From a virus, in IMG/VR virus record IMGVR_UViG_3300003541_000001, positions 1 through 49,078 of that record: a stretch of 49,078 bases of DNA; one strand, written 5' to 3'. The translations under genes were made by a program, and so were the position numbers. A model generated the notes under the pieces. That model had not been told where the DNA came from and searched no databases. It saw nothing but the letters and a program-made list of their open reading frames with translations. This document shows positions 1 to 49,078 of the stretch, piece by piece. Each line of letters starts with the position of its first letter. Positions within the stretch are counted from its first letter, which is position 1.

Positions 1-81
1 CAGATGCTAAAAACCGTAATAAAGTCATAACTAATCGGTACTCTTGAAAGATAGAGTTCGGGAGCAAAATGCAGTATTTGA
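1..81. repeat. Direct terminal repeat, left copy (identical to 48998..49078)
   Basis: The 81 nt cagatgctaaaaaccgtaataaag...gcaaaatgcagtatttga read identically at both window ends. Confidence 0.95.
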
Positions 82-156
82 TAGCTTTTCATTAAGAATC
101 TTTAAGATTTGAAGGTGAAAAAGAAAAGTCTTCACGGGTTAAAAGACGAGGTGTGT

Positions 157-164
157 TAAATTTG
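157..164 (+). promoter_or_regulatory. Candidate -7 promoter box TAAATTTG upstream of the first early gene
   Basis: Matches the Bacteroidota TAnnTTTG -7 motif 17 nt before ATG 181. The -33 element is weak. Confidence 0.3.
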
Positions 165-180
165 GAAATATAAATTGATT

Positions 181-843
181 ATGCCACTAAACGAATCGAA
201 AGGGAATATGTATCCGTGGGTTACCCACACATGGAATACAGTCAAGGGTGAATGTCCTCATGGTTGTACTTACTGCTACATGAAAAGATATGGTAAACAA
301 AGGCCGGTGAGATTTGATGAAAAGGAACTTAATTCTGATCTCGGTAGCGGAAATTTCATCTTTGTCGGATCGAGTTGTGATTTATTTGCCCGTTCAATTC
401 CTAATAAATGGATTACCGACACTCTGAATTTATGTGAATCATACAGAATGAATACTTACTTGTTTCAGACGAAAAACCCCGAAGGCTTTAAGGACTTTGA
501 AATACACATCCCGATGAACTCACGGCTTTGCACCACCATTGAAACCAATCGTTATTATCCACAAATGGGTAATACTCCACATCCTTCTATGCGATCTGAG
601 GATATGCACGATCTGGAGGGATGGCAAAAGTATGTAACCATTGAGCCTATTATGGATTTCGATTTAGATGAGATGGTAAATATAATTCGGTGGTGTAATC
701 CGGTGCAGGTTAATATCGGCGCAGATTCGGGGGGTAATAATCTTCCTGAACCGAGTAAAGATAAACTACTTGTCCTTATTGATGCGCTTCAAGAGTTCAC
801 AACAATAGCAAGAAAGACTAATTTAGCAAGACTCTTAAAGTAA
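181..843 (+). CDS. DUF5131 / phage Gp37-Gp68-like protein with a radical-SAM-type CX3CX2C triad
   Basis: THTWNTVKGECPHGCTYCY, FVGSSCDLF, LFQTKNP, VTIEPI and IGADSGGN are colinear with the Gp37/Gp68 family pattern as I recall it. ATG 181 is preferred over TTG 175. Confidence 0.6.
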   Translation: MPLNESKGNMYPWVTHTWNTVKGECPHGCTYCYMKRYGKQRPVRFDEKELNSDLGSGNFIFVGSSCDLFARSIPNKWITDTLNLCESYRMNTYLFQTKNPEGFKDFEIHIPMNSRLCTTIETNRYYPQMGNTPHPSMRSEDMHDLEGWQKYVTIEPIMDFDLDEMVNIIRWCNPVQVNIGADSGGNNLPEPSKDKLLVLIDALQEFTTIARKTNLARLLK

Positions 844-848
844 AAACA

Positions 849-1475
849 ATGAAAAAGTCTTTTCCATTTGAATATGAAAGATACATTGCCGGAACTGCTT
901 TTTTGAATCGTAGAGAGAAGGGCGCTTACATGGATTTACTTTGTATTCAGGCTGGGAAAGGACATTTAACATTGCAGGAAATTAAGGATATATTGAACGG
1001 TGACTTTGATTGCTGGGAGAAACTAAAGAGTAAATTCATAGAGGAAAACGGGCTATATTATAATAAGAAACTCGAATCGGTGAAACAGGGCAAACACAAA
1101 AAGACAGAAGTGGAGATAATTCAGGATCGTGAAAAGTCCGAACAAATATTGAAAGAAAAACGGATGAAGTTTTACGAGGACTGTAAACCGTTCCTTGCAA
1201 AATATCCTAAAGAGATGCTTCGGGAGTTTTATAATTACTGGACTGAAAAAAACAAATCAGGAACAAAATTGAGATTTGAACTTCAGCAAGTATTTGAAAT
1301 ATCAAAGCGGTTAGTCACATGGGCGAAAAAAGACAAGGAATTTATCAAGGCCGAAACGCCAAAGACTTATTCAGAGATGTTAAAAATGGCTGAAACAGAT
1401 CCACAAATATTCAAGAAATACACTGCTATCAAAAGAGAGGGTGAAAGACAGGCTTTATTTCATCCTAATAAATAA
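849..1475 (+). CDS. DUF1376 (YdaU-like) phage protein, probably replication-associated
   Basis: The N-terminus YERYIAGTAFLNRREKGAYMDLLCIQAGKG resembles the DUF1376 signature. Confidence 0.5.
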   Translation: MKKSFPFEYERYIAGTAFLNRREKGAYMDLLCIQAGKGHLTLQEIKDILNGDFDCWEKLKSKFIEENGLYYNKKLESVKQGKHKKTEVEIIQDREKSEQILKEKRMKFYEDCKPFLAKYPKEMLREFYNYWTEKNKSGTKLRFELQQVFEISKRLVTWAKKDKEFIKAETPKTYSEMLKMAETDPQIFKKYTAIKREGERQALFHPNK

Positions 1476-1478
1476 AAT

Positions 1479-1793
1479 ATGGAACGTCCATTGAATGAAA
1501 TATTAGATTATGTCTGCTGGCATTACAGAATGTCAAAAGAAATGGTTATATCCAAAAGTCAAAAGAGGGATATTGTCAAAGCCAGGGATATGATATTACT
1601 TTTGGCTGGACTTGGCAGGGATGAGGATATTGCAGAATTATTAGGAAGGACAAGGGTTACACAGGTTAACCATCGTAAAAAGTTATACGGTTATTTAAGA
1701 TTCAATAAGAATTTACAATCTGAATACGATGAAATGAAAACGGATTTAAGGTATTTTGAAGTAGGAAGGCCGTTAAGCGCAATCCGGTTATAA
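1479..1793 (+). CDS. DnaA domain IV-like helix-turn-helix protein (stand-alone)
   Basis: ILDYVCWHYRMSKEMVISKSQKRDIVKARDMILLLA...LGRTRVTQVNH is colinear with the DnaA C-terminal DNA-binding domain, though divergent. Confidence 0.5.
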   Translation: MERPLNEILDYVCWHYRMSKEMVISKSQKRDIVKARDMILLLAGLGRDEDIAELLGRTRVTQVNHRKKLYGYLRFNKNLQSEYDEMKTDLRYFEVGRPLSAIRL

Positions 1794-1836
1794 ATTGCGA
1801 TCATTTGGAAAATTACGATATTAAAACTATTTAACT

Positions 1837-2607
1837 ATGGAAATAACAGTTGAAACAATCAAAAAGACGGTTGCGGATTATTACAAGCAGCCTATTGAGT
1901 TTATTAATATCACTTGTCGAGACAAGGAGTTTGTTTTGATTCGCCACATAACAATGTATTTCATTTGGAAGTTATTAAAATATCCTTATGCTAAAATAGG
2001 TGAAGAGATAGGAGGTCGCACACACGCAACGGTTATAAATGCGATAAAGAAGGTTAATGGCTTTATTGATACTGATAAAGATTACTCGTATCATATCTCA
2101 AAACTCAATGTCAGATTCGAGGAAATTAAAAACGGCATTTCTATTATCCCGACAAAAACCGATCCTCCAGTAATAGTAAATAGAGATATTATCATTAATG
2201 ATGTTTTCAGGGGATTAGTTAAAAAGGGACTTGTAAAAAATCAGGATAAGGATGCAATTATACAGGCTTTTAATTATATCTGGACCTGTGGAATCCGGTA
2301 CAGGAAAGGAGTACCAAGTGGTAAGGGAGTGCCTATATCAGTGTTCAATAAAGATAATATTAAAATATATGAATTTGCTAATGCTAAAGAAGCGAGTAGG
2401 AAATTAGGAATACCTGCGAATACTGTTTATGATGCGATATATAAAAATCACGGAACAAAGAAGGGATATATTTTTAAGAGGGATATAAAGCCCGAACTTC
2501 CCAAAGTGGGAACTAATACGCCTCATCAATTTGTTGAGAAATTACCAATGATGCCAAGCCCGGAGGATAGTTACCATACAATTATGCAAGGACACTTTAA
2601 TCATTAA
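1837..2607 (+). CDS. DnaA domain IV-like DNA-binding protein fused to a NUMOD/homing-endonuclease-type C-terminal HTH
   Basis: ITVETIKKTVADYYK...IGEEIGGRTHATVINAIKKV closely parallels E. coli DnaA VTIDNIQKTVAEYYK...[20 protein letters not shown]. The C-terminus IYEFANAKEASRKLGIPANTVYDAI is NUMOD1-like. Confidence 0.7.
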   Translation: MEITVETIKKTVADYYKQPIEFINITCRDKEFVLIRHITMYFIWKLLKYPYAKIGEEIGGRTHATVINAIKKVNGFIDTDKDYSYHISKLNVRFEEIKNGISIIPTKTDPPVIVNRDIIINDVFRGLVKKGLVKNQDKDAIIQAFNYIWTCGIRYRKGVPSGKGVPISVFNKDNIKIYEFANAKEASRKLGIPANTVYDAIYKNHGTKKGYIFKRDIKPELPKVGTNTPHQFVEKLPMMPSPEDSYHTIMQGHFNH

Positions 2608-2610
2608 GAT

Positions 2611-3048
2611 ATGACACGAGGTTATTTTGGTATAGGTATTTAAAATGCAAAAACAGAGGCTAATATCGGGACGCTACGGAGAAGTGCATTTATATTTGGG
2701 GCATCATTTATATTCACCATTGGCAATAGATATAAAAGACAAGCAAGTGATACTACTCAAAGCTGGAGACACATTCCGCTTTATAATTATGAATCGTTTG
2801 ATGAATTTTATAAAAGCATCCCGTATGATTGTCGATTAATAGGGATAGAGTTGACAGACAAAAGTATGCCTATTGCAGATTTTAAACACCCCGAACGATG
2901 TATTTATTTACTTGGTGCGGAAGATTCTGGACTAACGAAAGAGGCTATTAATAAATGTCACGAAATAATAATTTTGCCCGGAACGTTCTGTTTAAATGTC
3001 AGTGTTGCTGGGAGTATTGTATTATTTGATAGGATTCAAAAATTATAA
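2611..3048 (+). pseudogene. SpoU/TrmH-family RNA 2'-O-methyltransferase interrupted by an in-frame TAA at codon 11 (2641..2643)
   Basis: One frame reads MTRGYFGIGI*NAKTEANIGTLRRSAFIFGASFIFTIGNRY...LLGAEDSGL...LNVSVAGSIVLFD. No ATG, GTG or TTG occurs after the stop until 2851. Confidence 0.75.
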
Positions 3049-3186
3049 CCATGACAAACAACATTAAGGTATTTGTTATCCCGGCTTTAGGCTTTGGATA
3101 TTTCGAGGAGGAGATCGGCGACCTAATGACTGTTAGGTCTATCCCGATACTCTGTTTTAAGATTAGTACTTACCAATACTTGTAGA

Positions 3187-3891
3187 ATGTTTTCATATTA
3201 CGGAAGTAAGTCAAAGATAGTGGACTATTATCCACCACCAAAATATGGAAAGATTATCGAACCATTTGCAGGATCGGCTCGATATTCATTAAAATATTTT
3301 GATAGAGATATTACTTTAGTGGATAAATATGATAATGTTATTAAAGTATGGAAATGGTTACAGGAATGTAGTAAGGATGATATTTTAAAATTGCCAAGCC
3401 TTAAATCATTAGGGAGGGGATTCGATTTAAGAACTTTGGAACTTTGCGATGGGGCGCTTTTATTTTTAGGGTTTAACGCCGGTATTGCATCTACTTCTCC
3501 GCGCTTTAAGATAAGTCCATTTGCCGCGGAACAAAACGGAATGCAAACTTATATAAAAAGAGTTGCAAATAATCTATGGAAAATAAAACATTGGAAAATA
3601 GAACTTGGTTGTTATACTGAAATTAACAACGCAGAGGCGACATGGTTTATTGATCCACCCTATCAACATGGTGGTCACGCATATGTAGAAAACGAAATTG
3701 ATTTTAAACAATTATCTAATTGGTGTAGAAATAGAATAGGACAGATTATTGTTTGTGAAAATACTAAAGCAATGTGGTTACCTTTTAAACCAATGAAAGA
3801 GTTAGAAGGAGCAATGTTTAGAACCACTGAAGCTATCTGGTCGAATTATCCGACAAATTACGATTACGTTCAACGAAATTTATTCTTATGA
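3187..3891 (+). CDS. D12-class (Dam-like) N6-adenine DNA methyltransferase
   Basis: YYGSKSKIV...IIEPFAGSARYS (motif I) and WFIDPPYQ (motif IV), in the order typical of the MethyltransfD12 family. Confidence 0.7.
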   Translation: MFSYYGSKSKIVDYYPPPKYGKIIEPFAGSARYSLKYFDRDITLVDKYDNVIKVWKWLQECSKDDILKLPSLKSLGRGFDLRTLELCDGALLFLGFNAGIASTSPRFKISPFAAEQNGMQTYIKRVANNLWKIKHWKIELGCYTEINNAEATWFIDPPYQHGGHAYVENEIDFKQLSNWCRNRIGQIIVCENTKAMWLPFKPMKELEGAMFRTTEAIWSNYPTNYDYVQRNLFL

Positions 3892-4340
3892 AACGACTAT
3901 TAACCATTATCCTCTTTTTAGCCCTTGCGGTGCGATCTTACGCACCCGGATATTCAGCCTTGACCATATTCGCTTCGGAGCCTTTCCATAGGTTATTCAC
4001 GCCACAGGAGGTCTCTGAAGCTATTATTTGGGTTGAGACGGGCAATAACGGATCGGGTGCTTATAACAGAATCGAACCTCAAGCGAAAGGGATATTCCAG
4101 CAATGGCCGATCTTTGTTGATGATGTCAACAGGATTTTAGGCTATAAGAAGTTTGCCTATTCCGACAGGCTTATTTCTTCGAGGGCAAAAGCGATGTTTT
4201 GGATATATCAGAAGCACTACAACCCTTCGCTTGACTTTGAAATCATGTGCCGGCTGCAATGTGGTGGCCCCGATGGCCCGGAACAAAGCTGCACCGACAA
4301 TTATCTTGAACTTGTGAAACAGAAACTTTATAACGACTGA
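3888..4340 (+). CDS. Secreted SLT-like lytic transglycosylase or lysozyme
   Basis: N-terminal signal-like MKRLLTIILFLALAV, then IWVETGNNGSGAYN...AKGIFQQ, which resembles the catalytic Glu and GLMQ-type SLT motifs. Confidence 0.45.
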   Translation: MKRLLTIILFLALAVRSYAPGYSALTIFASEPFHRLFTPQEVSEAIIWVETGNNGSGAYNRIEPQAKGIFQQWPIFVDDVNRILGYKKFAYSDRLISSRAKAMFWIYQKHYNPSLDFEIMCRLQCGGPDGPEQSCTDNYLELVKQKLYND

Positions 4341-4990
4341 TGATCGAACTTTTAAATAAAGATTGTATGGAGGTTATGGCTCAATACCCTGATAAGTATT
4401 TCGATCTCGCCATTGTCGATCCGCCGTATGGGGTAAGTCAACCCGCTTTCAGGAAGGAAAGTAAAAATAAAGCCTGTAAACCGACACAATATAATAACGC
4501 CGTTTATAACCAACCCCGCCCATCATCAGGATATTTTAATGAACTTTTTAGGATCTCGAAAGATCAAATAATTTGGGGTGCGAATTACTTTTTATCTCAT
4601 TTAAAGGAGGGTACTAAATGGATCTTTTGGGGTAAACAAACCGAAGATGCACAGTGGGGAGATGGCGAACTGGCATATACTTCGTTTGGTGGTGTGATTA
4701 CAAAATTTGATTTTGCATGGAACGGAATGATACAAGGTGATATGAAACATAAAGAACACCGTATTCACCCCACCCAAAAACCCGTTCATCTTTACAAGTG
4801 GCTTTTAAAGAACTATGCCAAGCCTGAATTTAAGATCATAGACACTCACGGCGGATCTATGTCATCAGTAATCGCCTGTTATGATTTTGGTATTACTGAA
4901 ATGGTTTGTTGTGAGATTGATAAGGAATATTTTGATGCAGCAGTTAAAAGATTTGAAGTTCATAAAATGCAAACAGTAATAAGTTTTTGA
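4340..4990 (+). CDS. N4/N6 DNA methyltransferase (beta class, DPPY before motif I), paralog of 47694..48314
   Basis: AIVDPPYG near the N-terminus; HPTQKPV and IIDTHGGSMSS near the C-terminus. Confidence 0.75.
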   Translation: MIELLNKDCMEVMAQYPDKYFDLAIVDPPYGVSQPAFRKESKNKACKPTQYNNAVYNQPRPSSGYFNELFRISKDQIIWGANYFLSHLKEGTKWIFWGKQTEDAQWGDGELAYTSFGGVITKFDFAWNGMIQGDMKHKEHRIHPTQKPVHLYKWLLKNYAKPEFKIIDTHGGSMSSVIACYDFGITEMVCCEIDKEYFDAAVKRFEVHKMQTVISF

Positions 4991-5098
4991 AATGACCTCA
5001 CCCCGCAAATACGTCCTCCGCTCGAACTTCGACAAGTTAGTCGAAGAGAATAAGTGAAGCCGGAAACACTGATTAAGTAAAATAATTATGAAAATGTA

Positions 5099-5128
5099 TT
5101 GCTTATTGAATTTGATTGTTTATATTTG
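5099..5128 (+). promoter_or_regulatory. Bacteroidota-type promoter (TTG-N19-TATATTTG)
   Basis: TTG at 5099..5101 and TATATTTG at 5121..5128, inside an otherwise non-coding 550-nt gap. Confidence 0.5.
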
Positions 5129-5132
5129 CAGT

Positions 5133-5260
5133 AACCTATTGGAGTGGGTTATGAATAAAAATCAATACATAGGCAAAGAAATTGCCCTGTGGAGTAACCG
5201 GAAAATCATTCTGGTTGCAAAACCATATGACCCACTCCATCCGGTCTCCATAGGGTTTTT
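5133..5260 (+). ncRNA. Candidate structured small RNA or leader ending in a U-run
   Basis: GGAGTGGGT (5141..5149) pairs with ACCCACTCC (5230..5238), and CCTAT (5135..5139) with ATAGG (5250..5254). Internal hairpins are GGCAA/TTGCC and AACCGG/CTGGTT. TTTTT follows at 5256..5260. Confidence 0.4.
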
Positions 5261-5545
5261 GTCACGTGTTTCTTCCTTCTCCGATTCTTCGGTAGTAAAA
5301 GATAATTGTAAAGAGTACGAAAGTCTTTGTGCAAATAGTGACGGGTTTCCGTCCTTGCAGATCAGAACAGACAGAGCGCAAAGATCGGGATGCAAAACGG
5401 TAGTTGAAGATTTGAGGCGTAGCGAATCCGTCCTTTTAAAACAAGGTTAGGGGCATCCCCGTAATATTCTCTTTGAAGTGTTAGCGCACTTACCTCTATT
5501 GCAAGGGATTAGATATTGATTTAAGTTAAACCAAAAGATAAGACA

Positions 5546-6157
5546 ATGACAGACAAGGAATTTTGCAAGTTGTATAATAGTTTCACCGGCGAAGGTGGAA
5601 TGATGAGTGGGTTAGATAGTCCCAAACAACTAACTGAACACCGATTTACTGGATTGGAACTCAAAGAGTTTATCGAACATTGTTTTGCCTCTCAGTTCAA
5701 AGGAATATCAAAGGAGAGATTGAAGAAATTGATTATAGATTGCACTAATAAGTTCATAACTACAACAGGCATGGGGACATCTTTGGATTTATTTGTTGAT
5801 GAATATCTTGCCTCCCTATCAGAGAGCGATAAGGAGATTTCAGGGATTCCGAGTGAGAAGACGTGTCAGACTTGCAAATATGATGAAGGTGGCGATAGGT
5901 GTATTTATGATTGCAATGAGGATTATTCAGGTTATGAAATTAAATCTCTCCCCGCTTCGAGAGTTTCAGAGAGTGAGAAACCTGATAGTGGGATTAACAC
6001 AGAATATAATGATTCATGGAAAGAGAAACCCGCCGAGAGTCATTCCGATCAGATGATAGATAGGATGAACGCCGAGATTTCAGATGAGGGGAATCCTTAT
6101 TTATTAAACGGAGACGAACTCAAGAGAACAGAAGATCAAAGAAAACACGGTAAATAA
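5546..6157 (+). CDS. Hypothetical acidic protein
   Basis: Long ORF on the genome-wide coding strand. I recognise no family. Confidence 0.6.
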   Translation: MTDKEFCKLYNSFTGEGGMMSGLDSPKQLTEHRFTGLELKEFIEHCFASQFKGISKERLKKLIIDCTNKFITTTGMGTSLDLFVDEYLASLSESDKEISGIPSEKTCQTCKYDEGGDRCIYDCNEDYSGYEIKSLPASRVSESEKPDSGINTEYNDSWKEKPAESHSDQMIDRMNAEISDEGNPYLLNGDELKRTEDQRKHGK

Positions 6158-6200
6158 TTCGACGCTATTCAGAGATGGATAAAAGAGAAAGATAAATAAT

Positions 6201-6449
6201 ATGAAAAAAGAAATTACAATAATTGGCACGCCATTAAAGCCCGCAGAAGAAACACTACTCGAATCAATGCGGGATGATATTGTTTTAGGGCCACCCGAAT
6301 CTACTGGCACTTCATATCCCTCAACTGAACCCATGAAGCCATTTATAATTGCCGATCCTTATAAACACATCGAATTTGAAGATTACCAAGATGGCAAGAC
6401 AAGGCGTAGGGAGAGAAGAAAAAGAGAACGGAAAGAGAGAGATAAATAA
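6201..6449 (+). CDS. Hypothetical protein with an Arg/Lys/Glu-rich tail
   Basis: ORF track; C-terminus RRRERRKRERKERDK. Confidence 0.5.
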   Translation: MKKEITIIGTPLKPAEETLLESMRDDIVLGPPESTGTSYPSTEPMKPFIIADPYKHIEFEDYQDGKTRRRERRKRERKERDK

Positions 6450-6462
6450 ATACTACGAGACA

Positions 6463-6600
6463 ATGAAAAATACAAAAGCGATAATGAATTGTGCTAAGTG
6501 GTTATCTTACTGCTTAAAGATTGGCTGGAATAAAAAAGATATAGATGAGTTAGAAAAATTATGGTGGAAATTTCATGATGAAATGGGCAATCTAATTTAA
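6463..6600 (+). CDS. Hypothetical small protein
   Basis: An internal ATG of track ORF 6349..6600, lying just after the preceding stop. Confidence 0.4.
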   Translation: MKNTKAIMNCAKWLSYCLKIGWNKKDIDELEKLWWKFHDEMGNLI

Positions 6601-6649
6601 TCTCCTCGCTCCTAAATAGCAGAATTGATTAGTAAACTTAAAATAGAAG

Positions 6650-6850
6650 ATGATGGAAACAAACGAATTTGAAAAATATTATTTAGGGGATGGTGAGCAT
6701 TACTTCAAATATCGAAGAGATAAATACAACCAAGAATCATGCAGAGCAACTTTATTTAATAGCAAGGGGGAGAAGATAGATGACATTTGCACCGACAACT
6801 TAACACATCATCAAGTTATTAATCGCTTTGAAGTTCGAGTAATGTCTTGA
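6650..6850 (+). CDS. Hypothetical small protein
   Basis: ORF track, + strand, non-overlapping. Confidence 0.5.
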   Translation: MMETNEFEKYYLGDGEHYFKYRRDKYNQESCRATLFNSKGEKIDDICTDNLTHHQVINRFEVRVMS

Positions 6851-6893
6851 TTAGTCCCCGCAAAAGAGTAATTTAACTTAATAAGACAAAGAA

Positions 6894-7082
6894 ATGAAAG
6901 GTGGATTTGATTTATACGGAAATTACTATCCTAATGAAATGGATGCTATTAATGCTGAAATGGCTCAGTGCAATGAGATTGATAATAATATTAATCGAAA
7001 AAAGATTGCAGAGCAAGAAAGAAAAATGAGGCAACTTGAAGAAGAAATTGAACAGTTAAAACTTAACACCTCCTCCAAATGA
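6894..7082 (+). CDS. Hypothetical small coiled-coil protein
   Basis: ORF track; its stop overlaps the next start (ATGA). Confidence 0.5.
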   Translation: MKGGFDLYGNYYPNEMDAINAEMAQCNEIDNNINRKKIAEQERKMRQLEEEIEQLKLNTSSK

Positions 7083-7576
7083 AAGACGAACAATTCAGAA
7101 AGGTAATCATAAAGTCGGAAGCAGACTTGCCGAAGGAAACAGGAATTTATACTGTCCATACGGTACAAGGATTACATGAGTGGCGATTTGATATTCATAA
7201 TAAAACAAGAATTGGACTCATGGGTAGTTCTACTGATGAGTGGTTGCCAGTAGTTGACTGGTACCTTCAGCCCATTTCCGACACCAGGGATGCTGTGATA
7301 GAGAAGATGGAAGAATTGGTTGAATGGCTTGAAGTCGAATGCCAATCTTCAGAAACCGCCGATCTATCTCATTCTTTTGCTGAATGTTTAATGATAAAAC
7401 TCGCAGAGATTTCATACTTAAAAGTAAATGCCCTCCAATCCGAGAGCAAAGAGGGAGATAATCCCATTGCTTTTGAATTTCATAATTACGTGACGGGGCA
7501 TTGTTACGTTGATTATATTTCTCATGTCGGGAAGGAAGAAAAAGACGGATATACTAAAATTCCCTTATACAAATAA
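7079..7576 (+). CDS. Hypothetical protein sharing modules with 7969..8664
   Basis: Shares SDTRDAVIEK and LQSESKEG, with near-identical DNA, with the downstream paralog. Confidence 0.6.
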   Translation: MKDEQFRKVIIKSEADLPKETGIYTVHTVQGLHEWRFDIHNKTRIGLMGSSTDEWLPVVDWYLQPISDTRDAVIEKMEELVEWLEVECQSSETADLSHSFAECLMIKLAEISYLKVNALQSESKEGDNPIAFEFHNYVTGHCYVDYISHVGKEEKDGYTKIPLYK

Positions 7577-7577
7577 T

Positions 7578-7712
7578 ATGGCAAAATTAACGGTAGCTTT
7601 TGTAGATGCTTTGATAAAGCAAGTAACGAAAGGAGATATAAGTTTTTCCCGAATGGTAGAGTTATTGAATGAACAGTCGGGCAAAGAAGAGAAGCGATAT
7701 ATAAATGATTGA
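7578..7712 (+). CDS. Hypothetical small protein
   Basis: ATG lies 2 nt after the previous stop (MAKLTVAFVDAL...). Confidence 0.4.
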   Translation: MAKLTVAFVDALIKQVTKGDISFSRMVELLNEQSGKEEKRYIND

Positions 7713-7741
7713 TTTGTATAAATTTATTAATAACAAATAAA

Positions 7742-7972
7742 ATGGACAGAAATACTTTTTTTAGTGCAAACATCTACTATCAAGAAATTGAGTTGATAAA
7801 GGATAAAAAATCTAAATTAATGAATGTGCCAGATCAGATTATTGAAATTCTGATAGGACATATAGAAATACCAGATGCTGAAGTACGAGATGTTATCAAG
7901 AGAATAAAAAACTTAGGTATATACCTCGATAAAGAAATTGAAGGAAAATATAAAAAAATAGATGAATTATGA
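7742..7972 (+). CDS. Hypothetical small protein
   Basis: ATG 7742 is preferred over the track's TTG at 7709. The stop overlaps the next start. Confidence 0.45.
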   Translation: MDRNTFFSANIYYQEIELIKDKKSKLMNVPDQIIEILIGHIEIPDAEVRDVIKRIKNLGIYLDKEIEGKYKKIDEL

Positions 7973-8664
7973 AAACAATGGATGAAAGAGCAGAAGAATA
8001 TATCAATTTGGTACAACTTAATCCTAATTCTTATAAGGGTGATGTTGAAACAGCCTATGTTTGCGGATGTATAGATCAAAAAAGAATTGATGATGCTTCC
8101 GACACCAGGGATGCAGTGATTGAGAAATTATTAGAATCGGATAATTCTTGGTCAACAATAGATGTCTTAAAAAAACTTATTGAGGCAACCGAAATATTGC
8201 TCCACGAAAAAAATTATGATGGTCATGGATGGGAAGAAATATCTCATTGTGTAAAAAGAGGCAAAGAAATATTACTAAATCTTACCTCCCTCCAATCCGA
8301 GAGCAAAGAGGGGAAGCAGAAACCAAGCGCAGACAAATTAATATGGCCAGTTTATCTGAATGATAAGGCAAGCAAACATCAAAATAAGTATGCTTCGTTT
8401 TGTGCTTTTGTTGAAAATGAATCAATAGTTGATGTTTGGGACTTGGTTTGTCAGGCAGGAGAAGAATTTGCCTCACTCCAAGCGGGCAAAGATGACGGGA
8501 AGAGTGAATTAAGGGAGGAGTTAATATTGAAATCGTTTATTGAGTTTTTACAAAGAACATATAAGGAATTTGGCAAGCCATCGTGGAGTATGGCTGGAGA
8601 TGAAGCATATAGATTTTTTGTTCCGGATGACGAAGATATTGACGAATATCTCTCCCAGAGATAA
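7969..8664 (+). CDS. Hypothetical protein, paralog of 7079..7576
   Basis: Shared peptide and DNA modules (8098..8125 and 8288..8312). Confidence 0.6.
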   Translation: MKTMDERAEEYINLVQLNPNSYKGDVETAYVCGCIDQKRIDDASDTRDAVIEKLLESDNSWSTIDVLKKLIEATEILLHEKNYDGHGWEEISHCVKRGKEILLNLTSLQSESKEGKQKPSADKLIWPVYLNDKASKHQNKYASFCAFVENESIVDVWDLVCQAGEEFASLQAGKDDGKSELREELILKSFIEFLQRTYKEFGKPSWSMAGDEAYRFFVPDDEDIDEYLSQR

Positions 8665-8699
8665 CTCTTAATCGCTGAAAACGAATTAAAATAAATGAT

Positions 8700-8984
8700 A
8701 TGGAAGAAGAAATTTTGAAGATATTGGAGAGTGATGACATCTACGACCCTTTTAGTTATGGATCGGTTAATCAATTTGAAGCATCGAAAAGAATCGACAC
8801 ACTCACCCATGAACACTATATGAAGTTTGTCGAGTGGCTAAGAACAAATGCCCTATTGGAAATAATAGACACAAGTCACGGGCCAGAATGGATGTGGGAA
8901 ATATTCAAGGGCGAAGATCAATATGAATACTACACTACCGAAGAACTTTATCAATACTGGTTAACTAATATAGAGAAGATATGA
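8700..8984 (+). CDS. Hypothetical protein
   Basis: ORF track. Confidence 0.55.
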   Translation: MEEEILKILESDDIYDPFSYGSVNQFEASKRIDTLTHEHYMKFVEWLRTNALLEIIDTSHGPEWMWEIFKGEDQYEYYTTEELYQYWLTNIEKI

Positions 8985-9151
8985 AAGCAAAACTCTATAA
9001 AAGTCCTGTCCTTGAAAAGATACGTGAAGAGATGAAACATGACAAATGGTATGTTAAACTTGCCCGTTGGTGGAGGGTTAAATGGTGGTTTATAAGATGC
9101 GATTTAAGGCCGGTATTTGAATGGCTCGATAAGTTCATGGGCGATGAATGA
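8981..9151 (+). CDS. Hypothetical 56-aa Trp/Lys-rich protein (not in the ORF track)
   Basis: My translation is MKAKLYKSPVLEKIREEMKHDKWYVKLARWWRVKWWFIRCDL... ATGA coupling at the start; the stop overlaps the next ATG. Confidence 0.4.
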   Translation: MKAKLYKSPVLEKIREEMKHDKWYVKLARWWRVKWWFIRCDLRPVFEWLDKFMGDE

Positions 9152-9311
9152 GAAATATCCTATCGGCTGGGCATTTATCCGGGCATTCACGGCTAACGGC
9201 AGATCTGAACAGAATGAGTGGTTTAGTCATTATATTGAAGGGATATACCAGGTTATTGAGACTGAAGATAAAAAGATATGGTTAAAAGAGGTAATATTAA
9301 ATTCCCGATAA
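9144..9311 (+). CDS. Hypothetical small protein
   Basis: ATG 9144 within track ORF 9117..9311, coupled to the upstream stop (ATGAATGA). Confidence 0.45.
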   Translation: MNEKYPIGWAFIRAFTANGRSEQNEWFSHYIEGIYQVIETEDKKIWLKEVILNSR

Positions 9312-9366
9312 TGAAAGAAAAGATTATTGAATTTGAGCCGAAAGAGAAACCGGTTGAAAAATAAAG

Positions 9367-9397
9367 TTGCAAATGGGATTTAGATAATATAAATTTG
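9367..9397 (+). promoter_or_regulatory. Bacteroidota-type promoter (TTG-N20-TAAATTTG) ahead of the glycosylation operon
   Basis: TTG at 9367..9369 and TAAATTTG at 9390..9397. Confidence 0.55.
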
Positions 9398-9403
9398 TTG
9401 TAT

Positions 9404-9471
9404 TGCCGGTGCGGGTCGCACCTCTCCCTTGAGAGATTGACAGTAGCGTAATTTAGTTCCTGTCCCCGGCA
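9404..9471 (+). promoter_or_regulatory. Structured 5' leader (four-way junction) of the glycosylation operon
   Basis: P1 is TGCCGG (9404..9409) with CCGGCA (9466..9471). It encloses hairpins TGCG/CGCA, CTCTC/GAGAG and GACAG/CTGTC, followed by TTTT. Confidence 0.35.
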
Positions 9472-9482
9472 TTTTGGAAAAT

Positions 9483-10235
9483 ATGAAGATAAGTATAGTT
9501 ATTGCATATTACAATCGAAGAGATCAATTCTTAAAAACTCTTGAGTCAATATTGGCATGGGGTAAGCCGGAGATAATAGTTGTTGATGATGCCTCAACTG
9601 AAAGGATAGACGACATTAAAGAGATTAATCTCATTAGGATAGAACCAAAAGATAAGTGGTGGTTGAATCCTTGCATCCCCTATAACATTGGATTCTCTAA
9701 AGCGACCGGAGATGTTATTATAATTCAGAATCCGGAGTGTATCCATGTGGGGAATATTTTAAAGTATGCTGGTAAGTTAAAATCAGGTAGGGTATTTAGT
9801 TTTGGTGCATATTCACTCGACTATAATCTCGAATATGAGATATATGATTATCTATATTTAAAGAAACTGATTTTAAGCGAACCTCAAAGATGCCAGGTTG
9901 CTCATCATGGTTGGTATAATCATTCTGTTTACCGTCCCGAAGCACTGCACTTTTGCAATGCTATAACAAGACAAGACCTTAAAAAAATTGGGGGGTTTGA
10001 TGAGCAGTATGCCTACGGGGTTGGCCATGATGATAATGATATGGTAATGCGAATAAAAAAGGAAGGGATAGACTTAAAGATAGTAGATAATCCGTTTGTT
10101 ATTCACCAGAAGCATAAAAGAACAGACTATTCAGATCCTAGAATAATTGCTGGATGTCTTTTGAATACAAGAATCTTTGAAAGAACTTCAAAAGAAAAGA
10201 TGATAAAACCGTTGAATAATAAATACTACAACTAA
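9483..10235 (+). CDS. Family 2 glycosyltransferase (GT-A)
   Basis: ISIVIAYYNRRDQFLKTLESI...IIVVDDAS and later GHDDND, the typical Glycos_transf_2 layout. Confidence 0.7.
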   Translation: MKISIVIAYYNRRDQFLKTLESILAWGKPEIIVVDDASTERIDDIKEINLIRIEPKDKWWLNPCIPYNIGFSKATGDVIIIQNPECIHVGNILKYAGKLKSGRVFSFGAYSLDYNLEYEIYDYLYLKKLILSEPQRCQVAHHGWYNHSVYRPEALHFCNAITRQDLKKIGGFDEQYAYGVGHDDNDMVMRIKKEGIDLKIVDNPFVIHQKHKRTDYSDPRIIAGCLLNTRIFERTSKEKMIKPLNNKYYN

Positions 10236-10239
10236 ACTC

Positions 10240-10926
10240 ATGGGTGATCTTTATTTATGTACTCATTATGGATTTGGCGATTATGTGATGTGCTATGGGT
10301 TAATTAAGGAGTTATCTTTAAAGTATAATAAGATATTTTTATTCGGATTGCCACATTGCACACCATTACATATTAACAACATTAAAAGATTATATAGCAG
10401 TATTAAAAATGTGGAGATCATTACTAAAGATCCGTCATTATATAAAGATGTTATGTATCTCGGATGGGGTAAATATTTTGAAATGATCGAGGGGGGGGCT
10501 GCTATACAGTGTGCAAAATATTTCTATAAGCAGGCAGGCGTTCCACTAAACCTAATGTGGAGTAACTTTTATTTTAAACGGGATTTGGATAAGGAAAGAG
10601 ATATATTTTATAATAGGTTAAAGTTGAGGGATGATGATGAATATATTTTTTTGCATGAAGACATTTCACGGGATTACATAATTGATAGAAAATATATCAA
10701 ACCAGGGGTCAGGGTTATTATTTTAAATCAGATGCCGGATATATCAATATTGGATATACTTTATTTGATTGAGAGGGCAGCGGAGGTTCATATAATCAAT
10801 ACCGGATTAGTTTCTTTTGTAGATCAGATGAATATCAAACACGACAATTTAAATTACCATAAATATACAAGGCCGGAAAGTTTTGAACAGCCCATTCTAA
10901 GATTAAAGTGGAAAATACTAAATTAA
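10240..10926 (+). CDS. Hypothetical protein, possibly a GT-B/GT9-like transferase; contains a G8 tract
   Basis: The C-terminal pattern IFLHED...ILDILYLIERAAEVHIINTGLVSFVD is reminiscent of heptosyltransferase C-domains. Weak call. Confidence 0.35.
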   Translation: MGDLYLCTHYGFGDYVMCYGLIKELSLKYNKIFLFGLPHCTPLHINNIKRLYSSIKNVEIITKDPSLYKDVMYLGWGKYFEMIEGGAAIQCAKYFYKQAGVPLNLMWSNFYFKRDLDKERDIFYNRLKLRDDDEYIFLHEDISRDYIIDRKYIKPGVRVIILNQMPDISILDILYLIERAAEVHIINTGLVSFVDQMNIKHDNLNYHKYTRPESFEQPILRLKWKILN

Positions 10927-11198
10927 TGGATGAGGTAATCACATTCAGTGAATTAGTTGATAAATTAATCACTGTAAATATAAAATTATATAATCTACTC
11001 GAAAAGACTTCTGAACTTGACAGAAAGAAAGAGAAGACAAAAGAGGATATTGATCTTATTGTGAAACTAAGTGGAGATAACATAAACCTTGCAAAGACAA
11101 GGAGTGTCTTAAAATCTGCAATAGATAATAAACTAAATGCCGCAATTAAAAACGGGAGTACAGGGGTTCTAAATGAATTTAAAGGATATAGTGAATGA
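10926..11198 (+). CDS. Small coiled-coil protein, possibly DUF4254-like
   Basis: TAATG coupling. LVDKLITVNIKLYNLLEK resembles the DUF4254 helices often seen beside GT9 genes, from memory only. Confidence 0.35.
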   Translation: MDEVITFSELVDKLITVNIKLYNLLEKTSELDRKKEKTKEDIDLIVKLSGDNINLAKTRSVLKSAIDNKLNAAIKNGSTGVLNEFKGYSE

Positions 11199-11929
11199 AA
11201 AAGATTCATGTTGCATTTGCTAATGACAAGTTTCTAAAGAGTCTTAACATATTAGAAAAGACTTCTCTTGCTATTGGGGGCGTGGATAAATTTATAAGAT
11301 ACGAGACGAAAGACTTACAAATAGATAATTTCTGGCAGGAGAATCATTGCATTTTATCACAACCATTAGGAGCAGGATTTTGGATATGGAAACCGTTTAT
11401 TATTCTCCAGGCAATGAAACAAACTGAAGACGGAGATATTATTTTATATACTGATGCCGGTGTGGAAGTCTTAAATTCACTCAATCCTTTATTTAAGATT
11501 ACGGAGACTTCAAAAGACAATAGAATGTTATTTGCCCTTACGATGAATTATGGCACTCATCGGCATTCGGAATATACAAAAAGAGATTGTTTTGTTTTAA
11601 TGGGGCAGGATGAACCAAAATACTGGAATGCAAGGATGCTTAATGCCGCATTCTCATTATGGATGAAAACCGAGAAGAATATAGCTTTTTTAATGGAGTG
11701 GCAAAAGTATCTTAAAGATTCCAGGGTTGTAACCTACGAACCTAATACTTGTGGGAAACCCAATCTCCCAGACTATATAGATCACCGTCACGACCAGGCA
11801 GTATTATCATTGTTGAGTTTAAAGTACGGGAGGGAATTATATAGGGAGCCAACTCAATTTACAATTAATGAGAGTTTTGATAATTCTCCTTATGGGCAAT
11901 TATTTAATCATCATGGAGGGGTAATATGA
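11195..11929 (+). CDS. Putative nucleotide-sugar transferase
   Basis: GFWIWKPFIILQAM...IILYTDAGVEV (a DxD-like region). Sits inside the glycosyltransferase cluster. Confidence 0.4.
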   Translation: MKKIHVAFANDKFLKSLNILEKTSLAIGGVDKFIRYETKDLQIDNFWQENHCILSQPLGAGFWIWKPFIILQAMKQTEDGDIILYTDAGVEVLNSLNPLFKITETSKDNRMLFALTMNYGTHRHSEYTKRDCFVLMGQDEPKYWNARMLNAAFSLWMKTEKNIAFLMEWQKYLKDSRVVTYEPNTCGKPNLPDYIDHRHDQAVLSLLSLKYGRELYREPTQFTINESFDNSPYGQLFNHHGGVI

Positions 11930-12741
11930 GAGGATGGTATTTAAACATACCGAAGAAATTTCATGTTTTCTGGTCGGGGAATAAACTCCCTTACCTGAGA
12001 TATCTTACTGTAAAGACGTTTAAAGAACTCAATCCTTCATGGGAGATTAACCTCTGGACTTCGCAGGTTAAGTCAGAAGTGAGGACATGGAATACTCATG
12101 AACTCAATTATTCAGAGACGTGGGAGGATTGGACAGATAGACTTTGGAAACTTTGCGATAATATCCACATGATAGATTTCACGAACTTTGGGGTTAAAAA
12201 TTCAGTTGCAGAGGTTCATAAGTCTGATCTTTTAAGGTGCTGGATATTAAACGAGGTTGGAGGAGTTTATTCTGATACCGATATATTTTACTTCAAGCCG
12301 ATAACAAACTTAGAAGTAAATCGCAGGAAGAATAAATATGCTGAGACTTTCGTTTGTATCTGCCATTATGGTCATTCTAACGGGTTTTGGATGGGGTCAA
12401 AAGGGAGTCGGTTTTTTGGAGAGTTATTTGAACAGTCCAAGAAGATTGATCCGGCCAGGTATCAAAGTAATGGGCCGGAACTTTGTAATCGTATGTTCAG
12501 GACGATAGAATCTATTAATGAGATTTCTCCGGCGGTTAATATCGGTATGGAAGCGGTTTATTATTATAATGGTCAGCACGTGGATGCTATATATTCAGAA
12601 GAAAGAGTTATCTTTGATAAGAAATCAATAGGTATTCACTGGTATGCCGGGCATCCACTATCAGGAATGTTTCTGAATAGAACTAACGGGGGATTGACAA
12701 ATCTTCAAAACAGCATTATGGATAAATTATGTAAGTTATGA
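11926..12741 (+). CDS. GT32-like glycosyltransferase (DXD sugar-binding region)
   Basis: FHVFWSGNKLP...INLWT...KSDLLRCWILNEVGGVYSDTDIFYFKP matches the Gly_transf_sug pattern. Confidence 0.65.
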   Translation: MRGWYLNIPKKFHVFWSGNKLPYLRYLTVKTFKELNPSWEINLWTSQVKSEVRTWNTHELNYSETWEDWTDRLWKLCDNIHMIDFTNFGVKNSVAEVHKSDLLRCWILNEVGGVYSDTDIFYFKPITNLEVNRRKNKYAETFVCICHYGHSNGFWMGSKGSRFFGELFEQSKKIDPARYQSNGPELCNRMFRTIESINEISPAVNIGMEAVYYYNGQHVDAIYSEERVIFDKKSIGIHWYAGHPLSGMFLNRTNGGLTNLQNSIMDKLCKL

Positions 12742-13865
12742 AAGTTTTAACTCTACTTGGAACCAGGCCGGAGATCATAAGGCTATCTGTTATTATGCCG
12801 AAACTCGATGAGGTTTGCGATCATAAAATTGTTTATACAAATCAGAACTTCACAGTTTCTTTATCGGATATATTCTGGAATGATTTGAGATTAAGAATGC
12901 CGGATTATATTTTCATGCAAACCGGAAGCCCCGGTTCATTTTTTGGTAATGGGTTTAGAGCGTTTGAGATGATTTTAGATAAAGAAAAGCCGGATAAGAT
13001 TCTTATACTGGGAGACACCAATTCTGTTCTCTTTGGTATTCTTGCAGCAAAACGGGGGATTCCCATTTATCACATGGAGGCGGGTAATAGATGTTACGAC
13101 CCATCAGTGCCGGAAGAGACGAATAGGATGATTATAGATGCCTGTTCACTTTACAACCTTCCCTATACTGAAAACTCGAAGGAGAATCTCATCCGGGAAG
13201 GACACTCAAAAAATTACGTCTTCAAAACAGGCAATCCTATCAAAGAGGTTCTTTGTCATTATATCGAAGATATTAATAAAAGCAATATTCTTGATGCTTT
13301 AGGATTCCGTGATTATATAGTTAATGAAGAACACCATTACATAGACTATGCCCTTCTCTCTTTTCACCGCACCGAGAATGTTGATAATCCTTACAGGGCA
13401 AAACAAGTGGTCGAAGCGATAAATAAAGTTGCTGAAGATATGCCGGTTGTTTATTCTTTTCATCCGAGGACAAAAGATCAGTTTGCTAAACATGGGATAA
13501 AATTCTCTGACAAAGTGAAACTCATTGAGCCGTGCGGATTCTTTGACTTCGTTAAATTGGAACAGAACGCAAAAGTCGTCTTCACTGATTCAGGTACAGT
13601 ACCGGAGGAGACTATGCTTTTCAGAGTGCCGACAATTGTATTAAGAAACACCACCGAGAGACAAGAACTCATGGAGACAGGGACACTTATTCTCGCCGGG
13701 ACAAATACCGAGGACATTTTAAGAGCATATTCCCAAATAGGGAACTTAAAACAAAAGTGGGTTAAACCAGATGACTACACTAAAGAAAATGTGAGTGATA
13801 CTATTGTGAGGTTTTTACTTGGACAGCAAATCAGGAAAGAAGTCAAGGGTCATGATGAATATTGA
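12738..13865 (+). CDS. UDP-N-acetylglucosamine 2-epimerase family enzyme
   Basis: MKVLTLLGTRPEIIRLS..., ILGDTNSVL, HMEAGNRC, FHR.EN and VFTDSGTVPEE are hallmarks of the Epimerase_2 family. Confidence 0.8.
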   Translation: MKVLTLLGTRPEIIRLSVIMPKLDEVCDHKIVYTNQNFTVSLSDIFWNDLRLRMPDYIFMQTGSPGSFFGNGFRAFEMILDKEKPDKILILGDTNSVLFGILAAKRGIPIYHMEAGNRCYDPSVPEETNRMIIDACSLYNLPYTENSKENLIREGHSKNYVFKTGNPIKEVLCHYIEDINKSNILDALGFRDYIVNEEHHYIDYALLSFHRTENVDNPYRAKQVVEAINKVAEDMPVVYSFHPRTKDQFAKHGIKFSDKVKLIEPCGFFDFVKLEQNAKVVFTDSGTVPEETMLFRVPTIVLRNTTERQELMETGTLILAGTNTEDILRAYSQIGNLKQKWVKPDDYTKENVSDTIVRFLLGQQIRKEVKGHDEY

Positions 13866-13866
13866 T

Positions 13867-14880
13867 ATGTTTAAGGATCAAACCATAGCAATTATGGGAG
13901 GTTCTGGATCGTGGGGTCGGGAACTAACCCGGCAACTCATTTTGAAGGAACCAAAGGAGATAACCATATTCTCTCGTGGTGAAATTTCCCAGGTGGACAT
14001 GGAGAGGACTTTTAACAATCCTTTGGTTCGGTATGTCATTGGGGATATAAGAGATAAAGAAGCCGTTGATAAAGTCATGCAGGGGGTTGATTATGTTTTT
14101 CAGCTCGCAGCCCTAAAGCACGTGCCTATCTGTGAGAATCAACCGCACGAGGCAATATTGACAAATATATATGGAGTTATCAATTTGATAAACTCGGCGA
14201 TAAAGCACAAAGTAAAGAAGTTTATTGATGTCTCAACTGACAAAGCTGCCGATCCCTCGAATCTTTATGGGATGACAAAAGCCATAGGAGAGAAATTAAC
14301 TATTCAGGCAAATTGCCAAACTAAAAACACCGAGTTTATTTGTGTGCGTGGAGGTAACGTCCTCGGAACAAATGGTTCTTTGGTTCCGTATGTCATCAAT
14401 CAGATAAGATACACAAATAAAGTCAAAGTCACTAATGATAAGATGACTCGGTTTTTCATTACACTCCCGGAAGCTATCGAATTGCTTTTTATAGCAACCG
14501 AACACGGTATAGGGGGTGAGACATACATAATGAATATGCCTTCTTTTAAGATCATCGACCTGGTTGACTTATTAGTGAACTTTTACGGATCCCCGGATAC
14601 TAGAATAGAAATAACAGGTTCAAGAGAGGGGGAGAAGCTCCATGAGGTACTGATAACAGAACAAGAAGGCGATAGGGCAAGGGTAGTCAATAAGGATTTG
14701 TTCGTCATTTACCCTCAGATAAAAACAGGCAGGAATTATTTTCATCAATGGGATGCTGAAGCTCATTGGAACGAGGCGACGGGGTTAATGAATATCCTTC
14801 ACCACAAACTCACTTCAGAAGACAATTTAAAAGATCGACAATGTTTAACCGAACTATTAAAAAAGGGGGGATGGCTATGA
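13867..14880 (+). CDS. UDP-GlcNAc 4,6-dehydratase (PseB/FlaA1/CapE/FnlA-type short-chain dehydratase)
   Basis: IAIMGGSGSWG (Rossmann motif), IGDIRD, FQLAALKHVPICENQP, STDKAADPSNLYGMTK (catalytic Y..K). An alternative start is 13852. Confidence 0.8.
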   Translation: MFKDQTIAIMGGSGSWGRELTRQLILKEPKEITIFSRGEISQVDMERTFNNPLVRYVIGDIRDKEAVDKVMQGVDYVFQLAALKHVPICENQPHEAILTNIYGVINLINSAIKHKVKKFIDVSTDKAADPSNLYGMTKAIGEKLTIQANCQTKNTEFICVRGGNVLGTNGSLVPYVINQIRYTNKVKVTNDKMTRFFITLPEAIELLFIATEHGIGGETYIMNMPSFKIIDLVDLLVNFYGSPDTRIEITGSREGEKLHEVLITEQEGDRARVVNKDLFVIYPQIKTGRNYFHQWDAEAHWNEATGLMNILHHKLTSEDNLKDRQCLTELLKKGGWL

Positions 14881-15038
14881 TCTGTCCTTATGACGATCTC
14901 GGATGTACTGGTGTTGACACTTCCGGCATGGATAAGGTAGATTGTAAAGCCTGCCCCCATTACCATAGCGGCACTCGAAAAGCACCGAGGCTGGGATTCT
15001 TTTATAATCTTTTCAAATGGATCAAAAGACAGCATTAA
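14877..15038 (+). CDS. Small Cys-rich protein
   Basis: ATGA-coupled ATG. MICPYDDLGCTGVDTSGMDKVDCKACPHYH. Confidence 0.4.
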   Translation: MICPYDDLGCTGVDTSGMDKVDCKACPHYHSGTRKAPRLGFFYNLFKWIKRQH

Positions 15039-15673
15039 TAGCATCTATCCCCGAAAGAGAGGATATGCTTAAATTAACGGTTGCTTCTTTGCGGCCCCAA
15101 GTGAACAGAATCTTCGTGTCTCTGAACGGATATGACCATGTTCCTGACTTTGTAGATACCGACGAATATGTTCTTTTGGATAATTCAATGGGGGATGCTG
15201 CTAAGTTCTATTTCGCTGAACAATGCAAAGGTTATATCCTGACATGTGATGATGACCTCATCTATCCTTTGGGTTATGTAGATAAAATGGTTGCAGGTGT
15301 TGAAAAATATAAATGTCCTTGTTCGTTACACGGGAGATTTTATTCAAGACCGGTTATGGGTTTTCAGGAATCATTCTTTGGTTTCCCTTGTTTGAATGAT
15401 GTAATGACAGATGTCGAGGTCGATGTAGGTGGTGACGGGGTGATGTGTTGGCATACCGATTTATTAAAGATCAGGTTTGAGGATTTCAAGCAGAAGAATA
15501 TGAGCCAACTTTATTTTTCAAAGGTGTGCCATGAACAAGGAGTTAAGATAATGTGCCTTGCTCACCGGACGGGATATTTGAAATACCAATTTCCAGGATA
15601 TACAATCTGGGATGAGTCGGCAAAAGAAGGATTCAAGAAACAAACTGAACTTTTAAAATCATTTCTCGTATGA
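15017..15673 (+). CDS. GT-A-like glycosyltransferase
   Basis: ALIASIPERED...LRPQVNRIFVSLNGY...ILTCDDDLIYP (DxD). Confidence 0.5.
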   Translation: MDQKTALIASIPEREDMLKLTVASLRPQVNRIFVSLNGYDHVPDFVDTDEYVLLDNSMGDAAKFYFAEQCKGYILTCDDDLIYPLGYVDKMVAGVEKYKCPCSLHGRFYSRPVMGFQESFFGFPCLNDVMTDVEVDVGGDGVMCWHTDLLKIRFEDFKQKNMSQLYFSKVCHEQGVKIMCLAHRTGYLKYQFPGYTIWDESAKEGFKKQTELLKSFLV

Positions 15674-15815
15674 AGGATTATAGAATAGATGTAGGAGATT
15701 ATAAAAAAGCCTCCGATGAGTTTCGTAAGAATCCCATATTGTTTTTAAGCGATCCATTATTTTATATGGAGTGCTGCATATTAATAATTTTTATAGTTGT
15801 TATGATAAACAGCAT

Positions 15816-15995
15816 ATGTTAAAACGATTCTTATTCTTCATTGTATTTTTAATCACCATTGCAATATTGATTGTGCCGGTGGTTATCTCAATGCTTATAT
15901 GGGTATTCTCCGGTAAGGGATTGATGTGGATAGTAAGAACAATGGACTGGATGTTATCAACTCATAAAATGGAAAGTTATGCCGTACAAAAGTAA
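15816..15995 (+). CDS. Small membrane protein
   Basis: MLKRFLFFIVFLITIAILIVPVVISMLIWVF has two hydrophobic segments. ATG 15816 lies within track ORF 15771..15995. Confidence 0.45.
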   Translation: MLKRFLFFIVFLITIAILIVPVVISMLIWVFSGKGLMWIVRTMDWMLSTHKMESYAVQK

Positions 15996-16122
15996 AGCAC
16001 AGGAAAGATGGGCGCACACCAAAGCAGGGAAGAAGGCTCTTGGTAAAAAAGGAGTCGCCGAATTTGACAAAGCGTCAAAGGGTAAGAAACTACCAAAACG
16101 AGTTAAAACAAAAAAGAAATGA
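15979..16122 (+). CDS. 47-aa basic protein, DUF3008-like (not in the ORF track)
   Basis: My translation MPYKSKAQERWAHTKAGKKALGKKGVAEFDKASKGKKLPKRVKTKKK resembles the MPxKSKAQ... phage family. Confidence 0.5.
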   Translation: MPYKSKAQERWAHTKAGKKALGKKGVAEFDKASKGKKLPKRVKTKKK

Positions 16123-16313
16123 TAAAGATCGAAAGGACTCATGACTGTAAATCATATTGGAAGAATGATGGTCTTTACGACAAGTATCGGGTAATTAATG
16201 TTAAGATAAAAATATTTGGTGTTACAATATGGAGCAACACCGAGAGTTACGATAGCGACCTGATCTCTGTTAATGACAGTAACGGGATGGGGTTTAAAGT
16301 AGATAAAAAGTAA
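16119..16313 (+). CDS. Hypothetical small protein
   Basis: ORF track; ATGA coupling to the upstream ORF. Confidence 0.45.
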   Translation: MIKIERTHDCKSYWKNDGLYDKYRVINVKIKIFGVTIWSNTESYDSDLISVNDSNGMGFKVDKK

Positions 16314-16317
16314 TAAG

Positions 16318-16737
16318 ATGGCACGGAATAAAGGAGAAGATGAACTGAATAGACTATTTGATGAGATAATCACAGATATTTCAGAGAATGGGACATCGGC
16401 TATTTCTGCAATGAAAGATAAAATGTCGTCAGCAACTTTCTATGGATTATTAAAAGATAAAGAGAGGTTAAACAGATACGCGCGCGCAACCGAAATGAGG
16501 GCTGATTTAATGGCTGATGAGATACTTGAAATTGCGGATTCTGTCGGTGGCGATATGATTACACTAAAAGACGGGAGTAAGGTTGTGGATAATGCCGTTG
16601 TGCAACGGGATAGATTAAGGGTTGATGCGCGGAAGTGGTTGCTTGCAAAACTGCATCCTAAAAAATATGGTGAAAAGATTGATATAACTTCCGATTTTGA
16701 ACCAATAGGAAACATTAAACTCATAAGGGGGGAATGA
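16318..16737 (+). CDS. terS: Terminase small subunit
   Basis: Lies directly upstream of TerL and overlaps it. The C-terminus VQRDRLRVDARKWLLAKLHPKKYGEK is a typical TerS motif. Confidence 0.75.
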   Translation: MARNKGEDELNRLFDEIITDISENGTSAISAMKDKMSSATFYGLLKDKERLNRYARATEMRADLMADEILEIADSVGGDMITLKDGSKVVDNAVVQRDRLRVDARKWLLAKLHPKKYGEKIDITSDFEPIGNIKLIRGE

Positions 16738-17945
16738 GGGATCTGACAATAAAACATAGCAAGGTTTTAGATAACTTATTTGAATCACAAAAGAGGGTTA
16801 TGGTTCTTGAGGGCGGATCATCGTCAACAAAAACATGGTCTATCTTTCAATGGATAATAGTGAACTGCTCACAGAACAGAAACGAGAGTTACACGATAGC
16901 CAGGTTGAAGATGACATGGACTAAAGCCACCTTGTTAAAAGACTTCGAGACTATGGTTGTCATGTATGGTCTTCCTGTTACCCCTGATATAAACATCAAC
17001 AGGCCGGATCAGTCATATAGGCTTTGGGGTAATGAACTTAATTTCATCGGGCTTGATGAACCACAGAAGGCTCATGGACGAAGGCAAGATTATCTTTGGC
17101 TCAATGAAGCTATGGAGGACTCGGAGAAAGAGGCTAACCAATTAATGATTCGAACAAAGAAGCGGATATTTATTGATTACAATCCCGCCGCTGAGAGCCA
17201 TTGGATTTATGATAATATCATTTCTCGTCCTGATTGTGATTTCTTTCACTCTACAATGAGGGACAATCCGTTCCTTGAACAGTCAATCATTGATGAGTTA
17301 AACAGGCTTGAGAATACTGACCCCGTTGCTTATAAGATTTATAACCTCGGACTCAGGGCAGTTCAAAGAGGGTTGATATTTAAGAATTGGGAGATCGTCC
17401 CCTGGATTCCTGAAGGGGCAAAAGTCATTGGTTATGGTCTGGATTTCGGGTATGTGAACGATCCATCAGCGCTGATGAGAGTGTGTCTCTTAAACGGGGA
17501 GCTTTGGATTGATGAACTTATCTATGAGAGAGGACTTGTCAACGTGCCTATCAGAGATGCAAGGACAGGGGCGACTCAAAAGAACATATCAGATCGTATG
17601 GTTGCCTGTGGATTAAAAGGGGGTTATGATGAGGTGATCGCAGATTCAGCGGAGATAAAATCTATTCATGAGCTTTATGCTATCGGATGGAATATGAAAC
17701 CGGCTCACAAACCGAAGATAACATTCGGACTCGACATACTTTTAAGATATAAGATAAACATCACAGAACGCAGTGTAAACACAATTAAGGAATTTAAAAA
17801 CTACAAGTGGGCAGTGGACAAGGACGGGGAACCGATACGCCCGGAGAAACCCATTGATGACTTCAATCATGGGATTGACGCTATCAGGTATGTGGCCGTT
17901 CTTAAACTCTCTCAAAGATTTCAAGGAATAAAACGCACTAATTAA
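16734..17945 (+). CDS. terL: Terminase large subunit (PBSX/Terminase_3-like)
   Basis: Walker-A-like LEGGSSSTKTWS, Walker-B-like YLWLNEA, and nuclease-domain acidic motifs GLDFGYVNDPSA and VIADSAE. Confidence 0.85.
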   Translation: MRDLTIKHSKVLDNLFESQKRVMVLEGGSSSTKTWSIFQWIIVNCSQNRNESYTIARLKMTWTKATLLKDFETMVVMYGLPVTPDININRPDQSYRLWGNELNFIGLDEPQKAHGRRQDYLWLNEAMEDSEKEANQLMIRTKKRIFIDYNPAAESHWIYDNIISRPDCDFFHSTMRDNPFLEQSIIDELNRLENTDPVAYKIYNLGLRAVQRGLIFKNWEIVPWIPEGAKVIGYGLDFGYVNDPSALMRVCLLNGELWIDELIYERGLVNVPIRDARTGATQKNISDRMVACGLKGGYDEVIADSAEIKSIHELYAIGWNMKPAHKPKITFGLDILLRYKINITERSVNTIKEFKNYKWAVDKDGEPIRPEKPIDDFNHGIDAIRYVAVLKLSQRFQGIKRTN

Positions 17946-17961
17946 TTTAATATTAAAAATC

Positions 17962-18195
17962 ATGGAAACAATCGCAGCAGCAATCATCGTGGCAATCATT
18001 ACAGTTATCGTGATGAAATTGATCGAAAGAGAAAAGGAATATTCAGTATCATTCATCCTTCCGTTTTTCGAGGGTGACGAAGATAAGGCAAAAGAGACCT
18101 TTGATAAATTGGCAGGATTAAAGATACCTGATAAATATATCAAGGTAAAGAAAGTAGTGACAGGTACTGAGTTTACTTTTACTGTAAAGAAATAA
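17962..18195 (+). CDS. Small protein with an N-terminal transmembrane helix
   Basis: METIAAAIIVAIITVIVMKLI... Confidence 0.5.
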   Translation: METIAAAIIVAIITVIVMKLIEREKEYSVSFILPFFEGDEDKAKETFDKLAGLKIPDKYIKVKKVVTGTEFTFTVKK

Positions 18196-18200
18196 AAGTC

Positions 18201-18353
18201 ATGTATAAAGGCAATGGAGCGAAATGTGTTGATTGTGGGTATCAAGACGATGTTAATAGTTTTGATATTGATGCAATGGATGAAGGAGATCCATCCCCTG
18301 TAATTACCTGCCCTAAATGTGGTGGTGTTGCTGAAATAATAGATGAAGAATAA
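18201..18353 (+). CDS. 50-aa zinc-ribbon protein (not in the ORF track)
   Basis: My translation is MYKGNGAKCVDCGY...ITCPKCGGVAEIIDEE (CxxC...CxxC). TAATG-coupled to the next gene. Confidence 0.5.
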   Translation: MYKGNGAKCVDCGYQDDVNSFDIDAMDEGDPSPVITCPKCGGVAEIIDEE

Positions 18354-18610
18354 TGAAGTATCTAATTGTTCTTTGTTTACTGCTTTTGTCTTGTGAGAAA
18401 CCGCAACCGGAACAGATAATAGAACCTGTCTTTTGTTATCAGTGCTGGAGGGAATATATCAATCCGGTTCATAATATATTTGAGTCTTTGGAGATTGATT
18501 TCTGCAACATGACCGAGGAGCAAATGAACAGGATCATCAAAGAAAATACTTATTACAGTCCTGATAGCACAGTGTCTTTAATATTACGATGTCAAAAAGG
18601 AGGTATATGA
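18353..18610 (+). CDS. Putative lipoprotein
   Basis: MKYLIVLCLLLLSCEKP, a signal peptide with a lipobox Cys. Confidence 0.55.
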   Translation: MKYLIVLCLLLLSCEKPQPEQIIEPVFCYQCWREYINPVHNIFESLEIDFCNMTEEQMNRIIKENTYYSPDSTVSLILRCQKGGI

Positions 18611-19623
18611 AAAGTCTTGGAGTGTCAATGATCGTTAAAAATGAAAGTGAATGTATTGAGGCATGTCTTGAATCGATCAAAGGAGTCGATGAGATAGTTA
18701 TTGTTGACACGGGGTCAGAAGATAACACGGTTGAACTCTGTAAGAAGTATACCGATAAAGTATATACCGATTATAGTTGGCAGGACGATTTTAGCGAAGC
18801 AAGGAATGTATCCCTATCACATTGCACCGCTGACTGGATCTTAATAATCGACGCTGACGAGGTTTTAAAGTGTTCTATCGAAGGATTGAGACACGTCCTG
18901 AACTCGTATATGGCCAAGAATGTCGAGGGTCATACAATCAGATATATGGGTATGTTGTTTGCCGTTCATACGGGGGTAGAGATAGTTGAGTCGATAAGGA
19001 TAATCAAAAATGATCCCTCAATCAAATGGGAGGGCGCAGTTCATAACTCACTAACTTTGGATGGTAATAATGAACATTTGAAAAACTCATGTTATAAATC
19101 AAAGTTTGAGATTGCATCAGGATACTCTCCGGCGCATTTTAAAGACCCCAATAGGAGTTTGAGGATACTAACCAAGCAACTTGAATTAAACCCTGACAAT
19201 ACACGGTATCAATATTACATGGCACGAGAATACATAGCAAGGAGAATGAACCCAGAAAATAAAGATCAGGTGGATGAATTACTCGATAAGATAATCTTTT
19301 GGCTTGAGAAATACGATGCTATTGCTTTTCACGGGGACTGGACAAACGAACTCGCAGACGCTTTGTATCTTCTTGCTTTGGCTTATTTCGAGAAGGTAAT
19401 GGTAACAAAAGACATCAGTTGGTGGCATAAAGGATTCGTTTCAGCGTTGAAGAGTTTTGCTGTGCTGCCTTCTTATCAGGCTCCTGCAAAGTTACTCTGT
19501 GATGCTATGCTTGAGATACCAGGATCAAAAGGAATGGTAAAATACAGGGCAGCTCATGAGTTCTGGCAACTGATAGCCTCGAAGTGTTCCAATGCAGGGG
19601 TCGCTCAGTTGAGAAAAGTATAG
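18607..19623 (+). CDS. GT2 glycosyltransferase with a C-terminal TPR-like helical domain
   Basis: SMIVKNESECIEACLESIKGVDEIVIVDTGSEDNT, ILIIDADEVL (DxD), then helical repeats LELNPDNTRYQYYMAREY... ATG 18607 follows AAGGAGG. Confidence 0.7.
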   Translation: MKSLGVSMIVKNESECIEACLESIKGVDEIVIVDTGSEDNTVELCKKYTDKVYTDYSWQDDFSEARNVSLSHCTADWILIIDADEVLKCSIEGLRHVLNSYMAKNVEGHTIRYMGMLFAVHTGVEIVESIRIIKNDPSIKWEGAVHNSLTLDGNNEHLKNSCYKSKFEIASGYSPAHFKDPNRSLRILTKQLELNPDNTRYQYYMAREYIARRMNPENKDQVDELLDKIIFWLEKYDAIAFHGDWTNELADALYLLALAYFEKVMVTKDISWWHKGFVSALKSFAVLPSYQAPAKLLCDAMLEIPGSKGMVKYRAAHEFWQLIASKCSNAGVAQLRKV

Positions 19624-19872
19624 ATGTGTCAACACGGTAATACCAAACCGCTTGTAGTTATCGGTAATGACGGCAAAGCAAAATTTGCCGACATTGATTC
19701 TTGTATTTACAAACTCGTAAAGGTACTGAATGATTCGGGGTTTAGGACTAAGGCGTGCTGCTGTGGCCATGGTAAGACAAATGGCAATATAGCATTAATG
19801 GATGGCAGGGAATTAATTATAGCAAAAGATTGGAATGAAGCAAGAAAAATCGAATCGGGATTACATAAATAA
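19624..19872 (+). CDS. Small Cys-rich hypothetical protein
   Basis: ORF track; FRTKACCCGHGKTNGNIAL. Confidence 0.5.
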   Translation: MCQHGNTKPLVVIGNDGKAKFADIDSCIYKLVKVLNDSGFRTKACCCGHGKTNGNIALMDGRELIIAKDWNEARKIESGLHK

Positions 19873-20245
19873 AATAATTCCATTGGTAATATATCCGTTT
19901 GATGTGATGATTTCTTTCAATGAGTCAGATAAACAAATTACAGAGGCATTGAAACGGTTTGGAATAATTGAATCAGAGTGTCATGAATCATTACTTTTCA
20001 ATATGGATAAGGTGAAAACGCTGAGAGGCAGGATGGTTATGTTCCTTGGAAAACAAACTGTATTAAGGTTGAATTTCATTCCGAAAACAAATAACCCGGA
20101 ACACATGGGATTACTTCAACACGAGATATTTCATGCGGTTGGGTTTATCATGCAAGAGATCAATACACCCCTAAATACAGACACTCATGAAGCTTATGCT
20201 TACCTCATCCAATATTTAACAGAGCAGATTTACAGGACATTATAA
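19835..20245 (+). CDS. Putative zinc metallopeptidase (HExxH)
   Basis: LLQHEIFHAVGF. The start is uncertain (19835, 19883, 19904 or 19907). Confidence 0.45.
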   Translation: MKQEKSNRDYINKIIPLVIYPFDVMISFNESDKQITEALKRFGIIESECHESLLFNMDKVKTLRGRMVMFLGKQTVLRLNFIPKTNNPEHMGLLQHEIFHAVGFIMQEINTPLNTDTHEAYAYLIQYLTEQIYRTL

Positions 20246-20274
20246 TATATGTTAATAAGTATATATGTAAATAC

Positions 20275-20305
20275 TTGCCTATGTCGGAAATATTGACTAT
20301 CTTTG
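20275..20305 (+). promoter_or_regulatory. Bacteroidota-type promoter (TTG-N20-TATCTTTG) for the structural module
   Basis: TTG at 20275..20277 and TATCTTTG at 20298..20305, in the 134-nt gap before 20380. Confidence 0.5.
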
Positions 20306-20379
20306 TAGTCTAATGCCTAAAATACGAGGTAAACATTTCCGAATGATTTTTCAATCGTTAAACTTAAAATCATAATCCA

Positions 20380-20988
20380 ATGGCAATAACAGTATGTCAG
20401 TGTCCTGTTTCTACGACTATTGCATCTATCGTGACTTCGGTCAATGACTGCAAAATTGAACTGGGACAGATTCAAAAACTTATATTCTGGAGGCATGGTC
20501 AGTCACTCGCTGCTGCCGCTTCCGCTATTTCGTCTTCAGTATGGACTACAAGGCTCGCCGCTGTCGGTGACACGAAAGCCGTTGTCTCTCCATTTGTATC
20601 TCTTATCATACCACCTACGGCCAAGAGGGAAGTAGGATCAGGTAATGAGGTTCGTGATGGCATTCCTATTGCTATCGGCACTCTTCCTGTAAAGTGTGAA
20701 GGTCATATATGGCAGACAAGCCAGGCGACGATAAAACTCTTGAAGAATCTTGAATGTGAAGACCTCGATGTTATGTTCGTCAATGAGAACGGGCAGTTGG
20801 CTTATTCGCTTGAGAGCGGTAAGGTCAAGGGATTCCCGGTGACGTCGTTCTTTGTTTCTGATCTCGGAGCTGGTTCTTATGCAGACGGTTCAAAGAATCA
20901 ATTTTCGTTCTATCTCTCTGGCGGGTGGTCACTCAACTTTACGCTCACGGCAGCTACCACATTCTTACTTGACGCAGTTAACTCGTAA
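20380..20988 (+). CDS. Hypothetical virion-module protein
   Basis: First ORF after the late promoter. No family recognised. Confidence 0.6.
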   Translation: MAITVCQCPVSTTIASIVTSVNDCKIELGQIQKLIFWRHGQSLAAAASAISSSVWTTRLAAVGDTKAVVSPFVSLIIPPTAKREVGSGNEVRDGIPIAIGTLPVKCEGHIWQTSQATIKLLKNLECEDLDVMFVNENGQLAYSLESGKVKGFPVTSFFVSDLGAGSYADGSKNQFSFYLSGGWSLNFTLTAATTFLLDAVNS

Positions 20989-21191
20989 TGGTTACTTTAG
21001 TCTGCGGAGATTTGGTGCATGAGTGCAGTGAAGAAGAGGCAGAGGCTATCTTCAAGATTCAACGTGCGATGAGAACTAACGACTGGCAATTAAAACAAGA
21101 AAATGGCATTAACGCTGGAGCAGATACAGAACCTGATCGACACACGCCCTCACAAAAGAGAACTCGACAGGGCAAAGGTTCATCAAAATAG
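20988..21191 (+). CDS. Hypothetical small protein overlapping the portal start
   Basis: TAATG coupling. The last ~89 nt overlap 21103..22833, so the true end or function is unclear. Confidence 0.35.
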   Translation: MVTLVCGDLVHECSEEEAEAIFKIQRAMRTNDWQLKQENGINAGADTEPDRHTPSQKRTRQGKGSSK

Positions 21192-22833
21192 GTTAAAGTT
21201 CCATACCGATACAGAGATTCTGGTTAATGAACTGTCACCTTATCGTGATACGTTCCTTAACTGGATATGCACTAAGGAACCGGAGTTACTGCCTAAAGAC
21301 AAGGTTGAGAGATTTAAGCAACTCATGACCTGCCCGCTTCCTACAGTTCAATTAACACAGTCTATTAATATCTATTTGTCGAGAATATTCGAAGGTCAAG
21401 ATGCTTTCTTTAGGTATGATTTTAATGACCCTGACAAAGAAGCAGACTGGGAGGACTTCCGGGACGACGAGTTCTGGAAGACGGATGGTATGCAGGCAAT
21501 GATTAATGCCATTGACTCTGTTTGGGTGGTGGATCTTCCGCAGGAGCAGACAGGGGATAAACCGGAGCCAAAGAATATGCTCATTGACATATCGAATATT
21601 ATCGATCTTTCTTGTAAGAAGAATGGTGAGTGTATGTATGTCATCTTCTCAATAGGGGACAAACTCTTTGTTTATGATGAGGTGAGTATATCTGCTTTCG
21701 ATTTCACACAAAAGAAAGTAGGTACTTTGATCTCGGAGTTTAAACACGAACTTGGTTACTGCCCTGCAAGGATGTTCTGGAGCGATATGCTCAATTCAAA
21801 GAACTGCATAAATCACAAGGCTCCTCTGACAAATGTACTCTCTGAACTTGACTGGCTTTTAGTTCATAAGATTTTCAAGAAGTACATGGACATCGCTAAC
21901 TCATGGCCTATTCTTGTTACTTATCAATCAGGACAGGACTATACAGATTTAACACCGGAAGAAAATAGGGGCAGGGGTGAAGGCCAGCAGAAAACGAAAG
22001 GCAAGGGATTAATCGCTCCCGGGACTATCGTTGAAGTTCCTATTCCAATAGAGGGTCAACCGGATTTAATGAGCAATCCTTTAGCATGGGTTGCTCCTCC
22101 GGTAGAGACTTTGCAATTTCATGTCACCGAAGATGAGAGGTTAACAGATTATATCTTCAAGACTTCCGTTGGCATTGACGGGGAACAGAAGAACGACCAA
22201 GCCAAGAATGAGAAACAAGTATTGGCTTCCTTTGAAAACCAGTCGATAATATTAAGAAGGCTGGCGCAGAACTTTGAGAAGATTCAAACCTTTGCCGACG
22301 AGACAATAATAGCTTTACGATACGGTGAAGAGGTGACCGTCTCAATAGACTACGGGTCAAAGTTCTTTTTAAAGACTGCCGAAAGTTTAATGGTAGAGAA
22401 AGAGTCTCTGGCTGGTGATGATGTTATGACCGATGCTGTTAATACAGAGATGATAGAGACAAAGTTCAGGAATGATTCATCGGGTAAGATAAGGGCAAAT
22501 GTTATTAATGACCTCGACCCGATGCCGGGGAAGACAATCGATGAGGCAATCAATATCTTTAAGTCGGGGGTTGTTGATGATTATACTTTCTGGTTAAAAT
22601 CTACTTTGATGAATAATGTTCGGAGGTTTGAAAGGGATCAACTTCCAATAGCACAGTTTATGAAGGATCAGGATTATGCCGAGAGAATTAAGTTGATTCA
22701 GGATGAGTTTAAAAAGTATTATGAAGAAATGCAAGCAGAGCAGCCGGAACCGACACCAGTGGCAACATTTACACCTACTCCGGTGGTAACTGCAATACCG
22801 GACACATTAATAGAACAGAATCCCGTAAAGTGA
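21103..22833 (+). CDS. Putative portal protein
   Basis: 576 aa, lying between the terminase region and the scaffold/capsid genes. Called on size and position only. Confidence 0.5.
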   Translation: MALTLEQIQNLIDTRPHKRELDRAKVHQNRLKFHTDTEILVNELSPYRDTFLNWICTKEPELLPKDKVERFKQLMTCPLPTVQLTQSINIYLSRIFEGQDAFFRYDFNDPDKEADWEDFRDDEFWKTDGMQAMINAIDSVWVVDLPQEQTGDKPEPKNMLIDISNIIDLSCKKNGECMYVIFSIGDKLFVYDEVSISAFDFTQKKVGTLISEFKHELGYCPARMFWSDMLNSKNCINHKAPLTNVLSELDWLLVHKIFKKYMDIANSWPILVTYQSGQDYTDLTPEENRGRGEGQQKTKGKGLIAPGTIVEVPIPIEGQPDLMSNPLAWVAPPVETLQFHVTEDERLTDYIFKTSVGIDGEQKNDQAKNEKQVLASFENQSIILRRLAQNFEKIQTFADETIIALRYGEEVTVSIDYGSKFFLKTAESLMVEKESLAGDDVMTDAVNTEMIETKFRNDSSGKIRANVINDLDPMPGKTIDEAINIFKSGVVDDYTFWLKSTLMNNVRRFERDQLPIAQFMKDQDYAERIKLIQDEFKKYYEEMQAEQPEPTPVATFTPTPVVTAIPDTLIEQNPVK

Positions 22834-22866
22834 TGCGGGTATAATAATAATTAATACAAAAGAGTA

Positions 22867-23229
22867 ATGAAAGCAAATTTGGATAATACAGTGGAGATCG
22901 AAGTGGAGAACCGCCTTTGTTATCATTTGAGAGTCGAGAGCAGGGCTGTCCATCCTGCAAGACCTTTAGACCCGGTAATAAGAAAGAGAATCTTATGCCT
23001 GCGTCAGATTGATTATAAGAAGTATTTTCAATGTTCTGCTGAAGACCAGGTTGGTTACTTAAAGGCAATGAACATTAGAAACTGCGAACTGGTGCATGAT
23101 CCTTCTTTGGAGGATTCTGTAAGGATTGAGAGACCGAAAAGTGCAGAAGAGGAATTTATACTTGCAAAGAAAATCGGATCAGCCGTTACCTCTCCGATAA
23201 CCAGGAAAACTAAAAAGGCTGTGAAATGA
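22867..23229 (+). CDS. Hypothetical head-module protein
   Basis: ORF track; overlaps the scaffold start. Confidence 0.5.
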   Translation: MKANLDNTVEIEVENRLCYHLRVESRAVHPARPLDPVIRKRILCLRQIDYKKYFQCSAEDQVGYLKAMNIRNCELVHDPSLEDSVRIERPKSAEEEFILAKKIGSAVTSPITRKTKKAVK

Positions 23230-24119
23230 AGAAAGACGAGGTGCTGAAAGTATTAGAGACGGCAAAAGGGGACGAGTCGTTTATAGTACGCACAGAAGCA
23301 GAAGACAAAACGTTCCTTGAAAACTATGGTAAGAAAATCGAAGAAGAGGTAATCCCTTCTAAGATCAGCGAACTGCACACCCGATACGATGACGATATTT
23401 TTGCCGTAACAGGGTTGAAAAAGAATCCTACGGAGAAGACTTATGACTTTACAAAAAGAGTTCTCTCGGAGTTCAAGACAAAAGCAGAGAAATCCTCGGT
23501 GCTTGAAAAAGAGATAGGTGAGTTAAAGAAACAACTCGCTGATGGTACTGGAGATAAGAAGACACTGGCCGATCTCGAAGCAATGCAGAGGGCTTACAAA
23601 GAACTTGAAGACACCAAGACGAAAGAGGTGACTGAGTTGCGTACTCAATTTGAGAAGTACAAAGATGAATCTGAGATTGTCGCTGCTACATCAGGGATGG
23701 CATTTAAAAAGAATATCCCGGAGGCAGCTATTAAGTCTTTGATGAAACAGATAATAAGTGATCTCACTTCGATAGCATCCCGGCAGGATGGCAAGTTAGT
23801 ATTCCTTAAAGACGGAGTGCCGATGCGCAATCCTCACAATGCTTTAAATCCTTACACCGCCGATGAACTTTTAAAAGAAAGACTCAAAGACGTTATCGAC
23901 ATAGGGAGAAAGGCGGAAGGTGGGCCGGGACTCGAAAGCGAGATTGTTAAAGAATATGACAAAGATAAGAAACTGACAAAAGTGACATTGTTAATTCCTG
24001 ATTCTGTCAAAACAAAAGAAGATTTAAGTAAATTTTTGGTGAGTCAAAAACTGTTAAGAGGAACACAGGAATACCTCCTTGCTTATAAGGAATATTCAGA
24101 AAACTTACCCCGTGCCTGA
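23226..24119 (+). CDS. Putative scaffolding protein
   Basis: Charged, Lys/Glu-rich, coiled-coil-like sequence directly upstream of the capsid gene. Confidence 0.55.
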   Translation: MKKDEVLKVLETAKGDESFIVRTEAEDKTFLENYGKKIEEEVIPSKISELHTRYDDDIFAVTGLKKNPTEKTYDFTKRVLSEFKTKAEKSSVLEKEIGELKKQLADGTGDKKTLADLEAMQRAYKELEDTKTKEVTELRTQFEKYKDESEIVAATSGMAFKKNIPEAAIKSLMKQIISDLTSIASRQDGKLVFLKDGVPMRNPHNALNPYTADELLKERLKDVIDIGRKAEGGPGLESEIVKEYDKDKKLTKVTLLIPDSVKTKEDLSKFLVSQKLLRGTQEYLLAYKEYSENLPRA

Positions 24120-24172
24120 AATGTGACTTCATGCAGAACCATATAGTATTAATTTAAAAACAAACATTTATT

Positions 24173-25201
24173 ATGGCTTATGCTGCAACCGTGTTAGACG
24201 AATTTCGTCTCTCATACGAAAAATCAAATCTGGATGCGCATGATAACCGTTTCAGTGATTACGGTGCTTATGCTACATTCGTGAAAGATACCCCGAATCT
24301 TATTCCGGGTTATGCTGAACTAATCGCAGGCCGTGCCTCTGCTGCACGTACGGCTTCGATCCCTGTCCTTACAAGACAGACGCTCTCAACTGCCGCCGTT
24401 AGGTCATGTACTCCGACCTACAACCAGGCTACATCCGCTTACGTGACTCCTTCGTGGACGACCGTTGAAGCAGGGTTTATGATGGTTCCTGCCGAACATC
24501 AGGATAATTACATCAAGTATCAGGATGCTTTTAATCATCAGGGCAGAGCCGTCGAGAAAGCATTTCTTTTGGATGCTGACACTGATGCCGTTGCTTACCT
24601 GGTCGCACACCTGACCTATGCCGATGCTGCTAAAGGTAACCCGTTCTTCCAGACTGCTTATTATATGCAGGTTCCGCTTGCTTTCCATGATACTTTCTTT
24701 CAGGATCTGAAGGATGTCATGTATGCAAACGACATCACTGGTGACATCAACATTGTTGGTTCTCACCGTGTTCGTGGTCTGGTTGAATATTATTCCAATC
24801 AAGGTGCTGGCAACAGTGCCAATCTTACCTTCCAGTACAATGGTTTTAACTTTGCTTATAGCAACAGGACAGCCATTGGAACAGCTCTTCTCGGAGTGGC
24901 TTATGCTATGCCAGTCGGTTCGCTCGGTTATCTTAACTGGGTTGACATCGATGCAAAGATGGGCAATAAATCCGGTGACGGTAAGGAATGGTACGAACAG
25001 GAACTTCCGCTTCTCGGTCAGAAAGTGGGTGTTCTCTTCCAGAGTTCATGTGCTGACAAGAGTGGTCTGTTGACTGGTCTTGAGGCTTCTCTGATGGAGA
25101 ATTACTCATTCAGTTTCGACAGGGCATTCACCAGCTCTTATGACGCTACGATCACCACAGATGCAGGAGTCATCTTCGGTATCGAGTTTGCAAAAACCTA
25201 A
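24173..25201 (+). CDS. Putative major capsid protein
   Basis: 342 aa, downstream of the scaffold and followed by a strong intrinsic terminator, as expected for a highly expressed gene. Confidence 0.6.
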   Translation: MAYAATVLDEFRLSYEKSNLDAHDNRFSDYGAYATFVKDTPNLIPGYAELIAGRASAARTASIPVLTRQTLSTAAVRSCTPTYNQATSAYVTPSWTTVEAGFMMVPAEHQDNYIKYQDAFNHQGRAVEKAFLLDADTDAVAYLVAHLTYADAAKGNPFFQTAYYMQVPLAFHDTFFQDLKDVMYANDITGDINIVGSHRVRGLVEYYSNQGAGNSANLTFQYNGFNFAYSNRTAIGTALLGVAYAMPVGSLGYLNWVDIDAKMGNKSGDGKEWYEQELPLLGQKVGVLFQSSCADKSGLLTGLEASLMENYSFSFDRAFTSSYDATITTDAGVIFGIEFAKT

Positions 25202-25213
25202 TTGTTAATTGAG

Positions 25214-25247
25214 AGTCCTCGTCAATGAGGCGGGGACTTTCTTTTTT
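25214..25247 (+). terminator. Rho-independent terminator after the capsid gene
   Basis: AGTCCTCG (25214..25221) pairs with CGGGGACT (25231..25238), followed by TTCTTTTTT. Confidence 0.7.
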
Positions 25248-25250
25248 ATT

Positions 25251-25472
25251 ATGTGCTGCAAAAAAACACAAGTTCAAAGGATCATTGAAGGGTTTGGTAA
25301 TTATGTATTCAGGACACCGGAGACAGAGGCAATAGCCAAGAGACGTGCTGAGATTTGCGCCGTATGTCTTCAGATCAATAAAGTGAAAAATGAGTTCTGT
25401 CCTGAATGTAAATGTTTCATCCCTGCAAAGATCAGATCGATGGCTGAAGAATGTCCTAAAAAACTCTGGTAA
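25251..25472 (+). CDS. Small Cys-rich (zinc-binding-like) protein
   Basis: ATG 25251 follows the terminator; the track's TTG at 25209 would include the hairpin. CAVC...CPECKC...CP. Confidence 0.5.
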   Translation: MCCKKTQVQRIIEGFGNYVFRTPETEAIAKRRAEICAVCLQINKVKNEFCPECKCFIPAKIRSMAEECPKKLW

Positions 25473-26627
25473 ATGTTCAATCTATCAACTTTAAAAACTG
25501 CACTAACCGGTTATATCGGATTCAAAGACTTTGACGATCCGGCTATCGGTCATGTGGCAACAGCCTTGAGGAGTTCTGTTTCAGGGCAATACTTCAGCGA
25601 CTTTCATCCACTTCTTCGGAGTGATAATCTTTACTATGCTCATCCCGAAGATTTATCTTTTGATACGTGGCTTCAGGAAAGACTCGACAGTTCAGTAAAC
25701 ACTCTCTTTAGTAAGTTAGCCGCAGGGAAGAAGATCGGCGGTTCTACAAGGTCAATATTCGATAATCTTCAACTCTTTACAGGATCAGGGCCACTGTCTG
25801 ATACTATCACGAAATCTGGTCGGTTAGTAGGGTTAGCGATAACACCGAGAAACGTTAATAATATCCAGGTCGTTTTAGATCAGATAGGTTTTCAGTTTAG
25901 TGCTGCACAAACAAGGCTCCCGGTTTACCTCTGGCACTCTTCAAGAGTAGCAACGGTGGACTCTTATTCGTTAACTACTTTTGCAAGTAATAAATTCACA
26001 TGGAAGCCGATAGGGTTTACTCTGGACTATGTTAACTATGCTCAAGACATTGACGCCGGCGGGACATGGTTCGTGGGTTACTTTGAGAACGACCTTACAG
26101 GTAATGCAGTCTTAAAGAGATATGACTTCTATCATGGCCCTTGTTCTTCATGCAGGAATACAATCGATGACCGGAACAGGTTTAATCTCTGGTCGAAGTA
26201 CGTGGATATAATTCCATTTTCGGTAAGTGCTTCTGCATTGTCAGGAAGTAACCTGCCGGATATGAATAGCATGGTTTACGATGAGACTAATAACTTTGGA
26301 CTGAATCTCTCGCTTTCGGTTAAACCTGATGTGACGGAATTAATTACGGGAAATCTTTCTTTAATCGCTTATCCTTTAGGATTACAATTTGCTACTGATA
26401 TGCTTAACTGGATGCTCATGAATCCCTCGACAAGAGTTAATCCCTCGAGAATAAACGCATCACAGTCGGCATTGGCTTATGAACTTTCGGGGGATAAGTC
26501 GAGCAATAAGAAAGGTTTGATATGGGACACCGAAAGGGCTATTGAGGCACTGTCAATGGATTTAAGTGACTTATCTGCTGCACTGCCAAAGAACAAACCA
26601 TCAGGGATAAGAATAGGAGCTATATGA
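25473..26627 (+). CDS. Hypothetical virion structural protein
   Basis: 384-aa ORF in the head-tail connector region. Confidence 0.6.
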   Translation: MFNLSTLKTALTGYIGFKDFDDPAIGHVATALRSSVSGQYFSDFHPLLRSDNLYYAHPEDLSFDTWLQERLDSSVNTLFSKLAAGKKIGGSTRSIFDNLQLFTGSGPLSDTITKSGRLVGLAITPRNVNNIQVVLDQIGFQFSAAQTRLPVYLWHSSRVATVDSYSLTTFASNKFTWKPIGFTLDYVNYAQDIDAGGTWFVGYFENDLTGNAVLKRYDFYHGPCSSCRNTIDDRNRFNLWSKYVDIIPFSVSASALSGSNLPDMNSMVYDETNNFGLNLSLSVKPDVTELITGNLSLIAYPLGLQFATDMLNWMLMNPSTRVNPSRINASQSALAYELSGDKSSNKKGLIWDTERAIEALSMDLSDLSAALPKNKPSGIRIGAI

Positions 26628-26914
26628 TACCAACAGCATCGAGACCTCAATTAGTGACTCAAGGGACAGTGGTTCAGTGTCCTTCGTGCGGGTGGAAAGG
26701 ATATTTAGGGGATTGCTTACAATCAGTTTATTTGGATCATAGGCCAGGAAGATTAATCCCTGCGGAAAGGGGAGGCAATGGGAAGAACTACCGATGTCCA
26801 CAATCAAATACATCAGGCCAGCATATTTGCAAACATTTGATATTCTTTACCCGATATGACGCTAACAGAAAAATTATCGCACCTGCGGGCCATCAATTTA
26901 GAAGCATTGTTTGA
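26624..26914 (+). CDS. Small zinc-ribbon-like protein
   Basis: VQCPSCGWKG...YRCPQ. Its 3' end overlaps the next ORF by 59 nt. Confidence 0.4.
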   Translation: MIPTASRPQLVTQGTVVQCPSCGWKGYLGDCLQSVYLDHRPGRLIPAERGGNGKNYRCPQSNTSGQHICKHLIFFTRYDANRKIIAPAGHQFRSIV

Positions 26915-27290
26915 TGACTCCTTGAAAGAGAATGAAGGGACAATTCTCGACATGAACAGGGGTCAGATGTATGATGAGGGTACGTTAAACGTGGAGAGTC
27001 CGGGGAAAGTAGAACACTACGCAGAATCAACAATAAGGGCAAAGAAGCGTGCGCCATTTAACAAGACGGAATTTATTACCCTTCGGTGGATGGGTGATTT
27101 TTACAACAGTTTAAAATTGATAATTTTCAAGGATAAGTTTGTAATTACAAGTGATGACAGGATATGGGGAAATTTTTTAGAGACCCAGGACAGATTCGGG
27201 AAAACATTAGGGATGACCGAAAAATCAAAAGGCGAGTTAAGAGAAATAATGAGAGACGAGTTAATCCAAAAAATAAGAAACGCTTTATAA
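26856..27290 (+). CDS. Hypothetical head-tail joining or morphogenesis protein
   Basis: Position only. Confidence 0.5.
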   Translation: MTLTEKLSHLRAINLEALFDDSLKENEGTILDMNRGQMYDEGTLNVESPGKVEHYAESTIRAKKRAPFNKTEFITLRWMGDFYNSLKLIIFKDKFVITSDDRIWGNFLETQDRFGKTLGMTEKSKGELREIMRDELIQKIRNAL

Positions 27291-27899
27291 ATGTCGATTA
27301 AAACTCCGATAATACCGAACCTTGCTTTAAAGGGCATTGATGCAAAGATTCAAGAGATTCAGATTCTTATGGATTCGAATCTCTCATGGCTTGTAAAATC
27401 CTTTGGACTTGCTGATAGGATTGTAGATCAGAAAAATGATAAACCTTATATTTATCCAGCAGTCTTTGAGTCAAATGTTAAAGACCCTATCCCCTTGATG
27501 CCAAGTGATGTTTGGGATTCGTTCGCTTTCTGGACTAAATCAGGAGAGTTAAGGATTGACTCCGAGGGTAGTTTCGTATCAAAGAATCCATTAATAACTC
27601 AAGAGGTCAGTTGTATCTTTTATATGGACATAAGTAAGATTGATAATGTCTCAACTTATAAAGAAACAAAGTCAAAGATCATTGAAGACGTATTCGATTT
27701 CTTTAATAATGTTCATGTGTCTGCAATGCTGGTTCCTGTGAAGTTTATCGAAGATGATATTACCAAAGTCTTTGACGGGTTCACTTTAGATCAACTCGAC
27801 AATAAATGGAAGATGTATCCTAAGTGGACTTGTCGCATGGACTTTGAGTTAAGTTACCGGGATGGTTGTTATTCACTGAATACTTATTCTCATACTTAA
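27291..27899 (+). CDS. Hypothetical neck or tail protein
   Basis: Position only. Confidence 0.5.
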   Translation: MSIKTPIIPNLALKGIDAKIQEIQILMDSNLSWLVKSFGLADRIVDQKNDKPYIYPAVFESNVKDPIPLMPSDVWDSFAFWTKSGELRIDSEGSFVSKNPLITQEVSCIFYMDISKIDNVSTYKETKSKIIEDVFDFFNNVHVSAMLVPVKFIEDDITKVFDGFTLDQLDNKWKMYPKWTCRMDFELSYRDGCYSLNTYSHT

Positions 27900-28207
27900 T
27901 GACATATAATTTCAAGAACTGCAAAAAGGGGAGTATGTTTCCGGGCGTTCAGTTTCAACTGAAGGTTAATGGAGTTGCTAAGGACTTGACCGGATCAGTG
28001 GTTAATCTTACTCTTGACGGGAAGATAGCTTATTCAACTTCAAATGGAGGATTGGTATTCTCGGATATGGTCAACGGTAAGGTTCAGTTTCCGAGACAGA
28101 TAATAAATCTCAATCCTAAAAGTTACCGTATTGGCCTTGTATTTATGTTCCCTGATGGAGAGATGAAAACATATCTTGAAGGAACCTGGAATATCTTAAA
28201 CAGATAA
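27899..28207 (+). CDS. Small beta-rich (Ig-like) virion protein
   Basis: TAATG-coupled ATG 27899. FPGVQFQLKVNGVAKDLTGSVVNLTL resembles phage Ig-like/BppU-N-type domains and also resembles 35683..36027. Confidence 0.45.
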   Translation: MTYNFKNCKKGSMFPGVQFQLKVNGVAKDLTGSVVNLTLDGKIAYSTSNGGLVFSDMVNGKVQFPRQIINLNPKSYRIGLVFMFPDGEMKTYLEGTWNILNR

Positions 28208-28935
28208 TGGAAGAAGAAGTAATCTATATTACTGAGTTAGCGGATGTAATTGAGGAGATTACAATTTCTGTCACAGAAGGGACAAACGAGCCATCCGACG
28301 AGGTTACTATTATCGTTTCAGAAGCATTACAGGGAGAACGGGGGATACAAGGAATACCCGGACGAACACCAGTTAAAGGAGTCGATTATTTTGAGGGCAA
28401 AGATGGTAAGGACGGAGCAAAAGGAGAAAAAGGTGACAATGGCGCACAAGGCATTCATGGAGTTCAAGGAGTCCCCGGTACAAAAGGAGATATAGGATTA
28501 CAGGGTATTCAGGGAGAGAAAGGAGACAAGGGAGATACTGGGGCAGCATCAACAATAGCAGGGCCGAAGGGAGATACCGGAGACAGGGGATTACAGGGGC
28601 CGCAAGGTTTGAAAGGAGACACTGGTTCTCAAGGCTCGGCAGGATCACAAGGACTTAAAGGAGATACAGGCAATACAGGCCCTCAGGGTATTCAAGGGTT
28701 AATGGGGCCGGAAGGGATACAAGGATTGAAGGGTGACAAAGGAGATACAGGATCAAAGGGAGATCAAGGTAATCCTGGTACTAATGGTTTACAAGGTATT
28801 CAGGGGCCAGCAGGGAATAACGGTTCTGATGCTTCGGTAACAAAAGTAAATGTAGAGGCAGTCTTAACCGGAAATATTACGAGTCATAGTCATTCGATTT
28901 ATATAACGAGAGCAGAAATAGAGGGGTTAATATGA
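28207..28935 (+). CDS. Collagen-like (Gly-X-Y repeat) fibre protein
   Basis: An uninterrupted run of GXY triplets from roughly aa 43 to 205 (GERGIQGIPGRTP...GPAGNNG). Confidence 0.85.
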   Translation: MEEEVIYITELADVIEEITISVTEGTNEPSDEVTIIVSEALQGERGIQGIPGRTPVKGVDYFEGKDGKDGAKGEKGDNGAQGIHGVQGVPGTKGDIGLQGIQGEKGDKGDTGAASTIAGPKGDTGDRGLQGPQGLKGDTGSQGSAGSQGLKGDTGNTGPQGIQGLMGPEGIQGLKGDKGDTGSKGDQGNPGTNGLQGIQGPAGNNGSDASVTKVNVEAVLTGNITSHSHSIYITRAEIEGLI

Positions 28936-29777
28936 TAGTATTATCTTCAGTAACGGACAATCTTCAGGTAATTTTGGGAGAGGCACATTCGACTCCTCCT
29001 CAATGTTTTGCCTCATGGAGAGACAGAACAGATACTTCTTTTATCGCTGGTCGCACTGGCATAAACACCAATGGGGCAAATGATGTTAATCTCGTTGCGG
29101 GGCCAAGTTCAGGACAGCGGATAGTTGATTTCTTTACTATCTTCAACGGAGATGTGGTAAGTGCTGTTACGACTGTCAAACTCGATGCTAACAGTACGGA
29201 GTTTATCTTATTCAAATGTACCCTCGCTGCTAGCGAGACGTTAGTATTTCAAGAAGGTGTGGGATTTCATGTACTTGCAAATTCAGGAGCCATAAAACAC
29301 TCTATCAATCAGGGTAATAACACAATGGGAAGTGCTTTAACAGCAGTTGTTTTAGGGTCGGATGTAGTTAATAATAACGGGACTGCTAACACCATTCAGG
29401 ACGTAACGGGGTTGAGTTTTTCTGTTACCGGCGGAGTTACTTATTATTTTTATTTTCTCATTCAATATACTTCTGCAATAGCAACGACAGGATCGAGATG
29501 GTCTATTAACGGCCCTGCTTCTCCTACGATGTTAAGTTATGTATCTGAATATACGCTTACAAGTACAACCACAACTAGAAATGCAGTCTTGCAAGCTTAT
29601 GATTCTCCTGCTGCCTCTAATGCGTCTTCGGTTGTGGCAATGAATATGGCAACAATTGAGGGACTTATAAAACCTTCTTCAAACGGCACTGTGATAGCAC
29701 GGTTTGCAAGTGAGGTTTTGAGTTCGGCTATTACTGCAAAAGCAGGATCGGTTTTATATTATCAACAATTAGGATGA
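28932..29777 (+). CDS. Beta-rich tail structural protein, either the major tail protein by position or the fibre distal domain
   Basis: Immediately upstream of the chaperone/tape-measure genes; Ser/Thr/Ala-rich. Confidence 0.4.
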   Translation: MIVLSSVTDNLQVILGEAHSTPPQCFASWRDRTDTSFIAGRTGINTNGANDVNLVAGPSSGQRIVDFFTIFNGDVVSAVTTVKLDANSTEFILFKCTLAASETLVFQEGVGFHVLANSGAIKHSINQGNNTMGSALTAVVLGSDVVNNNGTANTIQDVTGLSFSVTGGVTYYFYFLIQYTSAIATTGSRWSINGPASPTMLSYVSEYTLTSTTTTRNAVLQAYDSPAASNASSVVAMNMATIEGLIKPSSNGTVIARFASEVLSSAITAKAGSVLYYQQLG

Positions 29778-30205
29778 AAGAGATCGTTTTACATAAAGGG
29801 CTTAATAGAACTAAACTTTTAGTTTATACCGACATTGACCAACTTCCGGCTGACAGGTTCGCTAAACTAAATAAGTTCTGGATGCTTCATGATGAGTTAG
29901 GCAGTTCCTTTGAGGATATTGATAAGATTCATATAACCAGGATTGCGCTCTCGCTTGGTGATCCTGAAAAGGCAAAGAGGGTATTGGATAATATGCGGGT
30001 ATTGATGCACAATATAATAAATGAAGTTAACCCCGAATCGCTTTCTTTCGCTTGTCTGATTCATTCCATTGACGGCGTGGAGATGACTGACTTATCTGAT
30101 GAGAATTTAAACAGGGTTATAAAGTATTTATCTGAACGGGGGTTGACAATAGATGTGTTAAAAAAAAAACAAAGGAAATCAGAGAAGGAATTTACGCTGA
30201 ATTAG
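29774..30205 (+). CDS. Tail assembly chaperone (G-like, zero-frame product)
   Basis: Immediately upstream of the tape measure. Contains an A10 slippery run near its 3' end. Confidence 0.65.
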   Translation: MKEIVLHKGLNRTKLLVYTDIDQLPADRFAKLNKFWMLHDELGSSFEDIDKIHITRIALSLGDPEKAKRVLDNMRVLMHNIINEVNPESLSFACLIHSIDGVEMTDLSDENLNRVIKYLSERGLTIDVLKKKQRKSEKEFTLN

Positions 30206-30522
30206 AGACTTTCTTCCCTGATATATTTACAAATGTTCTTTCAATAAGTTTCTGGTCGAGGATGAAGCAGCGAACACTAAAGATGCTCGAAGCGATCATT
30301 GAGAATAAAGAGTTCGATTCCGAGGGTGACGATATATATTTTGCCTCACTTATTCATCCAAAGAAACTGACCGGTAAGATGACTGATGAAATACGATACG
30401 ATCACGGCTTTGAGAATAACTGTATTATTTTGGGCAAGTTCATAAATCAACCGGTCAAGACACTAACAACAAAAGAATACTTCACGCTGATAGGGTACTA
30501 TAACGAGCAAAACAAAAGGTAA
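29774..30522 (+). CDS. Tail assembly chaperone -1 frameshift fusion (G-T-like product)
   Basis: I translated the -1 frame codon by codon from 30157 to 30264 and found no stop. It joins ...IDVLKK(K) to TKEIREGIYAELETFFPDIF...MKQRTLKML... and ends at the tape-measure start. Confidence 0.55.
30160..30169 (+). promoter_or_regulatory. Slippery A10 tract for a programmed -1 ribosomal frameshift
   Basis: The zero frame reads tta aaa aaa aaa caa. The -1 frame stays open from here through track ORF 30262..30522. Confidence 0.6.
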
Positions 30523-32828
30523 TGGAAGAACCGATCCGCAAAGAGGAGATATTAGATTTTGAGGGAACTCGAAATGAGTTAGCAAAACTTATTGCTGACT
30601 TTGAGAAACTCAATACTCTCTTAGGTAAGGAGTTAAAGGATAATGTTTCTGCATTGACGGTAGTTATTGAGAAATATAATGTCTCCACCAAAGAAGGGCA
30701 AATTGGAGTGCGTAATGCGATTGCAACCGCTGAAAGTTATAGGGAAGAACAGAAAGAATTAACAAAAATAGATAAGGAACTCATCACATTAAAAGCGAAA
30801 CTTAAAGACACATGGAAGGATGCGGCGATTGAAGTTGAGAGATATAAAAAGATGCTTTCTGAAAATAATGCAGAAAATAAAAAACTTATTCAACTGGAGG
30901 GCTCTGCTGTTGGTTCAGTAAATAGATTAAGGGCTGAACTTAAAGAATTAGTTTCCGAATATAATAAACTTGATGCGGCTGCAAGAGAAAGAGCTGCACC
31001 TGCGATTAAAAAATTGGAAGATCAGTTAAAAAGTGCAGACGAGGCAATAGGCAGGCATCAGAGGAATGTAGGGAATTATCCTAAGATTACAAAAATAGCA
31101 TCAGAGGGGTTCGGTAATTTAACTAATGCTATTGGTGGCGTTACGGGAGAAATAGGGAATGCCGTTTCGAGTTTTACAACAGCGGGGGGGGTCGTGGGAT
31201 TATTTACAACTTTGATTGCAGCCCTAGCTACTGCATGGAAAAATACAAAAGAAAATGTAGAGTTGTATCTTGCTTCCGCCGATAAATTAAAATACGGATT
31301 TGCTGGGTATAGTCAAGATGCAGAGAAGGAAAGAAAGGAAACATTAAAAAGGGCAAAGGGGCAAATAAGCGCAGGCATACAAGCACTAACTGAAGCTAAT
31401 GCGGGACTTGAATATCAAGGATCAACTGAAGCGCAAAAGGAAATATATAAATTACAAGCCGATTCTGCTAAATTAATGATTGAGGAAGGGAAATTATTGA
31501 AAGATCAGGTTTATGGGATTAAGGATAAATTTGGATGGACGCAGAAATATAATAAACTTTTACAAGAACAGGAAACTATAAATGATGAGAAACTCGCTAA
31601 GGAAACTAAATGGGAGGGATTAGAGGCTGATTTAACCAAACAAAGAGCTATTGTATTGAGTACAACCGCATCCTCTGTAGAGATGACGAAAGCAAAAAAT
31701 GATGCCGACAAAATAGCGAATCAATTAATCAAAGAGAAAACAGATTTTATAAATTTAGAGATTAAGAATTTAGATGCATTGTCAAAAATAACTGGAACAG
31801 AAGAATTAGTGGAGGAAAAGAGGAATGCATTAGAGAAAGAACTAAATTCTATCCAAAAGGAATATTATAATGATAAGATTAAGATAAATAAACTCGATAA
31901 AATATCAGCAAAGGATGCTAAGGATGTTTTTAAAGCAAGGCACGACCAAGAGGTGATTGCCGAAAAAGAGAATCAGAAATTTATTGATGATTATCTTGAT
32001 ACGGACAAAGACGCCAAAGATAAACAGTGGGATGCTGATGTAAAATATGGGAAGGCCATCTATGATCTTCAAAATAAAAATGCTGCTGAACAATATAAAG
32101 TTTGGGAGAAAGAAAATGAGAAAGAAGCCAAACTTACAGAAGAACATGAGAAGTTAAAACGTGAAATACTCGGTGAATCTTTAAAACGGGTAGGGGATGC
32201 TCTTAATTCTTTGTCTGATCTTTATGAAGCAAATAAACAAAGAGAACTTTCCGCTGCTGGAAGTAATGCAGATGCAAGACTGGAGATAGAAAAGAAATAT
32301 GCAAAGAAACAGCAGGCATTAGGGATAGGGCAGGCTCTTATTAATGGGGCTATGGCAATAACAGAGATATGGAAGAAGTGGTCTGCTAATCCTGTACTTG
32401 CTGCCGTATTTACTGCTTTGTCAGCTGCTGAAACATTGGCTCAAGTAGCAATTATCAAGTCTCAAAAGTTCGCTCGTGGCGGTTCAGGTGTTCTTAACGG
32501 CCCGTCACACGCATCAGGAGGGGTTAACGTAGGCATAGGAGAGGCAGAGGGCGGGGAGCATATATCTATCACATCAAGGAATATGACTTCACGATACGGC
32601 CCTAAAATGCTCGATGCGGTGGCAAACTCTATAAATCAAGGTAAATTCTTTGAAGTATGGGGTAATGTTAACAGATCAATGGGGACGACTGATCCTTATA
32701 CGAAGAAGATGTTCGACCTGATGAACAACACCCCGACAGTTTACACCGACTCATCAGGCAACACAGTAAAAGAATATCCGAATGGACAGAAATATGTAAT
32801 CAAATCATTTAAGTTTTTCACTAATTGA
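30522..32828 (+). CDS. Tape measure protein
   Basis: 768 aa with long coiled-coil Lys/Glu-rich stretches, hydrophobic Gly/Ala segments and FARGGSGVLNGPSHASGG near the C-terminus. Canonical position. Confidence 0.8.
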   Translation: MEEPIRKEEILDFEGTRNELAKLIADFEKLNTLLGKELKDNVSALTVVIEKYNVSTKEGQIGVRNAIATAESYREEQKELTKIDKELITLKAKLKDTWKDAAIEVERYKKMLSENNAENKKLIQLEGSAVGSVNRLRAELKELVSEYNKLDAAARERAAPAIKKLEDQLKSADEAIGRHQRNVGNYPKITKIASEGFGNLTNAIGGVTGEIGNAVSSFTTAGGVVGLFTTLIAALATAWKNTKENVELYLASADKLKYGFAGYSQDAEKERKETLKRAKGQISAGIQALTEANAGLEYQGSTEAQKEIYKLQADSAKLMIEEGKLLKDQVYGIKDKFGWTQKYNKLLQEQETINDEKLAKETKWEGLEADLTKQRAIVLSTTASSVEMTKAKNDADKIANQLIKEKTDFINLEIKNLDALSKITGTEELVEEKRNALEKELNSIQKEYYNDKIKINKLDKISAKDAKDVFKARHDQEVIAEKENQKFIDDYLDTDKDAKDKQWDADVKYGKAIYDLQNKNAAEQYKVWEKENEKEAKLTEEHEKLKREILGESLKRVGDALNSLSDLYEANKQRELSAAGSNADARLEIEKKYAKKQQALGIGQALINGAMAITEIWKKWSANPVLAAVFTALSAAETLAQVAIIKSQKFARGGSGVLNGPSHASGGVNVGIGEAEGGEHISITSRNMTSRYGPKMLDAVANSINQGKFFEVWGNVNRSMGTTDPYTKKMFDLMNNTPTVYTDSSGNTVKEYPNGQKYVIKSFKFFTN

Positions 32829-34582
32829 GAGCAACTTATTTTATATCATTTGACGGGGTTAACTACTCACAATTCTATCCTACTAACGAGCCAAAAGTTA
32901 AATTGGAGCAGGAGGCAGGAGAGATGTTCTTTAGGTGGAAAGTAGATGCTTTTAAGATCGGTAAGACGCAAAACGCAACGGTATTCGCAACACTCTTATC
33001 GTGGTTCTTTGATACAACCAAATATACTACTAATATTTATTACCAGATCAAAGAGAAGGGAGTCATTACGTTTCCTTTTATAGGTTCTGTTTTGCTTGGT
33101 AAAATGGATTCTCAAAATGGGATTTATGAAGGCACTCCCGAACCTAATGATGCTTATTATCCTATTCTTAAAAAATATGATATTAAATATCAAAATCCAT
33201 TTGGCATATCTTCCTATGCTTACATAGATAACGACCCAAATACAAACGCTTTCGCAAATGTTAGTTTTACCACATTTACCCCTGCGGGCAATGGGTCTTT
33301 AATAAACTGGGTAAACAATACCAGAGGAGCAGCGAAGGCAAGGAACATAATATCTGCACCTTCAACAATGGATATTATCTGCAAGGTAACCACATTCTCC
33401 GGTGACTCTATAATATTTAGAGTTGTAGATAATGCAGGGACTCCGACGGGGCCAAATGTAACAGTAAATGCAGTAGGTGAATATCTCATCAGTACTGGGA
33501 CTGGTGCGCCTTATTACATCGAAGCGTACAATACTTCTCCCACTTTAAAAGTTGGTACGTTTACTCTTTATTTTTTCAATGTAGACACCGGAGATTTAGT
33601 TTCTACTTGTGGTCCACTGCGTAATTGTCTTAATGCTTTTTTCGGTGCTTCATATATGAATTTAAGTATAGCCACCGCATATTCAACAATACTATGGAAT
33701 AATGCACTTGGTTCCGATCCACCGGCATCGATCTCTACTTATATGACTGCGCATTCGACCTTTGATTATGTTTTACAAGCCGCTGCTATTTTGAATAATC
33801 TATGGCTTTCAAGGACGGATGCTTTTACTTCAACTCTCGCTTCTGCACATGACTTATCGCTGAAAGATTTAGCGGATTTCCTTAAATATAAGTTCAGAGT
33901 ATATTGGTTCATTGATGAGGACGGCAAATTCAGGCTCGAACATGAGAAATATTTTAGAAGTTATGACCCTCAGATAAATATTACCTCTGCAACTTATGCC
34001 AGTGATAAACCCGAAGTGGATGCACGTATTTACTCGTACCAGGTAGGCGAGGTTTATAAGCAATATACCTACGCAGAAAATAATCAATCTACTGTGGACT
34101 GGATTCCTTATCCTATTGAATTTACTCAAGTAGTAAGTGGAAACAGGCAGGATTTTAATGTTGGATCATTCTCGACCGATATTCAGTACATATCAGACAA
34201 CCCAACGAAAGCAGATAATTCTGGATTTGTCCTTTTAAGAATGATTCAAGGGACTTCTCAAAAGATAGTATCTATTGATGCAAGCGATATAACAGCGACT
34301 AACTTTTATCTCAATAGTCTTTTAGGATGGCATTACATCCTAAAAAAATATCATTCTTATTTTGCCAGCGCAAATATAGGGACGGTTAATGGCAGTGCCT
34401 ATACTTTTAGTCATGTGAAAGAATATCTCACACAAGAAAATATAAAGTTTCATATCGTCACTCAATTAGACTGGAAGAAACCCGTGACTCTTTCGCACGG
34501 TATCGGTTGGTTGAGAAATGCAGAATACTCCCCAGAATCAGGGGTTATAAATATTAACGTTGGTTTTACTCCTAATCCATGA
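32825..34582 (+). CDS. Tail tip or distal tail protein
   Basis: First large ORF after the tape measure. Confidence 0.5.
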   Translation: MRATYFISFDGVNYSQFYPTNEPKVKLEQEAGEMFFRWKVDAFKIGKTQNATVFATLLSWFFDTTKYTTNIYYQIKEKGVITFPFIGSVLLGKMDSQNGIYEGTPEPNDAYYPILKKYDIKYQNPFGISSYAYIDNDPNTNAFANVSFTTFTPAGNGSLINWVNNTRGAAKARNIISAPSTMDIICKVTTFSGDSIIFRVVDNAGTPTGPNVTVNAVGEYLISTGTGAPYYIEAYNTSPTLKVGTFTLYFFNVDTGDLVSTCGPLRNCLNAFFGASYMNLSIATAYSTILWNNALGSDPPASISTYMTAHSTFDYVLQAAAILNNLWLSRTDAFTSTLASAHDLSLKDLADFLKYKFRVYWFIDEDGKFRLEHEKYFRSYDPQINITSATYASDKPEVDARIYSYQVGEVYKQYTYAENNQSTVDWIPYPIEFTQVVSGNRQDFNVGSFSTDIQYISDNPTKADNSGFVLLRMIQGTSQKIVSIDASDITATNFYLNSLLGWHYILKKYHSYFASANIGTVNGSAYTFSHVKEYLTQENIKFHIVTQLDWKKPVTLSHGIGWLRNAEYSPESGVININVGFTPNP

Positions 34583-35364
34583 GAACAGTATTTGCATCAT
34601 TACCTTTTTATGATTCTCTCGTCAAACAAGACCGGGTGAGAGAGAATGCCGTTATTCCTATCCACTGTCCCAGGACGCAATTACCGCCGTTCGAGATCGC
34701 CGTTGGTTCGGCTACGGTTGCAACTATAAACACTATTAAGTTAGTGGCTTGTGATGGCACTAAAACAACGATAAATGGATTCTTCACAGCTTTTCCGACA
34801 GTTACGGCTTCTGTTTCGACAACCCTCGGCCCGTATATTCAATATAACGGTACTGCTTTAAGTTCTTCTCTTCCGGTGGGATCTTATTATGTAGAGATTG
34901 TCAAAAGTGATGCAACCTATTACTCTGACTGGATCAATGTCAGAACAATGGCGAATCCATTAGAGAAATTTATAAAGATAGAGTTTAGTGATGCTAATAA
35001 CCTGGGGGATTTGCGATATGAAAACGGGTTTAAACAACAGGTCTGGCTCGAAGCAGTCTTAAACAATCCTACTCATGAAATGGTAAACATCGGAGAGGAA
35101 AAAGACGGCGTTTTTGTCGCTGAAAAGGTAGTCTCGAAGAAGATTTATTCTATAATAGCCTATGTCTCAAGAAGCCTTTATGAATGCCTTATGAGACTTC
35201 CGCAACATAGTACAATTACCATCACTGATGAGACGGGACAGACCTACACTCCGGCGGTGGGTAATATAACGGTAGAACCTGGGGAGTGGAATTTTTACGA
35301 TATATGCAAGATAAAAATAAATTTCAATGACGGGGCAAATTCGTCTTTTGGATGGACAAAGTAA
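34579..35364 (+). CDS. Tail or baseplate protein
   Basis: Position only. Confidence 0.5.
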   Translation: MRTVFASLPFYDSLVKQDRVRENAVIPIHCPRTQLPPFEIAVGSATVATINTIKLVACDGTKTTINGFFTAFPTVTASVSTTLGPYIQYNGTALSSSLPVGSYYVEIVKSDATYYSDWINVRTMANPLEKFIKIEFSDANNLGDLRYENGFKQQVWLEAVLNNPTHEMVNIGEEKDGVFVAEKVVSKKIYSIIAYVSRSLYECLMRLPQHSTITITDETGQTYTPAVGNITVEPGEWNFYDICKIKINFNDGANSSFGWTK

Positions 35365-35386
35365 TAACCTTTAAATATTTAAGACA

Positions 35387-35671
35387 ATGGAAAGCATAGG
35401 ATTAGCAAGGATCACAGGACACGCAAACGCGGGCAATCAGCAGTTCTTACAGGTAGCCACCACCGAGGCACAGTCAATTCATTTCTGGGCCTTCACGCCA
35501 CTGAACGGAGATGCTGTTATCGCTGCATTAACGAACGAAGATGGGACAAGTGCGCTTGGCTATTGGAGGGGAGGGACAAAAACGGCCTATCAGAACGTCC
35601 TTTATACGGGAAGTTTCAAGGCCATTACACTCACTTCGGGGATTGTTAAACTTGAATTAAGCCAGCAGTAA
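35387..35671 (+). CDS. Small tail-module protein
   Basis: ORF track. Confidence 0.5.
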   Translation: MESIGLARITGHANAGNQQFLQVATTEAQSIHFWAFTPLNGDAVIAALTNEDGTSALGYWRGGTKTAYQNVLYTGSFKAITLTSGIVKLELSQQ

Positions 35672-35682
35672 AAATAAAAGTT

Positions 35683-36027
35683 ATGTCAAAAGCATTTAAT
35701 ATTGGATCAGCGAGGATAGATATTTCTGCGATAGCAGGAGACACTATCGATATGAGTTTTTCTGTTGCTTTCAATGGTGTTGCTTATGACATGACAGGGA
35801 TGCAACTCGACATGAAGATTGTTTATGAATTAAGCGGAATTACTGAAAGAACGTTATCGAGTGCTGGGACTTCTCCGGCTTTAACCATCTCGACCTCGAC
35901 TTTTAATATCTTAACAACTCCGTTTATCAATCCGGGTGTTTATAAATACGATCTTCAGTTGACTAACGGGACAGTTGTTTCGACAATCGGTGGCGGAGAT
36001 ATTGAAATATTACCTCAAATAACATAA
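35683..36027 (+). CDS. Small Ig-like tail-module protein
   Basis: GDTIDMSFSVAFNGVAYDMTGMQLDMKIV, similar in style to 27899..28207. Confidence 0.5.
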   Translation: MSKAFNIGSARIDISAIAGDTIDMSFSVAFNGVAYDMTGMQLDMKIVYELSGITERTLSSAGTSPALTISTSTFNILTTPFINPGVYKYDLQLTNGTVVSTIGGGDIEILPQIT

Positions 36028-36030
36028 GCA

Positions 36031-36510
36031 ATGATAGGAATAGGAATAGGAATCGGCATAGGATTTGGAAGCAAGAAAAAAAATCCATATGGCCCTGAGA
36101 AAGTTACCAACGGGACATTTGATACAAACTTAAACGGATGGACACATCACCCAACTTTTCAATGGGATACCGCAGAATGGAGTGCAGGAAAATTGCACCT
36201 TGTCAGCAACGGAGTTAATGAAGGTGGGGGGATAATGTGTTTTTACCAATCACTGACTTTGACTGCCGGGAAGACATATAAAATAGAATATTCGGCTACA
36301 AGAGCAAGTGGAACCTATTGTATAGTTAGTATTGAAAATGCTGTTGGTGATACAAATCTTGGATATAATAAAGTATTAAATGGTAATTTTATCGAGGATA
36401 CAACATTTATATGTGGTGCTTCTGCTACATTTATAATTGATTTGTGGGCTTCTTGTACTTATGCCTCAGATTATACACTTGATAATTTCTCAATAAAAGA
36501 AGTATTATGA
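36031..36510 (+). CDS. Carbohydrate-binding-module-like tail protein
   Basis: VTNGTFDTNLNGWTHHP is typical of a CBM4/9-type domain N-terminus. Starts with an (Ile-Gly)n repeat. Confidence 0.5.
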   Translation: MIGIGIGIGIGFGSKKKNPYGPEKVTNGTFDTNLNGWTHHPTFQWDTAEWSAGKLHLVSNGVNEGGGIMCFYQSLTLTAGKTYKIEYSATRASGTYCIVSIENAVGDTNLGYNKVLNGNFIEDTTFICGASATFIIDLWASCTYASDYTLDNFSIKEVL

Positions 36511-39092
36511 GTTTTGTAATTACACATACCAATCCTAAAATATTTACTATCGCCCCAGTGACAGGGGCGCCTAATGGTGTCTGTTCATCGTTGGTTGCTG
36601 TTCCTTATTCCGGTACTCAGATACTACTGACGTGGGCAAATGGTTCAACTAATGAAACCTCAATAAGTATTCAGTGTGCGCCTTTAGGTGGTACTTACTC
36701 AAATGTTCATAAAACTATAGGGGGAGTAACTTCTTATTTAGTTGATGGACTGACTATCGGAACAAAATACTATTTCAAGGTAAGGCCATTTAGAGGAAAT
36801 TCGGCAGGCAACTATTCAAATATAGCAAGTGCGACAACTTATTGTAATGAATGTATTAATTATGTTACAAGAGTTACCGCCGATGGAGGGACTGTATTGT
36901 CCGGTGCTGATGGTTCTTATGGTTATCTGAATGAGAAAATAATAAGATTTAAAACTAATGGTTTTTATACTTCTGCTTCTATACTAACAATCCCTTCGGG
37001 AATAAAGAGCGGAAAGATATATTCTATATTACCTATTGATGGTTCGGGCGATTGGGTATTTTCAAGAGCTTCGAGTAAATGGTTGGAAGATTCTACCGGT
37101 GTATTTACAGAAAGAGTTACCAATATGCCGGGGTTAAGATGGAATGGGACAGAATATGAATTTATTTCAGAACCGGCGGTTTCAAATCTATTTACAAATC
37201 CGTCAGCACCAGTAACTCAAGATATCGTAGTTAATAGTTCAGAGACCTATGGAATTAGTTGTAAAGGAACCGGAACCGTTTATTTAACAGGAGCATTAAC
37301 AGCAGTCGTTACTGAATTAACACCTTATGTTGGCACGTCTTCAGGAACTTCGCTTCATGTTTCTTGTACGGGTACACTTACTCATGTCCAGGTTGAAAAT
37401 TCAGGGGGCTTTATAAGTTCACCTATTTACGGCGGGGCGGGGGTTCATTCAAGACAGAAAGATGTTGCAAACTTAACCTCTATTACTTCTCTGATCGGAC
37501 AAACAGAAGGTACTCCTTATGTTGAACTTTCAAATAGGCAAACTAATCCATCTCCTGCCGGTGTTGTATTATCCTTAAACGATGGTACTACTAATAATAG
37601 ACTGGATATAGTATTAAACAAAGACACTAATGGGTATCGTTATGGGTTAACTATGGTCAATGGAGGAGGAACGCAGATTGGTTTTGATGGTCAATATCTT
37701 TCTACCTTAGCCAGTACATTAAGAATGGGGGTTGGATATAAGATTAACGATTCGTCTTTTTATATTAATGGGATATGCCAGGGGACAGATACTGTTTGCA
37801 CTATCCCTGCAATGAGTGAAGCAGATTTAGGCTGTAGGCTTGCAAGTGCTCAATTCTGCGATGGTTTAACTGTTTATGGTCTTTCTAAAACAAGACTTAC
37901 AGATGCTCAATTACAAGTATTGACCAACAACCCACCGACAGCAGGAGTAAATGATATTTCTGCTCAATGTGTTGTTAATGCAAATTATAATATCTCATTC
38001 AGTCTTAAAGGTAAATCAGGTGATCCACAGGTTATAATTAACTGGGGAGATGAACATACTTCTACTTTAACAATGGATGGAGCTTCTCATACTCTTTCAC
38101 ATACCTACACAAAAGATGGCACTTATAATACCCTGATAACAAACACCACTTCACTTCTTGAAATAGACATGACCACCACCGGGAATAATCCTTCTTTTGG
38201 TGCTGATGTTTCGGTGTTTAATGTCTGTACTCAACTTGAAAAGATAATCCTCACTGCATCAAAATTCGATCATGGTGACGTTGACGGATGGCCTCAGACA
38301 TTAAAAGAAGTAGATATAAGTGATATTGTAGAAACAGGTTCTCAGGTAGGGGGGACAATGTACCTGCCAAATCTTGAATTATTATTAATATTTGGAAGGA
38401 ATACAATAGCCGGGAATATTGCACTTCATACAAAATTAATAAGAGTGTTTCTATCAGGATATTGTACTTTTGGGGGCGATATAACCCCATGTACAGCAAT
38501 GGTTCAGATGGAGAAAGGCGGATTGCCCTGGTTGAATACATCATATTTATTTGGGACTATTGCCCCCTCAACTAATTTTATCTGCGTAAATGCCCCCAAT
38601 AAATTAGGGGGAGATATAACTGCAAATAATTTCAAGTATTTAAGTCTTGCTGATGATAATGAAGCGTACGGCGATGTAAGCGGGTGGACAAATACATATT
38701 ATCTTGGCCACAATGGGATACACCTATTAACCGGGACACTATCTCAGATGACAAGACTCCAATATTATAACGGTGGTGATGCTTTTACCAAGTTGACGAG
38801 AGTGAATAATATGCATCAACTCTGTAATTTTCATATGCTTGCCTCGTGGTTATATTCAAGTGCAGAAATTAATCAGATCCTTGCTGACTTTAGAGCGAAT
38901 GAGGATTATCCGAAGGTTGATCCTATTGATGGTTTTGAATACGGAAAGAATATGAGGTATATCTATTTAGATGGTTATGGTTCGGAACCAGCAACGGGAC
39001 AGGGAGGACTTGATCTAAATCATTTACGATCATATCATTCTCCTAACGATGATCCCCAGTATGATGTGTGGACAATTTACACTAATTTATAA
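36507..39092 (+). CDS. Multi-domain receptor-binding tail fibre or spike (FN3, lectin-like, PKD, LRR-like)
   Basis: FN3-like LLTWANGSTNETSISIQ...YYFKVRPF, PKD-like INWGDEH...HTYTKDGTYN, and a C-terminal repetitive Leu-rich segment. Confidence 0.65.
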   Translation: MSFVITHTNPKIFTIAPVTGAPNGVCSSLVAVPYSGTQILLTWANGSTNETSISIQCAPLGGTYSNVHKTIGGVTSYLVDGLTIGTKYYFKVRPFRGNSAGNYSNIASATTYCNECINYVTRVTADGGTVLSGADGSYGYLNEKIIRFKTNGFYTSASILTIPSGIKSGKIYSILPIDGSGDWVFSRASSKWLEDSTGVFTERVTNMPGLRWNGTEYEFISEPAVSNLFTNPSAPVTQDIVVNSSETYGISCKGTGTVYLTGALTAVVTELTPYVGTSSGTSLHVSCTGTLTHVQVENSGGFISSPIYGGAGVHSRQKDVANLTSITSLIGQTEGTPYVELSNRQTNPSPAGVVLSLNDGTTNNRLDIVLNKDTNGYRYGLTMVNGGGTQIGFDGQYLSTLASTLRMGVGYKINDSSFYINGICQGTDTVCTIPAMSEADLGCRLASAQFCDGLTVYGLSKTRLTDAQLQVLTNNPPTAGVNDISAQCVVNANYNISFSLKGKSGDPQVIINWGDEHTSTLTMDGASHTLSHTYTKDGTYNTLITNTTSLLEIDMTTTGNNPSFGADVSVFNVCTQLEKIILTASKFDHGDVDGWPQTLKEVDISDIVETGSQVGGTMYLPNLELLLIFGRNTIAGNIALHTKLIRVFLSGYCTFGGDITPCTAMVQMEKGGLPWLNTSYLFGTIAPSTNFICVNAPNKLGGDITANNFKYLSLADDNEAYGDVSGWTNTYYLGHNGIHLLTGTLSQMTRLQYYNGGDAFTKLTRVNNMHQLCNFHMLASWLYSSAEINQILADFRANEDYPKVDPIDGFEYGKNMRYIYLDGYGSEPATGQGGLDLNHLRSYHSPNDDPQYDVWTIYTNL

Positions 39093-39112
39093 GATACTTA
39101 CAAATTAAAAAT

Positions 39113-39682
39113 ATGAAAAAACTATTATTCCTTTTAATCTCGGTATTTCTGCTTAGTGGATGTACTTGTGTTCTCTCTCAGGTGGTACCGCAAAAGATTT
39201 ATGCAACGGCGACAAGTTGTTCAGCTCCACTGCCTGATTACTGGACAAAGATAACAGCCTCGGATAACTGCGAGATAGCTAATAAGACACAAACACCAGC
39301 TGCAGGGTATATGCTTACCCCTACAAACAAGGTAACGACAGTAATAATGAAAGCAACGGACGCATCAGGTAACTTCAAACAAGTCTCATTTACCGTTACG
39401 CTACTTGACACTATTAAGCCAAAACTAACTATCGACCCTTCATTATTGGCCTATCAGGTTGAGCAGATCAATGATATTTATACCTTTGCCGACAACCTTG
39501 TATTGCAAAAATATTATAATCTGATGCAGCAGTCATGGATTGACTCTATTCCGGGATTGAGATTAAAACTGAATGAAGATCAGAATAGAAAATTATTAGT
39601 TGTAACTTCGGAATTAAAACCAGACGGAAGCAGGTATCGTTACGTTTTGCCTGCTGACTCGGTTGGATTGTTTTATAAATAA
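39113..39682 (+). CDS. Lipoprotein with an HYR/Ig-like domain
   Basis: MKKLLFLLISVFLLSGC lipobox. ASDNCEI...ATDASGNFKQVSFTVTLLDTIKP resembles a HYR domain. Confidence 0.55.
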   Translation: MKKLLFLLISVFLLSGCTCVLSQVVPQKIYATATSCSAPLPDYWTKITASDNCEIANKTQTPAAGYMLTPTNKVTTVIMKATDASGNFKQVSFTVTLLDTIKPKLTIDPSLLAYQVEQINDIYTFADNLVLQKYYNLMQQSWIDSIPGLRLKLNEDQNRKLLVVTSELKPDGSRYRYVLPADSVGLFYK

Positions 39683-39797
39683 TAATTAAAATTAAATGCC
39701 ATGTGTCCAGAACCAGTTGACCCGGTTGATCCGGATCCTCCAAAACCACCACCAGATCCCAAACTTGTTAAATCTGTAAAGAAACCGAAGAAGAAAA

Positions 39798-40187
39798 ATG
39801 CTTAAGAAGATAGACTGGATAGAATTTACCGGCGTGGTTATCTGCTTATTGTTTGCGATAGTCATCAGCCTCTATCATATCTCTTTTGAGGGTTATCTCG
39901 GTTTAACGAATAGACAATGGGGTGGAGTGTGGGCCATTGCTGAAAACGGGTTTGCACTCACCCTTATTGTTTTGGGCATCATGTATTTTCAAGGATATCT
40001 AAGGAAGATTTGTTATGTCTTTGTGCCTTATTTTATATTAAAACTTATCTATCATTTCAGTTGTTACTCCGGGATTCATTTGCTGGCGCAAAAATCATGG
40101 GAACGACTCTGGAGTATCGCTTGTGTTATTTTATTTATCGTCGGATTTGCCTATTGTCTAATCATAATTCGTAAACGTCATGCTTGA
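39798..40187 (+). CDS. Multi-pass membrane protein (holin candidate)
   Basis: About four hydrophobic helices; first gene of the lysis-like cassette. Confidence 0.45.
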   Translation: MLKKIDWIEFTGVVICLLFAIVISLYHISFEGYLGLTNRQWGGVWAIAENGFALTLIVLGIMYFQGYLRKICYVFVPYFILKLIYHFSCYSGIHLLAQKSWERLWSIACVILFIVGFAYCLIIIRKRHA

Positions 40188-40479
40188 ATTTTTAAAAAAG
40201 AAGTGGGTGGAGTGGCTTATAAGTGTAGGGCTTGTTATCCTTACTGTTATGCTCACTAACACATTTACCATGAAAAGAGAGGAAAACACTCTTATCAAAC
40301 AAGAACTCAATAAGAAGGCGAGCGTTGAATATGTCGATAAGCAGGACGCAAGTACTAAAGAATACGTAGATAAGGAATGTGACAATACAAAGGAATTAAT
40401 AAAACAGGCAGTTGACCAGCAGACAGAACGCATCAAATCAGTTGACCATAAGTTAGATATATTGTTAGGCAAAAAATGA
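40180..40479 (+). CDS. Membrane-anchored coiled-coil protein
   Basis: N-terminal TM helix WLISVGLVILTVMLT, then charged helical repeats (YVDKQ/YVDKE). Confidence 0.5.
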   Translation: MLEFLKKKWVEWLISVGLVILTVMLTNTFTMKREENTLIKQELNKKASVEYVDKQDASTKEYVDKECDNTKELIKQAVDQQTERIKSVDHKLDILLGKK

Positions 40480-40691
40480 AGGAAATCAGCACAATGATAA
40501 GCAGGGTTATCCTGAAAACACTTTTCATACTTCTTTTTATTTGTGTTGGATTACTTCTCAAGGAAGTTATCAGAGAGGCTAAGTTTCAACGGTATATAAA
40601 GAAGGAGATGAAAATAAATAACGAGAAGGCAGAAATAGGACTTTCGAGAGGTAATTCCGTATCTATTGATTCACTTATAAAAGAAAAATGA
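40476..40691 (+). CDS. Small single-pass membrane protein
   Basis: VILKTLFILLFICVGLLL. Confidence 0.5.
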   Translation: MKEISTMISRVILKTLFILLFICVGLLLKEVIREAKFQRYIKKEMKINNEKAEIGLSRGNSVSIDSLIKEK

Positions 40692-41110
40692 AAAGCATTA
40701 TTTCAAGACGGTATAGACCTAACTCCACTACTGGACGGTGGGTCACTTTCGATCAGGATAATAAGATTCTTGAACTCGCAACTATTGAACTCCCCGACAG
40801 AGGAAATCAACATAACTGCTCATGTATTCCCGAAGGCACTTATACGATAAACAAAGTCACCGACCCAGCAATAGTGAAGGCTCATGGCCGGTGCTTCCAG
40901 GTACAAAATGTCCCCGGTCGGTCGGGTATCTTTATTCACATCGGAAATTATGCTACAGGCGTTAAGGTGGACACAAAGGGATGTATTTTGCCTGGGTTAT
41001 ATTTGTTCGACCTCAATAAAGATGGTGAACTCGATGTTGCTGAAAGTACAAAGGCTATTGAGAAATTATTTGATGTTTTACCTGATGTTTCAACACTAAT
41101 AATAATATAA
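40688..41110 (+). CDS. DUF5675/YkuD-like putative cell-wall hydrolase (endolysin candidate)
   Basis: CIPEGTY, GRSGIFIHIGN and DTKGCILPG form a His...Gly-Cys catalytic-type arrangement like L,D-transpeptidase-fold enzymes. Confidence 0.5.
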   Translation: MKSIISRRYRPNSTTGRWVTFDQDNKILELATIELPDRGNQHNCSCIPEGTYTINKVTDPAIVKAHGRCFQVQNVPGRSGIFIHIGNYATGVKVDTKGCILPGLYLFDLNKDGELDVAESTKAIEKLFDVLPDVSTLIII

Positions 41111-41112
41111 TT

Positions 41113-41319
41113 ATGAAAGTATTAAATTTTATCTGGGAGTATTTAGTCCTTATTGTTAAGGCACTCGGTAAATTTCTGAAGTGGATATTTGCCCCGGAGG
41201 TAACTATCGGAGTCTTGGCCGTTCTTATTTATCTGCACGGTCATCATTTCTGGGCTTTTGTCCTCATAGCGTGGGGGATACTCTTGACTATTAACGAATA
41301 TAAACAAAGCAAATCATGA
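41113..41319 (+). CDS. Small two-TM membrane protein (holin/antiholin candidate)
   Basis: Two hydrophobic helices in 68 aa. Confidence 0.5.
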   Translation: MKVLNFIWEYLVLIVKALGKFLKWIFAPEVTIGVLAVLIYLHGHHFWAFVLIAWGILLTINEYKQSKS

Positions 41320-41549
41320 ACCTCTCTACTGACAATCTCGGAAAGCCCTCAAATAAGAAGGCAAAGGCCGTTGCAGACTTCTTTCTTTACAGCCTGCCGT
41401 TATATTCAACTGCTGTTGCTATTGCGGCAGATAAATTATGGAGTGCTAATACAGCTCTTATCATTACGATAGTGATAAATGTTGTCATAATTACACTTAA
41501 AGGATTGACAAAATTCACCGCCGAGGAGGAACCAATACAGCAACCATGA
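41316..41549 (+). CDS. Small two-TM membrane protein
   Basis: FFLYSLPLYSTAVAIAA and ALIITIVINVVIITL. Confidence 0.5.
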   Translation: MNLSTDNLGKPSNKKAKAVADFFLYSLPLYSTAVAIAADKLWSANTALIITIVINVVIITLKGLTKFTAEEEPIQQP

Positions 41550-42052
41550 AAGCAAAATGGCTGTTTATAGCCCTTTTTAGCCTGATTCTGACCTCTTGCA
41601 TCACCCAACGGAGGTGTAGTATTAAATTCCCTTCTGTTAACGACACGATCAAAATAACAACGGTCAAGGATTCGATAGTAATTAGGGACACTACAATATT
41701 TATAAAGATACCTGGTGAGAAGGTCACTGACTCTATTTCGATCCCTTGTCCTGAAGTTCATAATTACATCCCTAAAAAGGTTTGTGCCGAGACTCAACTT
41801 GCTTCAGCGTGTGCATGGTGGCAATATCCTGTTATTAAATTAGAGTTAATGCAAAAAGATACGACCATAGTAAAGAGGCTTAACAGAGCTTTGAAAGAGT
41901 CATATTACTGGCGGACACTTTACGAGAAGGTTCATATAACTCCGGCCCCGGTTAAATACGTTCCGGGATTCTATAAGGGATGCCTTTGGATATTGATAGG
42001 GGAAATATTGGTCATCGCTTTATTTATCGCTTTCAAGAAATTCATAAAATAG
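41546..42052 (+). CDS. Unimolecular spanin candidate (N-terminal lipoprotein signal plus C-terminal TM anchor)
   Basis: MKAKWLFIALFSLILTSC lipobox and C-terminal LWILIGEILVIALFIAF, at the end of the lysis cassette. Confidence 0.55.
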   Translation: MKAKWLFIALFSLILTSCITQRRCSIKFPSVNDTIKITTVKDSIVIRDTTIFIKIPGEKVTDSISIPCPEVHNYIPKKVCAETQLASACAWWQYPVIKLELMQKDTTIVKRLNRALKESYYWRTLYEKVHITPAPVKYVPGFYKGCLWILIGEILVIALFIAFKKFIK

Positions 42053-42075
42053 GTTTTCGTTTCATAGTTTTGGTT

Positions 42076-42105
42076 CCCCGGCGTACGAGTTGCGCTGGGG
42101 TTTTT
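42076..42105 (+). terminator. Rho-independent terminator closing the late/lysis operon
   Basis: CCCCGGCG (42076..42083) pairs with CGCTGGGG (42093..42100), then TTTTT. Confidence 0.7.
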
Positions 42106-42113
42106 AAAACAAA

Positions 42114-42145
42114 TTTGCATAGTAAATAAATAGGTTTTAAATTTG
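42114..42145 (+). promoter_or_regulatory. Bacteroidota-type promoter (TTTG-N20-TAAATTTG), copy 1 of a duplicated 37-bp promoter
   Basis: TTTG at 42114..42117 and TAAATTTG at 42138..42145. 36 of 37 nt are identical to 42510..42546. Confidence 0.65.
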
Positions 42146-42149
42146 CCAT

Positions 42150-42210
42150 AGTTCGTTGAAGTTATTAGGCGGTATCACTGAACCCGGGTTCGACTCCCGG
42201 CATCTCCACA
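42150..42210 (+). ncRNA. ssrA: tmRNA acceptor piece (P2 3' strand, T-arm, 3' acceptor strand)
   Basis: GTATCACT at 42172..42179, T-arm at 42184..42200, CATCTCC at 42201..42207, A at 42208. CCA is not fully encoded (CAA). Confidence 0.55.
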
Positions 42211-42327
42211 ATCGCCTTGATTCGTTAACCCGTCACGTTAGTACGGTTTTAGTGATTCTTTGCAGGCTGTAAAAGCCGATATACAAGTAGCGCTTAAATT
42301 GTATATTGATGCCGGAAGAATCATTCG

Positions 42328-42440
42328 GGGGATGACTGGTTTTGACAGGATACATGGCAGTAATGGAGAACTAAAGCCTCAAACGGCAAAACAATAAATC
42401 TGTTCGAAAGAACACAGCTAAAGGCAGTAGCCTAGCGACT
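42328..42440 (+). ncRNA. ssrA: tmRNA coding piece (5' acceptor strand, D-loop analogue, P2 5' strand, tag reading frame)
   Basis: GGGGATG at 42328..42334, ACTGGTTTTGAC, AGGATAC at 42347..42353. The open frame GCC(42376)/GGC(42385)...GCA GTA GCC TAG(42433..42435) encodes (ASN)GKTINLFERTQLKAVA. Confidence 0.55.
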
Positions 42441-42471
42441 AAACCCGGTGAAGATAGTAACCGGGTTTTTT
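42441..42471 (+). terminator. Rho-independent terminator of the tmRNA transcript
   Basis: AAACCCGG (42441..42448) pairs with CCGGGTTT (42461..42468), and the T-run extends to 42471. Confidence 0.7.
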
Positions 42472-42512
42472 ATTGTTCACAAAAGAAAGAGCTAAAAATA
42501 ATTGAAAATAAA

Positions 42513-42544
42513 TTTGCATGGTAAATAAATAGGTTTTAAATTTG
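42513..42544 (+). promoter_or_regulatory. Bacteroidota-type promoter, copy 2 of the duplicated 37-bp promoter
   Basis: TTTG at 42513..42516 and TAAATTTG at 42537..42544, with the same N20 spacing as copy 1. Confidence 0.65.
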
Positions 42545-42624
42545 CCTTGCTATTGATGTAACGAACATTAAAACAATTTAAAAAGGAGGTAACGATGCGA
42601 ATGTGAAACTAAAACAATCGCAAA

Positions 42625-42768
42625 ATGCCAAAGAAAAAAGATGGCAAGGGCAAAGGGACTAAAAAATATGGTCGCAATAAACGCCCTGTAAACTCCGCCA
42701 TGAGTGCTTATGTCAGAGGGAAAATGACCTTTGAGAGCTACCAGAAACAAAACAAAGCCTCCAAATAG
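42625..42768 (+). CDS. 47-aa lysine-rich basic protein (not in the ORF track)
   Basis: My translation is MPKKKDGKGKGTKKYGRNKRPVNSAMSAYVRGKMTFESYQKQNKASK. It has its own promoter upstream and a terminator overlapping the stop. Confidence 0.5.
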   Translation: MPKKKDGKGKGTKKYGRNKRPVNSAMSAYVRGKMTFESYQKQNKASK

Positions 42769-42783
42769 GGGGCTTTATTTATT
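42754..42783 (+). terminator. Rho-independent terminator after the small basic ORF
   Basis: AAAGCCTCC (42754..42762) pairs with GGGGGCTTT (42768..42776), followed by ATTTATT. Confidence 0.55.
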
Positions 42784-42829
42784 CCCTTACTCCCTCCCCG
42801 GATTGATTACATCGAATCCTAATATCATT

Positions 42830-42848
42830 ATTTAGAACATTTCTAAAT
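42830..42848. promoter_or_regulatory. Inverted repeat (operator-like) ATTTAGAA-CAT-TTCTAAAT
   Basis: Perfect 8-bp arms upstream of a TAAATTTG box at 42904..42911. Confidence 0.35.
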
Positions 42849-42914
42849 TACACAAATTCAGCAGAATATGACAAAAGTCATGTTTTTGAATGAAATTAAG
42901 GTTTAAATTTGCTT

Positions 42915-43082
42915 ATGATATTTTTGAAAGTAGATAAAAAACTGATTCAATTAACGCCGGACAATGAACCGGAAGTAAAAGAATATCTGAATCGGTTTAA
43001 TAAAGATAAGGAGATTGAAATTTGTCACTTTGAATATTCAGAGAAAATAAAAATAGGAGATTTATTCGATTATGAAAAATAA
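42915..43082 (+). CDS. Hypothetical 55-aa protein (not in the ORF track)
   Basis: My translation starts MIFLKVDKKLIQLTPDNEPEVKEYLNRFNKDKE... It begins 4 nt after the -7 box and overlaps the next start. Confidence 0.35.
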   Translation: MIFLKVDKKLIQLTPDNEPEVKEYLNRFNKDKEIEICHFEYSEKIKIGDLFDYEK

Positions 43083-43431
43083 AATATTATTTGAAGGCAT
43101 AGAATTTACTTTGCCGAATGAAGTAGAGAGGACAGATCGTTTTCTTGGTATCACATCTCGGGATATTAAAAACGGGACAATTAAAAGACAGTCATGCGAA
43201 ATTTGTGGTAAAGAAAAGACCGATGGTCATCATGAAATTTATTCAGATTCAAATTATAAAATTAGGTGGTTGTGCCATAAACATCATATCCAACTTCATG
43301 CAGTGTTTAACAGAATAAACGGTGTCTATGAGAAAAGGAAACAAGAATACAAAGAATTAATTGCAGAATTTAACAATTCTCGGATAGGGTTAAAATTCGA
43401 GCAGAAGGAAATTGAAATCTCAAAAGAGTAA
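43072..43431 (+). CDS. Small HNH endonuclease
   Basis: CEICGKEKTDGHHEIYSDSNYKIRWLCHKHHIQLH. Confidence 0.65.
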   Translation: MKNKILFEGIEFTLPNEVERTDRFLGITSRDIKNGTIKRQSCEICGKEKTDGHHEIYSDSNYKIRWLCHKHHIQLHAVFNRINGVYEKRKQEYKELIAEFNNSRIGLKFEQKEIEISKE

Positions 43432-43550
43432 CTATGAAAGTCTATTATCTTGAAGATTCGGCGTTCGACGCTTTCGAGGTCGGGAATTACATTGCTCCGG
43501 CTCACTTGTTTTTACTTGAATGTTTTTGTTTGAACTAATAAAATAAAGCT

Positions 43551-44174
43551 ATGGAAAAATTAACTTATGAAAGAGTAAATGAAACGACCGTCACTATTGA
43601 CGGGGAGAGATTCGAGAAAGTGAATCCGAAATTTAAAGCCGGGATGTGGATTATACATAGCGGGAAAATTAGTCGAATTGTAAAGTTTGAGAATAATTGC
43701 TATTATTTAACCTTTTACGATTCAGTAGATGGAGAATATGTTGGGACAATTGGTTATTCTCTGTATGAATTACATGGTGACCGCCCCGCCACTAAAGAAG
43801 AGATCGAGAAGCATTTGATTGCCGAGGCAGAGAGAAGGGGGTTTGTGTTTGGTGCTAAATTTATTTCCCCCGATGATTCTAATTCTATAAGAGTAATAAA
43901 ACCTTATTTTGACTATGGTAATATTTCTTGGTATTATAAAATAGAGACTGACGTATTACGAAGTAAGGATGGATTAGTCACTAATGGTGAGCGTTATTCT
44001 AATCCATTAATTTACGAAAAGGGCAAATGGGCGGAGATTCTCCCCTCAAAGAAGCCAGTCCCGAAGACAAGGGCGGAGTTTATAGCGTTTTTTGATGCGT
44101 GGCATCGTTCATCACATGCAGCATTCGTAAATGGAATAGAACGCTTTTTGAATGATTACGACTTTAACGACTAA
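43551..44174 (+). CDS. Hypothetical protein
   Basis: ORF track. Confidence 0.6.
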   Translation: MEKLTYERVNETTVTIDGERFEKVNPKFKAGMWIIHSGKISRIVKFENNCYYLTFYDSVDGEYVGTIGYSLYELHGDRPATKEEIEKHLIAEAERRGFVFGAKFISPDDSNSIRVIKPYFDYGNISWYYKIETDVLRSKDGLVTNGERYSNPLIYEKGKWAEILPSKKPVPKTRAEFIAFFDAWHRSSHAAFVNGIERFLNDYDFND

Positions 44175-44176
44175 CC

Positions 44177-44452
44177 ATGACTCACCCGATGAAAGAAGTC
44201 TTTGGCCTGTTCAACAAGGCCATTGACAAGGGGATGATACCCCCGAAAGTCCAGGAATCAGCAAGCAGGATTCATTTCAACAACCTCGATGAGCCGGAGG
44301 AGAAAGATTGTCCGGAATGTGTCTATTTAGGTTTCGATAAAGAATGCGAGACTTGTGGCGGAACCGGCAAAGTCCCGATGACTGCCGAAGACTTTGAGAG
44401 TGCATCATTTGAGGCACTGATTCATAACGGCGAATTAAAAGAAAATAATTAA
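44177..44452 (+). CDS. Small protein with a DnaJ-type CxxCxGxG zinc finger
   Basis: CPECVYLG...CETCGGTGKV. Confidence 0.5.
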   Translation: MTHPMKEVFGLFNKAIDKGMIPPKVQESASRIHFNNLDEPEEKDCPECVYLGFDKECETCGGTGKVPMTAEDFESASFEALIHNGELKENN

Positions 44453-44468
44453 TACTAAAACTATAAAA

Positions 44469-45026
44469 ATGGAAACACAAGTATTTTTAATTGATGAACA
44501 TAAAGAAAACATTTTCGATTCTGATAAAAATCAGGAATGGTTATCTATTGTTCAAGAACTCGGACTTTCTTGTCAGGAAAATCTAATGAAGGAAAATAAA
44601 AGTCCACTTCCCTTCCCTGCAATGACAAGAGCAGAAAGTACAATATGGGGTGCAGTTCTTGAAACGAAAACACTACTTAAAGATTTTTCGGGAGAAGCAA
44701 TCCCGCTCCCTGTTTTGAGTGCCATTGCTCTTTGTGAAAGGGAACATTATTTCGACAAGATTGAAATATGGTATTCACGTCAAATGCCTGATCCTATTGT
44801 TGTCGGCAAAAATTATGACACTCCCGAACACAAAGCGAATGGTTACGATTGGTCTATGATCCCCTTTAAGATTGCGCAATGGGGTGCAATATTAAAACCG
44901 ATTACTGAATTAATTCCTCTTTGGGATAAATTTAAAAGGGCAGAAATTGAGGTATCTCATCAGCAACAAATCAATGCACACGAGACAGAATTAAAACAAC
45001 TTCAATTCACATCAAACGCTTTTTGA
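44469..45026 (+). CDS. Hypothetical protein
   Basis: ORF track. Confidence 0.6.
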   Translation: METQVFLIDEHKENIFDSDKNQEWLSIVQELGLSCQENLMKENKSPLPFPAMTRAESTIWGAVLETKTLLKDFSGEAIPLPVLSAIALCEREHYFDKIEIWYSRQMPDPIVVGKNYDTPEHKANGYDWSMIPFKIAQWGAILKPITELIPLWDKFKRAEIEVSHQQQINAHETELKQLQFTSNAF

Positions 45027-45053
45027 ACGGCGAACTTAAAAACGATAGATAAA

Positions 45054-45566
45054 ATGGAAACGAAAACCAAAGAACAAACAGAAAAAATCCACTGGCATAA
45101 AGTATTCTTATCTGACTATCTCGGAGCCTGTGATCTCGAAGACGGTAAGGATTTAAAGGCAATAATCAAATCGGTATCGGTCCGTAAAGTTAAGAATACA
45201 GACGGCAAAGAACAGGAACGAAACGTGGCTGAATTTACGGACCCTAAATTAAAGCCAATGGTACTGAATGCGACTAATTGTAAGTTGATGAAAAAGTTTG
45301 CAAAGTCTGTATTTATAAATGACTGGAATAACATTCCTGTTCAGGTTTATGTCAAGGATGACATTAAAGCGTTTGGTGAGATAACCGAGGGATTGAGATT
45401 GAGGCCGACACAACCAATAATGAACAAGCCAGTTTTGAAACCAGGAATCCCGGCATGGGCGAAAGCTATTGAATTTCTGAGCAAGGACGGGACTATTGAT
45501 AAGATCAGAGAAAAATATGATCTGTCCGCAACTGATGAGGAAACCTTAAAGGCTGCTGTTTTATGA
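45054..45566 (+). CDS. Hypothetical protein upstream of the exonuclease, possibly its recombination partner
   Basis: ORF track; overlaps the YqaJ-like gene start. No motif recognised. Confidence 0.55.
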   Translation: METKTKEQTEKIHWHKVFLSDYLGACDLEDGKDLKAIIKSVSVRKVKNTDGKEQERNVAEFTDPKLKPMVLNATNCKLMKKFAKSVFINDWNNIPVQVYVKDDIKAFGEITEGLRLRPTQPIMNKPVLKPGIPAWAKAIEFLSKDGTIDKIREKYDLSATDEETLKAAVL

Positions 45567-46177
45567 CACACCATTTGATCGATCAAAATTCCGAGGAGTG
45601 GGATGCGCTCAGGATTGGTAAGTTTACGGCATCGATATTTGGTGATCTGTTCATGGGCAAATCGACTGCCGGGTATAAGAAGGCTATTATTAAAGTCGCC
45701 TTTGAGCGGTTGACAGGAGAAAGCGAAGAACAATATAACAACAAATGGATGCAGAGAGGACATGATAAAGAACCATTTGCAGTTGAAAATTATGAACTCC
45801 TCACTTTCAATAATTGCGAACCGGCCGGATTTTATGAGTATTCCGATTTTGTCGGAGCCAGTCCTGATCGGAAGATAGCGGGGCAAAATGGCGGATGCGA
45901 ATTTAAATGTCCTTCGTTTCAGGTTTATCTCGAATACTTAGAGGCAAATAACGATCCTAAGTTCCCTAAACTTCCGAAAGATTATTACTGGCAGGTTCAT
46001 GGTCAACTCCTATGTACCGGCTGGGATTTTATCGACTATATGCCTTATAGTAGCCCTAAATTAAAGCAAATACTGATACGGGTGGAAAGGGATGAGGCAA
46101 TAATAGAACGCCTTAAATCGCAGTTAAATGAGTCTATCGAAGAAGTTAAAACACTGATCGAAAGAATACAACAATAA
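45563..46177 (+). CDS. YqaJ/lambda-Exo-like PD-(D/E)xK recombination exonuclease
   Basis: EEWDALRIGKFTASIF, GHDKEPFAVENYE, GASPDR and CEFKCP follow the YqaJ family order. Confidence 0.7.
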   Translation: MTHHLIDQNSEEWDALRIGKFTASIFGDLFMGKSTAGYKKAIIKVAFERLTGESEEQYNNKWMQRGHDKEPFAVENYELLTFNNCEPAGFYEYSDFVGASPDRKIAGQNGGCEFKCPSFQVYLEYLEANNDPKFPKLPKDYYWQVHGQLLCTGWDFIDYMPYSSPKLKQILIRVERDEAIIERLKSQLNESIEEVKTLIERIQQ

Positions 46178-46624
46178 ATGAAAAAGATCAAAGCCATAGG
46201 GGTAAAAGAACAGGGGAAACCGTACCGGATGGTGAATGCGAAACAATTTCGGGTTGATTTGGATTCGCTTCCTTCGGGAAAGTACCAGCATACGGTTGAG
46301 AAATACCATCATAAAGCAACACCCCTTCAGTTCGGCTATCTCTATGGCGTTGTTTATCCCCTTTCAATGATCGCTTTGAATGATGCCGGTTATGAATTTA
46401 CCAACATCGACCAGGTAGATCAATTCTGGAAGGGCTTATTTGCAAACAAAGAAATCATTAATCGGGAGACAGGCGAAGTGATGAGAATACCATTAAGCAA
46501 ATCAGAATTTCTGACTATTGATGAGATGACCTATACCGATGCGATCAGAAATTACTGTTCGGAATATCTCGGCGTTTACATCCCCGATCCTGATCCTAAC
46601 TATAAAACCAAAAACAATGAGTAA
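46178..46624 (+). CDS. Hypothetical protein
   Basis: ORF track. Confidence 0.6.
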   Translation: MKKIKAIGVKEQGKPYRMVNAKQFRVDLDSLPSGKYQHTVEKYHHKATPLQFGYLYGVVYPLSMIALNDAGYEFTNIDQVDQFWKGLFANKEIINRETGEVMRIPLSKSEFLTIDEMTYTDAIRNYCSEYLGVYIPDPDPNYKTKNNE

Positions 46625-46808
46625 ATCATCAAACAATTCAGGTATTGGTGCGACCGGATTATTAGGGGTTGCATTTGTAATCTTAAAATTATGTCATGTA
46701 ATTGACTGGAAGTGGATATGGGTATTATGCCCGTTCTGGCTTGGTGTTGTTATTTTATTGATAGCGCTGTTATTTTTAATTGTAATTGTATTAATGAATA
46801 ACCGATAA
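46617..46808 (+). CDS. Small two-TM membrane protein
   Basis: ATG 46617 overlaps the upstream stop. LLGVAFVILKL and FWLGVVILLIALLFLIVIVL. Confidence 0.5.
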   Translation: MSKSSNNSGIGATGLLGVAFVILKLCHVIDWKWIWVLCPFWLGVVILLIALLFLIVIVLMNNR

Positions 46809-46908
46809 TGGAAGACGAATTTGAACTTGCGCCGGAGGACTTTGAAAGTCTGAAGCAATTAGTAATAATAAACAAAGGAATAGATGAAGACCGTAATATT
46901 AAATAACT

Positions 46909-47136
46909 ATGAAACTAAAAGACATTTTTAACTGGATCAGGAAGATTGCGAAACCTGAAAAGCAAATAAGGGAAATCGACAAAGAAGACCCCTATGCAAC
47001 AATCAAACATACAACTAAAACGCTCGGATTCCGGCACTATGCACGACACAATAATCGGAAGGCAACAAGAGGGAGGCATCTTCAATATGTAAAGATTGGC
47101 AATTCAACGAAGCCTATTTATCACAATGCTTTATGA
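46909..47136 (+). CDS. Small basic hypothetical protein
   Basis: ORF track. Confidence 0.5.
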   Translation: MKLKDIFNWIRKIAKPEKQIREIDKEDPYATIKHTTKTLGFRHYARHNNRKATRGRHLQYVKIGNSTKPIYHNAL

Positions 47137-47390
47137 CAGAGCATTGTAAGGTATATATGGATTACTTCGACTTTAAGGTACAGGAAGATATATTCTGTGA
47201 GGCTTTTGGCTGCCCTGCCGTTGACATCCATCATATATTAGGCAGGGGGAAGGATAAGAATATAATCAAAAACCTCATGGCATTGTGCAGGAAGCATCAT
47301 GAACAGGCTCATTCAATAATTTCTAAATCAGAGATGCAATATATTCACAATTCATTTTTAGCAGGACAAAGAAAAATATTTTTAAAATAA
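47133..47390 (+). CDS. Small HNH endonuclease
   Basis: CEAFGCPAVDIHHILGRG...NLMALCRKHHEQAH. Confidence 0.65.
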   Translation: MTEHCKVYMDYFDFKVQEDIFCEAFGCPAVDIHHILGRGKDKNIIKNLMALCRKHHEQAHSIISKSEMQYIHNSFLAGQRKIFLK

Positions 47391-47515
47391 ACCATCATGA
47401 TAACCGAGCAAGACATAATAAACGACTACTCATCCCGACCGGGGTGTATTTTGTGGACGGCAATCGGAATCGCTGTGATCCTCATCGTAGTAACTTGTAT
47501 AATAATATTTTAACT

Positions 47516-47692
47516 ATGAGATTCCTTTTAACATTCACCAGGGAGATTGAGGTCAACGAATCGGACTTCGTAAAAGCGATGGCGGAGGCTCAAATTAAGG
47601 GTCACCTCATCGAACTCGAAAACAATAAGCTCCGGGATAACTTCAAACTCGAAAGCGTTGATCGGTTGCCGGATAAGAAGGGGGAGAACTGA
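47516..47692 (+). CDS. Hypothetical small protein
   Basis: ATG 47516 within track ORF 47444..47692. Confidence 0.45.
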   Translation: MRFLLTFTREIEVNESDFVKAMAEAQIKGHLIELENNKLRDNFKLESVDRLPDKKGEN

Positions 47693-47693
47693 A

Positions 47694-48314
47694 ATGATAA
47701 GTGAGGTTTTTCTTGAGGATTGCATGGTCGGGATGGCACGATACCCTGACAAGTACTTCGATCTCGCCATTGTCGATCCGCCGTATGGTGGTGGGCAACA
47801 TTTCAATTTTAGATATGGTGTTGGGGATTCGGTTTACGATTCTCGTAAACCGAATAAAGAATATTGGAGTGAATTATTTAGGGTTTCAAAAGAACAAATT
47901 GTTTGGGGTGGTAATTATTTTACTGATAATCTTCCTGTAAATAGGTGCTGGATTAGTTGGTATAAGGGGCAACCAATAAATGCATTTTCAGACTTTGAAC
48001 TCGCATGGACAAGTTTTGATCAAATAAGTAAGGCAATCAAAATAGAGTCTTATGGGTTTCTTCATGCAGATAAAAAGCATGAAAAAGGCACAATTCACCC
48101 CACCCAAAAACCAGTTCAGCTTTACAAGTGGTTATTAAAGAACTATGCCAAGCCTGAATTTAAGATCATTGACACCCATCTCGGCAGTGGAAGTTCGAGG
48201 ATTGCCTGCTGGGACTTCGGTTGTGACTTTTTCGGCTGGGAGATCGACAAGGAATACTTCGATGCTTCAGTAAAGAGATTTGAAATATTTAAAGCACAAT
48301 TAAAGATATTTTAA
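47694..48314 (+). CDS. N4/N6 DNA methyltransferase (beta class), paralog of 4340..4990
   Basis: AIVDPPYGG, HPTQKPV and IIDTHLGSGSS. Blocks of near-identical DNA are shared with 4340..4990. Confidence 0.75.
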   Translation: MISEVFLEDCMVGMARYPDKYFDLAIVDPPYGGGQHFNFRYGVGDSVYDSRKPNKEYWSELFRVSKEQIVWGGNYFTDNLPVNRCWISWYKGQPINAFSDFELAWTSFDQISKAIKIESYGFLHADKKHEKGTIHPTQKPVQLYKWLLKNYAKPEFKIIDTHLGSGSSRIACWDFGCDFFGWEIDKEYFDASVKRFEIFKAQLKIF

Positions 48315-48366
48315 ATTGTTAATAACTTTCTTTTGAAATGAATAGTCAAATCTAATAACTAAATCT

Positions 48367-48681
48367 ATGGATCCTGAATTAAACTTATTTTCGAGGTATC
48401 ACAACACGACAGATTTGTCCGGAGAAACTCTCGACAAAAAAGAGGCTAAAGCATTGACTCAGGATGATAAGGTGCTAGCGTTCTTCAGCCAAAATCCCGG
48501 TGAAAACTTCACGCCTTACGAGGTATGGAAGTACATGAACTTATATAATGTTCCTATCACTTCTATCAGACGGGCGATAAGTAATTTGACCAAGGCCGGG
48601 TATTTGGTTAAGACTTCGATCAAGAGAGCCGGGCAATATGGGGAGCTAAATTTTGCATGGACGCTAAAAATAAATGAATAA
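48367..48681 (+). CDS. Winged-helix DNA-binding protein
   Basis: FTPYEVWKYMNLYNVPITSIRRAISNLTKAGYLVKT is a wHTH-like recognition helix and wing. Confidence 0.5.
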   Translation: MDPELNLFSRYHNTTDLSGETLDKKEAKALTQDDKVLAFFSQNPGENFTPYEVWKYMNLYNVPITSIRRAISNLTKAGYLVKTSIKRAGQYGELNFAWTLKINE

Positions 48682-48685
48682 TTAC

Positions 48686-48715
48686 TTGTTTATTAAAAAA
48701 GAAGATTTATATTTG
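48686..48715 (+). promoter_or_regulatory. Bacteroidota-type promoter (TTG-N19-TATATTTG)
   Basis: TTG at 48686..48688 and TATATTTG at 48708..48715. Confidence 0.55.
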
Positions 48716-48721
48716 CATAAA

Positions 48722-48837
48722 TAATTGCGTTACCTCATGAATACGACTTTACAATTTGATTTAAGATACTGCCTTCGGGCGGAGATAACCACACCAAAGG
48801 AATGGGGTAACGCTTTTTCCGGTGTGGTTTTTCTTTT
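48722..48837 (+). ncRNA. Short promoter-proximal structured transcript or attenuator
   Basis: A UUCG-capped hairpin CTGCC/GGCGG (48769..48782), then a 9-bp stem AACCACACC/GGTGTGGTT (48787..48795 with 48821..48829) containing an inner GGAA/TTCC, followed by TTTTTCTTTT. Confidence 0.4.
48787..48837 (+). terminator. Intrinsic terminator roughly 65-115 nt downstream of the 48708 promoter box
   Basis: 9-bp GC-containing stem followed by a T-run. Confidence 0.55.
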
Positions 48838-48997
48838 CCTGAAGGCTCTGTTATTATATATAGGTGTTCTACATAGCTCATCCCTTCCTGATTGTATCGA
48901 GGATAAAAAAAGCGGAGGTCAATATACTGACTGCCTAATTAATACAAGTCTATGCAATGACCGTACTGTCATCATAGGACGTGAAGCTCGAAGCGGG

Positions 48998-49078
48998 CAG
49001 ATGCTAAAAACCGTAATAAAGTCATAACTAATCGGTACTCTTGAAAGATAGAGTTCGGGAGCAAAATGCAGTATTTGA
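48998..49078. repeat. Direct terminal repeat, right copy (identical to 1..81)
   Basis: Exact 81-nt identity with the window start. Confidence 0.95.

Follow-up and report, generated by a model that had tools for sequence, protein, structure and literature searches.

A glycosylation island and a GmaR/SunS-like glycosyltransferase beside the head genes of a B40-8-related siphophage form a candidate system for glycosylating virion proteins

RESULTS

Organization and transcription of the island

The glycosylation island occupies positions 9483 to 15673 of the window, which is the whole stretch of 49,078 nt that was analyzed. Its nine genes all lie on the plus strand, and adjacent open reading frames (ORFs) overlap by 1 to 22 nt or lie 4 nt apart, confirming the nine contiguous, coupled genes of the original prediction (Table 1). 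The order is GT2, GT9-like protein, 90-aa ORF, GT6/8-like protein, GT32, epimerase, dehydratase, Zn mini-ORF, and GT2'. The enzymes are thus five glycosyltransferases (GT2, GT9-like GT-B, GT6/GT8-like GT-A, GT32-like, and divergent GT2), an epimerase, and a dehydratase. Across the whole genome there are six glycosyltransferases, together with the CapG-type 2-epimerase and the PseB/CapE-type UDP-GlcNAc 4,6-dehydratase. The genome is complete, as bases 1 to 81 are identical to bases 48998 to 49078 (an exact 81-nt terminal repeat), and its unique length is 48,997 bp. The phage is a siphophage distantly related to Bacteroides phage B40-8, and its host phylum is probably Bacteroidota.

Table 1. Features of the island and of the neighboring packaging and structural genes
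Feature	Coordinates	Strand	Basis or remark
Bacteroidota-type -7 promoter box TAAATTTG	9390..9397	+	TAnnTTTG consensus match
Structured 5' leader	9404..9471	+	Closing stem GCCGG...CCGGC round internal hairpins, then T-run before first start codon
GT2-family glycosyltransferase, GT-A, inverting type	9483..10235	+	Pfam; alternative start TTG 9474
Compact GT-B-like protein, predicted GT9 heptosyltransferase-like fold, orphan family	10240..10926	+	AF2 model
90-aa ORF, variable cassette	10926..11198	+	ORF call
Predicted retaining-type GT-A glycosyltransferase, GT6/GT8-like fold, orphan family	11195..11929	+	AF2 model
GT32-like DXD glycosyltransferase	11926..12741	+	PF04488 5.1e-11
CapG/FnlC-type UDP-HexNAc 2-epimerase, non-hydrolyzing	12738..13865	+	PF02350 (Epimerase_2) 9e-81
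UDP-GlcNAc 4,6-dehydratase, PseB/CapE/FnlA (Polysacc_synt_2) family	13852..14880	+	PF02719 4.6e-88; start from gene call
53-aa four-cysteine mini-protein (C3, C10, C23, C26)	14877..15038	+	ORF call
Divergent GT2-like GT-A, CDDD motif	15017..15673	+	Homologues carrying PF00535
Small and large terminase genes	16318..17945	+	Between island and sixth glycosyltransferase, no promoter motif between
GmaR/SunS-like GT2 glycosyltransferase with 145-aa C-terminal domain	18607..19623	+	PF00535 4e-16
B40-8 MP2 homologue, candidate acceptor by adjacency only	20380..20988	+	phrog_8193 8e-38
Probable major capsid protein, second candidate acceptor	24173..25201	+	phrog_7231 5.5e-77; synteny with B40-8
Collagen-like (G-X-Y) fiber protein	28207..28935	+	PHROGs and sequence

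The -7 box lies 84 nt 5' of the TTG at 9474 and 93 nt 5' of the ATG at 9483. The motif TAnnTTTG occurs 31 times in the genome, versus about 22 copies expected from base composition, and nine of the 31 copies are intergenic although the intergenic fraction is small (157, 9390, 20298, five in 42065-42904, and 48708). The promoter call, which agrees with the predicted promoter of the island's own, is a consensus match only, as a TTTG -33 box was not found. The motif is absent from the 15996-16118 gap, and no other intergenic copy lies between 9390 and 20298. The box at 9390 is the probable start of a late transcription unit, which probably continues past 15673 and through the terminase genes; since no intergenic motif is met before 20298, the terminase genes and the sixth glycosyltransferase gene probably share one late unit with the island. 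The leader that follows the box has a predicted folding energy of -27 kcal/mol (z = -2.16). Contigs L011 and L009 preserve its closing stem, a CTCTCC/GGAGAG hairpin, and the T-run (three sequences compared; two compensatory pairs), and the leader may act as an attenuator or as a late-operon terminator-like element.

Enzymes encoded in the island

Three of the island glycosyltransferases were placed by sequence families. The 9483 protein matches PF00535 (2.3e-10), PF02709 (Glyco_transf_7C; 4.9e-8), and PF10111 (5e-8), gives weak EpsD/MftF-like matches, and is 63 to 76% identical to its counterparts in L002, L005, L006, and L009. The 11926 protein, conserved in L002, L005, L006, L009, and L012, also has weak matches to TcdA_TcdB and Caps_synth in Pfam and to SetA and toxin B in the PDB. 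The 15017 protein has no Pfam match of its own, and about 18 of its 102 homologues carry PF00535. It is the most conserved island glycosyltransferase, found in every relative sequenced across the position. In L008, an unrelated HK97-type phage, one homologue (38%) immediately precedes the genes for portal and capsid, and another (32%) lies inside a bacterial GT10/GT2 cluster (L007).

The remaining two belong to orphan families and were placed by predicted structure. More than 100 homologues of the 10240 protein were found, none carrying a Pfam domain, and the protein itself has no sequence-family match and no match in a profile search of PDB sequences. Its AF2 model (pLDDT 94, pTM 0.88) has as its best PDB folds 3tov (GT9, E 1e-4), 1psw (WaaF), and 6dfe (WaaC), with TMq values of 0.41 to 0.54, suggesting a GT9-type GT-B fold. 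The gene is part of a variable cassette and is missing in L002 and L011. The 11195 family (242 homologues) is enriched in viruses and likewise carries no Pfam domain; in Pfam, the protein reaches GT8 at 0.017 only. Its model (pLDDT 94.2) has 163 matches in the PDB at E<=1e-3, with BoGT6a (4cj8, 1e-5), human GTB, glycogenin, and LgtC as the best, which points to a retaining-type GT-A. Among viral proteins, close structural matches come from uncultured phages (TM 0.88), Synechococcus phage S-SRM01, and the giant virus Hyperionvirus; several unnamed viral proteins share the fold, as does, more distantly, the PBCV-1 capsid glycosyltransferase A64R (2p72, 1.4e-4). The initial assignments of these five genes as a GT2 (9483), a possibly GT-B-like protein (10240), a putative transferase (11195), a GT32-like DXD enzyme (11926), and another GT-A (15017) are thus upheld, those of 10240 and 11195 by models.

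Both nucleotide-sugar enzymes were placed by sequence families and solved structures. The 12738 protein scores 241 bits against TIGR00236, above the cutoff of 210; its best structural match is CapG (7ya2, 278 bits), ahead of an archaeal UDP-GlcNAc 2-epimerase (4neq, 247 bits) and the E. coli and Bacillus WecB-type enzymes (116 to 145 bits). The predicted UDP-GlcNAc 2-epimerase is accordingly named here a CapG-type UDP-HexNAc 2-epimerase. The dehydratase scores below the cutoffs for both PseB (282 bits; cutoff, 408) and FnlA (210 bits; cutoff, 730), and its structural matches are FlaA1 (2gn4, 219 bits), 6bwc (214 bits), FnlA (4j2o, 203 bits), CapE (202 bits), and the homologous Megavirus Mg534 (4tqg, 150 bits). 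Its predicted PseB/CapE/FnlA type holds, with the start at 13852 and not at 13867. Megavirus fibril glycans are made via the homologous Mg534/535/536 pathway (PMC10117803). Because the phage lacks a 4-reductase, its nucleotide-sugar pathway is incomplete or host-dependent.

The 90-aa ORF at 10926 is 67% conserved in L005 and L006, has no significant family in Pfam and further profile scans, and no similarity was detected to the DUF6165 protein whose gene lies ahead of 11195-like genes in T4-like phages. The four-cysteine mini-protein directly precedes the last island glycosyltransferase and has no Pfam match; its N-terminal part is kept in L001 to L003, L005, L006, L011, and L013. An equivalent 53-aa four-cysteine ORF occupies the same position in L012 (3187-3348), where tblastn at 1e-4 missed it.

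The island varies among relatives. L002 lacks the three cassette genes, L012 has a different GT2 and no dehydratase, and L009 has two extra glycosyltransferases and a Cap5F-like reductase. This swapping of cassettes between otherwise similar close relatives implies that the glycan structure may be under diversifying selection, as for an exposed surface. The 10240 and 11195 families also occur in large glycosylation islands beside the Gp23 capsid genes of T4-like phages.

A protein glycosyltransferase-like enzyme in the head module

The sixth glycosyltransferase gene, at 18607, has TerL on its 5' side and the MP2 homologue and portal genes on its 3' side, a position fixed among all close relatives and seen in 10 contigs (L003, L004, L005, L006, L009, L011, L012, L013, L023, and L024). 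L004 and L009 have a TerL of another type, yet the position of the gene is unchanged. In B40-8 and L027, which are more distant relatives, TerL, MP2, and portal are directly adjacent and no glycosyltransferase is present. The terminase assignments of the window derive from phrog_1482 (TerS, 2e-28) and from Terminase_3 and Terminase_3C on the 403-aa TerL product, for which homologues were found.

In the PDB, the 18607 protein is closest to GmaR (22ao, E 6.6e-28, 101 bits), followed by SunS (7msp/7msn, 5e-17, 65 bits) and 7msk (2e-14, 57 bits), and its DADE motif aligns with GmaR. It is 28% identical to SPbeta yolJ, and its score against the SunS family TIGR04195 (5.5e-21, 75 bits) is far under the 350-bit cutoff. 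The likeness to GmaR and SunS is limited to the catalytic domain; the C-terminal 145 aa, which would be expected to bind the substrate, have no match in Pfam or the PDB and no detectable TPR. Of the GT2-TPR architecture originally assigned, the GT2 part is therefore retained and the TPR part is dropped. GmaR, the Listeria flagellin O-GlcNAc transferase, and the peptide glycosyltransferases SunS and ThuS, the enzymes that the 18607 protein resembles most, have protein acceptors in the cytoplasm; the acceptor of SunS, an SPbeta prophage enzyme, is a secreted peptide and not a virion protein. The GT domain of GmaR puts GlcNAc on flagellin (PMC9638930). From these sequence relationships, we propose that the 18607 product is an initiating protein glycosyltransferase.

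The two most likely candidate acceptors are the MP2 homologue at 20380 and the capsid protein at 24173. The former has a Ser-plus-Thr content of 19% and its own TAnnTTTG at 20298; we take B40-8 MP2, annotated as major head protein or major tail protein 2, to be a major virion protein. The latter is homologous to the MP1-like virion structural protein of B40-8 and has a Ser/Thr-rich stretch at residues 78 to 97, which is non-diagnostic. No Ser/Thr-rich extension or clade-specific insertion was found in the structural proteins, and the clades with and without the glycosyltransferase have an identical set of structural genes. The collagen-like protein noted originally is present, but its cassette (27866-29777) is missing in L023 and L024 and undetectable in L002, all of which keep the glycosyltransferase at the 18607 position. 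Since L023 and L024 keep the enzyme without the cassette, the fiber, a variable accessory, was rejected as the conserved acceptor.

DISCUSSION

We propose, with moderate confidence, that the island and the 18607 glycosyltransferase constitute a phage-encoded system that glycosylates proteins in the host cytoplasm late in infection, without a lipid carrier. The GmaR/SunS-like inverting GT2 would attach the first sugar (GlcNAc or a hexose) to a Ser, Thr, or Cys of a folded phage protein, with a UDP-sugar as donor, and the five island glycosyltransferases, retaining and inverting, would lengthen it into a short hetero-oligosaccharide. The two nucleotide-sugar enzymes would draw on host UDP-GlcNAc to make unusual donors, namely, UDP-ManNAc and/or a 2-acetamido-2,6-dideoxy-L-hexose of the FucNAc/QuiNAc/RhaNAc series; the latter would require a host-supplied 4-reductase. 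With abundant virion proteins as acceptors, the particle would gain a glycan coat, and the phage probably sugar-coats its own particle proteins in this way. The original prediction of a soluble cytoplasmic acceptor such as the virion gains from the affinity of 18607 to GmaR and SunS, its position among head genes, the late unit, the swapping of island cassettes among close relatives, the recurrence of the families beside capsid genes, and the close structural matches of 11195 to giant-virus proteins. The argument that it drew from missing export genes is weak, because soluble or peripheral glycosyltransferases can extend host undecaprenyl-phosphate (Und-P)-linked glycans that the host flippase and polymerase can then export. 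Adjacency to head genes can also reflect permissive insertion sites, and CapE/CapG-type enzymes with a GT32/Caps_synth signature, which are characteristic of loci for capsule and O antigen, count against a virion target.

These last points lead to a rather unlikely alternative, in which the enzymes act on host Und-P-linked intermediates of capsule, LPS, or the general Bacteroidota O-glycan at the inner membrane face, the host initiating transferase, flippase, and polymerase finish the product, and the changed surface blocks superinfection or the adsorption of progeny to debris. The CapG- and CapE/PseB-type enzymes derive from capsule and O-antigen pathways, 11926 weakly matches Caps_synth, the predicted fold of 10240 is that of LPS-core heptosyltransferases, and one distant homologue of 15017 belongs to a bacterial GT10/GT2 cluster. 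The missing 4-reductase calls for host sugar pathways, which hosts have for surface glycans, and a phage without export genes could still use those of the host. As originally stated, the island has no multi-pass export proteins and the genome no integrase: the hydropathy scan of the whole genome found no protein with at least four membrane spans (the sole three-span protein, 39798-40187, adjoins the lysis region), no Wzx flippase, Wzy polymerase, initiating phosphoglycosyl transferase, or GtrA/GtrC-like protein was found in the genome, and Pfam and/or PHROGs scans covering all ORFs of 140 aa or longer gave no integrase or recombinase. With no lysogeny functions found by family scans of the complete genome, a surface change would have little time to take effect. 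A GTDB genome scan gave no integrated copy and only five phage-sized MAG contigs of inconsistent taxonomy; in L009, a related island is joined to bacterial genes, which may be a hint of integration or a misassembly. The island moreover heads a probable late/packaging unit, the sixth glycosyltransferase resembles protein glycosyltransferases and lies within the head module, and the same families lie beside capsid genes in unrelated phages, all of which favors virion proteins over the envelope.

An acceptor outside the virion, whether a host protein (a defense factor, a receptor, or a pilin- or flagellin-like protein), a glycocin-like phage peptide, or a metabolite, is improbable. The SPbeta enzyme SunS acts on a secreted peptide, sublancin, the target of GmaR is a host protein, and small cysteine-rich ORFs surround the gene (18201-18353 and 19624-19872, with 14877-15038 in the island). 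However, relatives with the glycosyltransferase do not conserve the ORFs adjoining 18607, the scans found no leader-peptide, ABC-transporter, or immunity genes of glycocin loci, a six-glycosyltransferase oligosaccharide machinery is large for a regulatory modification, and the linkage is to head genes and not to early host-takeover genes. DNA was originally considered a less likely target than protein, and we agree that DNA glycosylation is unlikely, indeed highly improbable. The glycosyltransferases would then add sugars to a modified base before packaging, as in T4, RB69/DLP3, and the 5mYOX phage clusters, and their adjacency to the terminase would reflect this. Some phages do glycosylate 5hmC with GT-A and GT-B kin of LPS and teichoic-acid enzymes, often encoded near genes for terminase, methyltransferases, and epimerases (bioRxiv 10.1101/2023.12.21.572611), and the T4-like contig L010, related through the glycosyltransferase families, carries an AGT-family DNA glucosyltransferase. 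The window itself has at least three DNA methyltransferases, but all are of the N6/N4 type, and Pfam/PHROGs scans of all sizeable ORFs found no C5-cytosine methyltransferase, TET/JBP 5mYOX, thymidylate synthase (ThyS)-like hydroxymethylase, 5hoC synthase, or DNA polymerase. Most glycosyltransferase contigs without 5mYOX or ThyS have been judged unlikely DNA modifiers (bioRxiv 10.1101/2023.12.21.572611), and the present contig came from ordinary shotgun data of several samples.

A soluble glycosylation island in a complete phage genome

As the original prediction had described, nine closely packed plus-strand open reading frames (ORFs), which overlap by 1 to 22 nt or are separated by a 4-nt gap, occupy positions 9483 to 15673. 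Sequence-family searches identified four of the encoded enzymes (listed below; genes are named by start coordinate), and the ORFs 10240, 11195, and 15017 had no family match of their own. The 15017 protein carries a CDDD motif, about 18 of its roughly 100 metagenomic homologues have a GT2 Pfam match, and we read it as a probable divergent GT2 glycosyltransferase (GT).

Features of the phage genome discussed in the text
Feature	Position	Strand	Evidence or description
First gene of the genome	175-843		DUF5131 (phage Gp37/Gp68-like) protein; weak radical-SAM signature
DNA methyltransferase gene	3187-3891
DNA methyltransferase gene	4340-4990		Partial paralogue of 47658 gene
TAnnTTTG box before island	9390
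Structured leader	9404-9471	+	-27 kcal/mol, z = -2.2
GT2 glycosyltransferase	9483	+	PF00535 2e-10, plus Glyco_transf_7C
Putative GT9-like GT-B	10240	+	AF2 model
90-aa ORF	10926-11198	+
Predicted retaining-type GT-A	11195	+	AF2 model
DXD "Gly_transf_sug" enzyme	11926	+	Profile match 5e-11
Nonhydrolyzing UDP-HexNAc 2-epimerase	12738	+	PF02350 9e-81; TIGR00236 above cut-off
Polysacc_synt_2 4,6-dehydratase	13852	+	Profile match 5e-88
53-aa ORF	14877-15038	+	Four cysteines, zinc-ribbon-like spacing; no family match
Putative divergent GT2	15017	+	CDDD motif
85-aa predicted lipoprotein	18353-18610		Signal ending LLLSC
Sixth GT	18607-19623		GT2 domain 4e-16
136-aa ORF	19835-20245		HEIFH (HExxH) metalloprotease-like motif
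TAnnTTTG box before MP2-homologue gene	20298
MP2 homologue	20380-20988		202 aa
Candidate capsid protein	24173-25201
Collagen-like fibre cassette	27866-29777
Collagen-like protein	28207-28935
Noncoding region	42053-42908
45-nt direct repeats	42103-42147, 42502-42546		TAnnTTTG promoter-like boxes in each
Permuted tmRNA, ARAGORN	42118-42615	+	Tag peptide ENKFAW
Permuted tmRNA, Rfam RF04321	42150-42399	+	49.3 bits (gathering score 47), E 8.6e-7
DNA methyltransferase gene	47658-48314		Partial paralogue of 4340 gene

Searching PDB sequences with profiles of the 10240 and 11195 families gave nothing useful, so fold comparison was required. The AF2 models of both proteins had a pLDDT of 94. For 10240, which has more than 100 homologues and no annotated one, the best PDB matches were GT-B enzymes of the GT9 heptosyltransferase type (3tov, E 1e-4; WaaF; WaaC; TM 0.41 to 0.54), and the model moderately supports a GT9-like GT-B. 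At E<=1e-3, the 11195 model (242 homologues, none annotated) had 163 matches in the PDB; Bacteroides BoGT6a, human blood-group GTB, glycogenin, and LgtC ranked at the top, and the chlorovirus capsid GT A64R was among the others. As modeled, the protein is clearly a retaining-type GT-A. Near-identical predicted folds (TM 0.73 to 0.88) were found in uncultured phages, several viral proteins, and one protein of Hyperionvirus, a giant virus; Synechococcus phage S-SRM01 also gave a match (TM 0.75), and the match to A64R was weaker. Two orphan families, with about 100 and 240 metagenomic members, gain a model-based GT assignment at the fold level. The 90-aa ORF between the two genes was considered as a DUF6165 protein, like the small ORF that precedes 11195-like genes in T4-like phages, but the searches gave this no support (BLASTP E 0.6, no Pfam match). 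The 53-aa ORF always lies directly before the last GT gene, overlapping its start, and is present in relatives, including contig L012 (3187 to 3348), where the dehydratase gene is missing.

The predicted lack of export machinery was borne out. In a hydropathy scan of all 85 ORFs, the highest count was three membrane spans, reached by a single protein that adjoins the lysis region, and neither hydropathy, Pfam, nor PHROG searches found a flippase, a polymerase, an initiating phosphoglycosyl transferase, or GtrA/GtrC. The phage encodes six soluble GTs and no export genes, which is consistent with virion glycosylation.

Bases 1 to 81 are an exact copy of bases 48998 to 49078; with this terminal direct repeat, the contig is a complete genome, circular or terminally redundant, with a unit length of 48,997 bp. 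Its G+C content is about 38%, and nearly all genes lie on the plus strand. No integrase, as had been predicted, and no resolvase or repressor module were found by Pfam and/or PHROG searches of every ORF of at least 140 aa, so that the complete genome lacks the marks of a temperate lifestyle. No integrated copy was found across 185,579 species genomes, with the caveat of one mixed contig, L009 (ENA contig_53724, 80 kb). At 15096 to 20447 of this contig, a related island with its head module breaks off in a truncated portal gene, beyond which lie bacterial genes (an AMIN-domain protein, MiaB-like UPF0004, and LolA). Many of the phage genes on L009, the island included, are split by frameshifts. 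The contig is probably chimeric, through a false join in long-read assembly, or degraded, as an integrated copy that has decayed; it gives the clade its sole hint of integration.

Of the 31 copies of TAnnTTTG, the Bacteroidota -7 promoter box, 9 fall in the few gaps between genes, a concentration that makes a host in the Bacteroidota likely. The order of structural genes is that of Bacteroides phage B40-8. The portal and large terminase share only about 32 to 35% identity with phages of the B40-8/B124-14 group of Bacteroides phages and with Flavobacterium, Parabacteroides, and Elizabethkingia phages. Megablast with the island as query gave no match in 50,697 phage records and thus no close relative among isolated phages. 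A GTDB scan with the portal profile returned five contigs of metagenome-assembled genomes, and their conflicting taxonomy meant that no host could be assigned from it.

A sigma-70 promoter scan was uninformative for this genome, and the Bacteroidota motif was used instead. Between 8 kb and 21 kb, the only intergenic boxes are those before the island and before the MP2-homologue gene. Since there is no such box between them, a single unit at the start of the late gene block probably runs from the island through the terminase genes to the sixth GT gene. A structured leader lies between the first box and the first start codon. It combines a long-range stem (GCCGG/CCGGC) with a CTCTCC...GGAGAG hairpin and, immediately 5' of the start codon, a T-run. 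The stem, central hairpin, and T-run are kept in L011 (about 3654 to 3735) and L009 (about 3061 to 3140), with two compensatory pairs, and the structured leader is absent in L006. As a lead drawn from three sequences, the element resembles a late-operon attenuator or antitermination target.

An incomplete sugar-nucleotide pathway

The epimerase is of the CapG type: it scored 278 bits against Staphylococcus aureus CapG and about 245 bits against archaeal UDP-GlcNAc 2-epimerases, compared with 116 to 145 bits against WecB/MnaA. The dehydratase scored about equally against Helicobacter pylori FlaA1/PseB, 6bwc (deposited as CapD), Acinetobacter baumannii FnlA, and S. aureus CapE; Megavirus Mg534 (4tqg) was a further match. 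Its scores lie below the PseB and FnlA equivalog cut-offs, so that it is a UDP-GlcNAc 4,6-dehydratase/5-epimerase at the family level only. In a tblastn search with the epimerase, most matches came from bacterial sequence contaminating "phage" records; a few cyanophages also matched.

Routes of the CapE-CapF-CapG type convert UDP-GlcNAc to 2-acetamido-2,6-dideoxy-L-hexoses; CapE-CapF-CapG of S. aureus and WbjB-C-D of Pseudomonas form the pathway to UDP-L-FucNAc. The window encodes homologues of the first and last enzymes of such a route side by side. The middle enzyme, a C3-epimerase/C4-reductase (CapF/WbjC/Mg535), was not found in the ORF list or in any family scan, nor was a second SDR, and the pathway is therefore incomplete compared with CapE-F-G and WbjB-C-D. 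Only one relative, L009, has such a gene, a frameshifted Cap5F-like SDR (114 bits to 2zkl) directly 5' of the epimerase gene. Because the C4-reductase is missing, 6-deoxy-L-HexNAc in this phage would require a host reductase. L012 has the epimerase without the dehydratase, which suggests that the epimerase may act alone and directly on UDP-GlcNAc to give UDP-ManNAc. A Megavirus version of the route has been described (PMC10117803).

The sixth glycosyltransferase resembles protein glycosyltransferases

The original prediction had called the 18607 product a GT2-TPR enzyme. The GT2 domain was confirmed; the TPR part was not, since the C-terminal 145 residues had no Pfam or PDB sequence match and thus no detectable TPR-type substrate-binding domain. 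The best characterized homologues of the GT domain are Listeria GmaR (E 6.6e-28, 101 bits), SunS of Bacillus SPbeta (5e-17), which glycosylates the peptide sublancin, and the 7msk protein (2e-14), which we take to be the S-glycosyltransferase ThuS. The DADE motif of 18607, of the DxD(E) type, is conserved and aligns with GmaR. Among NCBIfam models, TIGR04195, the family of SunS peptide S-glycosyltransferases, fits best (5.5e-21), with a score of 75 bits that lies well below the 350-bit cut-off. The 18607 protein (338 aa) is also shorter than SunS (422 aa) and GmaR (637 aa, with TPR, linker, and antirepressor domains), and it had no match in mycobacteriophages. The GT domain of GmaR puts GlcNAc on flagellin (PMC9638930).

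All three homologues act on soluble polypeptides in the cytoplasm, with UDP-sugars as direct donors, and the likeness of 18607 to them is, at the sequence level, independent and positive evidence for a protein acceptor. The earlier case for a cytoplasmic acceptor had been argued from absences only; it now has positive support. Beside the sixth GT gene lie an 85-aa predicted lipoprotein gene and a 136-aa ORF with a metalloprotease-like motif, neither of which is conserved in relatives.

The sixth glycosyltransferase is fixed and the island is modular

The window was compared by tblastn with clade contigs from IMG/VR, ENA, NCBI, and GTDB (L001 to L006, L009, L011 to L013, L023, and L024), whose portal and terminase proteins are 55 to 80% identical to its own. 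In all of them, the 18607 GT gene lies directly after the large terminase gene and directly before the genes for the 202-aa protein and the portal, even in L004 and L009, which have another type of terminase (27% identity). The more distant B40-8 and L027 have no such GT, and their genes for terminase, 202-aa protein, and portal follow one another directly. The B40-8 homologue of the 202-aa protein is MP2, which is among the major virion proteins.

Upstream of the terminase genes, the island is built of modules that differ among relatives. The window island consists of GT2, GT9-like, 90-aa ORF, GT6/8-like, GT32, epimerase, dehydratase, four-Cys ORF, and a final GT2'. L002 and L011 lack the three-gene cassette of 10240, the 90-aa ORF, and 11195; L012 has a different GT2 added and no dehydratase; and L009 has two further GTs and a reductase. 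Close relatives have swapped GT cassettes, a pattern that suggests selection acting on the diversity of the glycan. The set of enzymes, the missing functions, the synteny, and this modularity are direct observations.

The collagen-like protein that had been put forward as a possible acceptor is present. Its fibre cassette is undetectable in L002 and absent from L023 and L024, both of which retain the GT, so the fibre cannot be the conserved target and was rejected as such. Collagen-like genes also occur near the distant GT homologue loci L014 and L015; such genes are common, and we gave them no weight.

Homologues of the island genes occur in other phages and in bacteria. In an unrelated phage of the HK97 type, a 38% identical homologue of 15017 lies immediately 5' of the genes for portal and capsid, and a 32% homologue of 15017 lies in a bacterial GT cluster; a tblastn search of INPHARED phages with 15017 gave no match. 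Genes like 10240 and 11195 are found in very large glycosylation islands beside Gp23-type capsid genes of T4-like phages. Two such islands, of more than 20 genes each (L010, a Logan SRR5272498 contig, and a JGI 3300075153 contig), adjoin these capsid genes and contain GT25, GT11, GT10, FkbM-type methyltransferases, WcbI, a DegT aminotransferase, a hexose 2,3-dehydratase, sugar-modifying enzymes, a SPASM protein, DUF6165, an AGT-like DNA glucosyltransferase, and paralogous copies of the 10240 and 11195 families.

Proposed acceptor and alternative explanations

The reading that we favor is cytoplasmic glycosylation of phage virion proteins, late and without a lipid carrier. Late in infection, the GmaR/SunS-like GT would prime Ser, Thr, or Cys of abundant phage proteins, and the five island GTs would then lengthen the glycan, with host UDP-sugars and the products of the epimerase and dehydratase as donors; the entire process would take place in the cytoplasm. 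We infer which proteins are acceptors, in what order the enzymes act, when they act, and which sugars they use. The best candidate acceptors are the MP2 homologue and the capsid protein, chosen for adjacency and abundance alone; a scan of the structural proteins for insertions or tails rich in S/T gave nothing diagnostic. The case for virion glycosylation is circumstantial, and we consider it an even call.

Remodeling of the host envelope through host Und-P-linked intermediates would explain the capsule and LPS ancestry of the enzymes as well as the absent reductase, but it fits poorly with a lytic genome, with the late placement of the genes, and with a protein-GT-like enzyme inside the head module, and we think it unlikely. 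A different protein, a peptide, or a small molecule as acceptor is suggested by SunS and GmaR themselves; with the small ORFs adjoining 18607 not conserved, this seems less likely still. DNA glycosylation, an active field of phage research (bioRxiv 10.1101/2023.12.21.572611; PMC13326640), is highly improbable here: Pfam and PHROG searches of ORFs of at least 140 aa, which a very divergent enzyme could escape, found neither of the enzymes that would create the hydroxylated acceptor base, a thymidylate-synthase homologue or a TET/JBP dioxygenase (5mYOX), and the three methyltransferases are all of the D12 or N6_N4 type, none being a C5-cytosine enzyme.

Glycosylation of virion proteins could be part of a wider "virion serotype" system in a clade of environmental, probably Bacteroidota-infecting siphophages, an extension that is possible but that we hold to be less likely than not. 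The head-module GmaR/SunS-like GT would prime major virion proteins, and interchangeable cassettes of an O-antigen-like island would build a strain-specific oligosaccharide coat with ManNAc or 6-deoxy-L-HexNAc sugars. T4-like jumbo phages would have such cassettes too, and giant viruses would share at least one of the GT folds. If this is true, virion glycosylation is a widespread, horizontally traded, diversifying trait of tailed phages and not a mycobacteriophage peculiarity.

Comparison with known systems

As summarized in PMC12363180 and PMC12582341 (Freeman et al. 2023, Cell Host Microbe), mycobacteriophages Che8, Corndog, and Myrna use their own soluble GTs, without export machinery, to decorate abundant proteins of the virion, those of the capsid and tail tube, in the cytoplasm, and the glycan shields the particle. 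Glycosylation in these phages is also reported to change antibody recognition. As far as we found, virion glycosylation of tailed phages by phage-encoded enzymes is documented in only a few mycobacteriophages. The window resembles them as a tailed phage with soluble GTs and no export genes. Their system is proven by experiment, whereas that of the window is predicted from its genes; their hosts are Actinomycetota and not, as is probable here, Bacteroidota. The window island is larger, with six GTs and nucleotide-sugar enzymes, and only the window has a candidate GmaR/SunS-like initiator fixed in the head module.

Clusters with a 4,6-dehydratase/5-epimerase, a 2-epimerase, and several GTs are also found in Megavirus chilensis (Mg534-Mg539) and chlorovirus PBCV-1 (A64R), where they make virion surface glycans independently of host membranes and vary in a clade-specific, modular way (PMC10117803). 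The window dehydratase is a direct homologue of Mg534, and the predicted 11195 fold is near that of the Hyperionvirus protein. Giant viruses differ in their eukaryotic hosts, giant particles, and GT sets, and Megavirus encodes the 4-reductase Mg535, which has no counterpart in the window. O-antigen-like cassette swapping among close relatives sets the window clade apart from both the mycobacteriophage and the giant-virus systems.

In lysogenic serotype conversion (gtrABC, phage Wzy, and O-acetylases), phage genes alter a glycan too, but the window has no integrase, GtrA flippase, multispan GtrC, or Wzy and no evident bactoprenol-linked step. Because the defining features of the lysogenic-conversion, Wzx/Wzy, and DNA-glycosylation classes were looked for and are lacking, the window system does not belong to them.

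If the island does glycosylate the particle, the trait would reach beyond the host phylum known so far and into uncultured environmental phages. The dehydratase/epimerase pathway and a GT fold held in common would then tie phage systems mechanistically to giant-virus fibril glycosylation, and a GmaR/SunS-like GT gene between the terminase and major virion protein genes would be a sequence marker for further cases. Selection on glycan diversity bears on phage-host and phage-immune interactions and on the engineering of glycan-coated phages.

Other features of the genome

The first gene encodes a DUF5131 protein. Rfam and ARAGORN both place a permuted tmRNA within the large noncoding region, which also contains two 45-nt direct repeats; the call reflects either a tmRNA-like gene carried by the phage or chance similarity in a region rich in promoters. 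Three DNA methyltransferase genes are present, one of the D12 N6-adenine type and two of the N6_N4 type. Two of the three are partly paralogous, with DNA stretches that are 77 to 85% identical, which suggests heavy anti-restriction methylation.

Follow-up and report, generated by a model that had tools for sequence, protein, structure and literature searches.

A predicted circularly permuted tmRNA gene in a complete phage genome of Bacteroidota type

The locus and the phage genome

The window, here the whole stretch of 49,078 nt that was analyzed, ends in an exact 81-nt direct repeat (1-81 = 48998-49078); the assembly is therefore circular and complete, with a length of 48,997 bp. The + strand carries the long ORFs as well as every protein for which a family was matched. 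Genes were recognized for a portal protein, a large terminase, virion proteins, a collagen-repeat protein, a glycosyltransferase/epimerase cluster, a YqaJ exonuclease, a DnaA-like HTH protein and methylases, with a DUF5675 protein in the lysis region. No integrase, resolvase or SmpB was found among the 40 proteins scanned of this complete genome. The portal protein matched 75 phage records at 32–35% identity, 74 of them named for Bacteroidota genera and one simply 'Bacteriophage', the genera represented being Flavobacterium, Bacteroides, Parabacteroides, Croceibacter, Elizabethkingia and Alistipes. Taken together with a promoter of the TTTG/TAnnTTTG type, these matches make both a host from the phylum Bacteroidota and the position of the transcription start discussed below reasonably well supported, and they bear out the description 'Bacteroidota-type phage' given in an earlier account of this DNA made without database searches (the sequence-only reading). 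The sole RNA gene called by ARAGORN in the whole 49-kb window was a permuted tmRNA, the form that the sequence-only reading had proposed. The features of the locus are as follows.

42114..42145, + strand: predicted tmRNA promoter of Bacteroidota sigma-A type, TTTG (-33), N20, TAAATTTG (-7)
42150..42208, + strand: acceptor piece (normally the 3' part of a tmRNA), from the Rfam alignment, the co-fold and covariation on alignment A1
42150-54 with 42368-72: inter-piece helix H1, AGTTC with GAACU in the co-fold
42161-64 with 42361-64: inter-piece helix H2 (in the co-fold, 42161-66 with the region around 42361)
42172-80 with 42346-53: helix P2, with A42177 bulged; AGGATAC (42347..53) complements GTATC(A)CT (42172..79)
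42184-88, 42189-95 and 42196-42200, + strand: T stem CCGGG, T loop TTCGACT and T stem CCCGG
42201-07, + strand: acceptor 3' strand CATCTCC
42208, + strand: discriminator A
42209..42327, + strand: intervening segment of 119 nt between the acceptor piece and the coding piece
42212-19, + strand: motif TCGCCTTG
42230-33 with 42243-46, + strand: stem of a conserved hairpin with loop CACGTTAGT
42328..42471, + strand: coding piece, from sequence, Rfam alignment, covariation and co-fold
42328-34, + strand: acceptor 5' strand GGGGATG, followed by ACTGGTTTTGAC up to 42346
42337-46, + strand: D-loop analogue TGGTTTTGAC
42385..42435, + strand: predicted tag frame, with GGC resume codon, 16 codons GKTINLFERTQLKAVA and TAG stop (42433-35)
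42401-14: first hairpin inside the tag frame, with a GAAA loop, from the co-fold
42417-36: second hairpin inside the tag frame, with the stop codon in its 3' strand (compare tmRNA helix 5), from the co-fold
42441..42471, + strand: intrinsic terminator, stem AAACCCGGT / ACCGGGTTT, 10-nt loop and T run
42502..42546, + strand: second promoter copy, predicted to drive the next operon (replication/recombination)

The gene had been proposed to possess its own promoter and terminator, and both were located at 42114..42145 and 42441..42471. The promoter lies inside a 45-nt repeat (42103-42147) that is 93% identical to 42502-42546 (repeat family D5), and only two matches to the full TTTG-N17-21-TAnnTTTG consensus exist on the + strand, one in each copy. 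As the promoter is a near-copy of that of the adjacent operon, the RNA is probably made together with the genes of that operon, and sharing of the promoter suggests co-regulation of the tmRNA with replication and recombination functions. A TAnnTTTG box (background frequency 0.62 per kb) was also present in 9 of the 17 relatives with upstream sequence, ending 4–13 nt before the start of the acceptor piece, which is conserved as (A)GTTCRTTGA. The terminator, probably the 3' end of the coding piece, has a stem that covaries in relatives L063, L047, L056 and L068 and a conserved loop TGAAGATAGTA; its 10-nt loop exceeds the 8-nt limit of the terminator scan tool, which missed it.

Identity and predicted structure of the two-piece tmRNA

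When the whole window was scanned with Rfam 15, RF04321 (tmRNA_permuted) matched 42150..42399 (+) at 49.3 bits (E = 8.6e-7) against a gathering score of 47 bits, and was the only family above its gathering threshold. The margin for the window gene is just 2 bits over that threshold. Models for the alpha, beta and cyano lineages (RF01849, RF01850 and RF01851) did not reach gathering threshold in the window or in any member of the family described below, whilst RF01850 matched the other phage contigs L016, L019, L022 and L025 at 89–99 bits as a positive control. For the clan to which tRNA and standard tmRNA belong, a permissive scan gave as its best result a partial RF00023 match of 29.2 bits, with three weaker overlapping matches of the clan suppressed. 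Covariance models had been put forward as a check on the sequence-only reading; the permuted model upholds it. Agreement of ARAGORN and RF04321 at this locus is far beyond what would be predicted from chance.

The sequence shows a single transcription unit, bounded by one promoter and one terminator, in which the 3' half of the tRNA-like domain precedes the 5' half, and every element of the two swapped halves was found where the sequence-only reading had placed it. The T arm has the expected 5-bp stem and 7-nt TTCGANT loop (42184-42200), and the D-loop analogue corresponds to that of the permuted-form definition, GGUUUUGAC, without an anticodon arm. GGGGATG and CATCTCC form a 7-bp acceptor stem in which G42330 (G3) pairs with T42205, giving the G3:U70 alanine identity pair, as had been proposed. 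When 42150-42208 with CCA added was folded together with 42328-42471 using RNAcofold, the minimum-energy structure was the expected two-piece tmRNA fold, consisting of the 7-bp acceptor stem, the T arm, a 10-bp P2 with A42177 bulged and two more inter-piece helices. The P2-like pairing of AGGATAC with GTATC(A)CT suggested earlier is thus present in the co-fold and is also supported by covariation (below). CCA is not encoded in the window gene, which reads ACAA at 42208-11; within the family it is encoded in L042 only.

For a tmRNA to function, a PK1 pseudoknot or a structure in its place is normally important. A complementarity search between P2 and the resume codon in 18 members found no shared PK1-like helix, the linker from H1 to the resume codon being only 12 nt, and none of PK1 to PK4 was recognized. 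All features of a two-piece tmRNA are present in sequence and structure save a recognizable PK1. Sequence and predicted structure therefore show a tRNA-Ala-like domain split over two swapped gene halves with a long P2 joining them, and on these grounds the window gene is a genuine circularly permuted tmRNA gene.

To find relatives, a pattern was used that fixes two stretches, TGGTTTTGACAG-N28-58-AAACGGCAAAACAAT; conservation of the D-loop analogue and of the first four tag residues, GKTI, therefore arises by construction and is not independent evidence. Matches comprised 10 true members in IMG/VR viral contigs, 22 metagenome loci and one GTDB genome contig, a 72.7-kb contig of a Prolixibacteraceae MAG. 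About 22 distinct relatives were obtained from viral and metagenome contigs, 18 of them complete. Two matches were left out of the family, L040 since the match lies inside a coding region and L036 as a tmRNA of standard form. An exact 23-mer of the T arm and acceptor was rejected as a lineage marker, retrieving many unrelated phage tmRNAs of both standard and permuted form; the same 23 nt were also present in eight IMG/VR contigs with no tRNA or tmRNA call over the match.

In each of the 18 complete members the T arm and acceptor 3' strand preceded the 5' strand by 52–400 nt, and all had 5/5 T-stem pairs, 7/7 acceptor-stem pairs and an invariant G3:U70 in spite of differing sequences (for example acceptor stems GGGCTCG/CGAGTCC, GGGGCCG/CGGCTCC and GGGCCTG/CAGGTCC). 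Ten diverse members were aligned with MAFFT from sequence alone after their intervening segments had been taken out (alignment A1); 90.6% of cells were in standard pairs compared with no more than 56% when the 3' partners were slid by 1–3 columns, 16 of 32 pairs had changed on both sides, and none of 500 shuffles reached any of five measures. G3:U70 was present in 10/10 sequences, with compensatory changes at pairs 4:69, 5:68 and 6:67; the T stem was 100% paired with three pairs changed on both sides, and the helices that join the pieces (A1 helices 1–3, P2) were 80–91% paired with seven such pairs. Changes among relatives in the acceptor stem, T stem and P2 were compensatory rather than disruptive, the outcome that the sequence-only reading needed. 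At one near-invariant position just before the T stem the window differs from its relatives, reading GAAC (A42181) where all nine others aligned have GGAC. Its RF04321 score is the lowest of the family, relatives scoring 53–71 bits; beta-type (L016, L019, L022, L025) and cyano-like (L011) phage examples scored 91–120 bits with the same model.

Genes shared with the relatives were almost absent when all window ORFs were compared by tblastn with every fetched locus. The carriers are otherwise unrelated phages, on contigs of 45–165 kb, and thus the gene behaves as a mobile cassette. Searching 50,697 phage records by blastn with 41000-44000 and with the gene alone gave no homologue, the only matches being of 35 nt in the T arm, to actinophage tRNA and tmRNA genes. 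The family gene was found in none of the INPHARED isolate phages, and no related locus was confirmed in IMG/VR with a 168-aa lipoprotein-like ORF and the DUF5675 protein as anchors. Aligned pairwise with 11 standard-form phage tmRNAs, the two halves showed no clear nearest relative.

The tag reading frame and the intervening segment

A stop-bounded, tag-like frame proposed downstream of P2 was placed at 42385..42435 and is predicted to encode a tag ending in ...AGKTINLFERTQLKAVA. The frame is open in all 18 complete relatives, with resume context, stop codon and a hydrophobic C-terminus (AVA, LAA, AAA, MVA or VAA). The predicted tag is under peptide-level constraint: relative L047 specifies a 16-residue peptide identical to that of the window in spite of six codon differences, all synonymous or stop-to-stop. 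Both hairpins inside the frame change in a compensatory manner, GTTC/GAAC becoming GTAC/GTAC or GGTC/GACC and AGGC/GCCT becoming AAGC/GCTT. The homologous frame was called by ARAGORN itself in L032 (GKTIPLFSNAQVRLAA), L038 (GKTIEMYNPSLRAVA), L039 (GKTINMVERPQELRLAA), L042 (GKTIEMFNQQLRAVG), L043 (GKTIQMFDRSLKAAA) and L045 (GKTIRMFNPSLRVAV). For the window, ARAGORN reported ENKFAW* (42504-42524); this tag falls past the terminator, within the next promoter, and was for that reason rejected as spurious. Automated tag annotations across the family consequently need checking.

For the acceptor piece to gain a free 3' end and the coding piece a free 5' end, the 119-nt intervening segment would have to be cut out, and its excision is presumed here. 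The segment is no random spacer. The hairpin at 42230-46 is present in nine members including the window, with a conserved loop and compensatory stem variants (CCGT/ACGG, CTGT/ACAG, CAGT/ACTG and CGGC/GCCG), one pair being seen as CG, UA, AU and GC; on an alignment of these nine members (A2) it was 98% paired, compared with at most 44% for slid controls. Thirteen of the 22 intervening segments, which range from 52 to 400 nt across the family, contain a TCGCC motif, TCGCCTT(A/G). In other members the same slot is occupied by a short remnant ORF, by another conserved module made of two hairpins or, in L039 and L059, by a tRNA-Met. The presence of this tRNA, which in L059 stops 3 nt short of the coding piece, is consistent with maturation by tRNA enzymes. 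None of the intervening-segment elements matched an Rfam family; possible roles for the modules are as a processing signal or as a separate small RNA.

Proposed function, alternatives and relation to known tmRNAs

The explanation that we consider very probable is that this is a functional permuted ssrA, a self-contained cassette of a complete, non-integrating 49-kb siphovirus-like phage with a Bacteroidota host. It would be expected to act during infection, through processing and charging steps taken from established tmRNA biology (Keiler, Shapiro and Williams 2000, as cited in PMC9004378; PMC11915505). Host RNA polymerase would start at ~42149-50, leaving the acceptor piece at the primary 5' end, and would stop at the terminator. 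Host RNase P would cleave before G42328 and a 3' processing activity would trim after A42208, releasing the 119-nt intervening segment; because the gene reads ACAA and CCA is unencoded, the host CCA-adding enzyme would add CCA after this trimming. Pairing over the 7 bp of the acceptor stem and some 20 bp of P2, H2 and H1 would hold the two pieces together. Following alanine charging by host AlaRS via G3:U70, the RNA would be delivered to stalled ribosomes by EF-Tu and host SmpB, none being phage-encoded. Translation would resume at GGC and append A-GKTINLFERTQLKAVA, a tag whose small hydrophobic C-terminus resembles ssrA degrons. During infection this would raise ribosome-rescue capacity or place a phage-specified tag on truncated proteins. 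We can only speculate that the benefit to the phage is extra rescue capacity during host mRNA degradation, or a tag of its own choosing.

The main rival, which we consider improbable, is a decoy whose tRNA-like domain would inhibit trans-translation in the host by titrating SmpB or AlaRS away, the 'tag frame' being untranslated. The missing PK1 and the deviation of the window at the near-invariant position beside the T stem would both suit such a role, and there is a precedent in mycobacteriophage DS6A, whose tRNA-like-domain-only molecule is thought to act in this way (PMC4131195, PMC11915505). However, a decoy needs no coding piece, no helix-5-like hairpin at the stop codon and no conservation of a peptide, whereas the tag frame is maintained in 18/18 complete relatives with its resume context, stop codon and hydrophobic C-termini, and the differences between the window and L047 are synonymous only. 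Less likely again is that the window holds a decaying, non-functional copy, a pseudogene of an otherwise functional family. Its RF04321 score, the bulge in P2 and the change from GGAC to GAAC would be consistent with decay, but all helices, G3:U70, the T loop, the tag frame, promoter and terminator are intact, and the architecture is common to the close relatives L063 and L047.

The sequence-only reading had itself named a further alternative that would overturn it, in which the two halves are unrelated fragments of a host ssrA attachment site left behind when a temperate phage excised imprecisely. Prophages commonly integrate at tmRNA genes (PMC4383910), and the eight contigs that carry the 23-nt T-arm/acceptor sequence outside any called tRNA or tmRNA might be viewed as remnants of that kind. 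A complete genome with no detectable integrase makes this origin very unlikely; moreover the two halves complement each other and show covariation over some 20 unrelated phage contigs, within a unit that possesses a conserved promoter, tag frame and terminator of its own. We regard the attachment-site explanation as effectively refuted. A phage-encoded two-piece tmRNA, as originally interpreted, is supported by ARAGORN, the covariance model and compensatory changes as well as by the missing integrase.

The novelty attached to a two-piece tmRNA in a phage had, by contrast, been overrated in the sequence-only reading, since such genes are published and are found by standard annotation tools. A survey of 18,146 phage genomes yielded 133 unique tmRNA structures, of which 53, in isolate genomes, were two-piece according to ARAGORN; these were mostly marine, that of phage Melnitz being of alphaproteobacterial type (PMC9004378); the current tmRNA database holds 79 phage sequences (PMC11915505). 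In Bacteroidota genomes 24,380 of 24,454 tmRNA instances are of standard form, and 48 are permuted instances labelled by best-scoring model only (PMC11915505, Supplementary Table 2), which may include members of the present family. A full-text literature search found no paper on permuted tmRNA in Bacteroidota phages, and we could not find a description of the phage-borne lineage to which this gene belongs. Less ordinary are the lack of a lineage model at threshold, the minimal architecture and the conserved RNA modules that the intervening segment contains.

The tmRNAs of marine phages (OM43 phage Melnitz, pelagimyophages and cyanophages; PMC9004378) resemble the present gene as permuted ssrA genes of non-integrating phages that lie downstream of a promoter, are detectable by ARAGORN and presumably use host SmpB. 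They group with the alphaproteobacterial and cyanobacterial lineages of their hosts, whereas the host phylum here has one-piece tmRNA. The window gene further differs in having no riboswitch, no match to the alpha, beta or cyano models at threshold and no blastn homologue among the 50,697 phage records.

Bacterial two-piece tmRNAs belong to the alpha, beta and cyano lineages (RF01849-51), the studied case being that of Caulobacter. As described by RF04321, they share with the window gene the order acceptor piece, intervening segment, coding piece, together with G3:U70, P2 and a tag frame. The present gene is minimal in comparison: its acceptor piece begins at the first P2-extension helix, its coding piece ends at a terminator ~35 nt past the stop codon and none of the pseudoknots PK1 to PK4 is recognized. 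It also differs in a resume codon for Gly (GGC) rather than Ala and in a long intervening segment (52–400 nt in the family) with conserved modules. Standard one-piece tmRNAs of phages (mycobacteriophage Bxz1 group and Bacillus phage G; PMC4131195) are likewise phage-borne ssrA genes, and the standard-form gene of viral contig L036 has the resume context TAAACGGCAAAAC and a tag starting GKT, but these are unpermuted, 290–420 nt long and have a pseudoknot-rich body. The RNA of mycobacteriophage DS6A is a phage-borne tmRNA derivative of similarly reduced size, although it has no tag frame whilst the present family keeps one under peptide-level constraint.

With this gene, Bacteroidota phages, among them relatives of gut Bacteroides phages, would join the viruses that supply a ribosome-rescue RNA of their own. 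Being compact and free of recognizable pseudoknots, such a two-piece tmRNA would be a useful minimal model of what trans-translation needs, and a phage-specified tag would give a direct handle on which proteins are tagged during infection. The conserved modules of the intervening segment may in turn reveal how two-piece tmRNAs mature. A wider reading, which we put forward tentatively and think doubtful on present data, is that this 'GKTI' family is a fourth independently permuted tmRNA lineage, born in Bacteroidota phages and spreading among unrelated phages as a promoter-to-terminator cassette, with the intervening segment as a slot for exchangeable RNA modules that direct maturation or act as small RNAs. 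If the lineage is independent, permutation of the tmRNA gene would have occurred at least four times. The modules in question are the hairpin with loop CRCKTTAGT together with the TCGCCTT motif, the two-hairpin module and the tRNA-Met.

The intervening segment of the permuted tmRNA gene

In the window, the segment separating the acceptor and coding pieces of the tmRNA gene (42209-42327) contains a short motif and a conserved hairpin.

Window 42212-42219: motif TCGCCTT(A/G)
Window 42230-42246: conserved hairpin with loop CACGTTAGT

The motif was observed in 13 of 22 intervening segments and the hairpin stem shows covariation across nine relatives, and the two elements were without match to any Rfam family. 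Among the viral and metagenome loci fetched for comparison (L-numbers), a second conserved module unlike that of the window was present at the same intervening position, consisting of a CTGGG..CCCAG hairpin followed by TTAGGAGATTTCGGGGAAGCCTAA and then ACAAAAA.

L032 2544-2640: CTGGG..CCCAG module
L042 6723-6820: CTGGG..CCCAG module
L046 near 4340, minus strand: CTGGG..CCCAG module
L048 and L052: CTGGG..CCCAG module also present

The intervening slot of the tmRNA seems to be occupied by exchangeable RNA modules. Two further loci, L039 and L059, carry a tRNA-Met gene within the intervening segment of the permuted tmRNA, and in L059 this gene ends 3 nt upstream of the coding-piece 5' end.

L039 3927-4002: tRNA-Met, inside the tmRNA gene at 3723-4244, minus strand

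A comparable tRNA-in-tmRNA case, with tRNA-Ala instead, is mentioned in PMC11915505. The intervening segment of L047 extends to 400 nt, an expansion of approximately 340 nt, and the insert includes a 46-codon ORF beginning MEKFWNKVQKTVTCWNWTAAKRNGYGVIKINLD, by its appearance a putative HNH-type homing endonuclease remnant that retains the N-terminal part. Directly 3' of the tmRNA coding piece in L032, the Rfam tRNA model gave a match of 42.8 bits across 140 nt (2783-2922) for which ARAGORN made no tRNA call; this region may represent a tRNA gene interrupted by an intron or a long insertion.

Conserved sequences of the acceptor and coding pieces

Both the loop of the terminator, TGAAGATAGTA, and the sequence after the stop codon, GCGACTAA (window 42436-42471), were kept in L063, L056, L068 and L047. 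The terminator stem, by contrast, covaries across these four loci, suggesting that the loop has an additional role outside termination. The sequence at the start of the acceptor piece, AGTTCATTGAAA, was found again 3' of the post-tag hairpin, approximately 35-55 nt past the tag stop codon, in L054, L038, L043, L052 and L055. This repeat could have been left by the tandem duplication behind the permuted gene, or be a common processing signal. Just 5' of the T stem (window 42181) the window has GAAC, compared with GGAC in all nine other aligned relatives, a substitution that probably explains the low Rfam score of the window copy.

Further permuted tmRNAs from phages

In IMG/VR, another group of phage-borne permuted tmRNAs (L001, L002, L008, L023, L028 and L034) has short intervening segments and tags including GEQVELAMAA, GEQVEMAMAA and GKQVEYAMAA. 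These matched only the generic RF04321 model, at 67-73 bits, and the 5' end GGGGATGACTGGTTTTGACAGG is identical in at least L034. The group may be related to the tmRNA family of the window.

Genome context

An exact 81-nt terminal direct repeat (1-81 and 48998-49078) shows the window to be a phage genome of 48,997 bp in complete, circular assembly. All of its genes with a family match, and the long ORFs, are carried on the plus strand. The tmRNA cassette is flanked by two 45-nt repeats (42103-42147 and 42502-42546; 93% identical, 399 nt start-to-start). Each repeat contains one full Bacteroidota-type promoter consensus site, and the plus strand has no others.

4340-4990 and 47658-48314: two paralogous N6/N4 DNA methylase genes
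9474-14880 and 18589-19623: sugar-modification gene cluster, with glycosyltransferases (GT2, DXD-motif), a nucleotide-sugar epimerase-like protein and a beta-1,4-glycosyltransferase-like protein

The methylase paralogues, 77-85% identical between DNA stretches 4338-4848 and 47695-48178, are approximately 43 kb apart by window coordinates; on the circular map they are near neighbours. For a 49-kb phage, the glycosyltransferase and epimerase sugar-modification set is unusually large.
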